A stretch of DNA of 64,000 nucleotides from Somniosus microcephalus. Taxonomy: Eukaryota. The stretch spans positions 47,864,001 through 47,928,000 of the forward strand of contig CM126221.1 in NCBI GenBank assembly GCA_052327205.1, read 5' to 3'. The position numbers and the translations under genes were made by a program. The notes under the pieces are model-generated. The model searched no databases. It was not told where the DNA came from and saw only the letters and a program-made list of their open reading frames with translations. Shown here in pieces: positions 1 through 64,000 of this stretch (within the stretch, counting starts at the first letter, position 1; each line of letters starts with the position of its first letter).

Positions 1-1394
1 ACTATGAATACAGCGGAACCCACTTGTACCAAATTTGCCAGTTTTAACATTGAGGGTTACAAAAATAATCAAAAATGAAAACGTCCAAGAAGATATACTG
101 TGCAGGGGAGGAAAACACAGTCAAGAATTCTAGAACTATATTTCAAGTGTGGTGTAAAAGAGAGTAAAGAATATAATTCAGTAGTTTGGACTAGTTACAT
201 ACTGTAATAATTATAAAACCAACATCGGAATCAAAATATTTTCTAATCTACTGCTCCAGGGCCTCAGTACTCAAACTCCTGGGTCCTAGTTTGAGTCACT
301 GTTGCAGATAACGGTATTAAGAAGAAAAGTAGATATTATCCTTGTGTCTACTTAAATTACTGGGAAGCAATCCTGTTGTCAGTCACCCTTTTTTTCATTC
401 ATCAAGTTAGGCCACAGACGTTCCAACCAGGTTCATTTATCTTGAATTTGTGGAGCACTAAGTAAGAAGACCTGAATTATACCTGTAACCAGTGGAATTT
501 TTGATCCCTGGATATAATAAGAGCAGTATACATTTATACAATAGAGCAGGCTAGTGTGCATATTCAGTTTAGACTGGGTAGTTTGGGTGCTTTCATTTTG
601 ACTTGGTGTGAAATAGTTTAGGACCTGGTAGAAGGCATTCTGCAGAATTAGGTGGTTTGGCTTTCAAATTTGACACAAAAAACATGTGGTTTTCACTGTA
701 TGTGGGATGATATAGTGGTGGCGGCCAGTTTTATTTGGTGTGAAAGACCGGTAACCAGTGAATGAATTCTAATCTAACAAGTAAAATAACAAGTGTCACC
801 AGTGATATTCTGTATTCTATGGTTATTGCTCAGTTTCAACTTGAGGTTTTTTAAAAAAAAAAACAACTATGGACATTTAGTTGGTCGAGGAAATTAAAGC
901 ATTTTATTTGGTTGCTTAAAAATCCAAACTCAAAATACAAGCCCTATTTCTTTATGATCCCTGTGAAATTTGTGATCTGTTTCAACCTTGAAACACTGGT
1001 ATTTTTTTAAATTACACTGAAATAAACCTGGATTTTTTTGATGTTGAATTAGAGAAGCTTACAGAATATTATTTAATGTTAGTCTCCAAACAGCAGAAAT
1101 TCTAATCATGTTTTATATTTACAATTTTGCACAATAACATTCCAAGGGATTTGCAGTGTTGTAGCTGCATCTAATTTATGCATGTTCTAAATAATGTGTC
1201 CTTCTGTTCCATATTTCTTCATTCCTGAAGGCTGACTTTTTGGGGTATAGTTGGAATGGGTAGTGGCAGCAATCTGGTATTCAGCTGAGCATTCTTCGTG
1301 TGTGAAACTAGACAAAGTGTTGGAAGGCTTTTCAGCTGTGCAGGACATCGCTATCGAGCTCAGTCTTGACCTGATCCACAAATTAGTTCACAAG

Positions 1395-1549
1395 CAATGT
1401 TCCCTCTAAATTTTTTTCCCTCTACACGGGTCTTTTAAAGTTGCTGAGCGACTGTGCATGTGTGATATTTCTGCCGTCACTGATTGGCCTGTGCAGGACC
1501 TTGCAATTAGTGCGCGAATGTGCACCTTGGCGGCGGGGGGGGAACATTG
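1395..1549. mobile_element. Short non-autonomous hAT-like MITE
   Basis: Terminal inverted repeats CAATGTTCCC...GGGAACATTG; the flanking 8-mers TTCACAAG and GTCACTAG match at 6/8, consistent with a decayed 8-bp hAT TSD. Confidence 0.55.
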
Positions 1550-1657
1550 GTCACTAGATAGCTAGTATCAATAAACAGCTGATTTTTTTTTTTTTTTAAC
1601 TCTCCCCTGCCTAAGTGTGCTGAGGCTAGTTGTAGCATCCAACTGGCTGAAGTCAGT

Positions 1658-1752
1658 GAAAGTTCACTAGACTGATTCCTGGGATTTGGGGGGGGGGGGG
1701 GGGGGGGGAAGGAAATGTCCTGTGAGGAAAGATTGAGTAGACTTGGCCTATA
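1658..1752 (+). mobile_element. Small CR1 LINE ORF2 3' fragment with a poly-G tract
   Basis: GTTCACTAGACTGATTCCTGGGAT...GAGGAAAGATTGAGTAGACTTGGCCTATA matches the CR1 copies at 6505 and 27785. Confidence 0.6.
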
Positions 1753-2408
1753 TCAGACCAGGGATCGAAGCTGACATCATTTTTCAGTAAACATGAAGTG
1801 CAATTATTATTTTCCAACTGCTACTTTTACAAAACTTGGAGCAGTTTTGGTAAGGATAGGGTTAGATTAAATAGGATGAGAGGAGGCTCGTGTGGCGCAT
1901 AAACTCTGGCATAGCCCAGTTGGGCTGAATGGTCTGTTGTAAATTCTAAATAATTGGACCATTGATGCATCTAATTTTGAAGAATAGTGCATTGGAATAC
2001 CTTTTTCAATCATCTAAACCTTTTTAAAAAATAAAAAAAATAAATAACATTTCTTTTACACAATGTCAAACAGTAAAGTTCTGTTTAATCTTTATACCTA
2101 AACTTCAAAAGAACTATGAAAAAATGTTCTGTAACTGATTCCATTTTATAATTGGAACTGTACAGAAAATCATTTCGTGGATACTGTGTATTTTGTGAAA
2201 ACAGTTGTCTCTTTTGAAAAGGCATTCTCTACCAGAATTTATTTCTAAAGCTGTCTTATATCAGTATAATGTTTATTTGCTTTGGCTAAAATTCAGTTTT
2301 AACTTTCGAGGATGGGAGTTAATGGGAACAGTGAGAGATCTACAGTGCAATATTTCTTTTGTGATGACACCTTGAATGTATGTTCACATGCTGATGTATG
2401 GCAAACAG

Positions 2409-2495
2409 GAGAAGGAGAAGCCCATCACCACCGCCAAGGCGCCGGCGTACACCATCTCCTAGAAGACGCAGATCACCATCTCCACTAAGGCGCAG
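2409..2495 (+). CDS. SRRM1: SRRM1 internal coding exon (RRRSPSPPPRRRRTPSPRRRRSPSPLRRR)
   Basis: CAG acceptor ends at 2408 and GTTAG donor starts at 2496; 87 nt, phase 2/2; RS/P-rich repeats in frame with the next exon. Confidence 0.85.
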
Positions 2496-4161
2496 GTTAG
2501 TACTGTAAATGTTTGCAGTCAAGTAGGTCTTATTTCGAGAGAAACTCGTAACTTTTCATAATTTCATAGGGAGCAGCAAGGTGATCAATGTGAAGTTGGT
2601 GGTAGAATTAGCATGGTTCGCTTATTACCAAGTTCATGGATTCCTTAAAATCATGGCGCGTGATTTCATTGTCATTCCAAAATATATAGGGGATTAATTC
2701 TGCACGTCTCTTGAAATAGCGTAGACGGAGATCGAATTTAAATGTGCTATGACATGAAAAGTAGTATAGCAAAATTGTGATGCGACTGTGAAGCATGTAG
2801 AGGCACAGTTAAACCATGCTTAGCTTCGACATTGACATCATTTTCCCAGAAATGTCCCAACAATTTTTTTTTACTTTTGCATGGTGTAGGAACTTTCTAT
2901 CCATCTTTTCAGCTCCTGTTTCCCTTTTCAGATTACTGCTTGTAGTTGTGCTGTGTTGTAGTTTATTGGTGCAAGGTAGAAATCATGTACTTGGCACCAC
3001 AAAAATAAATGGTGCTGGTGTAATTCTGTTGCGCCTTGAGTATAGCATTTTTGCCTGAAAACAGTAAAATGGAGGTTTTGATGTAGTTATTGGTTTATAT
3101 GATTTTCATATTGTGAATCTCCAATCCAAAGTCAGTGTGCTGGAAGCTTCATTTTGCAGCCCTGTAGCAGTCAATAATGCATTTAACGTGCCATGAACGT
3201 AGGCTTACACAAAGCATGGGAGTATTGTATCATCGTTATAATGGATTTTGTTGTATTAGGTTCTCTGAAACTTACAATTCTGCTTAGTGTCTTTTCCTAC
3301 ACCGTCCAACCTGGGAATGCTTTGTTATATATGCCATATAAATAATATGTATGCTATATAAGTCCACGTTGTAAGTAGGTACTGATGAATGCTAATGGTA
3401 CTGGAACTTTTAAGTTTAATTATCTAGAAATGGTTGTAATGTTTTTAAATGTTTTACACTCCTACAGAGAACTTCTAACAGATTATGTTTTGATTCCAGG
3501 GTAAGCATGATGTAGTGTTTTATAGTGGTGCCTTGTTCCAACGGAAACTCTTCCATTCTGTGTGGAGTTTCCCCCTTTTTTTCTTTCTCCCTTCCCTTCC
3601 CACTTGTAATGTGATCAGCAGCTCTCGCTGCCTTGCTCAGGTTACAAGTCTTTACGTGTGCTTCGATTGTATTGGGGATTTGTTCAACTTTGGAAGGGGT
3701 CACAGCCAAGTATCAGTCCATTCGCATCCGATGTGCATTCTTTGCAATGGGATTACTGTAATCGGAAAGAACCTCAACTGACTTTTTTTTGCATTGCCTA
3801 ATGTACTTTGAGGCCACTTGTGGCCCTGCTGCCATCCTGGCTGAGAGTTACTAACTGGAGATCAAAGCTAGCAGCTTTCTGGTCCGTGTGGAGCTCCTTA
3901 ATTATGCCTATGGCACTTTGAGTTTCTCCGTGTGGTGTCACTGGTATATTAGTCATATCCCAACTTGAAATTCTCTTTCTTTGCTGTGGAATTTGAGTGA
4001 AAGGAACAAAAATTAATCATTAGGTTGCACATAACAGGAATGGTCTACCAGAATAAAGTCAAAGAATAATTAAAACTTTAAATTTAGATTTATCTGTTCT
4101 AACCATGACAATTATCCGCAGTATTACTAATTTGATTTTATCATTGATTTTTGTCTTTTAG

Positions 4162-4551
4162 ATCGCCATCTCTACCGCCACGTAGACGTTCAGCCTCACC
4201 TAGGCGCTATTCCCCTCCAATTCAGAGGAGATACACTCCATCACCACCACTGAGGAGGAGGGGATCCCCATCACCAGCACCAAAGCGCCGTAGTTCTCCT
4301 TCCCCCTCTTCCAGGCGTAGGAGAGGATCACCTCCTAGCCGTTCCAACAGAGATGTTCGCTCACCACCACTACACAAACGCCACTCGCCATCCCCACGAC
4401 CTAGGGTAATGCGTGGATCCATTAGTCCTCCGCCGGCACGAAGAATGTCAATGTCACCGCCACCACCACAACGACGTCATCTGTCTCCGTCCCCTAGTAA
4501 CCGGCCAATCCGGCGAGTATCACGGACCCCGGAACCCAAGAAACCCAAAAA
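4162..4551 (+). CDS. SRRM1: SRRM1 internal coding exon (SPSLPPRRRSASPRRYSPPIQRRY...VSRTPEPKKPK)
   Basis: TTTTAG acceptor and GTAAG donor at 4552; 390 nt; contains SPRRYSPPIQRRY and RRVSRTPEPKK, which are characteristic of SRm160. Confidence 0.93.
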
Positions 4552-4573
4552 GTAAGGGCATAAATAGAACGTA

Positions 4574-4907
4574 CAGGAAACTTTGTGCTATCCGGCACTG
4601 ACAGGACCGAGCTGTTGCCGCCCCATCAAAACTGCCGGACAAACCAGCGCTAATGTTGAAACGTACGGCGATTTTGAGCTCCGTATCTGGCAACAAACCC
4701 CGTTGCTTAGCAACAGCTTCTAAACAGTCGGCCGTACCTTGCAAGCGTCTCTGTAGCTTAGCAACAGCTTCAGCGAAACCTTGCAGAGCCTGACTGGTGG
4801 GGGGGAAAAAAGCAATGAAAAAAAAAAACTAACGAAACGGTTCCTGATTTTTGCCGGTGGCTCGAGCATTCCAGACAGTTAACCTCCGGATAAACCAAAG
4901 TTTCCTG
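4574..4907. mobile_element. Tc1/mariner-pogo (Tigger-like) MITE in an SRRM1 intron
   Basis: TIRs CAGGAAACTTTGTGCTATCCGG ... CCGGATAAACCAAAGTTTCCTG, with TA on both sides (4572-4573 and 4908-4909). Confidence 0.8.
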
Positions 4908-5499
4908 TAAATGTTTAATAACTTGCTTACCTTGTGAAAGTATTCCAACACGTAATGTGAGTGTGCCACCATTCTAATTTTGGCTTTTGACAACATTTTC
5001 ATAGCCCAAATACGCTTTCTCTTGCTACATGATTTAACTTTATAGTTTTTCCAGCTCTTTAATTTTTGCTGAATTCAAAACATAAGTTTATAACTTTTCC
5101 TAACTTACATTTTTCATTGCAACATGTAACTAAAATATATAGAATGAAGAAAAGTTACAGTTTACTCATTTAGTACATATTTTGGTTGTGAGTGTTCTCA
5201 ACCCAGATTCAGCTGCAGTGGCAACTTAATGCATTTCTCTTTTAATGGGTAGTTCCTTAATCTATTTGTAGGTTCCATTTATTTCTGTATCTAATTTACT
5301 ATCCATTTTAATAATTGTTGCAGCTGGAGCATTTAATTTCTTAACTCATGCATGCGTCCTTTTGGATTTCAGTTAGAAACTTATTCTAGGAAACTTTGGC
5401 AGCTTCAATCCAGTTGATGTGGAAGATGAGCTTTATGGATTCTGGCATTGATTCCTAAGAACCCTTCATTTTCAATACACTAATTTGTGAATTTCCTAG

Positions 5500-5698
5500 G
5501 GTCTCACCAAGTCCACAAGCTGTGCGAAGGGCTACGTCGTCCAGATCCATATCTAGATCACCAGAACCTCTTCCCAAGAAAAGGCCAGTTGCTTCAGTCT
5601 CCAGGTCACAGTCTGCCAGCAGGTCACCAACACCTGTTCCTCCGCCACCACAAGTCAAAAAGGCAAAGAGTGCTTCAATTAGTCCATCTCCTGTCAAG
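5500..5698 (+). CDS. SRRM1: SRRM1 internal coding exon (VSPSPQAVRRATSSRSISRSPEP...SPSPVK)
   Basis: CCTAG acceptor and GT donor at 5699; 199 nt, phase 2 to 0, keeping frame with both neighbouring exons. Confidence 0.9.
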
Positions 5699-6504
5699 GT
5701 ACACTTCAGTATTCCGCCATTTAACATTTTTCTCCAATTTGGCTTCATAGGTTCTCCGATGATCGAGACCAACAGTGCAAGTAACCCCCTACAGTAAAAC
5801 TGTACTTTGCAAGATGTCGAGTGGCCCTGACTAGGCAATCCTTGCTGCATTTTATTATGCTTTACTATGGATTTTGAACAGAGATCTAGAAATGGGAAAA
5901 TTGATTCTCATTAATGAGCCAAGTTCGATTTTACTCCATTCTTAACTGATTAGACATTTCAGTAGCTAATGCCTTGTTCAGTGTTTTAAAATTGAGCTGA
6001 GTTGCAAAAGGTCTGAAATTCTCCAATAAAATTGGGTGGTTTACTTTATGTAAGTTGGACTTGAGGACTTTTATGGTATGATTTATGTATGGTATTTTCA
6101 AAATTCTGCAAGATCAACTTGCATAATGTAGTATTTGCGAATGTTTTCCACAATCTCTGGAGCTTTCATTTCAAAGCTTAAGTGGCATTAAGCTACTCTT
6201 CATTTAAATTCCATAGATACAATTTATTTTTTAGATAATGGGTGATACTTCCAAAAATTGAAAAAGGCATTAAACTAAAAAATTTTAACACAGTAGTAGC
6301 TCCTTTATTAGGCAATGATGCAAGAGTTAGTGGGATGAGTATTGCTCATTTGAAATTACGGCGTGAGTTTTTTCTGAAGGTAACACTCCCTCGTTGACAT
6401 TTCTTTCTCGACCATCTTTAGTTTCCTCTTGCCACTCCTTTGGCTGGGCGGTCAGTTGCCAGGACTCTCCCAGTATTGCCCCTGTGAGGCACATAAGTGA
6501 GGCG

Positions 6505-7063
6505 CACCTGGAGTACTGTGTACCCTTTTAGTCTCCTTATTTACTTGCCTTAGAGGGAGTGCAACAAAGGTTCACTAGACTGATTCCTGGCATTGTGGCG
6601 GGGGGGGGGGGGTATTGCCCTTTTGAGGAAAGGTTGAGTAGACTAGGCCTATATTCCCTAGAGTTTAGAAGAATGAGAGGTGATCTCATTGAAACATAAA
6701 ATTCTTACGGGGCTTGACAGGGTAGATGCTGGGAGAATGTTTCCCCTGGCTGGGGAGTCTAGAACTAGGGGTCACAGTCTTAGAATATGGGGTCGGTCAT
6801 TTAGAACTGAAATGAGGAGAAAGTTCTTCACTCAGAGGGTTGTGAATCTTTGGAATTCTCAACCCCAGAGGACTCTGGATGCTCAGTCGTTGAGTATATT
6901 CAAGACCGAGATCGATAGATTTTTGGATACTAAGGGAACCAAGGGATTTGGGGATAGTGCAGAAGGTGGAGTTGAGATAGATGATCAGCCATGATCTTAT
7001 TGAATAGCAGAGGAGGCTCGAAGGGCCGAATGGCCTACTCCTGCTCCTATTTCTTATGTTCTT
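6505..7063 (+). mobile_element. 5'-truncated CR1 LINE (ORF2 C-terminus and 3' UTR)
   Basis: Translation ...GESRTRGHSLRI...RKFFTQRVVNLWNS...; 3' end TTCTTATGTTCTTA. Confidence 0.9.
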
Positions 7064-7499
7064 AAGTGGTGGGGTGATTTGATTTCACTTCCCATAGTAT
7101 TATACATAAAATTGATGAATCAACTTGTGACGAATTCTGGTTCTGAACCCTAGTCTCATCAGTCCATGATGGTGTGTTGGTGCTTCACTTTGTGTCAACA
7201 GATACCCTGGCATTTGATTTTTCAAACCTTAATTTCTTCTGAGTTCCTCCATACTGGATACCAAGATAGTAAAAATGTTAGTTTTCTATTCTAAAATGTG
7301 CCATTCAGAAACTCTTTACCTTGAAGTATTTATACTGCCCATATAAGTACATATACCCTTAAGTACATCTGTTCTTGTAACTCTTGCCAACTTTTTTAAA
7401 TCATTTATTTTGTAAGTGCAGAAGATCCACTTAAAAAACACGAGAGCTATATTTCTCACTATTGAGTGCTTTGAGGTAATACTACCTTCTATCTTCAAG

Positions 7500-7700
7500 G
7501 TCTCTGACCAGGAAACTGGAGGAAAGAAGAAGAAGAAAAAGAAGGATAAGAAACACAAGAAGGACAAAAAACACAAGAAACACAAGAAGCATAAGAAAGA
7601 AAAGGCTGCAGTGGCACCGGCAGTAGTTGTGGAAGAAACGGTAGAACCAGTCGAAGCTCCAGCAAAGTCACCCCAGCCAGAAGCTTCAGAACCCACAAAG
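7500..7700 (+). CDS. SRRM1: SRRM1 penultimate coding exon (VSDQETGGKKKKKKKDKKHKKDKKHKKHKKHKKEK...)
   Basis: AG acceptor at 7498-7499 and GTGAGT donor at 7701; 201 nt; the K/H-rich motif is typical of the SRRM1 C-terminus. Confidence 0.93.
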
Positions 7701-8265
7701 GTGAGTCAGTGTCTCGAGGATAGTTAAAACTAGAGACAAAATAGAAATAAATTGGATGTTTCCTGGTTGTAATAATCGTGGGATGTTTGAAGTGTACACT
7801 TTAGAAATGGCTACCTTTTGTGTAGGTTTTGCTCATTTTTAGCTATACAGCTTGACTGAGCATTGTTCAGAAGTAAGCACAAGTCCCGGTACTGAGGAAA
7901 ACACTGACTAGATTACTTCAGATCCTGAAAAAGAATACATTTTATCAGGTCAAAGAGGAGCATAGATTGAGGCCTTTGTGGTGCAGACTGTTGCTGGTAT
8001 CCATGGCAACTAACACTTTTGGAAAATATAAAAGGGGAGGGTTACAAATAGACACGTAAGTGGAGCTATGGACACTCAGAGAAATGAAGGAGTCTGATTA
8101 ATATTCTGCTATGTAGTCTTGGGTATGGATGACCTGAGTAGGATACTAGAGTTATTACTCTAAACACGCCATTTGTGCGTCCCCTAGAGAAGATGGGTTC
8201 AAGCAGTCTTTGTCATTTGTAGAATACAGTGTACCTTAGAACAAAAAGGATATTGCAGCAATGAA

Positions 8266-10113
8266 AGCTTTTATAGATATGTGAAGAGAAAAAGATTGGT
8301 GAAGCCAAGCGTAGGTCCCTTACAGTCAGAATCAGGGGAACTTATAATGGGGAACAAAGAAATGGCAGACCAATTAAATACATATTTTGGTTCTGTCTTC
8401 ACAAAGGAGGACACAAATAACCTCCCAGAGATGTTGGGGAACATAGGGACTAATAAGAGGGAGGAACTGAAATAAATCAGTATTTGTAAGGAAATGGTGT
8501 TGGGGAAGTTGACTGGATTGAAGGCTGATAAATCCCCAGGGCCTGATAATCTACATCCTAGGGTACTTAAGGAAGTGGCCCTGGAGATAGTAGATGCATT
8601 GCTGGTCATCTTCCAGAACACACTAGACTCTGGAACAGTACCCATGGATTGGAGGGTAGCTAATGTTACCCCACTATTCAAAAAAGGTGGTAGAGAAAAA
8701 ATGGTGAATTATAGACCGGTAAGTCTGACATCGGTAGTGGGGAAAATGCTAGAGTCTATTATAAAAGATGTAATAGCAGAGCACTTGGAAAGCAGTGACA
8801 GGATTGGACAAAGTCAACATGGATTTACAAAAGGTAAATCGTGCTTGACTAATCTACTGGAATTTTTTGAGGATGTAACTGGTAGAATAGATAAGGGAGA
8901 ACCAGTGGATGTGGTGTATTTGGACTTTCAGAAGGCTTTCGATAAGGTCCCGCATAAGAGATTAGCGTGCAAAATTAAGGCACATGGGATTGGGGGCAAG
9001 GTATTGACTTGGATAGAGAACTGGTTGGCAGATAGAAAGCAAAGAGTTGGAATAAATGGGTCGTTTTCCGAGTGGCAGGCAGTGACTAGTGGGGTACCGC
9101 AGGGATCGGTCCTAGGACCCCAGCTGTTCACGATATATATTAATGATCTGGACGAGGGAATTGGATGTAATATCTCCAAATTTGCAGACGACACAAAGCT
9201 GGATGGGAGGGTGTGCTGTGAGGAGGATGTCGTGAAACTCCAGGGTGATTTGGACAGGTTGGGTGATTGGGCAGAAACATGGCAAATGCACTATAATGTG
9301 GATAAATGTGAGGTTATCCACTTTGGTGGCAAAAACAGGAAGGCAGATTATTATTTGAATGGCAATAGATTGAGAGAAGGGGAAGTGCAAAGAGACCTGG
9401 GTGTTCTTGTGCACCAGTCGCTGAAGGTAAGCATGCAGGTGCAGCAGGCGGTTAAGAAGGCAAATGGTATGTTGGCCTTCATAGCGAGAGGGTTCAAGTA
9501 CAGGAACAAGGATGTCTTGCTGCAGTTGTACAGGGCCTTGGTGAGACCGCATCTTGAGTATTGTGTGCAGTTTTGGTTGCCTTATCTGAGGAAGGATGTT
9601 CTTGCCATGGAAGGAGTGCAGCGAAGATTCACCAGGCTGATACCTGGGATGGCAGGAATGACGTATGAGGAGAGATTGTATCGATTGGGCTTATACTCAC
9701 TGGAGTTTAGAAGATTGAGAGGGGATCTCATCGAAACCTATAAAATTCTGTCAGGCCTGGACAGACTAGAGGCAGGAAGGATGTTTCTGATAGCCGGGGA
9801 GTCCAGAACTCGGGGTCACAGTCTAAGGATAAGGGGTAAGCCATTTAGGACAGAGATGAGGAAGAATTTCTTCACCCAGAGAGTGGTGAACCTGTGGAAT
9901 TCTCTACCACAGAAGACAGTGGAGGCCGGTTCATTAAATATATTCAAGAAAGAGTTGGATATATTCCTTGAGGCTAAAGGGATCAAGGGATATGGGGAGA
10001 AGGCAGGGACCGGGTACTGAATTTGGATGATCAGCCAGGATCTCATTGAATGGCGGAGCAGGCTCGAGGGGCTGAATGGCCTACTCCTGCTCTTATCTTC
10101 TATGTTTCTATGT
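8266..10113 (+). mobile_element. 5'-truncated young CR1 LINE in the last SRRM1 intron; RT ORF 8494-10020 (508 aa)
   Basis: RT motifs YLDFQKAFDKVPH, GVPQGSVLGP and KFADDTKL; one upstream stop at 8473-8475; 3' tail TTCTATGTTTCTATGT. Confidence 0.95.
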
Positions 10114-10689
10114 ATGCTGGAAATCAGATTTTTTTTCCAGAAAATATTTTGGGATACAGTGAGTAATTTGAGACATAGCATATGGTAAGTGTAACATGCT
10201 TGGGAAGAACAGATGATTGTGAACCTGTGGTTCCCAAAGCTTTCCACCACTGGGGGTTTCCTCAACTCATGTCTGGAAACAGAAATTATATTCTAGAGCT
10301 GTGAATTACAGAAGTGAGCTGTTCCATTTTTTTCCCATTTGAGTCTGGTACCTGCACCACTTGTATGTTATTAAGTTCAAAAATTATTTGGGAGCCAAAT
10401 GTACATTATAATGCACCTACTTCTTGGAGGCTGGGACTACTTTAGGTAAAAGTGTTGCACAAGCAATAAAATAACCAATGTTTAGATTATAATAAAGCAT
10501 ATTTTATCTTTTTCTATGTCCAAATTTTATAATACAGAAGCAGTCAAATTTATTTGAGCTGTATATTTATTTGCTTCTGCCGTACATAATTTGGATGTCT
10601 GATATCCTGATTCTTTTGAATTAAGCCACTGTCAAAAATGGCATTGTAATGTAATTCTACATGAGTTTAATCTGATTACTTTATTACAG

Positions 10690-10791
10690 GAGTCAGGAAG
10701 TGAAGATGAAAACTTAGACGATCTAGAAAAGCACCTCCGAGAGAAGGCTCTGCGGTCAATGCGAAAGGCTCAAACTTCACCACCATCATGA
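10690..10791 (+). CDS. SRRM1: SRRM1 terminal coding exon (ESGSEDENLDDLEKHLREKALRSMRKAQTSPPS*)
   Basis: TTACAG acceptor; NLDDLEKHLREKALRSMRKAQ is the conserved SRRM1 C-terminus; TGA at 10789-10791. Confidence 0.96.
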   Translation, partial: ESGSEDENLDDLEKHLREKALRSMRKAQTSPPS

Positions 10792-10803
10792 GGGAGAGTA
10801 CTG

Positions 10804-10809
10804 AATAAA
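10804..10809 (+). promoter_or_regulatory. Candidate proximal polyadenylation signal of SRRM1
   Basis: AATAAA lies 12 nt after the stop codon. Further AATAAA hexamers occur near 11380 and 12030, and usage cannot be determined from sequence. Confidence 0.3.
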
Positions 10810-13544
10810 CCTAAGGGGCTGAATGGATTAGGCACAAGGGCTTTGTACATTTTAAAATTGGCTGCTATAATAATGCCAGTACATTAAGATGGCTGCCATG
10901 CCACTCATGAACACTGACACTGCCTCTTTTACCTATACTAGAAATTATTTTTCATACAGGCAAATCATATGATTGTAAGTTTTATCACACATTAGAACAA
11001 AATTCCTACACGTCTTTCATTTTCACAGCTACATCCCATATTTTAAATGCAATAATATTTGAGAAGCCGATGGTTTGATGGTTAGTGGTTTTAATCCTAA
11101 AGCTGTAAGTTGCTCATCCTCATCTACCACGATTGGGTGAGATTCATCCATTCATATCTGGACTCGAGATACAGCTCTGGAGCAGAGAGATGTTTCATTC
11201 CCTCCATCAACTCAACCAACTTAATCATGGTTTCTGCCAGCTGGTCATGGAACAGACTGATGGAGATCTTGGGGTAGTCTGCGGCCCAGAATGCCCTGAC
11301 TCCTTTCTAAATGGTCCGCTTGAAGGTGAGATAAGTCCATTGTGGGGAAACTGATTTTGATAAAATCAGATTTAAATGGAATAAATTAAGTGAATTTGGA
11401 GTAAATCAGTTTTACACATGCAGCCACAAGCTATGCTGGATTTGCGCTGAATTGACTGAATTTATGCTGTTAGTGACTGAACATTGAAAGTGTTAGTACC
11501 TTTTTTTTAAAATCTGTTTGCAGTTCTTGTCTTGGCTATCATTATGTAATGGTATTTTGTGACATCGTTTATGTAAGTGTACAAATCCTTTGTGTTTAAT
11601 CCACTGATATGACCTGTAGTGTAGTTTCTGCAGAGTTTGAGTTTTATTTGAGCCGTTTGATTGTCCACAACATTCTTTACAAAGAGCTTCACGTGAAAAT
11701 GCGCTGTATCTAGAACACTGGAAGTCTCTTTTTTTAAATGAAAATTGTTATAGGAAGAGGATGGAACTACCAGGATCTGAAGGATTTTACGATTTCCTGG
11801 TTGACAGTAGCTTTGGATTGTATTTTGCTTTGTGTAACAGGCTGGTTTCACCCAAACTGTTCGTGTCTTCTACTGTTACGGTTGTTCTGAAAGTAAAAAC
11901 TTGTTTAGATGCTGTTCTTTTGTGGGAGCTTAACAAATCTAATGAATATTTTGAATTTGTCATCTTTTGACTTAAAAGGGTTTTGTTTTTTTATAAACGT
12001 TGAATTATAAAGCTGTAAAAAGCTGAGGTAATAAATGGAAATTAAATTTCTAAATTCAATTTTCTTCCCTCTGATAGGCTCTTTTTTTCCCCCACAGGAA
12101 GTAGTTGCAGATTTTATTAATGGTGTGTCTGCACACATCTTTAGTAAACTGTATTGGTGCCGTTTTGGCCAAAATTGGTTACAGCAAAGGAAATGAAAAT
12201 TGAGAATATAAAAACAGTAATCTTTATTGAAACAGCTATATAAACTTTTGTGTATAGCAGCTTGGGAAATATGTTCATATGTTTCAATTAAAGAACAAAA
12301 TGGAGCAGAAACTTGACATGCAAATTGTAAGTTGCTGGAATGCATTAGTCGCCAACAATCCTGTTGTATTTTGGTCCCACTTACTGTGTGCACTGAAGGC
12401 CAAGGGTAGATGTAGATGTTCGATGCAGTACAGAGCTAGGTAAAACCAGAGCACCAGAAGAAGTCGAGCTTGCTGCAGGAGAGAATATAGTTATATTAAA
12501 CTGAGAAATAGTTTAACTCTTATTCTGTAGTCAGGGTGATTATGCAACAGTTCATGGTGCTGAACACACTTCTTGCCATAGTGTAGTGTTCTAAAATAGG
12601 TGGATAACTGGCATTGGCAACCTAGTTTAAGATTAGCAAGTGAGTAGTGCATGAGGTTAGAACACTGTCCTCTTGTATTGGGGATCAAATCCATGTTTCC
12701 TATTGGGGGACATTTGGTTTTGTAATGTGTTTCAGCAATTTTCCTAGGACCAGAGTTTGCTTTCAAACCATGTGTACAGAATCTCTGTTTCCTCTAACCA
12801 GTTATGTGAATGAGTTTAGGTTATCAAAAGTCACAGCAAAGGGGACAAATTTATCAGTTAAGTGCCTTGAGATGTTTTACTACGTTAAAGGCACTATATA
12901 AATGCATGTAATAGACCAAAGGTAAAAAGAACGAAGTGTGGAGAATGTGCTACTTTTATTCATGAGGTTAGATGTTCAGATAATCCAGCAAATTAAACAA
13001 ATGCCTGTACTTTGCTCTTCATTTGTCCTCATACAAATGGCAATGGGGAGATTGTGGGACATTGTCTCTTTAATACTTCATTTTTGCAATAGTTGTGTGA
13101 TCATTCCAAGCCAATGACACACGTGAGTCCTGGTTCTGAAATTACACTCCTGTAGTTATTGGCAGCGGTTCCACAAAGGAAAACGTTCGAATTGCCTGTG
13201 ATCGGTTATTTATTTGTGATTCCTCAGTGTTCAATTATTTTGTAGCTTGGTCTTTTTCAGGTCCTTTTAAGTTAGTTTTTTTTAAATTCTAATCCTATTT
13301 TGCAGTCTTGGTGTCAATATAATATGACATATTAGCTACCTCAGCGCTGACTGGTTACCAGCAGCTGGATTTCAGAGCTTTATATCCCACACAGACCCTG
13401 CCTAGCGTGCAGTGTATGATCTATTCTGAAACTTGCAAGGCAGCTTATGACCTAGAAGACAGGCTGGAGTTGATCAGTTCATTGCACTGCCTAATGCAAA
13501 CTAGGAGTTCAGTTTGGAGTCACATAAAACACAACCACTCCAGG

Positions 13545-13940
13545 TAAGAAACTTTCACTTGTATATCATTTTTCACATCCTCAGGCCATCTCAAAGTGCT
13601 TCTGATTAGTCCTCGCTTGTTTTGCAGCCAGTTTGTGCACTGAGGTCCCACAAAGAGCAGTAAGATAAATAAGAGAATCTTCTTTTAGCACTTGGCTGAG
13701 GGATAAATATTTGCCATGATCCATCCCCTGCTGCTCTTCTAGTGCCAGGGGATTTTGCACATCCACTTGAGCGATGGGACACACATCAGTTTAACGTCAT
13801 CTGAAAAACAGCACCTTTGAAAATGCAGCAGTGCCCCACTACTGCACTGAACTGTCAGCCTAGATTATGTGCTCCCAAGTTTTTTGGCATGGGACTTTAA
13901 CCCATTACAGCAAATTCAGAGCTGAGTGAGAGTGCTACTA
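13545..13940 (-). mobile_element. DeuSINE (SacSINE1-like) SINE, decayed
   Basis: The reverse complement reads as a tRNA-like head (GTAGCACTCTCAC...GGGTTAAAGTCCC), then GAGCACATAATCTAGGCTGACA, a Deu-domain-like body (ATATTTATCCCTCAGCCAA) and an L2-like tail. Confidence 0.75.
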
Positions 13941-13943
13941 TGG

Positions 13944-14009
13944 AGAAACAGAAACATAGAGCCTACTCTGCCATTCAATGCGATCATGGCTGATCATCCA
14001 AATTCAGTA
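13944..14009 (-). mobile_element. Detached 3' end of the CR1 whose body resumes at 20457
   Basis: The reverse complement TACTGAATTTGGATGATCAGCCATGATCGCATTGAATGGCAGAG matches the stop/3' UTR of the CR1 at 10015-10065. Confidence 0.75.
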
Positions 14010-14467
14010 TAGAGCATACCTACACATGTTATATCAAAAGAAAGCTTATGATTAGGGGAGTGTCATAGGCGTGTTTATTTTTTGGTCAGACAAAAAATTT
14101 TCAGTTTACAAAAAACGGACAAAATCCACTCATTTCAGCTCATTAGCATTGAGTGATGTGATGGTTGACCAATCCTACGGGGGAACCGCGGTATGATGCG
14201 TCGGGGGGGGGCGGGGCCTAAGCCTGCGGCCTGCCGTGAGTGCGGGACCAGGAAAAGAGATAGAGACAGAGAGAACCGCGCGGCCCGAGACAGCGAGCGG
14301 CTGAGCTGAGTTGGGCCGGGCCTGAGGCGCTAGGCCGCGCACGGGCTCTGGGTCACCGCGGCCGGGCTCTTGAGTCCAACCCCTTCCCCGGGGTGTCTTC
14401 ATCTCTTCCCTCACTCCTTCTCTTCCCCCCCCCCCCCCCCCCCCATCTTCTCCTCTCTCTCTCTCCT

Positions 14468-14507
<40 letters not shown>

Positions 14508-14750
14508 TCCCCCTCTCATTAATGTCAATGATAACATTGCAAAATTATAATTCTGCTTGCTGCCTCCAAATTCACATAGAAGGAAAACTAAAACCTGGAG
14601 TATATTGCTACTGTCGATCCCCATTAACAAAAAACGAAGTTAAAGAACCACCTCCTGGGTGCTTAGCAAGAGTTCTTCAATCCCAACAGTTTTATAAACA
14701 TGGCAGAGGGTTCTTCAGTTCCCTCGGCAACGCTGGGTACTCCAGGCTAG
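14010..14750 (+). mobile_element. Non-autonomous Helitron (5' tip deleted) with a GC-rich internal insert
   Basis: 14017-14135 duplicates 14829-14952, and 14517-14750 duplicates 20222-20456. It ends in a GC hairpin (CCCTCGGCAACGCTGGG) plus CTAG, followed by T. Confidence 0.85.
14400..14516 (+). repeat. Polypyrimidine, poly-C and (CT)n microsatellite
   Basis: Directly visible in the sequence. Confidence 0.9.
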
Positions 14751-14990
14751 TTTATATTTTTATATATAATTAGAGTTTGTTTGTCTGTCTGTCTGTATGC
14801 GTGCGGTAAACTCAAAAGTTATAGTGTGTACCTACACACATGTTATATCAAAAGAAAGCTTATGATTAGGGGAGTGTCATAGGTGTGTTTATTTTTTGGT
14901 CAGACAAAAATTGTTCGCACAGTACAAAAAACGGACAAAATCTGCTCATTTCACCGCATGCATACACAGACAGACAAACTCATTTATATA

Positions 14991-15275
14991 CAGTGCTATC
15001 CGGAGGTGAACTATCCGGCAATCTGGAGCCACCGGCAAAAATCAGGAGCCGTTTTTTATTCTTTGTTTTCTTTGCTTTATTTGAACAGTCAAGCTTTGCA
15101 AGGTCTGTAGCTATAGCAACAGCTTTAGCTACAGAGGCTTGTAGCCACACCTGAGTGTTTAGAAGCTGTTGCTAAGCAACAGTGATTGTTGTCAGATAAC
15201 TCTAGAGTGTACGGCAGTTTTGAGGGAACGGCAGCAGCTCGGTCCCGTGGGTGCCGGATAGCGCAAAGTTTCCTG
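14991..15275. mobile_element. Second copy of the Tigger-like MITE (opposite orientation to 4574-4907), inside the Helitron 5' region
   Basis: Reverse-complement similarity to 4574-4907. The right TIR CCGGATAGCGCAAAGTTTCCTG+TA is intact; the left TIR has an internal deletion (TA CAG..TGCTATCCGG). Confidence 0.8.
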
Positions 15276-15305
15276 TATATAGATTTGTACTTTTTTCTTA
15301 ACAAC

Positions 15306-18300
15306 ATGGGCTCAAAAAAGAGTTGCAGACTTGGACGCAGCACTTCTGATGCATGCCGAGATAAGGCTCGGAGAGCTGCTGAAACTGATGAGCAGAGACA
15401 GGCTCGCCTTCAGGTTAACCAGGACAGAAATGCTGCTGCTAGATCAGCTGAGATTCCTCAACAACCTGAGGGACCTAAAGCTGCCAACACAGCCAGAATG
15501 GCAACTGCCAGAGCCTCAGACTCCTGACCAGACTCAGGCACGGCAAGCTGTTGACCAGGCGAGACATACCCAAGCCAGAGCCCCAGACTCAGGCACGTCG
15601 TCAGGCCGACACTATACGCATAGCCATTGCCAGAGTTGACATTTGGAATCATTGGCACAGAGCAGCCTTCTCTTATGAACCCACCATCAATTATGAGGCA
15701 GACCCCACAGTCGTCATTGGCAGGATGACCATCATTTGTCCTAACTGGTGCTCTGAAGTGGGAAAGGGAAATTGATGGGATATGCTGCAATGGAGGAAAG
15801 GTGAAACTTCCACCACTACCAGCTCCACCTGAACCCCTACACTCACTTCTGTTGGGCAGAACTCCAGCTTCAAGACAATTACTCATAGCAGGAAGTACAA
15901 CAACTGTTTCGCAATGACCTCTTTTGGTGCAAACAGAGTGCATGAATCAGGATTTTGCCCAACTTTTAAAGTTCATGGACAGGTGTACCATACAGCTGGC
16001 TCCCTACTTCCTCTACCAAACGAAAGACCTCAGTTTCTCCAAATCTACTTCTTGACCCCAAAACTGGTGTGCCACCTACAGCCCAAAGGCAAAAGATGGT
16101 ATCTGCCATGGAATTCTATGCATATAGGCTGATGGAACGACAAACTGGTTCAAACCACCTGCTTCAGTGTGGAGGACTTCTCCACCAATTCCTCACTGAC
16201 ATGTATGCAAAAATGGAAGGAGAGCGGCTTAATTGGTTCCGGAATAACCAAAATCAGTTGAGTCACAGACTATATACACTTGCAAGATGCTGTGGCCAAT
16301 GTTGGCAACACTGAGGACATTAGTCAAATGGTCATCCTACCATCTACCTTTGTTGGAGGTCCTAGGTACATGCATGAGCACACACAGGATGCCATGACCT
16401 ATGTCAGAAACTATGGCAGACCTGACCTCTATCACCATGACTTGCAATCCCCAATGGCAGGAGTTCCCACCCAAAGCTGGTACTGAAAGGCATAACCTCA
16501 TAGCACAGGTCTTCAACCTCAAAGTTAAAAAACTGGTAAAACTTCTGACTAGGCAAAATTTTTGGTGCACCCCATTGCTACATGTACAGTATTGAGTGGC
16601 AGAAGAGAAGACTTCCTCATGTTCATCTTTTACTCTGGCTTCAGGCAAAGATTCACCCCAATCGAGTTGATTCCTTCATCTCTGCCGAGCTACCCGATAA
16701 GGACAAGGATCCAATCCTCTTTGATGTTGTTGTAAAAAATATGATTCATGGTCCTTGTGGGCGACACAACCCTTCTTCTCCCTGCATGAAAAACAATGAA
16801 TGTACAAAGCCACTCCGCGAACAAACTCAGCATAGGGATGATGGCTATCCTTTGTACAGGGGAAGGGGCAAAGAGAGTGGAGGTTTCAGCACTGAAATAA
16901 TGCAAAATCAGCATTCTGGTGAGTGAAGTCAACCTCGTCAATCAAATCAGACAAGACAGCAAGGACAGCCATTGGAAGTTGACAACCGTTGGATTGTTCC
17001 TTATTGTCCACTCCTATCCAGGCTCTTCAAATGTCACATCAATGTGGAGTACTGCCACTAAGTTAAGTCTATCAAATATGTGTGCAAGTACATCCATAAG
17101 GGCAGTGACCAAGCTGTCTTTGATTTTCAACGGGTTGGACAGCAAAATCAAAATGATGAGATTGCCACACATCTGATGGGCCGTTACATCTGCAGCAATG
17201 AGGCAGCCTGGTGAATTTTTGGTTTTGACATCAACAAGCGTTACCCCACTGTCACTAAATTGGATGTGCACTTCCAAAATGGACAAAGGGTTTTCTTCTG
17301 ACCAGTAAATGCCAGGCAACGTGCTGAGGAGCCTCCAAAGACAAAACTGACAGCATTCTTTGAGTTGTGCCAAATGATTGACTTTGCCAAGACACTTTTG
17401 TATCATCAGGTGCCCAAGTACTACACCTGGCAGCCAAACAAGACATGGTGGGCTCGGCACCCTGGACCAGGTCAGAAGGAAGTTCCTGGTCATACAGGGG
17501 TGTACTCATCTGATGCACTTGGCAGAGTCTACACGGTCCATCCAAACAACACAGTGCTTTCACCTTCATCTACTCCTCCATGAGGTTGCTGGCCCCACAC
17601 CATTTAATGACCTCAAGAATTTCAATGGCCATCTCTGTGCCTCCTTTCAAGAAGCTTGCCGCAGGAGAGGACTCATTGAGGATGACATTCATTAGCATGC
17701 AACGATGACAGAAGCTGCTCTGTCTTACTCCCCCAATAGGCTACGAAATCTTTTTGCCATTATAATTGCCCTCTGCAGCCCTTCCAACCCGATGCAGTTG
17801 TGGGAAGATCACAGACAGCCTGACAGAAGACATCTTACACCAACTCAGGAGAGCCAACCCCCCAATGGAGTTGAACTTCACTGATGCAATGTACAATCAG
17901 GTATTGATCCTTTTGGAGGAGAAGACTTTGGCATTGGCTGGCAAGTCTCTGACTGAGTTGAACCTTCCATCTCCCTGTAGGAATACTTCTCCAGGTCTCA
18001 GCAGAGAGGTACTCGGGAAAGCACCTACAATGTTGAGGAACTGACCTCCTTTGTCACCATCACTGAACCTAAATTGGTTCCAGACCAGAAACAGACATAC
18101 AGGTTGGTTGTGGATATGGTGGAAAACAATGCTGGTGGTATTATCTTCCTCGATGCACCTGATGGAACAGGAAAGACATTCCTGATCAATCTTTTACTGG
18201 CCATGGTTTGCTCTAAGGGATGCATTGCACTGGCTGTTGTCTCATCAGGAATTGCTGCAACTCTTCTCCAAGGAGGTCGCACTGCCCACTCAACCTTTGC

Positions 18301-19437
18301 TCTCCCTCTGGATCTGACAAGACAAGAACACCCAGTGTGTAACATTAGCAAAGAAACTGGTGCTGCTGAGTTGCTTCAAAAGTGTAGACTCATTGTATGG
18401 GATGAGTGTACAATGGCCCACAAGAGGGCACTTGAAGCACTCAACAGAACTCTTCCAAGATCTGAGAGGCAACAATAGGCTGATGGGTGGCATCACCCTG
18501 TTGCTGGCAGGTGATTTCCGCCAAATCCTGCCAGTTGTCCCCAGAGGAACACCAGATGATGAACTCAATGCATGTCTCAAGGCATTGCATCTGTGGCCAG
18601 CTGTGCAAACAGTCCATTTGACCACAAACATGCGTGTTCATATGCATGGTGCATGGTGACAAAATGGCAGGATCCTTTACCCTAAATTTGGGAGATGGAA
18701 AGTTGCCAATTGACCGCAGTGGTCAAATCACAATTCCTCCAGGCTGTGGCAGTCAAGTCAGAACAGTTGATGAGTTGATCTCAAAGGTGTATCCAGACCT
18801 CCTCAATCACTTCAAAGATCCCAAGTGGCTGTGTGAACGGTCAATACGTGCACCCAAGAATGATACTGTCAACAACATCAACATGCTGCTTTTTCAAAAA
18901 CTCCCTGGCCAAGAGCGAATTTATAAAAGTGTTGATACTGTTTGTGACCGTGCTGATGGCGTACACTACCCCACTGAGTTCCTCAACTCATTGCAGCCTT
19001 CAGGAACACCTCCTCACAAACTCGTACTGAAGGAGGGCACCCCCATCATGCTCTTAAGAAACATTGATCCACCAAAGTTGTGCAATGGAACCAGACTGGC
19101 AGTCAAAAAGCTCATGCCAAATCTCATTGAGGCTACCATCATATCAGGCTGCGCCAGAGGTGAGGATGTTCTCATTCCTCGAATTCCAATGATACCAAAT
19201 GACTTGCCATTTCAATTTAAAAGGCGACAGTTTCCTGTAACAATTTCTTTTGCAATGTCAATCAACAAGGCACAGGGGCAGACTTTGAAGGTTGCTGGCA
19301 TCAACTTACTCACGCCCTGTTTTTCACATGGCCAGTTGTACGTGGCATGTTCAAGAGTTGGTGCATCAAGGAATCTGTTTCTTTTAACACCCTCAGGAAA
19401 AACAGAAAATGTTGTACATCAACGGGCTCTCCAATAA
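15306..19437 (+). pseudogene. Helitron Rep-helicase (HUH/Y2 Rep plus PIF1-type SF1 helicase), multiply frameshifted
   Basis: Rep motifs ITMTCNPQWQE, IEWQKRRLPHVHLLLW and KYVCKYIHKG; helicase motifs [41 protein letters not shown] and [13 protein letters not shown], spread over several frames. Confidence 0.95.
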
Positions 19438-19644
19438 TGCCATCATTAGGGAAGGAAAACAGGTAACTGTAAAACCCGAACAAAATATAGCACCCCTGCC
19501 TTCCAACACACAACAGCATTTTCTTTAAGTTTCAGTTTATCATGTTAATGCGCAACATTAATCCACCTCAATTATGCAATGATACACGCTTGCAAAATCG
19601 GAAAAAAATTTTTTATACAGATTATACCGAATTTGGTATTTTTA

Positions 19645-20070
19645 TTTAGATTAAAATTCCGTCAAAGCCACTATATTTTACGTGCTGCCAAGTAACGATG
19701 GGAAGGGCATAAAGAAAATATACTCCGCCATCAATACCTGGCCATCAGTGTTGTATTATGCAAATAGTTGGCGCATTTGGTGAAGAAATTTTTTTTCTCT
19801 AAAAATACCGATTCTGGGAAACTCTTTTTATAAAAAAAAAACGAAAGAGACTCGGCCAATTTGTTTTTTTTATTCAGATTAAAATTCCATCAACGCCATT
19901 CTTTTTTATGCACTGCCAATTAACGATCGGAAGGGCGTAGAGAAAGAAAATATATTCCGCCATCAATACCTGTCCATCAGCGCTGTATTATGCAAACAGT
20001 TGGCGACGGATTTTTTCTCAATAAAAATGCCTAATCCCGGAAACTCTTTAAAAAAAAAAAAAAATGAAGC
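19645..20070 (+). repeat. Two diverged ~200-230-bp tandem units in the Helitron 3' region
   Basis: AGATTAAAATTCC...CCGCCATCAATACCTG...GTATTATGCAAA..GTTGGCG...GGAAACTCTTT plus an A-run occurs at ~19645 and again at ~19873. Confidence 0.8.
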
Positions 20071-20456
20071 CATGCAATTTCCTCCTGGGTTGGCTATGAA
20101 AAATTGCGTTTTTAAATCATAATCATTGAGTTTTTTTAAGCGGAATGTGGTCCTCTCATTAAAAATTTCAACAATTTTATTGCTTTTTACAATAATGCAC
20201 AATCATTATATGATCATGACACATTAATGTCAATGATAACATTGCAAAATTATAATTCTGCTTGCTACCTCCAAAGTGACATAGAAGGAAAACTGTAAAA
20301 ACTTGAATTTTTGGCTACTGTCGATCCCTATTAACAAAAAACGAAGTTAAACAACCACCTCCTGGGTGCTTAGGAAGAGTTCTTCAATCCCAACAGTTTT
20401 ATAAACATGTCAGAGGGTTCTTCATTTCCCTTGGCAACGCCGGGTACTCCAGCTAG

Positions 20457-21421
20457 TATTTAATGTATTGGCCTCTACTGCCTTCTGTGGTAGAGAATTC
20501 CACAGGTTCACCACGCGCTGGGTGAAGAAATTCCTCCTCCTTTCTGTCCTAAATGGCCTACCCCTTTAGACTGTGACCCCGGGTTCTGGACTCCTCGACC
20601 ATCGGGAACATCCTTCCTGCATCTAGTCTGTCCAGTCCTGTCAGAATTTTATAAGTTTCAATGAGATCCCCTCTCATTCTTCTAAACTCCAGCGAGTACA
20701 AGCCCAATCGTCCCAATCTCTCCTCATACGTCATTCCTGCTAGCCCAGGTATCAGCCTGGTGAATCTTCGCTGAACTCCTTCCATGGCAAGAACATCCTT
20801 CCTCAGATAAGGCGACCAAAACTGCACACAATACTCAAGATGTGGTCTCACCAAGGCCCTGTACAACTGTAGCAAGACATCCTTGTTTCTGTATTCAAAC
20901 CCTCTCACTACGCAGGCCAACATACCATTTGCCTTCTTAACCGCCTGCTGCACCTGCATGCTTACCTTCAGTGACTGGTGCACAAGGACGCCCAGGTCTC
21001 ATTGCACTTCCCCTTCTCCCAATCTATTGCCATTCAGATAATCTGCCTTCCTGTTTTTGCCACCAAAGTGGATAACCTCACATTTATCCACGTTATATTG
21101 CATCTGCCATGCTTCTGCCCAATCACCCAACCTGTCCAAATCATCCTGTAGTTCCTCAGCATCCTCCTCACAGCACACACGCCCACCCAACTTTGTGTCA
21201 TCTGCAAATTTGGAGATACCTTTTGTAAATCCATGTTGACTTTGTCCGATCCTGTCACTGTTTTCCAAGTGCTCTGCTATTACATCTTTTATAATGGACT
21301 CTAGCATTTTCCCCACTATCGCTGTCAGGCTTACCGGTCTGTAATTCCCCGTTTTCTCTCTACCACCTTTTTTGAATAGTGGGGTAACATTAGCTACCCT
21401 CCAATCCATGGGTACTGTTCC
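20457..21421 (-). mobile_element. CR1 LINE ORF2 fragment with an internal deletion
   Basis: ORFs 20999-21409 and 20558-20983 closely match the 8494 RT; HGFTKG is joined directly to ISKFADD, so most of the RT core is deleted. Confidence 0.92.
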
Positions 21422-21724
21422 AGGTGCAATATAACATGGATAAATGAGAGGTTATCCACTTTGGTGGCAAAAACAGGAAGGCAGATTATTATCTGAATGG
21501 CAATAGATTGGGAGAAGGGGAAGTGCAATGAGCCATGGCTAACAGTTAAGATTAGGATAAAAACATAACCAATTCTCTGAAACACAATGGAGTATTAAGA
21601 AAGTGGTGTTGGGGCCTCCACTACTTGCATCATACCTAGTTCGCAAAGTTAAGCTGACCACAATACAGAAAGGTCCAAGTACATTGGAGAGACCAAATGC
21701 AGATTGGGGGTTCGCTTTGCTGAA

Positions 21725-22307
21725 CACCCCTGTTCAGTCTGCAAGTGTGCCCTGAGCTTATGGTTGCTTGCCACTTTAATTCTCCATCTTACTCTGACTT
21801 CTTTGTCCTCAGCCTCCTATACTGTTCCAATGAAGCTCAACGTAAGTTAGAGGAACAGTGACTCATCTTTTAGGGACATTGCAGTCCTTCCAGCTGTACA
21901 TCTGAGTTTAACAACTTTAGATTTTAACGACCGCTCCCATTTTCTCATAATAGGTGCTGGGAGTGGAGGTGGTGTGGGGTGGGGATCCCCTATCGATACT
22001 GTTGGCGGGGTAGTCCACGACCATGGGGTCTACCCACCTTTCTCTGCCACTTTCCTGGGCCAAGGGAGCCTTCTCCTTGCCAGATTTTCAATGCTTCCTA
22101 TCCCCACTGCTATTCTGCAGTAGCCATTTACACCTCTGGACCCATCATTTGTTTCTTGTCCCATTACCTCATCCCCTTTTGCCTTGCACCATCGTACCAT
22201 TTGTCATTTAATTACTCCTGCCATCAACCCTATCGCAGATCTTTCCCTTTGTTCTTTACTTTTTTCCTCTGGCTCTGCCCTTGCTTAAAAACTGTTCATC
22301 TCCAGCA
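21725..22307 (+). mobile_element. Old Penelope-like element 3' part (decayed GIY-YIG tail and 3' region); continues at ~25936-26035
   Basis: 21760-21920 is a degenerate copy of 23030-23205; the downstream piece carries CTGATGAAAGGTCATCGACCTG...GCTGCCTGACCTG. Confidence 0.65.
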
Positions 22308-25300
22308 TAGAGTCAGAATGATACAACACAGAAGGAGGCTATTTGGCCCCTTGTGTCTGTGCCGACCCTTTGGTGGAGCTATCCAATTACTCCCACTCCC
22401 ATTCTCCCAGTTTCTCCGTCTCCACCGCATCTGCTCCAATGATGCCACCTTCCACACCAGTGCTTCTGACGTGTCTTCCTTTTTCCTCAACCGAGGATTC
22501 CCCTCTACCGTGGTTGACACGGCCCTCGACCGTGTCCATTCTATCTCCCGCACTTCTGCCCTCACCCCTGCCCCTCCCTCCAGTAACCACGATAGGGTTC
22601 CCCTTGTCCTCACCTTTCACCCCACCAGCCTCCACATTCAACGGATCATCCTCCGCCACCTCCAAAGTGATCCCACCACCAAATGTATCTTCCCCTCTCC
22701 TCCCCTTTCAGCATTCCGTAGGGACCGCTCCCTCCGAGACACCCTAGTCCACTCCTCTATCACCCCCAGCACCCTTTCCCCTTTGCCTGGCACCTTCCCG
22801 TGCAAGCGCAGGAGATGTAACACCTGCCCTTATACCTCCCCCCTTCCCACTGTCCAGGGCCCCAAACACCCCTTCCAGGTGAAACAGCGATTTACTTGTA
22901 CTTCTTGCAATCTAGTATCTTGTATTCACTGCTCACAATGTGGTCGTCTCTATATTGAGGAGACCAAACGCAGATTGGGTGACCGCTTTGCGGAACACGT
23001 CTGTTCAGTCCATAAGGGTGACCCCGAGCTTCCGGTCGCCTGTCACTTTAATTCACCGTCCCATTCCCACTTGGACCTCACTGTCCTCGGCCTCTTGCAT
23101 TGTTCCACGGAAGCTCACCGTAAACTCAAGGAACAGCACCTCATCTTCCGATTAGGCACTTTACAGCCTTCCGGACTCAATATCGAGTTCAACAATTTCA
23201 GATCATAACCTCGGCCCCTATTACATTTTTACTTATTTTTTTATCCACACCTTTGTTTTGGCCCTTCCCCCCCCCCTTTTTTTTCTCTCTCTCCCACATG
23301 GCAGCTGTCTCCCATTCTGCCAGCGCATTTCACACCTAATCTAGAGCCGTCTTTTGTCTCCACTAGTCCTATCACCATCTCTTCTCATTTTGAATACCTC
23401 TTAATGTCTCTTCACTTCTCTTTTGTTCTCTCCCAGCCTGGCCTCTTAATCTATTTCATTTCCAGTGCTTCTTTAGTCTTGACAAAGGGTTCACCTGAAA
23501 CGTTGACTCTATTTTCTCTCCACGGATGTTGCCTGGCCTGCTGAGTTTTTCCAGCACTTTCCGTTGTTACTCCCACACCCTGCTCTTTTCCTATAGTCCT
23601 GCCTCTCATTCTTCCTACCAAATTGCATCACTTCACACTTCTCTGCGTTAAATTTCATCTGCCATGTGTCTGACCATTTCACCTTGTCTATGCCCTCTTG
23701 AAGTCTGTTACTATCCTCATTGTTTATTACATTTGAGTTTTGTCATCTGCAAACTTTGATGAAATTTTGCCCTGTATACCCAAGTCCAGGTCATTAATAT
23801 ATATCAAAAGGAGCAGTGGTCCTAATACCAACTCCTGGCAAACACCACTGTATATTTCCCTCCAACTGATAAATAACCGTTCACCACTACTCTCTGCTTT
23901 CTGTCCCTTAGCCAATTTTGTATCCACACTGCCACTGTCCCTTTAATCCCATGGGCTTTAATTTTGTTTACCTGTTTATTATGTGGTACTTTATCATTTG
24001 CCTTTTGAAAGTCCATATACACAAGAACTCAATCAAGTTACTCAAACATGATTTACCTCTAACAAATCCATGCTGACTTTCATTTATTAGCTCATAATTT
24101 TCCACGTGCTAATTAATTTTGTCCTGAATTATATTGTCTCAAAGTTTCCTCATCACTGATGTTAGGCTGACTGGCTTGCAATTGCAGGGGTTATCCCTCT
24201 CCCTTTTTTTGAACAGGGGTATGACATTTGCAATCCTCCAGTCCTCTGGCACCTCCCCCATATTTCAGGATTGGAAGAATATGGCCAGTGCTTCTGCAAT
24301 TTCAACCCTAACTTCCCTCAGTTACCCAGGATGTATTCCATCTGGACTGGGTGACTTTTCTACTTTGAGCGCTGCCAACTTTTTAAGTACATCCTCTATC
24401 TTTTTATGCTATCCAATTTCTCTCCTATCTCCTCTTTTACTGTGACATTCTTCTCTACTGGTGACATACAAAGTACTCATGCTATGCCCTCTGACTCCAC
24501 ATGAAGATGTCCTTTTTGGTCCCTAATCAGTCCCACCCTTCCTTTGACTACCTTTTACCATTTATAAGTTTATAAAAGACTTGGGTTCCTTTTTATGTTA
24601 GCCGCTAATCTATTCTCATGCTCTCTCTTTACCCCTCATTCCCTTTTTTAGATCTCTGTACTTTCTGTATTCGGGTTGGTTCTCTATTGTATTGTCAGCC
24701 TTATATTTGTCATAAGCCTCCTTTTTCTGTTTCATTTTATTCTCTGTCTTTAGTCATCCAGGGAGCTCTAGCTTTGAATGCCCTTCCCATCCTCCTCGTG
24801 GGAATGTGTCTACTCTCTACCTGAACCATCTCCCCTTTGAAGACCTCCCATTGTTTAGTTACTGTTTTGCCCACCAAATTTTGATTCCAGTCCACCTGGG
24901 CCAGATTCCTTTTCAACTCACTGAAAGCCCTCCTCCAGTTAAGTATTTTTACGCTTAATTGTTACTTGTCCTCTTCCATAACTAAACCTAATGATATGAT
25001 CACTGTTCCCCAAATTCTCCCCCAGAAACATGCTCTACTTGCCCCACACATCATTCCTCAGAATGAGATCCAACACTGCTTCCTTTCTCGTTGGGCTGGA
25101 AACACACTGATCAAGGAAGTTCTCTTCACATTTCAGGAATTCCTCCCCCACTCTTCCCTTTGCACTATTGCTATCCCAGTCTAAATTAGGATAATTGATG
25201 GTCCCCCATTATCACTACTCTATCGTTCTTGCATCTCTCTGTAATTTGCTTGCAAATTTGCTCCTCTTTTTCCTTCCCACTATTTGGTGGCCTATAGTAT

Positions 25301-25935
25301 ATAGCCAGTAGTGCATTATAGTGCAACATCTTCTGTTGTTTCTTAATTCTAACCAATTTGATCTGATTCTGTTTCAATGGTGTTGCAGTAGCCTTACTAT
25401 GCCTTGGACTGTTTCAATCTAAAGGGAGGCTTGTGCTACTGTTATGAGAAAATAAATTCTGCACCCTTGCCCTAATGGTAACCATCTGAGTTCTTCAGCA
25501 CAGGAAACTTTACACAATCTGATGATCATAATTGTCTGCAACTATATCATCCCTTTCTAGTGCTACAATAGTTTCTTTGATCAATGCTGCCACCACCACC
25601 ACCCACTTTTATTCCTTCTCTATCTTTCCTGAATACCTTGTAGTCGGGAATATTAAGTTCTCAATCCTCCCCTTCTTTAAGCAGGTCTCTGTTATGCCAC
25701 TATATCATAGTCCCATGTGAAGACTTGTGCCTGCAGCTCACCAACCTTATTTATCACGCTCCGTGCATTTACGCACATGCACTCCAAACCCATCTTAGAC
25801 TGCTTTGCATTTGTCCCTGTCTGATCCCTCCTATTTCTGAACTATTCTTTACGTTAATGCTATTCCCCTCTCCCAGTCCTCTGTGCACCTTTATCCTCAT
25901 CTCCAATATTTCATCCTGGTGCCCATCCCCTTGCC
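22308..25935 (-). mobile_element. Old CR1 LINE, degenerate, interrupted by later insertions
   Basis: The 3' UTR is split between 22308-22400 and 23567-23600. RT remnants (YMDFQKANDKVPH, LGPLLLLIYINDLD, KFADD) and endonuclease remnants (YYRPPNSGKE...VVIMGD) are on the minus strand. Confidence 0.8.
22401..23566 (+). mobile_element. 5'-truncated Penelope-like element (RT thumb, Cys linker and GIY-YIG endonuclease; reading frame to 23208)
   Basis: SQFLRLHRICS, DRVPLVLTFHP, CKRRRCNTC, CSQCGRLYIEETKRRLGDRFAEH and LGTLQPSGLNIEF; flanked by the direct repeat TTACTCCCAC(T/A)CCC. Confidence 0.9.
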
Positions 25936-27784
25936 AAACATATTCCCATTCTGATGAAAGGTCATCGACCTGTGACATTAGCTGTTTCTCCACAGGTGCT
26001 GCCTGACCTGTGTTTTCCAGCAGTTTCTGTTTTTAATACAGGAAGGTTCATGCCTGGGTAAAAATAACAAATGCTTAATGCCTTTCTGTTGATGAGTTGT
26101 GCATCTCCCTAAACTTGGATAATTGCCTCATCAGAGCACCTAAGTACACACCTTAATTATGGTTGTCTGAAGTGTACTTTTTCTTCTGGGAGTTGAGCTT
26201 CTCATTGGAGCTTTGTAGCAGCTGATTCTGTTTAAATGGCGTTGCAGTATTACAATGCTAGAACTGCTTCAATCCAAGGGAGGCTTGTGCTGCTGCTTTG
26301 TGAGAAAATCAATTCTCCATCCTTGGTCGAATGGTAACCATTTGAGTTCTTTAGGACAGGAAACTTCACAGGGTCTGATCTATTGAATTGTCTTGCAGTG
26401 ATCCTATGAGTATTAGTTGTGTGATATTGGGAGTCAAACTGTGTCCTTCAATTATAGCCTTGAGTATTATGTTCTGTCAAGAGCAGTTCACAATCACCTT
26501 ATTGCAGGGCCTCTTGTTTATAAGATAGCTGGAGACTTTGGGAGAGTAAATCTGGCATGTTAGTAGACTGGATTAGCAAGCAGTTTCTCACTCCAGCACT
26601 TCTTTCCAGCCAGTCTGCCTTCAGTCATACAGTGTGACTGATTTGTTTTGTGAATGAGTAGGATAAAGTTCTATTATATACAGTTTGTGAAGAGTTGCTT
26701 ATGGAACGTTGTTGTCTCCAGATTCATAGAGGCATGGAAAAATTAATCCAAGCTACTGGTGCTAGTCTATATGACCTAAAGCTGAGCATCAGCTGGTCCA
26801 TAGCAGTGCCAATCTAGCGGGATTCTTTTTTGTTGTAAATAGTGTCTGATACGGCGCAGCACTGAGTCTCTCTTTGATGTTGCTTTTTAAGGCAATACCT
26901 TAATTATACAAGGTTTTTACTTTTGGTTATTAAATTAATTTAGAAATACCTTTATTCAAACTTCCAAAAGTTTTAAGTTTTCAACTAATTTTCAATTAAT
27001 TTTAACCATCGGACGGCCGACCAGCCATTGACCTCAATTGATGCTGACACCCATATTCCAAATGTCATTTTTTCTTTCCCGTGATTGGCACTCACAACCA
27101 TCTTTTACAGAAATGCACACTCTGCTCCAGACTACCCAGCGGGTCTTATTGAAAGCAGTAAACCATCAGGATCACAGAAGACAGGATATCATCGCTCACA
27201 CTCCAAACATCAGTGAGACGCCGTGTCTGGCTTTGTATTGAGTTAAGAGCCCTAGGTTAGAAAACTTAATGGAGGTTATCAAACCTATTTTGTTTAATTT
27301 TGAAAATGTATTCCTTCATGTCAATTGCCACTGAGAAATATTAAGGAGTGGCCTGAGGCTGTGGCTGTTGTACAGTGGTGGAAAATTATGTGGCTATAAT
27401 GAGCAAACTTTTTTTTAAATGGCCTTTACTCCCTCTTTTTTTCCTTGTCGGATGATGCACTTAGCCCAATATCTGTTCGATATTCAAAGACCGTGGAAGG
27501 CCATGCTAAAGGTAGATAATCTCCTTTTGTGATTGGGATAGTAAGCAGGTGGAAAAAAACTATTCCTATACAAGTAAATGTGCTTTATCAAGGATGTCAT
27601 TTCAGCTTGCAAATGAGCTATTTTAATACAGTGCAGTGTTGTTGCAATAAGCACTCATTTTCAGTGCAGGTTGCTTGCACCTCCTATTGGACACACACAT
27701 GTAGGCCTTTGTTCAACGTCCTCTTATGGTGCAACCAAAATTGGGAATCTAGATGGGAATTTGCGCTGTGGTAAAACAAATTAG

Positions 27785-28400
27785 TTGGACAGAGTAAAGA
27801 CTTCTTACTGCAATTATATAGGGCCCTGGTGAGACCACACCTGGAGTACTGTGTGCAGTTTTGGTCTCCTTACCTAAGGAAGGATATGCTTGCCATAGAG
27901 GGAGTGCAATAAAGGTTCACCAGACTGATTCCTGGGATGGGGGAATTGTCCTATGAGGAGAGATTGAGTAGACTAGGCCTATATTCTCTAGAGTTTAGAA
28001 GAATGAGAGGTGGTCTCATTGAAACATACAAAATTCTTACAGGGTTTGACAGGGTAGATGCAGAGAGGATGCTTCCTCTGGCTGGGGAGTCCAGAACCAG
28101 GGGTCACCGTCTCAAATAAGGGGTCGGCCATTTAGGACTGAGATGAGGAGAAATTTCTTCACTCAGAGGATGGCGAATCTTTGGAATTCTCTTCCCCAGA
28201 GGGCTGTGGAGGCTCAGTCGTTGAGTATATTCAAGCCAGGGATCGATAGATTTTTTGGATATTAAGGGAATTGAGGGATATGGGGAGAGTCAGGAAAGTG
28301 GATTTGAGGTAGATGATCAGCCATGATCTTACTGAATGGCAGAGCAGGCTCGAGTGGCCATATGGCCTACTCTTATTCCTATTTCTTATGTTCTTATGTT
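27785..28400 (+). mobile_element. 5'-truncated CR1 LINE
   Basis: LYRALVRPHLEYCVQFWSP...GESRTRGH; 3' tail TTCTTATGTTCTTATGTT. Confidence 0.9.
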
Positions 28401-29571
28401 ATGTGTTTTATTGCCTCAAGTCTGTAATACATTTTAAGACTTCTTTTTGAGTTGGGTTTTTTAAAGGCACATTTAAAAAAAAAAAATATTGAACCATGCA
28501 GTTTAGTAAACCAGTTAATCTTTATCAAATCTTTGTCACTAGCTTTTGTATTAATATAGAGGAACACACAGGACTGGAAAAGACTATTGTGGTCCACCTG
28601 GTGACTCTATGTCCAGGAATGCATCCCACGATACTTAAGTTCTCATACCCCTTAATCAAATTTTTCATCAGGTATTTATCCACTATTGATACAGTTAGCC
28701 CTCACTGTGCCTCCCTTGTCTGTTTTATACATTCACACCCTCGGTGTAATTAAAGCTAAACTGTTCCCCTCACCCTCCCTCAGTTTCAGGGTGTGCCCTG
28801 TTGTAGAATTTGTGACGCTTAAACCTATTGATGTTTACTGTGGCCGTCTCCTTTGGGATCTTGAATATTACAGACTTACTTTCACGGGTATAAATATTCC
28901 CAGGTTCTGCAGCCTCTACTTATAACTTGGATGCCTAATTCAGTCGCTGCAACCTCTCCCAATGACTCTGTCTTTCTCGCAATATAGTGATCGGAATTAT
29001 ACACAATATTCCATGTAAGGCTGGGCGACTGTCCCACCGACTCTGAACTACAGTCTGAGATTTGTGCTCTATTCCTTTTCCTGTACAGTTCTTTAATGTT
29101 AGCTTTGTAGTTTAATGAAAAAATTGGACAAAAAAAATAACCAGCATTTTTATCTTGGGAACAACGAAAGGACCAAGTTAATATTTGAAGGCAAATTAAT
29201 TTACAACTGGATTAAGAACATAACATCAAAGGAATAACTTGAATCTTGAAAATACCATTTCAAATCCACTTTTTATGCTTTGTGAAATGGAGTGATTACA
29301 AGAGGAAAAACAAAATGGGGAGGTAGATCAGATCCCTGAAGTAAGTGACTAATAAACACTGTTCACAAAGCACTTGTAAATGTCTTTACAAGCTTTAGAG
29401 CATGGGCCTTACAGAAAACAACAGGGTTTTCTCCAATTTGTAGGGGGGGGGGGGGCGTTCTTTCCCTGTGCAACTCTATTTCAAATGCTTTTTGGGGGTT
29501 TAAGACATATAATGCCTGTTTTCATGTCTCAAAACAGAGCCATGTACATTTTATATTACAATTGAAACATA

Positions 29572-29628
29572 TTATGGGCTAGATTTTCTGTGCAGACATA
29601 GTCTGTGGGTGGAAAATCTAGCCCGTAA
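29572..29628. repeat. Short palindrome, probably a minimal TIR-only DNA transposon remnant
   Basis: GGGCTAGATTTTC (29576-29588) and GAAAATCTAGCCC (29612-29624) form a perfect 13-bp inverted repeat. Confidence 0.6.
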
Positions 29629-30306
29629 TTTGCCTCCTTCTGTGTTAAATTCATCTTCAGGGCAATGTTGTGCGGTTGACGGTGGTAATTATATGAATAT
29701 TCTTTTTAGCATAAGAGTATTGCTACCACTTAATTGATTTTATTTCAGTCATCTATTTACCAGCCTTTCAGAGAAAAGCAGTTCAGACCATCTGTGCTAA
29801 TTTCTAATTAATGAACACAAAGTCAAAATTCAGAGATGATATTAGACCCCATAAATATGGCTCCATAATTTGCAACTACCAATTATACTCTGCTGTTCTA
29901 GCCAGTTTTGAGATTCAGTGCCCCATCATGTTGCCTGGTCAAGAAACTTGGCCGATGCCAATAGTTATGTTCAATTGCCAGTTGCGCCTTGGGGTTAAAT
30001 ACAAGAGGATTTATTGGTAATCCAACACTACCTCTAAAGCTATTGAGCCACTCCTACAATAGATCAGTAGGCTCAAATTTAATCAGCCTTTTACTGTTTT
30101 GAAAAGGAGGTGAGAATAGCTTGTATTAGTGACAAAAAGGAGCTTGTTAAAGGAATGACTTAACCATTCCCTTCCCCATAGTATTTATTAATTCAATCAA
30201 TCATAATGAGGATTTTAGAAGTTATTTCATCTCTTTCCCACAGAACTATGAACCACTTCTGAACCAAGAGGAAAGCTACCACAGAACTGTACCCAGCTCA
30301 GTAGTA

Positions 30307-31055
30307 CAGGTAGACTATCCTTTATCCGAACTTCTGAAAACCTCTAAAAACCGAAAGTTTTTTCATTCAGCGTAAGTCGTGCGCACGACATGACCAGAGT
30401 AGTGCATGACTTACGCTGAGCAGGGCAGAGGGTCACAGAGTTCCCTCCTGGGTAGGAGATTGCAGGCCGAGCCGGGCAGTGTGAAGGAGGTACCGGGAGC
30501 GTGAACAACAATACAGCGGCCGGTCCGATAGCTGCAGCAGCCCGTCCGATATTCTTTTCTCCCCCCGACCCGACCCGCGGCCCGTCCGATATTCTTTTCT
30601 CCCCCCGACCCGACCCGACCGATATTCTTTTCTCCCCCGACCCGACCCGCGGCCCGTCCGATATTCTTTTCTCCCCCCCCCCCCCCGACCCGACCCGACC
30701 CGACCCGTCCAATATTCTTTTCTCCCGACCCGAACCGTGGACCGTCCGATATTCTTTTCTGCCCCCTGACCCCCCCCCCCCCGGACCCCCCTGACCCCGA
30801 CCTGAACCGCGGCCCATCCGATATTCCGACCTGATTTGCGGGCCAGCTTAGTAGGAGTCAGCCGATATCCGGCTTTCCAGAGAAGCAGGAAGGGGAATGA
30901 GACACGGAACAGTCGCAAGAGGTAGCCTGAACTTTTAAAATTTATATTAAATACAAGTTTCCCAGTTTTATAATAATACCTTCTGAAATCCGAAAAATTC
31001 CGAAAACCGAAACTCAGCTGGTCCCAAGGCTTTTGGATAATGGATAGTGTACCTG
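30307..31055. mobile_element. Tigger/pogo-like non-autonomous DNA transposon with an internal minisatellite
   Basis: TIRs CAGGTAGACTATCCTTTATCCGAA ... TTGGATAATGGATAGTGTACCTG with TA flanks; subterminal CCGAAA repeats resemble Tigger4/MER46-type ends; ~40-bp GTCCGATATTCTTTTCTCCCCCCGACCCGACCC repeats at 30541-30830. Confidence 0.8.
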
Positions 31056-33496
31056 TACTGCATCAGTTACTAAGTTTGTGAGTGTGATACTGCTTGACAT
31101 ATGTTCGCCAGTATTCTCTGTCTCTTGGGGGAAACAACTGGTCTCTGCTACTCCTCCGAATAACCCTAGCTAAGATCAGAAACTCCAGAATGGCAATAAC
31201 CTTAATATTTCCAATCTGTACTACACTGGATCCCAAGCAATAACGTGCTGCTTTACCAGAGGCACTCCATTGAGCACCATTGACCACAGAACAAACTACA
31301 TTGCTATATTATGGTTGGCATTATTACCTTTGCATGGCATGATCCATTTAGCCACCTTTTTTAAAACAGTAAGAGTTTAAACTGTAATTTGTACAATAAA
31401 CTAAATCATAAACACCCATTTTCACATTCACTGCTGCAAAAGTTCTAAAACCACTGACATTTCTCTACTTCTCCATTAGAGGGCAGTACAACACTAGATA
31501 AGATCATTATAATGCAGGACATTCTCACTTTCTGTAGCAGGTCAGACTTGAGCCTTTGCTCTTGTCGTACTTTGATTTCCTTGCCGAATTTACTTCTCTT
31601 GTAACTTTCTCAGAACTAATACAGATGCGACACATTAAATCCAACCTGGATGTTTCACTTCCCCCATGGCCCAAGTTAGGTTGCTGTGCAAGACGTCAGT
31701 AATGCTAAGACACTATATAGTGCCTTTAATGCAACAAACATCCCAGGGTTCTTCACAGAGAAGAAGTGGATCCTGTGGAGTAGAAACAAGTTAGAGAAGG
31801 GGACTGAAGGCATATTCAGAGATTGGTTTTGAAGGGGCTTTTTAAGGTGGGGATGGGGTGTGGAGTGTTGAGAGAGAAAGTTTGTGCTGGAGACTAGTCT
31901 AATTGCATTTCTTGTCATGACATTGTAATGTTGTGACGCATGCTTACAGTCTTCCATCACGGGCAAAGTCACCTCAGGCCAGAAACTTTGTTTGATTAGA
32001 TTATACTAACCACATTGAATGTGTTAATTTCCTCAAACGTAGAGCACCATAAGTTGTGTGGGCACTTATACATGATGAAACAAAAATGTTTCTGAATTTT
32101 TGAACTGACAAGTTTTGATAGGCACCAGAGCACCTCTGTGTGAACGAAGCATCACCTGGCCAGCACAGGTGAGGTGGTATTTAATTCAGGCGAGCCGGGT
32201 AAGTGTAATGGGTATAATTCTCAGCCATCTAATAGCAGAGGGAACTGCAGTGTACCCACTCGTAGTGAACATGGTTTGTCAAGGCAATTGGGTAAAAAAA
32301 CATTTCCCAAATGAATGCATGTTTCGTTAGAGGCACAGAAAGAGTTAATTTGACCCATTGTGCCGGTGCTGACTTCTTTGCGAGAGCAATGCAAAACTAA
32401 TCCCACTGTTCTCCTCTCCCCATTGTCCAATACCTTCCTCTGCTTGAAATGTTTTTTTTTTCCTTCAAAGATGCAATGCTCTTTGCCTGAACTGCTTCAT
32501 GCAAAGCATTCCATGCTCCAGCAACTCTCGTGCATGAAGACATTTTCCTAACCCATCTCCTCACTTGCATAGTGACAATTTTAAACTCATGACTCCTCGT
32601 CACTGACTCGCCAACCAGAAGAAATAACCTGTCCCTGCGTATCCTTTAGAAATTTTAAAAGCTCTGTTCAATGGCCTCATAACCTCAATGTAAATGCATA
32701 GTTGCAGGAAATGTAAGTAAACTAACCGTGATTTGTGTCTATCATTTTGCCCTCTGTGGTGCTCATGAAATGGTGCACATTATTTCCAGAACTTGTGCTC
32801 TTAATTCAAGTCTAGTTAGTAATCTGCCGTTTGCTTGCTCACAATTAATGGCTAAATATCTATATAAACATGTATTCAGCTGACTGATCAAACAAACTGA
32901 ATATCTACATGCGTGCAATTAAAAGGATCATTAAAGATTCGGACTCGTTATTTGGCACTCCTGTGGCTAGAATGAACATTGGTTGAACGAGACAAATTGG
33001 ATCACATGGATAAGTCTGCTATAAGAAGCATGCACTGTACTAAGTTCACAATAATACAAACTCGGTTCTATGGTTTTAAAATACTGGGTGGGAGCTGATA
33101 CCAGTTGAACCAATTTGGTACCTTTTAAAAATGATGAATTGTTCATTTTTCAGCAAGCACTAATTGGTAATGCCATTCTAGAGATGGTAGATCTTGGTGC
33201 TTGAAAAGCATTCGTGACAATGATGCAACATATCAAATGTTAAGGGAAAAAATTGTGCATGAAACTTAGTCCCTGGTATTCTTCCTTTACCAGTTTAAAA
33301 AAAACATGAAATGAAATGCATTATACACTTTGTGTGTAGAATAAAATGAAATACACGATACACTGTAATCTCTCAAAAATGCTATTGCTGTGACTTTTGT
33401 AGTTCCTATCTGGGAAAATAGACTGGTCACACTTACCATTTCTAGCATCCAGTTTCTTTGTTTTCTGTGTTTGTTAGCCAGATCATGCATTTAAGT

Positions 33497-34585
33497 GTCA
33501 GCTTGGCTCGCAGTACTGAGGAAATGCTGCATTGTCAGAGGTACTGGCCCAGAACTTCGGGTCTCCGCGGGTGAGTACACATGGGATACTCACCCGTAGG
33601 CCCAATGGAAGTGCCGGTTTCCTGCATGCACTGCGCATGCGCGGGAAACCGGCACTTCCGTTCCCCTGAACGAAGGGGTTCAGAGTTCGAACGCGTGCGC
33701 AGGAGAGACTGTGCGTGCGCATTGAACTTTGTTTTTTTTCCAGGTTTTCCCGGGAGGGTAAGTCTGCAGAAGTTACACATTTAAAAAGTAGGCATAAGGC
33801 CTGCTTTTTAAAAGGTAAGTGGTGAATTAATTAAAATTAAAACATTTTTTCCACAGGTTTATTATTTTTAAATACTTTAAAGCAAGGTAAGTTTATTTTT
33901 AGCCCCGTTAGAAAATAAAATTATTTTTTTCAAAAATTTAAATTATTGTTTAAAATAGTTATTTCATGTAATTTATAGTTTATTTAAAAAATGTGATGTT
34001 TTTTAAATTTATTTGAAGATTTAGTGATGTTTTGGGGCTGTAGTATTTATAAGTTTTGACAGCTCTTCCTGTCAAACTTATGAATGGAACATTCCCTGCT
34101 CCGATTGACTCCCCATGGCCCATGTGATCCCAGGGGATGCATCAAACTAACTGCGCCCCTGGGATACGCAAGCACTGCGCACCAGCAGCTGGACCAGGCC
34201 CCGGATCGGAATTCCACGGGGGCCCACAGCTCAACGGCTGGCACGCTAGGTAAGTGCAGGTCGGGGGCTTGCACCCGCAGGAAGCCCCCCGAATTTCTGG
34301 GCCAGTGTCTTTTGGATAAGATGTTAAACTGAGGCCTATCTGCCTGTTTAGGTGGATGTAAAAGATCCCATGGCATTTTTTTCCAAAGAGCAGGGAGTTC
34401 TCGTGATGTCAGGGCCAACGTTCATTCCTCAACCAATACCACCAAAATAGATTTAACTGGTCATTGATGTTTATGCTGCATTTACCTACATAAGTGTTTA
34501 CACTTCAAAAGTAACTCACTGGCTGTGAAGAGCTTTGGATTATTCTGTGTATGTGAAAGATGCTATGTAATGCAAGTGTCTCTTT
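33497..34585 (+). mobile_element. DeuSINE (SacSINE1-like) split by a DNA transposon
   Basis: GCAGTACTGAGGAAATGCTGCATTGTCAGAGGT before 33544 continues as GTCTTTTGGATAAGATGTTAAACTGAGGCC...GTAAAAGATCCCATGGCA after 34306. Confidence 0.75.
33544..34305. mobile_element. Non-autonomous TIR element (PIF/Harbinger-like MITE)
   Basis: TIRs CTGGCCCAGAACTTCGGG / CCCGAATTTCTGGGCCAG (17/18); GC-rich arms and an AT-rich centre. The superfamily is tentative because the TSD is unclear. Confidence 0.7.
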
Positions 34586-34649
34586 ACATGGGATCAAATG
34601 ACTGTTCAACTCTTTTACCCAGTACATACGCGATCTGTGTTTGACTTAA

Positions 34650-35340
34650 AACAACAACTTACTTGACCTTTAACATAGAAAAGCATCTCATGACACTTCA
34701 CAGATCTGTAATTAGACAAAAATGGAAGACAAACCAAAGAAGGAGATATCAGGAGGGGTGACCAAAAGCTTTGTCAAAGATGTGGGTTTTAAGGAGTGTT
34801 CTTTGAGGAGGAGAGGGAGGTGGAGAGGTGTCGGAGTTCAGCGGGGAGATTCCAGGGCATGGGGTCTAAAGGGATGAAGGCATGGCTGCCAATGGTGGTG
34901 CCAGGTAGGTGGTGATGCACAAGGGACCAGTTGCGGGGGGTGGAATAAGGCTGGAGGAGATTACAGAGATAAAGAAATATGGCCATGAAGAGATCTAAAC
35001 ACGGGGATGAGAATTTTAAATTGGTGAGGTTGGAGGACCGGGAGCCAATGTAAATCACCAAGGTGATAGGTGTGTGGGACCTCGTGTGGCCTAGGGTATG
35101 ACAGTTTTTGGATGAACTGAAGTTCACGGAGGAAGGAAGATGGAAGACTCTCCAGGACCGTATTAGAATAGTCAAGTCTGAAGGTGACAAAACTATGGAT
35201 GAGGTAGGGACATGTGATGTTGTGGAGATGGAAGTAGATGGTCTTTGTGAAGGAGACTATATGAGATCATAATCTTAGCTTGAAGATCAAATAAGAAGCC
35301 GAGATTGCAAACCGTCTGGTTCAGCCTGAAACAATGGCTA
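34650..35340 (-). mobile_element. Decayed L2-like LINE 3' fragment
   Basis: Shares TTTAACATAGAAAA.CATC...AGGAGGGGTGACCAAAA.CTT.GT with the copy at ~39460-39630, and there is a weaker copy at ~31705-31880. The tail resembles the DeuSINE 3' tail. Confidence 0.5.
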
Positions 35341-35384
35341 GCGAGGGGGCTGTGGATGGTGAGGGATGCACAACCAGTTAAACG

Positions 35385-35600
35385 GTTTTGATGTTGGCTG
35401 AGGGATGAATGTTGGCCAGGTCACTGGGGGAACTTCCTGCACTTTGGAAAAAGTGACATGTAGTTTTTTTACATCCATCGGAACAGGCAAAAGGCTCAAT
35501 TTAACGTCTCCTCTGAAAGACTGCATTTGATGCAGCACTTGGAATGCCAGCCTAGGTTATGTGCTCAAGTCCTAATCCGAAGCTTGAATTTATAACCTTC
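35385..35600 (-). mobile_element. DeuSINE fragment
   Basis: GATGTTGGCTGAGGGATGAAT...TTTAACGTCTCCTCTGAAAGAC...CAGCCTAGGTTATGTGCTCAAGTC parallels 13690-13880. Confidence 0.6.
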
Positions 35601-36206
35601 TAATTCATGCAGTAGATACAATCACACTTCAAACCTCCACAGCAAATAAACACGTAAAAATTCAGTGTTAACTTTTTGTTGGCAATATGTCATTGTGTCT
35701 GGTTGATGTAGAGATGTTGCTGTAATAACTAAAAACAAAAAAAATTACAGATGAAATCACACTACAGTATCAGGATTCTTTTTTAAAATAAAATCATTAC
35801 AAAACATTATGATTAACAATGTTGGTAATACATCAGGGGATTTACTGATTGTGAGAGCGCTGAATTAGCCAATAATCAAGATGGCCTAATTGCTGCTGTT
35901 CATTACTATATATAATTATGTTAATTCAGCTTCTTTGCATCAACTAGCTCAGAGACTGTTCCAAGCTAGTCCCTTGATGTCAAATGCATCAATCCTTGAG
36001 CAAAATTAATCTAAATACCCAGATAGAATGGTGAGAAACAAAAAAGAAAAATGTATGTTGTTTGTTCTTTGTGTTCCATTTTCATTGAGACTTCAATCTA
36101 GAAAATGATGGCCTTTTGAATTTGACAATTTGAACTAATTTCTCATGAAGGTGCTTTTGATTCTGTAGTAATCTTCGGACAGCCTAGGTTGACTAAGGTG
36201 GATGTG

Positions 36207-36467
36207 TAGGATTGCCAACCCTCCTGGATTGTACCGGAGTCTCCGGGAATTAAAGATTAATCTCCTAAGAAGTGCTGCGAGCAACCCGCGAGAAGAATCA
36301 TAGGGGCATTAAAAAAAAAATTGTATTTTGAAAAATTTTCTTTGAACACTTCTATTTATTAGTTATAAAAATATTCGAGATGGGGAAAGGGCTGGCAAGA
36401 TGGATGGAGGCGGGCGTTCATGCGATGAAACCTTCCGGAATGGGTCCAACCACAGTTGCCAACTGTA
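36207..36467. mobile_element. Possible hAT-type MITE (TAGGGTTGCCA-like terminus)
   Basis: Left end TAGGATTGCCAAC; degenerate right end GTTGCCAACTGTA. Confidence 0.4.
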
Positions 36468-37039
36468 GGAGTGAGACGAACATCTTTAGCCCACAACGGC
36501 CAAACTGCCTTCATGGAGGAGGGTGGGGCAGCCAGCTCTTGTGATTTTTACTATCTCGCCCTGTTCTATTAAGAGACTTGAGGAGGAAACTGCTCCACTG
36601 CACTTATGGTGAAATGCCTATTATTTGTGTGTTGTGGTAATTCTTCAGGAGTCGGTGATGTCGTCACATGGGCTTGGGTTTTGCTTCAGGCTGTCCTTTT
36701 AATGCTTGAATTAAGACACTTCTTTCAGCGGGAAATAAGAGTAGAGCCTAGCCTTGGGGAACCTGTTGTCTCACAGTGTGATCAACCCATCATAGTTGAG
36801 CCACCTTATTAAGCATGGCTGCTACTACAGTTAAGGTAGAATTTCAATCTTGGGCATTTTATCTTGCCATTTGATGCCCACAAGTTGTGTCAATGTTGAA
36901 TCATTTATTGGATTATATTTTTGCCAGATTACAGCACGAAACATGTTCAAATTGGTTACAGCTAGCTATTTCTGCAGAAGGCAGAGAATTCACACCCCAA
37001 TTCCTGTTTTCCATCAACATGCATCTATTACAGGTATTG

Positions 37040-37545
37040 CAAAGTTTTTACAGCACAGAAACAGGCCATTCGGCCCATCAGGTCCATGCCCATTTTTATG
37101 CTCCACACGAGCCTCTTCCCACCCATCTTCATCTCACCCCATCAACATATCCTTCTATTCCTTTCTCCCACATGTGCTTATCTAGCTTCCCCTTGAATGC
37201 ATCTATGCTATTCTCCTCAACTACTCCCTGTGGTAGCGAGTTCCATATTCTAACTTCTTTGGGTAAAGACATTTCTCCTGAATTCCGTATTGGATTTATT
37301 AGTGACTATCTTATATTTATGGCCCCTAGCCCGCAAGTAGAAACATCTTCTCTACGTCTACCCCATCAAACCCTTTCATAACCTTAAAGACCTCTATCAG
37401 GTCACCCCTCAGTCTTTTTTCTAGAGAAAAGAGCCCCAGCTGGATGGGTATAACCTCTCCGTTCTGATATCATTCTAGTAAATCTTTTCCTTTTTATAAT
37501 ATGGAGATCAGAGCTGACCAAGTGTGGTCTAACCAGGGTTCGATA
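37040..37545 (-). mobile_element. Decayed CR1 3' fragment
   Basis: ACAGCACAGAAACAGGCCATTCGGCCCATC (CR1 3' UTR, reverse) and the minus-strand remnant YRTLVRPHL...RFTRMI. Confidence 0.75.
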
Positions 37546-40500
37546 CATCTGAAGCTGGTTGTTGTGGAACAAAATGATGATTAATGTTTTAATATCTGTG
37601 TGAAAAGCAATTAGTGTCATCTGCTCAGCAATGTACCTGATTGCTGTCTGGACAAGTGTTAATTTCTTGCAATCACCAATCGATCAAAGGGTCGAAACAG
37701 ATCAATGAGTTTCTCAGAAAGGAGGCAATTCATTCCATTCAATTGCAAACATCCTTTGGGGCTATTTATAGTACATATTTGTTTGGCAGCTGCATTTGTG
37801 TGAGCAAATGGCATTTTGAATCCCCCGAGTGTTTAGCCATCTAAATGTACTTATGAAAATACCTGTTTTGGGGTAACTTCAAAGACATTTAGAGCTGTAT
37901 TTAAGTTGAGTTGCAGCAAGAAGTCAGTCGGGGGAACGCAGCTAATCAGAGGGTTCTGTGGTAGAGCACTCCTACATTAGAAGAAGCTACTGTGTAATTA
38001 GACATTTTTATGTTGAGAGTTAGCGCAGAAGAGTTCAATAAATCTGTTGGTTTATAGCTTGAACTGCGGTCTGATTTAATGTATATTCTTCTGGCAAGTG
38101 AAGTTGAGGAGATCATGTGACAACACATGATGTGCCAATAAGTTGAATAGCAGTGACGAGGATTCTCTGTTCAACCCCTGTGTCTCACTACATTTACCTA
38201 GATATTGGGAACAAAAGGGCATACTCTGGTTTATAGGGGACATCAGGTCCACTTCTGATAGTAGGCGATGATGCTGAACCCAAGGAGACTATCGAGCATA
38301 AAACCCCTAAAACATGGAATACGCAGAGAACAACTTCAATTCTCCCTGAAATGTCTTTGGCATACGTTTTGCAATCATGGAGAAGAGATGAGTCAGTGAT
38401 TGCTGGGTAGATTTTCCGTTTGAATTTGACACCATGCTGGTCACATTCTCAAACCCTGAGCCAGTGTAAGGTGGTACTAGCTTTCATAATGTCATTAAAG
38501 ATGTCCTGGTCTATTATACCATTGTTAGAGAATTCTTTCAAGGTAAATGAAGTATTGAACCATATTTACTGTTTTGTGAATAATGATAAATATTGGTTTT
38601 GATTTGTATGTTGGTATATCACTTCAATTTTTTCTGTCCGAGAGGTCGTAACATTTAACATGGTTATCCACATCTCGGATATGATACTATATACCACAAC
38701 CTCGTTGGTTGGGAGTCCATGTAATAAAAGATGACGATTACATATTAATTTGAGCATCATTAGTGCTCAAATTATGCTATTTTGCCATTTTTTTAAAAAT
38801 GAAGTCGATTTTCTATAGTTATGTACCGAATTGCCTGACGGAGCTGTTTTTCAGATGTCACTGCAGATATGCCTACTGGAAAAAAACAGTTTTACAGTGT
38901 CATCAGTTTGCTGTCACGGTCAGCTTGGGGTGGGGGGGGGGGGGGTGGTTGGCGGTGATACCTTTCAGCTTGGCAGCATGAAGCCATTGAGCAAATTTTA
39001 CATACCAGATATCTAGAACACAGGACTGATTGCCACTACAATGTATTTGTTTCCATGAAACTGCTTGGTGAGCACTCAAGTTTTTGGACAACTGGAATTT
39101 ACAGCTGTCCAATTTATCATTTTAACAAGTCAGATTTTTCAAAATGTGACTTGTACTAATCTACACTCTCCATGAAGGAAGTTGCATGGGAACAAGTTAA
39201 TACTTACAGGTGATAATGTGAGAAGCTTGATTTTCATGGTTGTCATTACCACTCCACGACTGTCTGATAGAAGGTGTGATTTAATGGCATAATTTGGGTT
39301 CTGCCAGTATTTTGCTGTCTGCTCCATCTAGTGTCCCAGTGGAAACAAAGAAAGTTCATTTAACAGACAATCAAGTTTGTTGCCAGCAAACCTGGAACTC
39401 TATTGGTGGGATAGTGCTTTGCACAAGCTATCTCCTCTGGAGTACCATTGGTTATCGACAACAAGTTTCATTTTATATAGTGCCTTTAACATAGAAAAAC
39501 ATCCCAAGGTACTTCTCCGAGAAATAGTCAAGCAAAAATGGACACCAAGCCAGAGAAGGAGACATCAGGAGGGGTGACCAAAAACTTGGTTGAAGAGAGG
39601 AAGGTCCGAAAGGAGGAGAAGGAGGTAGTGGGGAGCTCTATAGTTGACAAATGCATTATATGGGAGCTCTATGGAAACTAACCAGCCAATTGCGATGGTC
39701 TGAGGATTTAAAAATATTCACTGCAAATCCCCTGGCCTGTGTCATTGTGAAACCTGACTGGAAATCAAATTGTTCCCTGATTGCTTAAAACCCTGTCCTC
39801 TCCATTTTGATGTAGTTTCCCTAAGGAAAGACGATGCCTGACCAAAGACCTTCAAAGGAAAAAAGCTATAATAATGCAGAAAGATGTTGGAAGCTGAACA
39901 GTTTACTTTAAACCCTTTAAGCACACAATTTCCTCTGCCTTCCTCTCATCGAACATCTGTAAAGGTTATGTCCATTTGTGATGAAGCATATCACAGTCTA
40001 AAGTACAATGAGAAAACTACAAAAAATCTCTTAACCCTTTGCGAGCACAGCAGATATTTTGGAAATGTGGAACAGAAAATATTTGAAAATGTTCTGTCTT
40101 CAAATAATTCAATCAGTAATTAGTAATAGTTGAGTCTACTCCAGATAAATCCATAATTGATCATACATAATTCCAATTGCAGCCATCTAGTCTTCTATTA
40201 TGTATAACTCTCTTTTTCATGCATGATCTCAATAGAATCCATTCATATTTTCTTCACTTCATCTTTTCATTGCTTAGCAAGTATTGTTCATCTGCTCCTT
40301 AAATTAAATACAAATAAAGCAGCATTTGTTAACTATTTATTCTTTCCAGTGCTAGGTGCCAGATGTCTGTCATGTTTGTTTTGAGAGCAAAGTGTAACAT
40401 TTACTCTTTTTGAAACTGTCCACTTACAATAGGTAATAATCCAAACCTGGTGGCAGATTCTCCGGATGTCCTTCCATTTCAGAGCGCATCATATTATCTC

Positions 40501-42156
40501 ATCCATGCCATCTTTTTACTTTGGCCAACCGATACTAATGTACTGCCTTAATATTGTGACCAAGAAGGGCATCTTTCTTTCCTCTCCCATATTTTTTTTA
40601 ACATTTTTCTATTTGTTGTAACTATATTTATTTTAACTTAATCATAAAGTTTTTTTTTAAAGATTCTGTCTTGGCATTTTCTGGATTTTTATTTGTGCTT
40701 GGGTGTAAATAAGAGTCAAACAGATAGGAAAGCTTGTTTACATAGGAATCCCTTCTATAAAAGGCTCCTAGGCGATGAGGTTTGGAAAGGGGGTGGGGGA
40801 GATTTCAATTGGGTTACCTGTTGGTACTCATTACTGGAATAGTAGTCTCAGCTGTTACCTTTTACTAGGTCAGAAGTTGATGATTGCACAGTGTTCAGCT
40901 CCGTTTGCCATTCCTCAGATAATGAAACAATCCATGCTCGCTGATAAATGGCAAGTAACATTTGCACCACACAAGTGCCAGGCAATGACCATCTCCATCA
41001 AGAGAGAGCTTAACCAACTCCCCATGGATGCTCAATGGCAATATTGCCAAGTTCCTCCACCATCAACATCCTGGGGATCACTATTGACCAGAAACTCAAC
41101 TTGACTGAACACATAAGTGCTGTGGCTACTAGAGCAGGTCAGAGGCTGTGTATTCTGCAGCAAGTGGCTTACCCCCTGACACCCCCCCCACCTCCCCAAA
41201 GCCACCTACAAGGCACAAATCAGGAGTGATTCTAGGTGCAACTTGCATTCATTTGAGGTCAAAGTTTATGTAATTACATTGTTTGTGTCCCTGTCTTAAA
41301 ATGGAATTACATGACTGGTCAGTGAAGAACCATACATCCAGAATCAAGAGAAAAGATTTTCCATTAAAGATTTTTTTTTTGCTGATGCATTCTCGAGGAG
41401 GTCTTTGTAGTAGAATTCAAAGAAGATTCTAATTGATGCTTTGGATCTGTGGCTTATTCCCCTCAATGTTTCAATTACTTTTCCTTAAGGGACTGCTGGT
41501 GTGAAGAGGGAAGTGGGATGGCTTTGACTGCTTGCCAGACATTACTGCACTTTAGATTTTATGATCTTTTATAGCCTTTAAGTTAATGCATTCAAACATT
41601 TCTCTTGGATTTTGACAGAATTCATATCAAACAAAGTCATCATTAAATGGAAGGCCAACCCACAATTTATAGACCTTGGCACAGAATCTAACAATTTTAT
41701 GAATTATTAGAAATCATTGGAACTGACACTAGAAATTATATTGTGCACTACTCAAAGCTGGGCACAATGAGGCCACCATCCTGAGTCCATGCTGGGGAGC
41801 ACAACACACAAGGCAGCGCACAAGGTCAAAGTTTAGTGTCCCAATTTCTTGCGGGAGCATTGAGGCATTTGATTGGGCCCAGCCATGAGGTCACAGTGCT
41901 GCGCAGGCCTTAAAAGGCTTGTGGGTGCTGAAAGTAACTGGTGCCACTTGGGTGTTTGGGATTACCTGTGCAGGAAATACTGTAGCCTCAGCAAAGTTTA
42001 ACATTTTGAAAGCTTGCAATTTATAGCCAATTATTCTGCAATGCTTCTGTGCAGATTATCTTTGAAATGAAATTGCCAAAGGAGAGAGGTTTTGTTGCTG
42101 CATTAAAAATAGTGTTTAATCCATCACTGTGTCAGGCAGTTTAAGAGCATCTTGCT

Positions 42157-42366
42157 TTGATAATGAGGCAATTGAGCAGCTGCTGCAGAAATGGGAGCAA
42201 AGGAGGGATGCCCTGTTTCCCCGCCATGAAAGGAAGGGGCCTGAAGGCTGTGGCATGCAGATCATGGCAAGAGGTGACTGAGGTCATCCACTCCAGTAGC
42301 ACTGTCCAGACATCAATACAATGCAAAATGAAGTTTAACAAACCCCACCAGGAGCAGGGGAAATAA
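42157..42366 (+). pseudogene. Myb/SANT-like DNA-binding gene remnant of a PIF/Harbinger transposon
   Basis: WQEVTEVIHSSSTVQTSIQCKMKFN fits the W..VA..V.S.....RT..QC.K.F.D trihelix pattern of Harbinger ORF1 proteins. Confidence 0.6.
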
Positions 42367-42440
42367 GTGTGAACCTTTACATGTATAAAGCTGTTTATGA
42401 GCCCCTTCGCACCAATCTAGTGTATCCTAACATACAACCT

Positions 42441-42571
42441 TCTGATGAAGGGTCCCAGACTTGAAACGTTAACTCTGTTTCTCTCTCCATGGATGCTGCC
42501 TGGCCTGCTGAGTATTTCCAGCATTTTCTGTTGTTATTTCAGATTTCCAGCATCTGCAGTATTTTGCTATT
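42441..42571 (+). mobile_element. ~130-bp Penelope-derived terminal fragment beginning with a hammerhead-like core
   Basis: CTGATGA-A-GGGTC-CCA-GACTT-GAAA-CGTT followed by GATGCTGCCTGGCCTGCTGAG; flanked by the direct repeat ATACAACCTTCTG (42432-42444 and 42572-42584). Confidence 0.7.
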
Positions 42572-42989
42572 ATACAACCTTCTGTCCTCATTCAAACTAT
42601 ATAATGTAAGTTTGCAGAGTCTCTTACCCACTTAGGAATATCTCCCTGGTCACAATCTACAAACACTCCACACAAATACTTGGAAGGATCTAATGTAGGA
42701 AAGAACATTAAAACAGCAGCACAGGGAGATGACTCGACCAGTACTGTAGGGTGGGCGGAGACTGCAGTTAGTAATGAAAGTCTCGTACGTCTCCAGAAGG
42801 AAGGCTACTATTACCGGAGAAGGACCTGCTACAATTCAGGAAATAACTCGATTAAGGAAAGAACTGTAGAACTGCAAGGATTGAACCGTGAGCAAGGTGA
42901 CAGGAGATGGAGAAAATGAAGGTTTGCTCTCTTGCCTTCCCTCCCTCCCTCCCTCCCAATTCCAATAATTGTCACAGACTACATTAACT

Positions 42990-45345
42990 CTGATGAATTC
43001 TTAAAGTGCATTTAGGAGAGCTTTTTGAGCCAGCATGTAGAAAGCCCTACAAGAGAGGGAATGTAGCCGGGCAAGTGGTAGAAGTGTCAGTAGGAGAGCA
43101 TTTTGGTGACAGTGACCATAATTCAGTGAGATTTAAGGTAGTCATGGAAAAGGACAAAGATGGACTGGAAATAAAGGTTCTAAATTGGGGGAAGGCTAAT
43201 TTTAATATGATAAGGCAGGATCTGGCCAAAGTGGACTGGGATCAGCTACTTGTAGGAAAATCCACATCAGAGCAGTGGGAGTCTTTCAGAAAGGAAATAG
43301 AGAGATTACAATGCCAACATGTTCCCGTAAAGGTCAAGGGTGGGACCAACAAGCCCAGGGAACCCTGGATGTCAAGGGATATGCAAGAATGGATTAGGAA
43401 AAAAAGGGAGGCTTTTGGCAGATACAAAGGACTAAAAACAGTGGAAGCCCTAGAGGAGTATAGAAAGTGCAGGGGGGTACTTAAAAAAGAAATTAGGAGA
43501 GCGAAGAGGGGGCATGAAAAAACACTGATGGGCAAAATAAAGGAAAATCCCAAGGTGTTTTATAAGTATATTAAGGGCAAGAGGAGGGCCCATTAGGGAC
43601 CAAAGTGGCAATCTGTGTGTAGAGCCGGAAGATGTGGGTGAGGTTTTAAATGAATATTTTACATCTGTGTTCACTATGGAGAAGGACGATGTAGGCATAG
43701 AAATCAGGCAGGGGGATTGTGATATACTTGAACAAATTAGTATTGAGAGGGAGGAGGTACTAGCAGTTTTAGCGGGCTTAAAAGTGGATAAATCCCCAGG
43801 CCCAGACGAGATGTATCCCAGGCTGCTGTGTGAGGCAAGGGAGGAGATTGCAGGGGTTCTGACACAAATTTTCAGAACCTCTCTGGCCACAGGGGAGGTG
43901 CCAGAGGACTGGAGGACAGCTAACGTAGTACCATTATTCAAGAAGGGTAGTAGGGATAAACCAGGGAATTACAGGCCAGTCAGCCTAACATCAGTGGTAG
44001 GGAAATTATTGGAAAAAATTCTGAGGGACAGAATTAGTCTCCACTTGGAGAGGCAAGGATAGTCAGCATGGTTTTGTCAGGGGGAGATCATGTCCAACCA
44101 ATTTGAATTTTTTGAAGGGGTGACTAGGTGTTTGGATGAGGGTAATGCAGTTGATGTAGTCTACATGGACTTCAGTAAGGCTTTTGACAAAGTCCCACAT
44201 GGGAGACTGGTCAAGAAGCTAAGAGCCCATGGGATCCAGGGCAATTTGGCACATTGGATCCAAAATTGGCTTAGTGGCAGGAGGCAGAGGGTGATGGTCG
44301 AAGGTTGTTTGTGTGACTGGAAGCCTGTGTTCAGTGGTGTACCGCAGGGATCGGTGCTGGGTCCTTTGCTGTTTGTAGTGTACATTAATGATTTAGATAT
44401 GAATGTAGCAGGTATGATCAGTAAGTTTGCAGATGACATGAAAATTGGTGGAGTGGTAAATAGCGAGGAGGGAAGCCTCAGGCTACAGGACGATATAGAC
44501 GGGTTGGTCAGATGAGCAGAAAAGTGGCAAATGGAATTTAACCCTGAAAAGTGTGAGGTGATGCATTTTGGGTGGACTAACAAGGCAAGGGAATACACAA
44601 TGAATGGTAGGACCTTAGGAAGGACAGAGGATCAGAGGGACCTTGGTGTGCATGTACATAGATCCCTGAAGGCAGCAGTACAGGTAGATAAGGTGGTTAA
44701 AAAGGCATATGGGATACTTGCCTTCATTAGCCGAGGCATAGAATATGAGAGCAGGGAGGTTATGATGGAGCTGTACAAAACGCTAGTTAGGCCGCAGCTG
44801 GCATACTGTGTGCAGTTCTGGTCGCCACACTATAGGAAGGATGTGATTGCACTGGAGAGGATGCAGAGGAGATTCACCAGGATGTTACCTGGGCTGGAGC
44901 GCTTCAGCTATGAAAAGAGACTGGACAGGCTGGGGTTGTTTTCCTTAGAGCAGAGAAGGCTGAGGGGGGACCTGATTGAGGTGTACAAAATTATGAGGGG
45001 CATAGATAGGGTAGATAGAAAGGAACGTTTCCCCTTAGTAGAGGGGTCAATAACCAGGGGGCATAGTTTCAAGGTAAGGGGCAGGAGGTTTAGAGGGGAT
45101 TTGAGGAAAAACTTTTTCACCCAGAGGGTGGTTGGAATCTGGAACTCACTGCCTGAAAGGGTGGTAGAGGCAGGAACTCTCACAACATTCAAGAAGCATT
45201 TAGATGAGCACTTGAAACGCCATAGCATACAAGGTTACGGACCAAGTGCTGGAAAATGGGATTAGAATAGATAGGGCTTGATGGCCGGCGCAGACACGAT
45301 GGACCGAAGGGCCTCTTTCTGTGCTGTATGACTCTATGGCTCTAT
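42990..45345 (+). mobile_element. CR1 LINE of a second family, ORF2 from the endonuclease end to the 3' UTR, with stops and frameshifts
   Basis: GDSDHNSV (endonuclease C-terminus), KSPGPD, YMDFSKAFDKVPH, GVPQGSVLGP, KFADD and FFTQRVV; tail GACTCTATGGCTCTAT. Confidence 0.93.
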
Positions 45346-46699
45346 ATAGGCAGATGAGTATTCCTTAAGTTCATTCTAAGTGTTGTCGCTCATTTTGCCT
45401 TCACAGAAATGGCATACAATCGCCTTCCATAGAAGCTGCAGGAAGCAGCTAACTTGGCACCCTGTCACAATTCCAAAATTTGGCATTTAGCAGCCCAATT
45501 AAACTCACCTGGGCGATTTAGATAAAGAGAATGAGGGGGGAACTGAGCATAGAGGAGCAGAAGGAGGGACAAGAGGAATCTGCAACAACTGCCTGGGCAG
45601 TGGACTCAAGACCTCTGTGGCCCGACTTTCAAAAGAAGAATGCTTTCAAAGCATGCTAGCCTGTTGCAGTCATTGGGTGATGTAGTCAGCAAGCTTCCGC
45701 AACATGATGGCAAGTGTAGAGGAGTGTGGGGTCCTGATGCACAGAATATAAAATATAGACATCCTTGGAGTGGGTAACTGCCCCAGCACCATCTGCTGCA
45801 CAGCTTTGTACAGCTGAGACCTTGTTCCAGTTTTGGGTGTTCTCCTGAATGCTCTCACTGATGCAATACAGGCTTTTATCTACAGTGTGGCCTTCTCAAT
45901 GGACAGGCTCACAGATGAGGCTGCTCAGTGCAGTTCCTGTCATGGGGTTTGTCAAACTTCAGATCGGTGGGCAGATTGTTAAAGGTCAGGAGAAGGTGCA
46001 GGTTGGAACAGAGGATATTGGTGCTTTCTCTTTAAATGACTCTACTTCCATAATTATCTGCACAGGGGCCTGAAAGCGGGCAAGGCCAGGATGTCCCACA
46101 GCAGTGAATGAACAGTCGCCTGAAGCCGACCCATCTAGTGTTGTGGCTGGTGGAGACTGAGAGCCACCTCGGGTCCTGCATCCTGACACTAATACACAGC
46201 TGCCATCCTTCTGCCCTGTTCCTGCCTTAGGGAATACTTAGACGAAGCACCAGGCTAGTTAGCCATGCACAAAAGACACCCACTGTTAGAAAGGGGAAGC
46301 ACTCTGATGGAAAGAATTAAGTTGACAGTTGACAATTTGGACATCTGTACAATAAATGTGTTGGCTGGAGATTAGGCTGTGTGCAAAGTCCTTTTGATGT
46401 CACTGGCTGTTGAGGTTTCTGTCAGTAGTGGAATGGTGGTGATTGGGAAAGTGAATGGATTCTGTGTAGGTTTTTCAGTGATGTTTTTATTGCAGAGGAA
46501 GGTCAAGAGGGAGGGATGGGATCTAACTGTTATACTAGATGGCATATTTAAGGGAAAAGTTCCAGGATGAGATTTCCCCAGATGGTTCAGCCAGTCGGAA
46601 CCTGACTGCCCTGGAGTCTTTCAGGAGCCTTGCCTTTGTCATGTGACAAATCCTACTGTTTCTCCTCTGGCTTGTTCCACTTTTTGCTTCTCCAGATGG

Positions 46700-47150
46700 A
46701 TGCCCCCGTCCTATAAGGTGTACACAGTATGCGACTATGATTCTAGATATCTTCCCTGGATTACATTGTACGGCAGTCCCTCAATGATCCAGGCATTGGA
46801 ACTTTTGCTTCAGAATGCCAGTGTTGTTTTCAATGGCCACTCTACTGAGCTTCATATCATTCTGCTTTATTAAATGGAGCCCTCAGGGATGTCGTTAACC
46901 ATGGTAACGGTGGATAGTCAAGGTCAGCTCACAACCAGCCCTTTGATCCTTGTCCTTCTACAAACCACGCTGGAATGGTCACTTGTCTGAGGATGAAGGC
47001 ATCGTGCAAGCTGGCAGAGAACCTGGCATTCACCTGCATAATTTTGTGCAGTGACCGCACACTGGCTGGGCGTTGATAGAATAGCATTCCCTTTGATTCA
47101 TTTAAGGGGCACTGCACGGGAGCACACTGCAGCCACAGTGGTGGAGGGGG
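46700..47150 (-). pseudogene. PIF/Harbinger (HARBI1-like, DDE_Tnp_4) transposase remnant
   Basis: The minus strand gives IMQVNARFSASLHDAFILRQ, GWL*ADLDYPPLPWLTTSL and RVAIENNTGILKQKFQCLDH*G....PGKISRIIVA, matching the HD, GD.GY and IE..IG.LK.RF.CL motifs. Confidence 0.8.
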
Positions 47151-47453
47151 TAGAACGGACCTGGTGTGACACCACGTTATAAGTGCTTTTACATTTGGCA
47201 TTTCTGTAGTTTAGGTCACAGGAGCGTGACGTCTGTATGCCAGCTCCCTGCTCTTACACTGCTAAAACAATCTCTTTCATCCCAAAAAAGCAAGAGGTTA
47301 TGGTTCTCACCATTGGGATAAGAGAGCTGGTTTTTGCAAAGTTGTGTTGAAGTACTGAAGGAGTACTGTGTTGTTGGCTAAACCAAGGCCCACGGTACTA
47401 TTCAGAAAACAGTACAAATTCTCCAAATAATCAATAGGTCAATGTGACCCTTC

Positions 47454-47513
47454 TGTAGTGTCCGAGTATCAATAATACACGGACTGCAGGAGAACAATAA
47501 TAACAGGTGTTTA
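47454..47513 (-). mobile_element. Possible 3' (U5) end of an LTR, cut off by the Tx1 array
   Basis: The minus strand reads CAGTAAACACC...GTGTATTATTG...GGACACTACA: an AGTAAA polyA-like signal and an ACACTACA terminus as in TG...CA LTRs. No PBS follows. This is inference from only 60 bp. Confidence 0.4.
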
Positions 47514-47593
47514 CTGAACAGAGGGTACTCTTTTGTTTGTACCAAAAAAAAACAAATTGACTGTAAACAGAAGTTCAACTAAAACTTAACAAA

Positions 47594-50500
47594 TCAAATT
47601 AAAATGTGGTTATCCGGGATGATGATGCACTCCAGTCCCCGCGGCGCCCACCGGTCGCGGAAATACTCAAGCGCACCGGCGGACACTGCGTGCTCCATCT
47701 CCAGGGCCACCCGGGCGCGAACATGGCCGCGGAAGAGAGGCAGGCAATCCGGCTGGACGACCCCCTTGACCGCCCGCTGCCAGGACCAATTGATGGCTCT
47801 TTTAGCCAGGCCCAGGAGCAGGCCCACAAGGAGGTCCTCCAACCTATCCGCTCCCCTCCGCACCGGGTGACCGTAGATCAAGAGCGTGGGACTGAAGTGC
47901 AACCAAAAATCGAGGAGCAGCCCCTTCAAGTAATGAAAGAGGGGCTGCAACCTCTCACACTCTATCTAAATGTGAAACACGGACTCCTCCAGGCCGCAAA
48001 AAATGCAGGCTGCCTGGGAGTCCGTGAACCTACTTAAAACCTTATTGCACGGGACCGCTCCGTGCAACACCCTCCAGGCCAAGTCCCCGATGGAACAAGG
48101 GAGGACTCCCGCGTAGAGAGCCCTCCATTGGGGACCTCCGCCACCGCCGGTTGGCAAGATGCCACGCCAAGGCGTGTCCGGACGGAAGACGAAGATGGCA
48201 AAGTGGAGAGTGTGCAGGAGCAGCCCGTACAGGAAACCCCTCCGCGCGGAATGAAAAGGCACGGAGGGTATTTCCTCGAGACGGCTCAAGTTGTGAGGCG
48301 CCGGTTCCCGAGGGGAGTTTCGGGGCCGGGCGCCGATGAGGAATTCCGTCCGAACGGGGGTAAGCTCGGACGGGATCGCCCCACGTGCTTGAGCCGCCTC
48401 GATACACCTAGTGAAGTCGGGGCCCAGTGCCGCTTTTACCGATTCGATGGTTTCGACCGCGAGCCGGACGTTGGCCCAGGACAGGCGCCATCCAGCCCGC
48501 TCCTCCGCCATCGAGCAGGTCCCCGACTCTGGTCACCTTGCCAGCCACAGCCCTACCCTCCGCCAGCCGCCCGAACCCGTGATCGTGGAGGTGCGGATTC
48601 CTGAGCAGCGGCTCCCGAAGGAGAGCCGCCGCTCCTGACGGGGGAGAGCTCCGCCTGGAAGCGACGTAGTTCCAAACCCATAGTAGTTCCTGGTAGAAGA
48701 CAGGCAGCTCCCGCAGGCCGGCACGCCTGCTGCCCACTTTCGCAAACAGGAGCTGCGTGTCGTAATTGAGGCCATGCAGCTGGCGGAAGAAAAACGTCGC
48801 CAGCGCACACCATCTCGGAGGATTCTCGACGTACAGGTATCTCTGCAGCGTCTGAAGACGGAAAGTCGCAGCCTGGGTGCGAAGGCACACCAGCGCCTGA
48901 CCGCCCTCCCTAAGCGGGAGACACAGAACCGCGGCAGAGACCCAGTGCTTCCTTTTGTCCCAGAAGAAGTCGATGAGCTTCTTCTGAATCTTGGCGACAA
49001 ACGCAGGGGGAGGGATCAAAGTGACCAACCGGTACCACAACATGGCGGCCACCAGCTGGTTTATGACCAGCGCTCGACCCCTGTAGGACAACACTCGGAG
49101 CAGTCCTGTCCAGCGTCCTAGGCGAGCGGTGACTTTGGCCTCCAGCTCTTGCCAGTTCGCCGGCCAAGCGTCCTCGGCAGGGCTAAGGTAGACTCCCAAA
49201 TAGAGGAGGTGCGTGGTGCTCCAGGCGAAAGGCCTGAACTCCTCCGGCAGGGAGTCCACCCGCCACTGACCCACCAGGAGTCCGGAACATTTCTCCCAGT
49301 TGATCTTGGCGGAGGATGCGTCCGAGTAAATCTGCTGGCATTCCCGCATCCTCCGCAAGTCAGCGGGATCCGTGACCATGAGGAGCACGTCATCGGCGTA
49401 AGCCGAGAGGACCACCTCCACGCCCGGCCCTTGCAGAGCCAGTCCCGTCAACCTCTTCCGCAAGAGGCGCAGGAAAGGCTCCACGCAAATGGCATATAAC
49501 TGACCGGACATGGGGCATCCCTGACGCACCCCCCTCCCGAAGCGAAGGGGCGCCGTCAAGGACCCGTTAACTTTAATCAGACACTCCGCGGCGGCGTACA
49601 GAAGTCGGATCCGGGCGACGAAATGCGTCCCGAACCCAAATGCGCGCAGAGTCCCGAAGAGATACTCGTGATCCACCCTGTCGAACGCCTTCTCCTGATC
49701 CAGGGAAAGGAAGGCGACCGACAGACCAGCCCTCTGGGAGTGGTGGACCAGGTCCCGGACCAGATGGATGTTATCGTGGATGGTTCGGCCCGGGACCGTG
49801 TAGGACTGGTCGGGGTGGATCATGTGGGCCAGCACGGTGCCAAGGCGAGCAGACATGGCCCTGGCAAAGATTTTATAGTCCGTGCTGAGGAGGGAGACCG
49901 GGCACCAGTTCTTAAGGAGGCGGAGATCGCCCTTCTTAGGCAGCAGGACAATGACCGCCCTGCGCCAAGAGAGGGGCATCTCCCCGGTCGCCAAACTTTC
50001 CCCCAGGACCCGCGCGTAGTCGCCCCCCAAGACGTCCCAGAACGCCCTGTGGAACTCCACGGTCAGCCCGTCCAGCCCCGGGGACTTTCCCCTAGAGAGC
50101 TGGCGGAGGGCGCCGGTCAGCTCCGCCAGACTTAGCGGAGCGTCCAATTTTTCGGCACCCTCCGGGCCAACCTTCGTCAGGTCCTCCCACAAAACTCTGC
50201 GTGCATCCTCGCTGGACGGATCCGGAGAGAACAGAGCCCCGTAATAGGCGCGGGTCTCCGCGCTGATTCCCTCCGGATCCGAGACCAGAGATCCGTCGTC
50301 GGCCAGCAGCCCCAAGAGCTGCTTACGGACCCCCCGTCTTTTTTCCAGCGAGTAGAAGAAGGGGGAGCCGCGGTCCAGGTCCCGCAGGAGCTGGATCCGC
50401 GACCTCACGTACGCACCTCGGGACCCGACGAGCTGCAGGTCCTTCAGCGCGCCCTTCTTCTCTTCGTACACCTTCCGCAGGGCCGGGTCCTCGACGACCT

Positions 50501-51473
50501 GACCGAGACGGGACTCCAGGTCGAGCACCTCCTTCTCCAACCGCCCGACCCGGGCCTCCCGCCTCTTGGTCGACCCCTTCGCGTACTCCTGACAGAAGAG
50601 ACGGATGTGAGCCTTGCCCACATCCCACCATAGCCTCAAGGAGGGGAAGCCCCCCTGCTTCCTTCTCCAGTCGGCCCAGAATCGACGAAACGAATCCCGG
50701 AACCGTGCGTCCTCCAGCAGCAGGTTGTTAAAATGCCAGTACACGGACCCGCCCCGCGCGCGCAGCGGAGCGAGCTCCGCCCACACCAGGTGGTGGTCCG
50801 TGCACGGCACCGGCCGCATGGAAGCTGCCGGAACGCAGGAGACGAACGCCCGGGAAATGTAGAGGCGGTCGATTCTGGACCTTCCTCCCCCAGACCTCAC
50901 GCTAGTGAAGGCGCTGGAGTCGGGGTGGAGATTTCGCCAGACGTCCACCAAGTCGAAGGACCCAACCAGGTCCCTCAACTTCTCCATCGCCGCCGGGCTT
51001 CGCGGGGGACCCGAACGGTCCCTCGCCTCGAGGGTGCAGTTAAAATCCCCCCCGAGGATGACGCACTCGCCCACGTCGATGGAGCCCAAGAGAGCGGACA
51101 CTTCTTCGAAGAAGCGCACTTGCTGCGCACTGGTCTGAGGGGCGTACACGTTCACTAGATGGAGCGGCACGCCCCCCAGGCGAACAGTGACATGGAGCAA
51201 GCGGCCCGGCACGTGCTCCTTGACCCCCAAGATCTCCGGCTGAAAATGCGGGGCCAGCAAGATAGCCACCCCGCTGGAATTGTTGGAGAGGTGACTCATG
51301 CTGACCCCTCCTTGCCACTCCAGGAGCCACGTAGCTTCGTCTCCCGGAACGGTGTGGGTTTCTTGCAGGAAGCACACCGCATACTTCCCGTCCCGAAGGA
51401 CCGAGAAGTTATTGAATCTGCGGCGCGCCTCCCTGCTGCCGTTGATGTTGAGGCTGGCTATGATTATCTTCAT
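47594..51473 (-). pseudogene. Tx1 ORF2 (APE endonuclease, RT, CCHC), frameshifted near 48485
   Basis: Same protein as 54706-58605 up to GWMAP, then out of frame because of a 20-bp deletion; the C-terminal part is further split (ORFs 47966-48511 and 47594-47950). Confidence 0.9.
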
Positions 51474-51504
51474 GTCAGAAGCATAGTGCAACCTCTACCT
51501 ACAC

Positions 51505-53652
51505 CTAACGGGGCGAGGAAGCGCAGCTGCTGGTCCGCCGCCACTTCCTCAGCAGCCCAGTGAGAAACGTTGTGAGCCGACGCAGCTCGAGCGGGTTCAC
51601 ACCCTCGTCCGCGCCCAAGATCTTAACGGCGGCGCGGACGGAATCGATGAGCAGCGCCAGCTCCGACCACCTGTCGAGGGCCAGCCGGACCTTATTGCGC
51701 TGACCCAGGCACGTGGCCATAAAATCCCGGAGTTCCCTTACGGAAATGAGGGGAGACTCGGCAAGGGGCACGAGGTCATCCATCGCCACGTCGGCGCTGG
51801 AGTCCGAATCGTCCTCCGTGCCCATCACCGAGTCCCCATCCTCCTCCAGGGGGTCGTCACCAGCGGCCGACCCGTCCGCCGCGCAGTGTGAAGTGAACGA
51901 CTCGGCTGCGCCAGCCAGCCCCGCCTCCGCCCGGATCCCACCCCCAGGATCGGCGGCAGAGGATTTCTCCCTGGGCTCCTCTAGGGGTGCCGGGCCAGAA
52001 GGCGGCGGCGGTTCAGAGCTCCCCTCCGCCTCAGACGCCGGAACGACCGGGGAGAGAACAATTTCCAGCTCCTCCAGTACGTCCGGCACCAGAGACGCAG
52101 CCAGGGGGCCATCCTCCTCCCCGCCACCAACCTCCGACCCAGCGGACGGGGGGTTTTGAATTAAAAGCTCTACCAGGACGAGCATCCCCTGGGAGACGTC
52201 CGGGTCGCATTGGGCGAGCTCATTATCCTCGAGCTCGCCCGACCCAGCCCCCAGGCTGCCCGACCCGGCGAGGGGTAACGACACCGATAAAAGGTCAACT
52301 TCAATTACTGCCGCGGGTTGTTCCGCAACCCCCCCCACGGGCAGGGTCTCATCCCCATCCCCGGGAGGCACGTGCTGGACAGACACATCTGCCTCAGCCT
52401 CCCGAGGGACAGGCGACCCCTGCCGATCGCTGGTGATGACGACAGCGCTGGGGGGGCGGGGGGGCGCAGTACCCGCGGCGGGCGACGACTCCCCCTGCTC
52501 GGAGGGACCTTCCTCCTCCCGGTCCTCCTCCTCATCCAGGGGGTCGCGCCTTCTTTTTAGCACGGAGGGAGCGAGGGAGACCTCCATGTCTGCAAAGGCC
52601 TCCTCCTCGACTCCCTCCGGCGGAGCAGGTTTGTCGGGTTCCTCGGGCCCGAGCCCGGCCGCAGGTATTGGCATTACCGCTGCGGCGGTTGCGGCCACAG
52701 GCTCGGGCACAGGGCCCCTCCCGCTCGCATCTGCCCTGATCAACTCCGCGAGGAGCGCGGGTGTAAGGGGCTCAAGGGGCAAGGGCTCACCATCCACGGG
52801 GGGGCCTGCCCCAAGGTGCTTCTTTTTTCCCCGCGCCTTCTTTCCGGCCGGACACGCTCCCTCCCCCCCGCCGGAGGCCTTGGTGGCATCGGCCCCCGAC
52901 GTCAACCGCGCATCAGACGTACTTGACGCGCGGGCAGATCCGGGGGGAAGGGCGGCGGCGGCGGCGCCAGCCTCGGCCGCACGAGATGATCCGGCGGCCT
53001 TGGAGGCAGGGCAGTTCCTCCTGATGTGCCCCACCTCCCTGCAGGCATGGCACCTCACACCGTCCGACGTCCAAAAGGCGCGGTAGGCGGTCCCCTCGTG
53101 GAGGACGACGAACGCCCCTTCAGTGTCCTCCTCCCGCGCCAGCTGGATAAACAGCTGGTGCCGGAAGGAGAAGACGTGGCGAAGGCTGGCCTCCCGGAAG
53201 CCGAGCGGGATGGGCGTGATCCCCGACCTCACCTCCCCAAGTTGTCGCAAATGGGGAAGGAGGAGCTCACCAGGAACATAGGGCGGGACGTTGGAAATAA
53301 TGATCCTCTGCGCGGTGGCCTCGAGAGGATCCACCGGCAGGAAGGTCCCGCCCACGGTGAGCCCCTTGGCGACAGCCAGGGACACCGCCCGCTCCGACCC
53401 CAGGAAGAACACAGCCTTCCCATACATTTTCGAGGCCGCGACGATGGCTGAGGGGCCGACAACCCCAGCCATGGCCTTGACGCAGGCCTCGATGGTCATA
53501 GTGGGGTGAGTGTAGCTCTTCACCCCAAGCTTTTTTGTTATTAATCGAAAAGGTGACGGGGCAGCAGGAACAGCGGGAGCAGCTGTGGCTGTGGCTACCA
53601 CTCTCGCATAGGTCCCGGCTGGCCCCGCCACCGGCGAAGATGCAGTCGCCAT
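51505..53652 (-). CDS. Tx1 ORF1 protein (RRM-like N-terminus, CCHC zinc knuckle, acidic/Pro-rich region), 715 aa
   Basis: ASKMYGKAVFFL and IISNVPPYV motifs; knuckle CHACREVGHIRRNC (CX2CX4HX4C). Confidence 0.9.
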   Translation of the reverse strand: MATASSPVAGPAGTYARVVATATAAPAVPAAPSPFRLITKKLGVKSYTHPTMTIEACVKAMAGVVGPSAIVAASKMYGKAVFFLGSERAVSLAVAKGLTVGGTFLPVDPLEATAQRIIISNVPPYVPGELLLPHLRQLGEVRSGITPIPLGFREASLRHVFSFRHQLFIQLAREEDTEGAFVVLHEGTAYRAFWTSDGVRCHACREVGHIRRNCPASKAAGSSRAAEAGAAAAALPPGSARASSTSDARLTSGADATKASGGGEGACPAGKKARGKKKHLGAGPPVDGEPLPLEPLTPALLAELIRADASGRGPVPEPVAATAAAVMPIPAAGLGPEEPDKPAPPEGVEEEAFADMEVSLAPSVLKRRRDPLDEEEDREEEGPSEQGESSPAAGTAPPRPPSAVVITSDRQGSPVPREAEADVSVQHVPPGDGDETLPVGGVAEQPAAVIEVDLLSVSLPLAGSGSLGAGSGELEDNELAQCDPDVSQGMLVLVELLIQNPPSAGSEVGGGEEDGPLAASLVPDVLEELEIVLSPVVPASEAEGSSEPPPPSGPAPLEEPREKSSAADPGGGIRAEAGLAGAAESFTSHCAADGSAAGDDPLEEDGDSVMGTEDDSDSSADVAMDDLVPLAESPLISVRELRDFMATCLGQRNKVRLALDRWSELALLIDSVRAAVKILGADEGVNPLELRRLTTFLTGLLRKWRRTSSCASSPR

Positions 53653-54705
53653 TCTGGGGTGCTTTTTTTAAGGGCTACACTCACCCCAAGTCACAGGCCT
53701 GAAGGTGTTAATGGCCTCGGTGTATATATATTTTTTTGTCCTCTATTGAGCAGAGGGAGCTGATTAAAATGAGGACACACCTCTCTCCTTATTGATTTAA
53801 ATTGGGAGAGGAGCCCTCGCCCTTCTGCTCAATTGGCAATTAATAAAATAGATGAAACTAAGGTGCCTTAGAAAGACAGGCAGAGAGAGACAAAGAGAGA
53901 GAGAGAGAGGTGGGGGGGTGGGAAGGAGGGAGGCCGCAAAGGGCAGTGTTGCCACTCAGGATGGTGGGTGGGTGTAGGCAGGGTTGCACTCTCTGATGGA
54001 AAAAGTCTTTGGTGATGGTGGTCTTCTGGCAGGGGGAGAAGACGTCTTCACCTGGAAAAGCTGGAGAAGCCCAGGCTTAGTCCTGCAACAGGTCTTAACG
54101 ATGTAATTAAATTAAATTAAGGACTTCACCTTGGGCAGCTCCAAGCTCTCCCAGGGCAGGCAATAGAAGGGATGCTAATTAGTGGTGTGTGTGGCCTAGC
54201 TTTTAACAAGAGCACACACACTACACCCCTTGATGATCCGGCCTTGCTTCTTCTTTTCTCCCCCCACCTAAAATACAAAGTCTTGGGAGAGTGCCCCAAA
54301 TAACACCCACCTGTAGATGTTCCAGATGAAGTTTTCTTCCCTCCTTTCAAGCAGTTGGTTTCTCTCCCCTCTCTCCCTCTCCTGAAGTGGAGGCCAAATT
54401 GGGGAGGCAGTGACAGAAAGGCCTCTCCCCTGGTTGATGTTGATGTAGGCCTCCTTTCTCCTTCTCCTCCTCTGTCCTCTCTCTCCAGACACCTCAGTTG
54501 ATGTAATGATGGTGGAGTTGGTGGTGGTGGTCCAACGTTCTCCTCCTCTTCCTGGTCAGGGGACCACCACTTTAATTCACTCTCCAAAGTCTGGCTGCTC
54601 CCTCTGCTCGTGCTTGCAGCTGAACAGAGGGTACTCTTTTATTTGGACCCAAAAAAAACCCAATTCGACTGTAAATAAACAAAAGTTCAACTAAAGCTTA
54701 ACAAA

Positions 54706-57700
54706 TCAAATTAAAATTTGGTTTTCCGTGTTGATGATGCACTCCAGTTCCCGCGGCGCCCACCGGTCGCGGAAATACTCAAGCGCACCGGCGGACACCG
54801 CGTGCTCCATCTCCAGGGCCACCCGGGCGCGAACATGGCCGCGGAAGAGATGCAGGCAATCCGGCTGGACGACCCCCTCGACCGCCCACTGCCTGGACCA
54901 ATTGATGGCTCTTTTAGCCAGGCCCAGGAGCAGGCCCACAAGGAGGTCCTCCAACCTGTCCGCTCCCCTCCGCACCGGGTGACCGTAGATCAAGAGCGTG
55001 GGACTGAAGTGCAACCAAAAATCGAGGAGCAGCCCCTTCAAGTAGTGAAAGAGGGGCTGCAACCTCTCACAATCCATATAAACGTGAAACACGGACTCCT
55101 CCAGGCCGCAAAAAATGCAGGCGGCCTGGGAGTCCGTGAACCTACTTAAAACCTTATTGCACGGGACCGCTCCGTGCAACACCCTCCAGGCCAAGTCCCC
55201 GATGGAACAAGGGAGGACTCCCGCATAGAGAGCCCTCCATTGGGGACCTCCGCTACCGCCGGTCGGCAAAACGCCACGCCAAGGCGTGTCCGGACGGTAG
55301 ACGAAGATGGCAAAGTGGAGAGTGTGCAGGAGCAGCCCGTACAGGAAACCCCTCCGCGCGGAATGAAAAGGCACGGAGGGTATTTCCTCGAGACGGCTCA
55401 AGTTGTGAGGCGCCGGTTCCCGAGGGGAGTTTCGGGGCCGGGCGCCGATGAGGAATTCCGTCCGAACGGGGGTAAGCTCGGACGGGATCGCCCCACGTGC
55501 TTGAGCCGCCTCGATACACCTAGTGGAGTCGGGGCCCAGTGCCGCTTTTACCGATTCGATGGTTTCGACCGCGAGCTGGACGTTGGCCCAGGACAGGCGC
55601 CGCGCCAGCTCCTCTGGCGCCATCCAGCCCGCTCCTCCGCCATCGAGCAGGTCCCCGACTCTGGTCACCTTGCCAGCCACAGCCCTACCCTCCGCCAGCC
55701 GCCCGAACCCGTGTTCGTGGAGGTGCGGATTCCTGAGCAGCGGCTCCCGAAGGAGAGCCGCCGCTCCTGACGGGGGAGAGCTCCGCCTGGAAGCGACGTA
55801 GTTCCAAACCCATAGTAGTTCCTGGTAGAAGACAGGCAGCTCCCGCAGGCCGGCACGCCTGCTGCCCACTTTCGCAAACAGGAGCTGCGTGTCGTAATTG
55901 AGGCCATGCAGCTGGCGGAAGAAAAACGTCGCCAGCGCACACCATCTCGGAGGATTCTCGACGTACAGGTATCTCTGCAGCGTCTGAAGACGGAAAGTCG
56001 CAGCCTGGGTGCGAAGGCACACCAGCGCCTGACCGCCCTCCCTAAGCGGGAGACACAGAACCGCGGCAGAGACCCAGTGCTTCCTTTTGTCCCAGAAGAA
56101 GTCGATGAGCTTCTTCTGAATCTTGGCGACAAACGCAGGGGGAGGGATCAAAGTGACCAACCGGTACCACAACATGGCGGCCACCAGCTGGTTTATGACT
56201 AGCGCTCGACCCCTGTAGGACAACACTCGGAGCAGTCCTGTCCAGCGTCCTAGGCGAGCGGTGACTTTGGCCTCCAGCTCTTGCCAGTTCGCCGGCCAAG
56301 CGTCCTCGGCAGGGCTAAGGTAGACTCCCAAATAGAGGAGGTGCGTGGTGCTCCAGGCGAAAGGCCTGAACTCCTCCGGCAGGGAGTCCACCCGCCACTG
56401 ACCCACCAGGAGTCCGGAACATTTCTCCCAGTTGATCTTGGCGGAGGATGCGTCCGAGTAAATCTGCTGGCATTCCCGCATCCTCCGCAAGTCAGCGGGA
56501 TCCGTGACCGTGAGGAGCACGTCATCGGCGTAAGCCGAGAGGACCACCTCCACGCCCGGCCCTTGCAGAGCCAGTCCCGTCAACCTCTTCCGCAAGAGGC
56601 GCAGGAAAGGCTCCACGCAAATGGCATATAACTGACCGGACATGGGGCATCCCTGACGCACCCCCCTCCCGAAGCGAAGGGGCGCCGTCAAGGACCCGTT
56701 AACTTTAATCAGACACTCCGCGGCGGCGTACAGAAGTCGGATCCGGGCGACGAAATGCGTCCCGAACCCGAATGCGCGCAGAGTCCCGAAGAGATACTCG
56801 TGATCCACCCTGTCGAACGCCTTCTCCTGATCCAGGGAAAGGAAGGCGACCGACAGACCAGCCCTCTGGGAGTGGTGGACCAGGTCCCGGACCAGATGGA
56901 TGTTATCGTGGATGGTCCGGCCCGGGACCGTGTAGGACTGGTCGGGGTGGATCATGTGGGCCAGCACGGTGCCAAGGCGAGCAGACATGGCCCTGGCAAA
57001 GATTTTATAGTCCGTGCTGAGGAGGGAGACCGGGCGCCAGTTCTTAAGGAGGCGGAGATCGCCCTTCTTAGGCAGCAGGACAATGACCGCCCTGCGCCAA
57101 GAGAGGGGCATCTCCCCGGTCGCCAAACTTTCCCCCAGGACCCGCGCGTAGTCGCCCCCCAAGACGTCCCAGAACGCCCTGTGGAACTCCACGGTCAGCC
57201 CGTCCAGCCCCGGGGACTTTCCCCTAGAGAGCTGGCGGAGGGCGCCGGTCAGCTCCGCCAGACTTAGCGGAGCGTCCAATTTTTTGGCGCCCTCCGGGCC
57301 AACCTTCGTCAGGTCCTCCCACAAAACTCTGCGCGCATCCTCGCTGGACGGATCCGGAGAGAACAGAGCCCCGTAATAGGCGCGGGTCTCCGCGTTGATT
57401 CCCTCCGGATCCGAGACCAGAGATCCGTCGTCGGCCAGCAGCCCCAAGAGCTGCTTACGGACCCCCCGTCTTTTTTCCAGCGAGTAGAAGAAGGGGGAGC
57501 CGCGGTCCAGGTCCCGCAGGAGCTGGATCCGCGACCTCACGTACGCGCCTCGGGACCCGACGAGCTGCAGGTCCTTCAGCGCGCCCTTCTTCTCTTCGTA
57601 CACCTTCCGCAGGGCCGGGTCCTCGACGACCTGACCGAGACGGGACTCCAGGTCGAGCACCTCCTTCTCCAACCGCCCGACCCGGGCCTCCCGCCTCTTG

Positions 57701-58605
57701 GTCGACCCCTTCGCGTACTCCTGACAGAAGAGACGGATGTGAGCCTTGCCCACATCCCACCATAGCCTCAAGGAGGGGAAGCCCCCCTGCTTCCTTCTCC
57801 AGTCGGCCCAGAATCGACGAAACGAATCCCGGAACCGTGCGTCCTCCAGCAGCAGGTTGTTAAAATGCCAGTACACGGACCCCCCCCGCGTGCGCAGCGG
57901 AGCGAGCTCCGCCCACACCAGGTGGTGGTCCGTGCACGGCACCGGCCGCATGGAAGCTGCCGGAACGCAGGAGACGAACGCCCGGGAAATGTAGAGGCGG
58001 TCGATTCTGGACCTTCCTCCCCCAGACCTCACGCTAGTGAAGGCGCTGGAGTCGGGGTGGAGATTTCGCCAGACGTCCACCAAGTCGAAGGACCCAACCA
58101 GGTCCCTCAACTTCTCCATCGCCGCCGGGCTTCGCGGGGGACCCGAACGGTCCCTCGCCTCGAGGGTGCAGTTAAAATCCCCCCCGAGGATGACGCACTC
58201 GCCCACGTCGATGGAGCCCAAGAGAGCGGACACTTCTTCGAAGAAGCGCACTTGCTGCGCACTGGTCTGAGGGGCGTACACGTTCACTAGATGGAGCGGC
58301 ACGCCCCCCAGGCGAACAGTGACATGGAGCAAGCGGCCCGGCACGTGCTCCTTGACCCCCAAGATCTCCGGCTGAAAATGCGGGGCCAGCAAGATAGCCA
58401 CCCCGCTGGAATTGTTGGAGAGGTGACTCATGCTGACCCCTCCTTGCCACTCCAGGAGCCACGTGGCTTCGTCTCCCGGAACGGTGTGGGTTTCTTGCAG
58501 GAAGCACACCGCATACTTCCCGTCCCGAAGGACCGAGAAGTTATTGAATCTGCGGCGCGCCTCCCTGCTGCCGTTGATGTTGAGGCTGGCTATGGTTATC
58601 TTCAT
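54706..58605 (-). CDS. Tx1 ORF2 protein, intact (~1300 aa; likely ATG start MKITIASLNING at 58605)
   Basis: APE motifs SLNING, FLQETH, GGDFN, SRIDR and TDH; RT motifs KSPGLDG, LDQEKAFDRV, GVRQGCP, YADD and YLGV; C-terminal CIFCGLEESVFHVYMDC. Confidence 0.95.
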   Translation of the reverse strand: MKITIASLNINGSREARRRFNNFSVLRDGKYAVCFLQETHTVPGDEATWLLEWQGGVSMSHLSNNSSGVAILLAPHFQPEILGVKEHVPGRLLHVTVRLGGVPLHLVNVYAPQTSAQQVRFFEEVSALLGSIDVGECVILGGDFNCTLEARDRSGPPRSPAAMEKLRDLVGSFDLVDVWRNLHPDSSAFTSVRSGGGRSRIDRLYISRAFVSCVPAASMRPVPCTDHHLVWAELAPLRTRGGSVYWHFNNLLLEDARFRDSFRRFWADWRRKQGGFPSLRLWWDVGKAHIRLFCQEYAKGSTKRREARVGRLEKEVLDLESRLGQVVEDPALRKVYEEKKGALKDLQLVGSRGAYVRSRIQLLRDLDRGSPFFYSLEKRRGVRKQLLGLLADDGSLVSDPEGINAETRAYYGALFSPDPSSEDARRVLWEDLTKVGPEGAKKLDAPLSLAELTGALRQLSRGKSPGLDGLTVEFHRAFWDVLGGDYARVLGESLATGEMPLSWRRAVIVLLPKKGDLRLLKNWRPVSLLSTDYKIFARAMSARLGTVLAHMIHPDQSYTVPGRTIHDNIHLVRDLVHHSQRAGLSVAFLSLDQEKAFDRVDHEYLFGTLRAFGFGTHFVARIRLLYAAAECLIKVNGSLTAPLRFGRGVRQGCPMSGQLYAICVEPFLRLLRKRLTGLALQGPGVEVVLSAYADDVLLTVTDPADLRRMRECQQIYSDASSAKINWEKCSGLLVGQWRVDSLPEEFRPFAWSTTHLLYLGVYLSPAEDAWPANWQELEAKVTARLGRWTGLLRVLSYRGRALVINQLVAAMLWYRLVTLIPPPAFVAKIQKKLIDFFWDKRKHWVSAAVLCLPLREGGQALVCLRTQAATFRLQTLQRYLYVENPPRWCALATFFFRQLHGLNYDTQLLFAKVGSRRAGLRELPVFYQELLWVWNYVASRRSSPPSGAAALLREPLLRNPHLHEHGFGRLAEGRAVAGKVTRVGDLLDGGGAGWMAPEELARRLSWANVQLAVETIESVKAALGPDSTRCIEAAQARGAIPSELTPVRTEFLIGARPRNSPREPAPHNLSRLEEIPSVPFHSARRGFLYGLLLHTLHFAIFVYRPDTPWRGVLPTGGSGGPQWRALYAGVLPCSIGDLAWRVLHGAVPCNKVLSRFTDSQAACIFCGLEESVFHVYMDCERLQPLFHYLKGLLLDFWLHFSPTLLIYGHPVRRGADRLEDLLVGLLLGLAKRAINWSRQWAVEGVVQPDCLHLFRGHVRARVALEMEHAVSAGALEYFRDRWAPRELECIINTENQILI

Positions 58606-58636
58606 GTCAGAAGCATAGTGCAACCTCTACCTACAC

Positions 58637-60793
58637 CTAACGGGGCGAGGAAGCGCAGCCGCTGGTCAGCCGCCACTTCCTCAGCAGCCCAGTGAGAAAC
58701 GTTGTGAGCCGACGCAGCTCGAGCGGGTTCACACCCTCATCCGCGCCCAAGATCTTAACGGCGGCGCGGACGGAATCGATGAGCAGCGCCAGCTCCGACC
58801 ACCTGTCGAGGGCCAGCCGGACCTTATTGCGCTGACCCAGGCACGTGGCCATAAAATCCCGGAGTTCCCTTACGGAAATGAGGGGAGACTCGGCAAGGGG
58901 CACGAGGTCATCCATCGCCACGTCGGCGCTGGAGTCCGAATCATCCTCCGTGCCCATCACCGAGTCCCCATCCTCCTCCAGGGGGTCGTCACCAGCGGCC
59001 GACCCGTCCGCCGCGCAGTGCGAAGCGAACGACTCGGCCGCGCCAGCCAGCCCCGCCTCCGCCCGGATCCCACCCCCAGGATCGGCGGCAGAGGATTTCT
59101 CCCTGGGCTCCTCTAGGGGTGCCGGGCCAGAAGACGGCGGCGGTTCAGAGCTCCCCTCCGCCTCAGACGCCGGAACGACCGGAGAAACCGGGGAGAGAAC
59201 AATTTCCAGCTCCTCCAGTACGTCCGGCACCAGAGACGCAGCCAGGGGGCCATCCTCCTCCCCGCCACCAACCTCCGACCCAGCGGACGGGGGGTTTTGA
59301 ATTAAAAGCTCCACCAGGACGAGCATCCCCTGGGAGACGTCCGGGTCGCATTGGGCGAGCTCATTATCCTCGAGCTCGCCCGACCCAGCCCCCAGGCTGC
59401 CCGACCCGGCGAGGGGTAACGACACCGATAAAAGGTCAACTTCAATTACTGCCGCGGGTTGTTCCGCAACCCCCCCCACGGGCAGGGTCTCATCCCCATC
59501 CCCGGGAGGCACGTGCTGGACAGACACATCTGCCTCAGCCTCCCGAGGGACAGGCGACCCCTGCCGATCGCTGGTGATGACGACAGCGCTGGGGGGGCGG
59601 GGGGGCGCAGTACCCGCGGCGGGCGACGACTCCCCCTGCTCGGAGGGACCTTCCTCCTCCCGGTCCTCCTCCTCATCCAGGGGGTCGCGCCTTCTTTTTA
59701 GCACGGAGGGAGCGAGGGAGACCTCCATGTCTGCAAAGGCCTCCTCCTCGACTCCCTCCGGCGGAGCAGGTTTGTCGGGTTCCTCGGGCCCGAGCCCGGC
59801 CGCAGGTATTGGCATTACCGCTGCGGCGGTTGCGGCCACAGGCTCGGGCACGGGGCCCCTCCCGCTCACATCTGCCCTGATCAACTCCGCGAGGAGCGCG
59901 GGTGTAAGGGGCTCAAGGGGCAAGGGCTCACCATCCACGGGCGGACCTGCCCTAAGGTGCTTCTTTTTTCCCCGCGCCTTCTTTCCGGCCGGACACGCTC
60001 CCTCCCCCCCGCCGGAGGCCTTGGTGGCATCGGCCCCCGACGTCAACCGCGCATCAGACGTACTTGACGCGCGGGCAGATCCGGGGGGAAGGGCGGCGGC
60101 GGCGGCGCCAGCCTCGGCCGCACGAGACGGTCCGGCGGCCTTGGAGGCAGGGCAGTTCCTCCTGATGTGCCCCACCTCCCTGCAGGCATGGCACCTCACA
60201 CCGTCCGACGTCCAAAAGGCGCGGTAGGCGGTCCCCTCGTGGAGGACGACGAACGCCCCTTCAGTGTCCTCCTCCCGCGCCAGCTGGATAAACAGCTGGC
60301 GCCGGAAGGAGAAGACGTGGCGAAGGCTGGCCTCCCGGAAGCCGAGCGGGATGGGCGTGATCCCCGACCTCACCTCCCCAAGTTGTCGCAAATGGGGAAG
60401 GAGGAGCTCACCAGGAACATAGGGCGGGACGTTGGAAATAATGATCCTCTGCGCGGTGGCCTCGAGAGGATCCACCGGCAGGAAAGTCCCGCCCACGGTG
60501 AGCCCCTTGGCGACAGCCAGGGACACCGCCCGCTCCGACCCCAGGAAGAACACAGCCTTCCCATACATTTTCGAGGCCGCGACGATGGCTGAGGGGCCGA
60601 CAACCCCAGCCATGGCCTTGACGCAGGCCTCGATGGTCATAGTGGGGTGAGTGTAGCTCTTCACCCCAAGCTTTTTCGTTATTAATCGAAAAGGTGACGG
60701 GGCAGCAGGAACAGCGGGAGCAGCTGTGGCTGTGGCTACCACTCTCGCATAGGTCCCGGCTGGCCCCGCCACCGGCGAAGATGCAGTCGCCAT
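58637..60793 (-). CDS. Tx1 ORF1 protein, 718 aa
   Basis: As unit 1 ORF1, plus a 9-bp in-frame extra segment (VSP). Confidence 0.92.
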   Translation of the reverse strand: MATASSPVAGPAGTYARVVATATAAPAVPAAPSPFRLITKKLGVKSYTHPTMTIEACVKAMAGVVGPSAIVAASKMYGKAVFFLGSERAVSLAVAKGLTVGGTFLPVDPLEATAQRIIISNVPPYVPGELLLPHLRQLGEVRSGITPIPLGFREASLRHVFSFRRQLFIQLAREEDTEGAFVVLHEGTAYRAFWTSDGVRCHACREVGHIRRNCPASKAAGPSRAAEAGAAAAALPPGSARASSTSDARLTSGADATKASGGGEGACPAGKKARGKKKHLRAGPPVDGEPLPLEPLTPALLAELIRADVSGRGPVPEPVAATAAAVMPIPAAGLGPEEPDKPAPPEGVEEEAFADMEVSLAPSVLKRRRDPLDEEEDREEEGPSEQGESSPAAGTAPPRPPSAVVITSDRQGSPVPREAEADVSVQHVPPGDGDETLPVGGVAEQPAAVIEVDLLSVSLPLAGSGSLGAGSGELEDNELAQCDPDVSQGMLVLVELLIQNPPSAGSEVGGGEEDGPLAASLVPDVLEELEIVLSPVSPVVPASEAEGSSEPPPSSGPAPLEEPREKSSAADPGGGIRAEAGLAGAAESFASHCAADGSAAGDDPLEEDGDSVMGTEDDSDSSADVAMDDLVPLAESPLISVRELRDFMATCLGQRNKVRLALDRWSELALLIDSVRAAVKILGADEGVNPLELRRLTTFLTGLLRKWRLTSGCASSPR

Positions 60794-61779
60794 TCTGGGG
60801 TGCTTTTTTTAAGGGCTACACTCACCCCAAGTCACAGGCCTGAAGGTGTTAATGGCCTCGGTGTATATATATATTTTTTTGTCCTCTATTGAGCAGAGGG
60901 AGCTGATTAAAATGAGGACACACCTCTCTCCTTATTGATTTAAATTGGGAGAGGAGCCCTCGCCCCTCTGCTTCAATTGGCAATTAATAAAATAGATGAA
61001 ACTAAGGTGCCTTAGAAAGACAGGCAGAGAGAGACAAAGAGAGAGAGAGAGAGAGGTGGGGGGGGGGTGGGAAGGAGGGAGGCCGCAAAGGGCAGTGTTG
61101 CCACTCAGGATGGTGGGTGGGTGTAGGCAGGGTTGCACTCTCCGATGGAAAAAGTCTTTGGTGATGGTGGTCTTCTGGCAGGGGGAGAAGACGTCTTCAC
61201 CTGGAAAAGCTGGAGAAGCCCAAGCTTAGTCCTGCAACAGGTCTTAACGAGGTAATTAAATTAAATTAAGGACTTCACCTTGGGCAGCTCCAAGCTCTCC
61301 CAGGGCAGGCAATAGAAGGGATGCTAATTAGTGGTGTGTGTGGCCTAGCTTTTAACAAGAGCACACACACTACACCCCTTGATGATCCAGCCTTGCTTCT
61401 TCTTTTCTCCCCCCACCTAAAATACAAAGTCTTGGGAGAGTGCCCCAAATAACACCCACCTGTAGATGTTCCGGATGAAGTTTTCTTCCCTCCTTTCAAG
61501 CAGTTGGTTTCTCTCCCCTCTCTCCCTCTCCTGAAGTGGAGGCCAAATTGGGGAGGCAGTGATAGAAAGGCCTCTCCCCTGGTTGATGTTGATGTAGGCC
61601 TCCTTTCTCCTTCTCTGTCCTCTCTCTCCAGGCACCTCAGTTGATGTAATGATGGTGGAGTTGGTGGTGGTGGTCCAACGTTCTCCTCCTCTTCCTGGTC
61701 AGGGGACCACCACTTTAATCCACTCTCCAAAGTCTGGCTGCTCCCTCTACTCGTGCTTGCAGCTGAACAGAGGGTACTC

Positions 61780-64000
61780 TTTTATTTGGACCCAAAAAAA
61801 ACCAATTCGACTGTAAATAAACAAAAGTTCAACTAAAGCTTAACAAATCAAATTAAAATTTGGTTATCCGTGTTGATGATGCACTCCAGTCCCCGCGGCG
61901 CCCACCGGTCGCGGAAATACTCAAGCGCACCGGCGGACACCGCGTGCTCCATCTCCAGGGCCACCCGGGCGCGAACATGGCCGCGGAAGAGATGCAGGCA
62001 ATCCGGCTGGACGACCCCCTCGACCGCCCGCTGCCTGGACCAATTGATGGCTCTTTTAGCCAGGCCCAGGAGCAGGCCCACAAGGAGGTCCTCCAACCTG
62101 TCCGCTCCCCTCCGCACCGGGTGACCGTAGATCAAGAGCGTGGGACTGAAGTGCAACCAAAAATCGAGGAGCAGCCCCTTCAAGTAGTGAAAGAGGGGCT
62201 GCAACCTCTCACAATCCATATAAACGTGAAACACGGACTCCTCCAGGCCGCAAAAAATGCAGGCGGCCTGGGAGTCCGTGAACCTACTTAAAACCTTATT
62301 GCACGGGACCGCTCCGTGCAACACCCTCCAGGCCAAGTCCCCGATGGAACAAGGGAGGACTCCCGCATAGAGAGCCCTCCATTGGGGACCTCCGCTACCG
62401 CCGGTCGGCAAAACGCCACGCCAAGGCGTGTCCGGACGGTAGACGAAGATGGCAAAGTGGAGAGTGTGCAGGAGCAGCCCGTACAGGAAACCCCTCCGCG
62501 CGGAATGAAAAGGCACGGAGGGTATTTCCTCGAGACGGCTCAAGTTGTGAGGCGCCGGTTCCCGAGGGGAGTTTCGGGGCCGGGCGCCGATGAGGAATTC
62601 CGTCCGAACGGGGGTAAGCTCGGACGGGATCGCCCCACGTGCTTGAGCCGCCTCGATACACCTAGTGGAGTCGGGGCCCAGTGCCGCTTTTACCGATTCG
62701 ATGGTTTCGACCGCGAGCCGGACGTTGGCCCAGGACAGGCGCCGCGCCAGCTCCTCCGGCGCCATCCAGCCCGCTCCTCCGCCATCGAGCAGGTCCCCGA
62801 CTCTGGTCACCTTGCCAGCCACAGCCCTACCCTCCGCCAGCCGCCCGAACCCGTGTTCGTGGAGGTGCGGATTCCTGAGCAGCGGCTCCCGAAGGAGAGC
62901 CGCCGCTCCTGACGGGGGAGAGCTCCGCCTGGAAGCGACGTAGTTCCAAACCCATAGTAGTTCCTGGTAGAAGACAGGCAGCTCCCGCAGGCCGGCACGC
63001 CTGCTGCCCACTTTCGCAAACAGGAGCTGCGTGTCGTAATTGAGGCCATGCAGCTGGCGGAAGAAAAACGTCGCCAGCGCACACCATCTCGGAGGATTCT
63101 CGACGTACAGGTATCTCTGCAGCGTCTGAAGACGGAAAGTCGCAGCCTGGGTGCGAAGGCACACCAGCGCCTGACCGCCCTCCCTAAGCGGGAGACACAG
63201 AACCGCAGCAGAGACCCAGTGCTTCCTTTTGTCCCAGAAGAAGTCGATGAGCTTCTTCTGAATCTTGGCGACAAACGCAGGGGGAGGGATCAAAGTGACC
63301 AACCGGTACCACAACATGGCGGCCACCAGCTGGTTTATGACCAGCGCTCGACCCCTGTAGGACAACACTCGGAGCAGTCCTGTCCAGCGTCCTAGGCGAG
63401 CGGTGACTTTGGCCTCCAGCTCTTGCCAGTTCGCCGGCCAAGCGTCCTCGGCAGGGCTAAGGTAGACTCCCAAATAGAGGAGGTGCGTGGTGCTCCAGGC
63501 GAAAGGCCTGAACTCCTCCGGCAGGGAGTCCACCCGCCACTGACCCACCAGGAGTCCGGAACATTTCTCCCAGTTGATCTTGGCGGAGGATGCGTCCGAG
63601 TAAATCTGCTGGCATTCCCGCATCCTCCGCAAGTCAGCGGGATCCGTGACCGTGAGGAGCACGTCATCGGCGTAAGCCGAGAGGACCACCTCCACGCCCG
63701 GCCCTTGCAGAGCCAGTCCCGTCAACCTCTTCCGCAAGAGGCGCAGGAAAGGCTCCACGCAAATGGCATATAACTGACCGGACATGGGGCATCCCTGACG
63801 CAGCCCCCTCCCGAAGCGAAGGGGCGCCGTCAAGGACCCGTTAACTTTAATCAGACACTCCGCGGCGGCGTACAGAAGTCGGATCCGGGCGACGAAATGC
63901 GTCCCGAACCCGAATGCGCGCAGAGTCCCGAAGAGATACTCGTGATCCACCCTGTCGAACGCCTTCTCCTGATCCAGGGAAAGGAAGGCGACCGACAGAC
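61780..64000 (-). mobile_element. Tx1-clade retrotransposon, unit 3 (3' part; ORF2 open from the window edge to the stop at 61848)
   Basis: At least 700 aa of uninterrupted RT/CCHC region, near-identical to unit 2. Confidence 0.93.

What the first reader, a model, noticed from the sequence alone, without database searches (positions are those of the whole stretch)
47454..47534. The Tx1 array target may lie inside an LTR (retrotransposon hyperparasitism)
Seen: at the array edge the minus strand reads GAGTACCCTCTGTTCAG-TAAACACCTGTTATTATTG...GGACACTACA. The 17-bp junction motif runs straight into an AGTAAA signal and a TGTAGTGT/ACACTACA-type terminus 60 bp later. Known: Tx1-clade elements are often target specific (Xenopus Tx1L into the Tx1D DNA transposon, Keno into U2 snRNA, Mutsu into 5S rDNA, Dewa into tRNA spacers). 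I do not recognise this target as any of those. Inference: a Tx1 family targeting the polyA-signal region of an LTR retrotransposon or solo LTR.
Basis: inference. Interest (0 to 1): 0.75.

Follow-up and report, generated by a model that had tools for sequence, protein, structure and literature searches.

The report
Tx1 LINE array inside probable LTR
A stack of jumping genes sits inside the end of another very abundant mobile repeat, probably a retrotransposon end-repeat (LTR), which is a real but already described habit for this group of elements.

Summary
At least three head-to-tail Tx1-type LINEs (7.1 kb; ORF2 50% identical to Xenopus Tx1L) begin at 47528. Public contigs show that 47454-47527 is the end of a very abundant repeat. 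Summed depth jumps from about 20 to about 10^6 at 47454, 88 contigs carry unlike flanks there, and a relative's contig has an apparently empty site. That relative and a second one lack the repeat. Copies without the LINE continue after 47527, so the shared target is 14 bp (47514-47527), not 17. The end looks like LTR R/U5 (AGTAAA, GT-rich stretch, terminal ACA), but the other end, PBS/PPT, internal genes and TSD could not be seen: LTR about 85%, superfamily open. Site specificity rests on three identical junctions, two tail variants and one further junction contig; flanks were not counted genome-wide. Tx1 families that prefer LTR retrotransposons are already published (Tx1-8_Crp, Tx1-4_AMi; PMC4494074). 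This is a new member of a known kind.

The parts
47454..47527 (-). End piece of a high-copy host repeat, probably the R/U5 end of a 3' or solo LTR; true terminus at 47454
   Evidence: Depth step 23.6 to 1.0-2.3 million (X10) and 18.3 to 0.37-1.25 million (X12); 88 X10 contigs with unlike flanks at 47454 (agreement 0.36); zero depth over 47454-47513 in X1 and X13
47510..47515 (-). AGTAAA, candidate polyadenylation signal of the host; overlaps the target motif by 2 nt
   Evidence: AGTAAA is a known LTR signal variant (PMC2664473 passage). Function not tested
47514..47527 (-). 14-bp target motif / probable target-site duplication, copy 1
   Evidence: host copies without the LINE diverge behind 47527 (table 7)
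47528..54619 (-). Tx1 unit 1. ORF1 51505-53652; ORF2 from 51473, broken by a 20-bp deletion at 48483/48484. The last 660 bp are a different, minority variant
54620..54633 (-). 14-bp target motif, copy 2, between units 1 and 2
54634..61762 (-). Tx1 unit 2 with open frames. ORF1 58637-60793 (718 aa, CCHC knuckle); ORF2 54706-58605 (1299 aa, APE endonuclease + RT + zf-RVT); AATAAA at 54638-54643; no poly(A) tail
61763..61776 (-). 14-bp target motif, copy 3
61777..64000 (-). Tx1 unit 3, 3' part, runs off the window; AATAAA at 61781-61786
46490..47453 (.). Single-copy left flank, shared with two relatives; apparently empty site in organism A
   Evidence: flat depth 7-37 over 47214-47433; X1 record 1 aligns 47214-47453 and then has 22 unlike letters

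Best explanation
A Tx1-clade LINE inserts site-specifically, in sense orientation, at one spot just upstream of the polyadenylation signal of an abundant, lineage-restricted LTR family. SHOWN: the host piece is the end of a high-copy repeat that exists without the LINE and is missing from two relatives; a 14-bp host motif flanks every LINE junction seen; the array holds at least two LINE variants. INFERRED: the host is an LTR. The endonuclease nicks the plus strand at 47527/47528, reverse transcription starts there, and a second nick 14 bp away duplicates the motif. The full site survives only at the LINE's 5' junction, so later copies land upstream of earlier ones and the oldest tail stays at the array edge. 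Unequal crossover or gene conversion then homogenised the interior. Less certain: with AATAAA 4 nt from its end and no poly(A) tail, the RNA probably runs into the motif and may pair with the nicked strand.
For:: depth step at 47454; 88 diverse-flank contigs; empty site in X1; host-only continuation behind 47527 in two runs; LINE-tail depth only 9% (X10) and 6% (X12) of host depth. A second tail variant (X10 record 10: 14 other letters, 11 gaps) aligns through 47510, 4 nt into host-specific sequence. One contig returns from 47538 to 47508, as a stub insertion with a duplication would (table 5c). LTR features: last 7 nt fit NNYNACA, with AGTAAA and a GT-rich stretch in the published order; 119 of 94,706 flank positions (0.13%) have such an end plus a hexamer. 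Unit 1's last 664 aligned bases differ from unit 2 at 30 sites (4.5%) against 47 of 6,422 (0.7%) elsewhere, Fisher p 2e-12. At 8 of 8 places checked, units 2 and 3 carry the contig-majority letter and unit 1 the minority one. ORF2 is 653/1298 identical to Tx1L. Tx1L-EN nicks TAGCTGA/AGTT (PMC1950540 supplement); here the letters after the inferred nick start AGCT (X10) or TGCT (X12), a weak echo.
Against: Only one end of the host was seen: no U3, PBS, PPT, gag/pol, second terminus or TSD. No flank census: table 7 hid 914 rows and table 8 hid 21,239 records. Both 5' junctions seen are full-length and identical, and units 2 and 3 differ by only 8 of 2,224 bases, which local duplication explains as well as repeated insertion. 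Organisms A and G have abundant Tx1-like ORF2 ends but no host end at 80% likeness. By bin arithmetic one A contig still aligns from about 47518 into the tail. The endonuclease hairpin loop is 3 residues shorter than Tx1L's, so the nick-site echo may be chance. Contig depth is not a copy number.
Confidence: 0.7

Rival explanations
1. Targeting is real, but the host is not an LTR. It is another mobile repeat with a fixed TG end, such as a non-autonomous Ginger-type DNA transposon (terminus type recalled, not from a call).
For: Only 74 bp of one end were seen. Given an NNYNACA end, a hexamer at that distance occurs by chance in 119 of 881 cases (14%). Tx1L and Tx1-Mar target DNA transposons.
Against: Hexamer, GT-rich stretch and terminus are in LTR order and orientation. 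All three together occur at 11 of 94,706 positions, though that GT threshold was set after seeing the site.
Confidence: 0.12
2. There is no family-wide specificity. One or two chance insertions fell into an abundant LTR and were then amplified locally by unequal crossover.
For: Units 99.3-99.6% alike with identical full-length 5' junctions. The host is abundant. Relatives hold Tx1-like sequence without this host.
Against: Two tail variants meet the same motif in the window. A further variant contig and a stub-plus-duplication contig meet it elsewhere. Duplicating one insertion cannot put different variants at the same base.
Confidence: 0.11
3. Same target, different cut. The nick is at 47517/47518, the duplication is only 4 bp, and 47518-47527 is carried as the LINE's own 3' end.
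For: The plus strand at the array junctions reads AGCTGAA, as in the Tx1L nick site. One organism-A contig aligns from about 47518 although A lacks the host end (bin arithmetic only).
Against: It needs a 10-nt identity between LINE end and host to be explained separately. Published Tx1-linked duplications are about 10 and 16 bp. The older tail at the edge fits retargeting of the 5' junction.
Confidence: 0.05
4. 47454-47527 is simply the LINE's own 3' end or a 3' transduction.
For: It abuts the LINE tail with no poly(A) between.
Against: It is absent from both internal junctions. Host-only contigs continue into non-LINE sequence behind 47527, and its depth is 11-18 times the tail's.
Confidence: 0.02

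Closest known systems
Crocodilian Tx1-8_Crp and Tx1-4_AMi (Kojima 2015, PMC4494074; main text read, supplements not available)
   Same: Tx1-clade LINEs preferentially inserted into specific LTR retrotransposon groups. The same paper reports tandem SINEU-3 copies sandwiching a 16-nt duplication.
   Different: Those copies are old (Tx1-Mar 85-87% to consensus); these units are 99.3-99.6% alike with open frames in unit 2. Whether they hit the LTR itself or the same position is in supplements I could not see. Tx1-4_AMi has a U1 head; no snRNA match was found here.
Xenopus laevis Tx1L (P0002)
   Same: Two ORFs, APE endonuclease + RT, ORF2 50% identical over 1,298 aligned residues; inserts into another transposon at one site.
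   Different: Its target is the DNA transposon Tx1D. The endonuclease hairpin loop here is 3 residues shorter. The target motifs differ apart from a few letters around the nick.
R1Bm / SART1Bm priming by RNA-target pairing (PMC7265360 passages)
   Same: Works like: a 3' RNA end that matches the target is thought to anneal and fix the start of reverse transcription.
   Different: R1 clade, with rDNA or telomere targets. Here read-through is inferred only from AATAAA position and the missing poly(A) tail.
Animal Metaviridae (Gypsy) and retroviral LTR R/U5 ends (PMC3601003, PMC2664473 passages)
   Same: Poly(A) hexamer, GT-rich stretch, terminal ACA.
   Different: No family match could be made. 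The end fits the gamma motif at 7 of 7 and the Sushi and general motifs at 6 of 7 positions, which does not separate Gypsy from ERV.

Membership tests
Tx1 clade LINE | ORF2 with APE-type endonuclease, RT and C-terminal zinc motif | tested here: met
   Pfam PF03372, PF00078 above cut-off; PF13966 below cut-off; L1-EN structures matched
Tx1 clade LINE | Closest named full-length relative is a Tx1 element | tested here: met
   Tx1L ORF2 50% identity, 99% coverage. No tree was built, so the subgroup is open
Tx1 clade LINE | ORF1 with RNA-binding domains and CCHC knuckle | tested here: met
   CX2CX4HX4C visible in ORF1; Atlas neighbours carry zf-CCHC and ZCCHC3 RBDs at 0.90-0.94 (lead only); no Pfam hit on the protein itself
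Target-specific Tx1 family | More than 20% of flanks are one repeat type (criterion in PMC4494074) | tested here: inconclusive
   3 of 3 window junctions carry the motif and two further contigs fit, but no count over copies was possible (tables cut)
LTR | Multi-copy element with a fixed terminus and variable flanks | tested here: met
   depth step, 88 contigs, agreement 0.36
LTR | 3' end ...CA with poly(A) hexamer and GT-rich stretch upstream | tested here: met
LTR | 5' TG end, U3 and TATA region | not testable with these tools
   Beyond 64000; only about 30 loose letters seen; no genome
LTR | 4-6-bp target-site duplication | not testable with these tools
   Far flank not held; the 22 unlike letters of X1 record 1 were not printed
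LTR retrotransposon (Gypsy, BEL or ERV) | PBS, PPT and gag-pol between paired LTRs | not testable with these tools
   No second copy in the window; no match in three public collections
RNA-gene or microsatellite-targeting Tx1 (Keno, Mutsu, Dewa, Kibi, Koshi) | Flank is U2, 5S, tRNA or a TC/TTC repeat | tested here: not met
No Rfam, tRNA or tandem-repeat hit at the site.

The most novel reading that the evidence does not exclude
This is a recent target switch caught in the act. A young Tx1 subfamily with a shortened endonuclease loop moved onto an LTR family that expanded only in this lineage, while relatives 93-95% identical in the flank keep Tx1 cousins but lack the host. It inserts between the LTR promoter and poly(A) signal, so the array is transcribed as part of the host cassette, and it primes by pairing its read-through RNA to the 14-bp target instead of using a poly(A) tail.
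Probability: 0.2. Interest if true: 0.6.

Novelty: new member of a known kind. Interest (0 to 1): 0.3.

Why it matters
It adds a young, probably still intact example of a LINE that parasitises another retroelement, in what looks like a cartilaginous-fish genome, with the insertion point fixed to the base. Host and tail variant are abundant in two organisms and nearly absent in two close relatives, so it could show how fast Tx1 endonucleases change target. The principle (Tx1 into LTR retrotransposons, tandem stacks around a duplication) is already in print.

Tried and rejected
No own genome was available. Exact scans for the host end found 0 matches in metagenome, viral and prokaryote collections. 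No loci encoding ORF2 relatives were confirmed: 0 of 64 and 0 of 2 candidate stretches. No second host copy lies in the window, and the host's continuation has only one 3-mismatch match there (7 of 100 shuffles do as well). No RNA gene, tRNA or microsatellite lies at the target, and there is no snRNA head on the LINE (one chance-level hit, E 0.79). Folding of the host piece (z -1.83, 10 of 200 shuffles as good), the tails and the 5' end showed nothing notable. The left flank looked Harbinger-like by eye, but Pfam gave no hit on 10 ORFs and 9 read-through frames. A CACTA reading was rejected because the orientation is wrong and the left side is single-copy. Christensen 2000 and Anzai 2005 were not held; Kojima and Fujiwara 2004 was seen only as a citation. 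Earlier findings by place or sequence: none.

Full report
Setting. The right quarter of the window is GC-rich (0.50-0.69 from 47001 on, against about 0.36-0.53 before) and is a head-to-tail array on the minus strand with spacings of about 7.1 kb. Unit 2 has two open frames. ORF2 carries endonuclease and RT domains and is 653/1298 identical to Xenopus Tx1L ORF2. Pieces of shark and ray proteins in the same search are 69-75% identical, so the genome is probably a cartilaginous fish (inference). No genome is held, so the genome-wide test used public contigs: 4 of 15 listed runs were laid on 47214-47813.

Observation. The quoted letters are there. A 14-nt motif stands at 47514, 54620 and 61763 and nowhere else in the window. 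The three junctions agree for 21 nt because they continue into the shared LINE tail, so the window alone cannot place the boundary. No other copy of 47454-47513 is in the window.

The host is a repeat with a true end at 47454. In one search, summed contig depth is flat at 23.6 (X10) and 18.3 (X12) on the left flank and rises to 0.37-2.3 million over 47454-47513. This is not a copy number; dividing the peak by the flank depth and by 31 for overlapping contigs gives a rough floor of 2,000-3,000 (my arithmetic). In X10, 88 contigs (of 7,308 laid) have loose ends exactly before 47454, median 255 letters, agreement 0.36, which means many different flanks. Contigs in X10 and X12 cross from flank into host, confirming the junction. 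In organisms A and G (X1, X13) the flank is present (12 differences in 240 and in 180 letters) but depth over 47454-47513 is zero. X1 record 1 aligns up to 47453 and then has 22 unlike letters, best read as the empty site. X1 was read only to about 55%.

The target is 14 bp. Behind 47527, 18 contigs in X10 and 15 in X12 continue into a shared non-LINE sequence starting AGCT or TGCT (table 7; agreement 0.59 and 0.75). Tail depth at 47534-47553 is 9% and 6% of host depth, so most host copies seem to lack this tail. The motif 47514-47527 is therefore host sequence, repeated between units as a target-site duplication would be.

Is the host an LTR? On the minus strand it reads AGTAAA, a GT-rich stretch, and a terminus ending ACA 56 nt after the hexamer. 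That order is the conserved R/U5 layout of animal Gypsy and retroviral LTRs (PMC3601003 passages), and AGTAAA is a known variant signal (PMC2664473 passage). In the window's left part, 119 of 94,706 positions have such an end plus a hexamer, and 11 also pass a GT test whose threshold I set after seeing the site. Nothing else of the element could be seen, and three collections held no match. I put LTR at about 85% and leave Gypsy, BEL or ERV open. Because the left flank is single-copy and shared with relatives, this would be a 3' or solo LTR.

Is insertion site-specific? For: all 3 window junctions are identical. Unit 1's last 664 aligned bases differ from unit 2 at 30 sites against 47 of 6,422 elsewhere (p 2e-12), and at 8 of 8 places that I picked from the table unit 1 has the minority letter, so two variants reached this site. 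X10 record 10 is a further tail variant aligned through 47510, and one contig returns from 47538 to 47508 as a stub with a duplication would. Against or missing: no flank census, since 914 loose-end rows and 21,239 records were not shown. Units 2 and 3 differ at 8 of 2,224 bases and both 5' junctions are full length, which local duplication also explains. A and G have abundant Tx1-like ORF2 ends without this host, and one A contig appears to align from about 47518 into a unit-1-type tail (15.9 of 20 positions by bin arithmetic).

Mechanism. Shown: boundaries, orientation, two variants, no poly(A) at any of 3 tails, AATAAA 4 nt before the motif in units 2 and 3 and AACAAA in unit 1. Inferred from general LINE biology: a nick on the plus strand at 47527/47528, target-primed reverse transcription, and a 14-bp duplication. 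The host letters beyond the nick remain only at the 5' junction, which predicts new copies upstream of old ones; the older tail at the edge fits. Tx1L-EN nicks TAGCTGA/AGTT in 57% of events (PMC1950540 supplement 1), a weak echo of the site here, but our hairpin loop is 3 residues shorter. An alternative nick at 47517/47518 gives the same sequences and cannot be excluded. Read-through RNA pairing with the target, as proposed for SART1Bm and R1Bm (PMC7265360 passages), is a hypothesis.

Comparison and novelty. Kojima 2015 (PMC4494074; parts 1-4 of 5, the whole main text; supplements not available) states that Tx1-8_Crp and Tx1-4_AMi insert preferentially into specific LTR retrotransposon groups and that tandem SINEU-3 copies sandwich a duplication. 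Tandem insertion is also reported for Utopia (PMC4640811 passages). The unseen supplements may show the same position within LTRs. Eight answered paper searches plus one on priming listed no paper on this family in sharks, but Repbase reports and subscription journals are not held, so this is not proof of absence. PMC8869645 and PMC3747384 (passages) added only general context. Earlier notes of this scan describe like cases in other genomes; these are leads, not support.

Verdict. New member of a known kind; interest 0.3.

Noticed in passing
window 47528-48190: Unit 1 is a seamless mosaic: its last 660 bp differ from units 2 and 3 by 4.1-4.5%, the rest by 0.4-0.8%.
   Followed up: yes
window 47518-47553, run X1: One contig at single-copy depth in organism A appears to carry a unit-1-type tail joined to part of the motif, although A lacks the host end (bin arithmetic). 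Unexplained.
   Followed up: partly
window 47509: About 60-65% of host depth in X10 and X12 has A instead of G, just beyond the AGTAAA signal; suggests two host subfamilies.
   Followed up: no
window 18622-19437 (+): Open frame with a Pif1 helicase 2B domain (PF21530, E 1.6e-17), possibly a Helitron relic.
   Followed up: no
window 8476-10113, 20457-21538, 27796-28399, 42997-45330: Several related RT-bearing LINE relics, 65-92% alike (RVT_1 at 8476-10020); CR1-like by recall only.
   Followed up: no
window 30540-30772: GC-rich 40-bp minisatellite, about 6 copies.
   Followed up: no
window 46660-46900 (-): Broken frame that looks like a Harbinger-type nuclease by eye (recalled motif); no Pfam hit.
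   Followed up: partly
window 21928-23208 (+): 426-codon stop-free frame in a C/T-skewed stretch with no Pfam hit; probably the antisense of a LINE relic.
   Followed up: no

Follow-up and report, generated by a model that had tools for sequence, protein, structure and literature searches.

How did complete copies of a retrotransposon come to lie head to tail, with the same short motif at every junction? The array that raised this question occupied the end of the window, i.e., the whole 64-kb stretch of DNA that we analysed. It was made of minus-strand Tx1-clade LINE units, two of them whole and a third interrupted where the window stops. Unit 1, at the array edge (47531-54619), was a full-length but mosaic element with a broken ORF2; unit 2 (54637-61762) was full-length with both ORFs open; unit 3 (61780-64000) ran past the window, and only its 3' part (2,238 nt, with 716 open ORF2 codons and the 3' UTR) was inside. 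The original prediction of at least three ~7.1-kb units was therefore right for two whole units, while the third was only partial. The window held no other Tx1 pieces and no N bases. The three exact copies of a 17-mer that had been predicted were recovered by a window scan, all on the minus strand, at 47514-47530, 54620-54636 and 61763-61779, and the spacings were 7106 and 7143 as claimed. Three matches were reached in 0/100 shuffles. No further match was found within the 64-kb window at up to 3 mismatches, so there was no empty site there.

The coding content identified the element. In unit 2, ORF2 (54706-58605, minus strand, ~1,300 codons) encoded an APE endonuclease, a reverse transcriptase and a C-terminal zinc-binding region, with the catalytic motifs present. 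Pfam matches were Exo_endo_phos (E 8.6e-13), RVT_1 (E 5.4e-38) and, below its cut-off, zf-RVT (E 9.7e-5); a motif search found 8/9 motifs, the zinc-finger pattern as written being the missing one. Upstream of ORF2 was a separate ORF1 (58637-60793, minus strand, ~719 codons), whose CCHC zinc knuckle narrowly missed the curated Pfam cut-off (zf-CCHC, E 0.0013). Its look-alikes in the Atlas (0.91-0.93) were CCHC/ZCCHC3-like clusters, which we regard as a lead only. About 970 nt of 5' UTR preceded ORF1 (60794-61762 in unit 2, minus strand); it was purine-rich and contained a 13-nt inverted repeat (nt 11-23 and nt 860-872). ORF1 of unit 1 (51505-53652, minus strand) was also open and had lost 9 bp in frame compared with unit 2; ORF2 of unit 1 was frameshifted by a 20-bp deletion at 48489-48490 (minus strand), flanked by short direct repeats. 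Tx1L of Xenopus laevis (Tx1 clade, UniRef YTX2) has the two-ORF layout in common with our element, and its ORF2 was 50% identical to that of unit 2 over 1,298 aligned residues. The reverse transcriptase tree comprised 12 rows (the query, 10 named references and one CR1-like window frame, with unnamed hits excluded). It joined the query to Hemitrygon with support of 98/97, inside a five-row clade including Tx1L, Acipenser and Caretta (98/98). Since the rows did not include Keno, Kibi, Koshi, Dewa or crocodilian Tx1 sequences, the tree places the clade, not the subgroup. The Pfam domains, the ORF2 similarity to Tx1L and the tree show that the element is a Tx1-clade LINE, as originally proposed. 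The closest proteins suggested that the host lineage is probably a cartilaginous fish. A prokaryotic genome scan gave no relatives among 90 pattern matches, as expected.

In the sense of the element, the 17-mer came directly after each 3' end. It followed the AATAAA+A end at 3/3 visible 3' ends and preceded 2/2 visible 5' ends, so that an identical spacer was present at both head-to-tail junctions (54620-54636, between the unit 2 3' end and the unit 1 5' end; 61763-61779, between the unit 3 3' end and the unit 2 5' end) and at the one visible array edge, where the copy at 47514-47530, a putative target-site duplication (TSD), was followed by non-element flank. The tail was AAACAAAA in unit 1 and AAATAAAA in units 2 and 3. 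There was no poly(A) at any of the three 3' ends, in agreement with the prediction of nothing beyond a short A-run, nor any beyond the edge 17-mer. Both visible 5' junctions started at the same base, as had been stated; that these 5' ends are also complete is probable.

We give about an even chance to the reading in which a target-specific Tx1 element inserted repeatedly into a regenerated 17-bp duplication, after which unequal exchange reshaped the array. The APE endonuclease would nick a fixed site and target-primed reverse transcription would leave a 17-bp duplication, so that each insertion would recreate the site on its own 5' side. The first insertion would have been an older family member, and the upstream duplicate would later have received younger, still-coding members. 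One or more crossovers or conversions between adjacent copies would then have joined a young body to an old tail, and some or most of the units may stem from unequal exchange. The position of the 17-mer after AATAAA+A is where a target duplication is expected, which supports this reading. We infer the TSD nature of the 17-mer, the independent insertion of more than one unit and the order of events given here. It speaks against repeated insertion that all three A-runs were alike in position and length, as were both 5' junctions, whereas independent insertions often vary.

It is unlikely, in our estimate, that the 17-mer is instead part of the element or its RNA, either a 3' tail past the poly(A) signal or a 5' head, and that it spread by self-targeting or in a read-through chain and not by insertion into a host site. 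The 17 nt beyond AATAAA, which end in CA, do match the usual spacing of a cleavage site. Furthermore, 11 nt within the 5' UTR nearly repeated the core of the 17-mer, and a 10-bp helix (-20.6 kcal/mol) was predicted between the 17-mer and nt 11-20 of the unit that follows it, as at 54620-54636 with unit 1. This pairing could mean that the 17-mer belongs to the element, and it is a point against repeated insertion. The helix, noticed post hoc, was equalled by 12/5,000 shuffles and by 0/182 other UTR windows, and genomic 17-mers paired equally well with the element 5' end in 12/5,588 cases (~0.2%, also post hoc). The in silico pairing probability of the hairpin was 0.97-1.0. However, the hairpin was weaker in unit 2 (z -1.05; 29/200 shuffles; 8/182 windows), and 39/704 windows of the GC-rich element body paired as well. 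The edge 17-mer also lacked a following poly(A), the junction matched no Rfam ribozyme or other family, and the 5'-head version requires that precisely 17 nt were left behind at the edge. Among 9 weak Rfam matches in 53500-55000 (E up to 10) there was no ribozyme family, and the predicted fold of the junction consisted of simple hairpins. Judged on Rfam families and this fold, the junction does not appear to be an R2-type ribozyme head; an undescribed ribozyme may be present. The 13-nt inverted repeat of the 5' UTR was not significant on its own (25, 41 and 89 of 500 Markov simulations), and structure in the 3' UTR was unsupported (z -1.0 and 0.48). In silico, the hairpin displaced a long-range helix that pairs the 5' end with a site ~100 nt before ORF1; this helix had a probability of 0.54-0.97 without the 17-mer and of 0.00-0.01 with it. 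A quite improbable extension of these models is that the element has adapted to its own array. The 17-mer would then be at once the insertion target, the stretch from AAUAAA to CA and the 5' strand of a hairpin capturing the next 5' end, and read-through and monomer RNAs would fold differently. The array would act as a self-feeding source locus whose copies are kept under selection by retrotransposing back, i.e., as a vertebrate retrotransposon satellite.

Differences between the units bear on how far insertion can explain the array. The units did differ by substitutions and indels, as predicted: unit 1 and unit 2 by 77 substitutions in 7,100 aligned nt and 8 indels, unit 2 and unit 3 by 8 substitutions in ~2,237 nt. 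Between unit 1 and unit 2, 47 differences fell in the 5' 6,427 nt and 30 in the last 673 nt. The claim that the edge unit is most diverged at its 3' end was thus real, but the change was a step near 48187 (support range 48159-48299; log-likelihood gain 24.3, matched in 0/300 permutations) and not a gradient. Within the tail the divergence was flat (10, 7 and 13 differences by thirds), and a second step inside unit 1 was unsupported (83/300 permutations). Private substitutions in units 1, 2 and 3 numbered 4, 2 and 2 over the 1,540 shared inner nt, and 27, 3 and 0 over the outer 673 nt. Outside its tail, the 6.4 kb of unit 1 was about as near to unit 2 as unit 3 is. The old 3' relic (47531-48187, minus strand) carried a stop codon at 47966-47968 and an AATAAA altered to AACAAA, and it retained several ancestral residues. 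At 13 tail residues where unit 1 was unlike units 2 and 3, 5 favoured unit 1 as ancestral, 4 favoured units 2/3 and 4 were ties. The 4 favouring units 2/3 were decay in unit 1, including its stop, and the 5 favouring unit 1 indicate that the tail is from an older family member and is not merely decayed. The edge unit therefore combines a young body with an older tail. The oldest sequence does lie at the edge as predicted, but age is limited to the last ~670 nt of unit 1, and we rejected a uniformly oldest edge unit. Insertion alone cannot make such a mosaic, which requires one or more crossovers or conversions; unequal exchange, which the original prediction had listed as an alternative, occurred at least once.

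Could unequal crossing-over have done everything? A single insertion or a dimer would have been amplified, the 17-mer would be a one-off TSD copied along with it, and the locus would be a TE-derived satellite in the making. The identical junctions and A-runs, the mosaic edge with its old part outermost and the small distances between units (~0.4-0.7%) all fit, as do the private changes that each unit carries at conserved residues and the 22/45 inner differences that were CpG-type changes; the same explanation has been given for the R1 array of D. melanogaster. Nevertheless we find it doubtful. Inner coding differences were synonymous in 18/34 cases (P 0.011-0.028 when the nulls allowed for transition and CpG bias), and duplication alone fits poorly with this excess. 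The excess is a modest purifying-selection signal, as expected if the units underwent retrotransposition. The contrast in synonymous share between 5' and 3' parts gave P 0.058, and the bias between unit 2 and unit 3 was not significant (3/8 synonymous, P 0.33). The ORFs of unit 2 were open despite the divergence of its lineage from the old tail; staying open through 1-2% neutral change had P 0.05-0.32 for stops alone and P 0.006-0.11 when frameshifts were counted too. Moreover, a one-off genomic 17-mer would pair so well with the 5' end in just 12 of the 5,588 cases. Growth by successive targeted insertion, as first proposed, thus draws on the modest purifying signal and the placement of the 17-mer after AATAAA+A, but it must be combined with exchange. 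Assembly is difficult where long tandem units are almost identical, and one or two real copies might have been expanded by mis-assembly. We consider such an artefact highly improbable, since the units differ at the many positions given above, the differences were transition- and CpG-rich and coding-frame biased, unlike read errors, and the window was without N.

Repeated insertion into a regenerated duplication, followed by exchange, is not a new mechanism; it is already described for R1 arrays and SINEU-3 tandems. R1 tandems have a 14-bp TSD between copies, which has been attributed to insertion into the TSD on the 5' side (PMC2718515), and the R1 array has been interpreted as a dimer expanded by unequal exchange (10.1101/158386). 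Most non-LTR tandem junctions in Drosophila are tail-to-truncated (10.1101/158386), which is a point against repeated insertion at our locus. The R1 arrays of Drosophila, like our putative case, are whole copies of an APE-type site-specific LINE with an identical TSD between them (14 bp; 33 nt in the large array of D. melanogaster), and both serial insertion and unequal exchange have been invoked. R1 differs in clade and host and in its 28S rDNA target, whereas no rRNA, tRNA or snRNA was detected in our window. Tandem SINEU-3 copies, which are Tx1-mobilised, sandwich a 16-nt TSD (PMC4494074). They are pairs of short non-autonomous SINEs, whereas our units are 7 kb long and coding, and the published SINEU-3 TSD sequence differs from the 17-mer. 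In the literature searched we found no head-to-tail array of whole Tx1L elements; the present array is made of whole elements. Our locus probably adds a vertebrate example, in which the 7-kb Tx1 units are whole and coding and the seam where an older family member meets a younger one can be seen. If the 17-mer is the true target, the locus would offer a 17-bp candidate site and an endonuclease whose frame is open and whose hairpin loop is altered, so that Tx1 target choice could be tested directly. The array would also be a natural sample of an early step from transposon to satellite, and the element, a compact APE-type one with a long fixed target, would be of interest to builders of site-specific retrotransposon tools.

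Which sequence could have served as the first target? Tx1L inserts into the DNA transposon Tx1D (PMC4494074; PMC1919474). The endonuclease hairpin loop of our element is 3 residues shorter than that of Tx1L, so its target may differ. The visible 3' flank is not a Keno/Kibi/Koshi-type target, being neither U2 snRNA nor a different RNA gene nor (TC)n/(TTC)n. A known RNA gene was rejected as target, with no Rfam match at gathering score and no tRNA in the window; in 46500-47700 Rfam matches were at chance level only, and the array edge had no tandem repeat. The lack of any known RNA gene or microsatellite in the flank that is visible is a point against repeated insertion. Six-frame Pfam searches of the flank gave one weak match only (E 0.075), a word-indexed protein search 0/665 candidates and a PDB search nothing useful. 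A full profile search of the flank gave 51 matches; the 10 scanned were all DDE_Tnp_4, and 16 were used to map the remnant. This remnant, the decayed C-terminal half of a PIF/Harbinger-type transposase (46655-47126, minus strand, the same as the array; tblastn E 2e-19, profile E 3e-20), is a candidate host element. Its homology ended ~390 nt short of the edge 17-mer, with none in 47127-47513, which also speaks against repeated insertion; no Harbinger terminal repeats were recognisable among the best (longest) 25 of 151 inverted pairs in 44800-47530. The crocodilian Tx1-9_AMi, Tx1-Mar and SINEU-3 are Tx1 families preferring DNA transposons, one of them Harbinger: Tx1-9_AMi inserts in Harbinger elements, ~300 bp from the Harbinger 5' end (PMC4494074). 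Starting 1 nt after the edge 17-mer, 47498-47512 (minus strand) partially matched the published Harbinger3_DR target consensus (12/15, the first 9 exact), which is a lead only. The motif matched 6 times in the window against 4.97 expected; the only unusual aspect was its position at the edge (~0.001-0.002 for a 30-nt zone, post hoc).

Three exact copies of the 17-bp spacer CTGAACAGAGGGTACTC were present in the window (starts 47514, 54620 and 61763), a number reached in 0 of 100 shuffles, and no further match with up to three mismatches was found in the window. Comparison of the window with itself gave a single long tandem match that began at 47514 and ran on to the end of the window, and the long ORFs of the array were carried by the minus strand. 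Read in the sense of the element, the 3' end of each unit consisted of a short A-run followed by the 17-mer. At the inner junctions (n = 2) the following unit began at the identical base after it, and at the edge unrelated DNA followed. Unit 1 (the edge copy, 47531..54619) was 7,106 nt in length and unit 2 (54637..61762) 7,143 nt, while unit 3 (61780..64000) was visible for 2,238 nt only. The tandem array is genuine, its units belong to a Tx1-clade LINE, and the head-to-tail arrangement around an identical 17-bp motif, as described in the original prediction, was borne out by the three exact matches at two inner junctions and the edge. That it arose as an artefact of assembly is highly improbable. 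GC content was 60-69% in the coding part of the array (47514-64000) and 35-53% in the flank. The CpG observed/expected ratio of unit 2 was 0.82, suggesting that the array is young or little methylated.

Unit 2 contained a 5' UTR of ~970 nt, ORF1 (~719 codons, carrying a CCHC knuckle) and ORF2 (~1,300 codons), the latter comprising an APE endonuclease, a reverse transcriptase (RT) and a zinc-binding region; the endonuclease and RT motifs were found in ORF2. Among 59 matches the best full-length named relative was Xenopus Tx1L ORF2 (50% identity over 99%). Two partial proteins were nearer, one of a shark (75% over 27%) and one of a ray (69% over 33%), which makes a cartilaginous fish the probable host. 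In an RT tree of 12 rows the query paired with the ray protein (98/97) within the clade containing Tx1L (98/98). Judged by its sequence, the element belongs to the Tx1 clade. The endonuclease beta-hairpin was 3 residues shorter in unit 2 than in Tx1L; in related enzymes the loop of this hairpin is reported to help recognise the target (PMC1919474). ORF2 was open over the visible part of unit 3; in unit 1 it was disrupted twice, by the loss of 20 bp near 48490 and by a stop codon (47966-47968). Further inverted repeats were seen in 5' UTR sequence: arms of 13 nt, separated by 63 nt and built on the purine-rich motif that also stands at the 5' end (53745-53833), and perfectly matched arms of 10 nt, separated by 27 nt (54524-54570).

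The edge unit, described as the most diverged at its 3' end, had been proposed to be the oldest copy. This held for its tail, the last 673 nt (47531..48187), with 30 differences from unit 2 (4.5%), but not for the first 6,427 aligned nt, with 47 (0.73%); unit 1 is a mosaic. The best single divergence step, near 48187 (range 48159-48299), gained 24.3 log-likelihood units against a maximum of 9.4 over 300 permutations. A second step in unit 1 was unsupported, and tail divergence was even (10, 7 and 13 differences by thirds). Where all three units overlapped, private substitutions in units 1, 2 and 3 numbered 4, 2 and 2 in the inner 1,540 nt and 27, 3 and 0 in the outer 673 nt. Thirteen tail residues set unit 1 apart from units 2 and 3; with outside Tx1 proteins as outgroups, the ancestral state lay with unit 1 in 5, with units 2 and 3 in 4 (the stop of unit 1 among them) and was tied in 4. 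The tail residues are thus partly ancestral and partly decayed, indicating the remains of an older family member, with additional decay at this site. An undisturbed old copy is expected to diverge over its entire length, and in the TPRT model a new cDNA pairing with the old copy would renew its 3' end and not its 5' end. Since neither fits the mosaic, neighbouring copies must have exchanged sequence by crossover or conversion. By a simple route, an old copy, perhaps truncated, would have been present first, a young copy would have inserted at its upstream duplication, and a deletion crossover would then have taken place between the 3' ends common to both.

Whether the units multiplied by insertion or by duplication was weighed on their differences. 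In the inner part, the coding sequences of units 1 and 2 differed by 18 synonymous and 16 non-synonymous changes (pN/pS ~0.3), whereas a synonymous share of 32-36% was expected under a null including transition and CpG bias (P 0.011-0.028). Tail coding differences were neutral-like (6/23 synonymous, P 0.66), though the contrast between inner part and tail reached P 0.058 only, and units 2 and 3 showed no significant synonymous bias (3/8). Had the young lineage drifted by 1-2% free of selection after separating from the old tail, the probability of both ORFs remaining stop-free would be 0.05-0.32, or 0.006-0.11 with frameshifts counted too. Selection on transposon proteins normally works via retrotransposition, so the synonymous excess and open ORFs make fresh input from active copies likely, on modest evidence. 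Duplication alone fits the array less well on both counts and we consider it rather unlikely, although junctions and A-runs were identical between units, every unit carried private changes at conserved residues, and Drosophila non-LTR tandem junctions are reported mostly to have a truncated 5' end (10.1101/158386). The array was probably seeded by repeated insertion into a regenerated 17-bp duplication, a reading that we put at about an even chance, and it was certainly touched by recombination.

The shark Tx1 array appears to work like the R1 arrays of Drosophila. In several Drosophila species, tandem R1 elements are separated by a target-site duplication (TSD) of 14 bp and have been attributed to insertion into an existing copy's 5' TSD; those of D. 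melanogaster have been put down to a single event that was then amplified (PMC2718515). The large R1 array was described as a dimer expanded via unequal exchange (10.1101/158386), and crocodilian SINEU-3, mobilised by Tx1, forms tandem copies around a TSD (PMC4494074). The shark element is a candidate member of a sequence-specific family. The literature search, which was not queried with the 17-mer letters and had the main Tx1 papers and Repbase outside it, returned no whole-element Tx1 array, no use of this 17-mer as target and no report of shark Tx1 targets; such silence is weak evidence that the array is new. PMC3747384, PMC12054243, PMC8151067 and PMC2836001 contributed nothing decisive on the array.

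The 17-mer follows AATAAA+A, a position in which target DNA would be anticipated. However, a stretch of 17 nt after AATAAA that closes with CA is equally normal spacing for a cleavage site, and the 17-mer could therefore be in the RNA; that it belongs to the element and is not a host target is nevertheless unlikely. It was predicted to pair with nt 11-20 in the unit that follows, a pairing noticed post hoc. For unit 1 (-20.6 kcal/mol) this was equalled by 12/5,000 shuffled 17-mers, 12/5,588 flank 17-mers and 0/182 other UTR windows. Pairing in unit 2 was weaker (-15.7; 8/182 UTR windows as good; fold z -1.05), and 39/704 windows of the GC-rich element body were equally good. If real, the pairing would mean that the 17-mer has long lain upstream of master copies, as would befit a target shared by the whole family or a life bound to arrays, and not a TSD that arose once. 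In folding predictions the hairpin was incompatible with a long-range helix joining the 5' end to nt 860-872; the inverted repeat behind this helix was not significant by itself (25-89/500). The junction matched no known ribozyme, and no Tx1 copy outside the array was found in the window. The boldest reading, in which the element is adapted to its array and its target also acts as an RNA switch, is improbable.

At the array edge no RNA gene, tRNA or microsatellite was found. A profile search with the flank gave 51 matches (DDE_Tnp_4 in 10/10 scanned), 16 of which mapped onto 47126-46655 (best E 2e-19), a PIF/Harbinger-type transposase remnant on the array strand (-) that consists only of a decayed C-terminal half in two frames; the N-terminal half was not found in the window. 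Over the 390 nt between this remnant and the edge 17-mer, neither homology to a transposase nor a repeat of the sequence elsewhere in the window was seen. One base past the edge 17-mer, the Harbinger3_DR target consensus (PMC3016246) was matched at 12/15 positions, the first nine exact. With 6 matches in the window against 4.97 expected, only the position of the edge match was unusual (about 0.001-0.002). A crocodilian Tx1 has been reported to prefer Harbinger elements (PMC4494074), and a Harbinger element as host of the array is a lead and not a result. Within the 390 nt lay an inverted repeat (47260-47338) whose imperfect 26-nt arms (81%) flank a loop of 27 nt; one arm contained a second 12/15 consensus match (47321-47335). 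A pyrimidine-rich stretch (47484-47503, -), the closing CAG of which lay ~30 nt past the edge 17-mer, looked by eye like a splice acceptor or like a downstream polyadenylation element of the U-rich kind.

Elsewhere in the window, PIF1-type helicase fragments at 17981-19437 (+; Pfam PIF1 E 1.7e-37, Pif1_2B E 1.6e-17) are probably a Helitron remnant. Several LINE remnants with an RT, which looked CR1-like and were 65-95% alike, were located at 8476-10113, 20457-21538, 42997-45265 and other positions, the one at 43541-45265 being nearly open. A GC-rich 40-bp minisatellite of ~6 copies, with longer-period variants, occupied 30540-30799.
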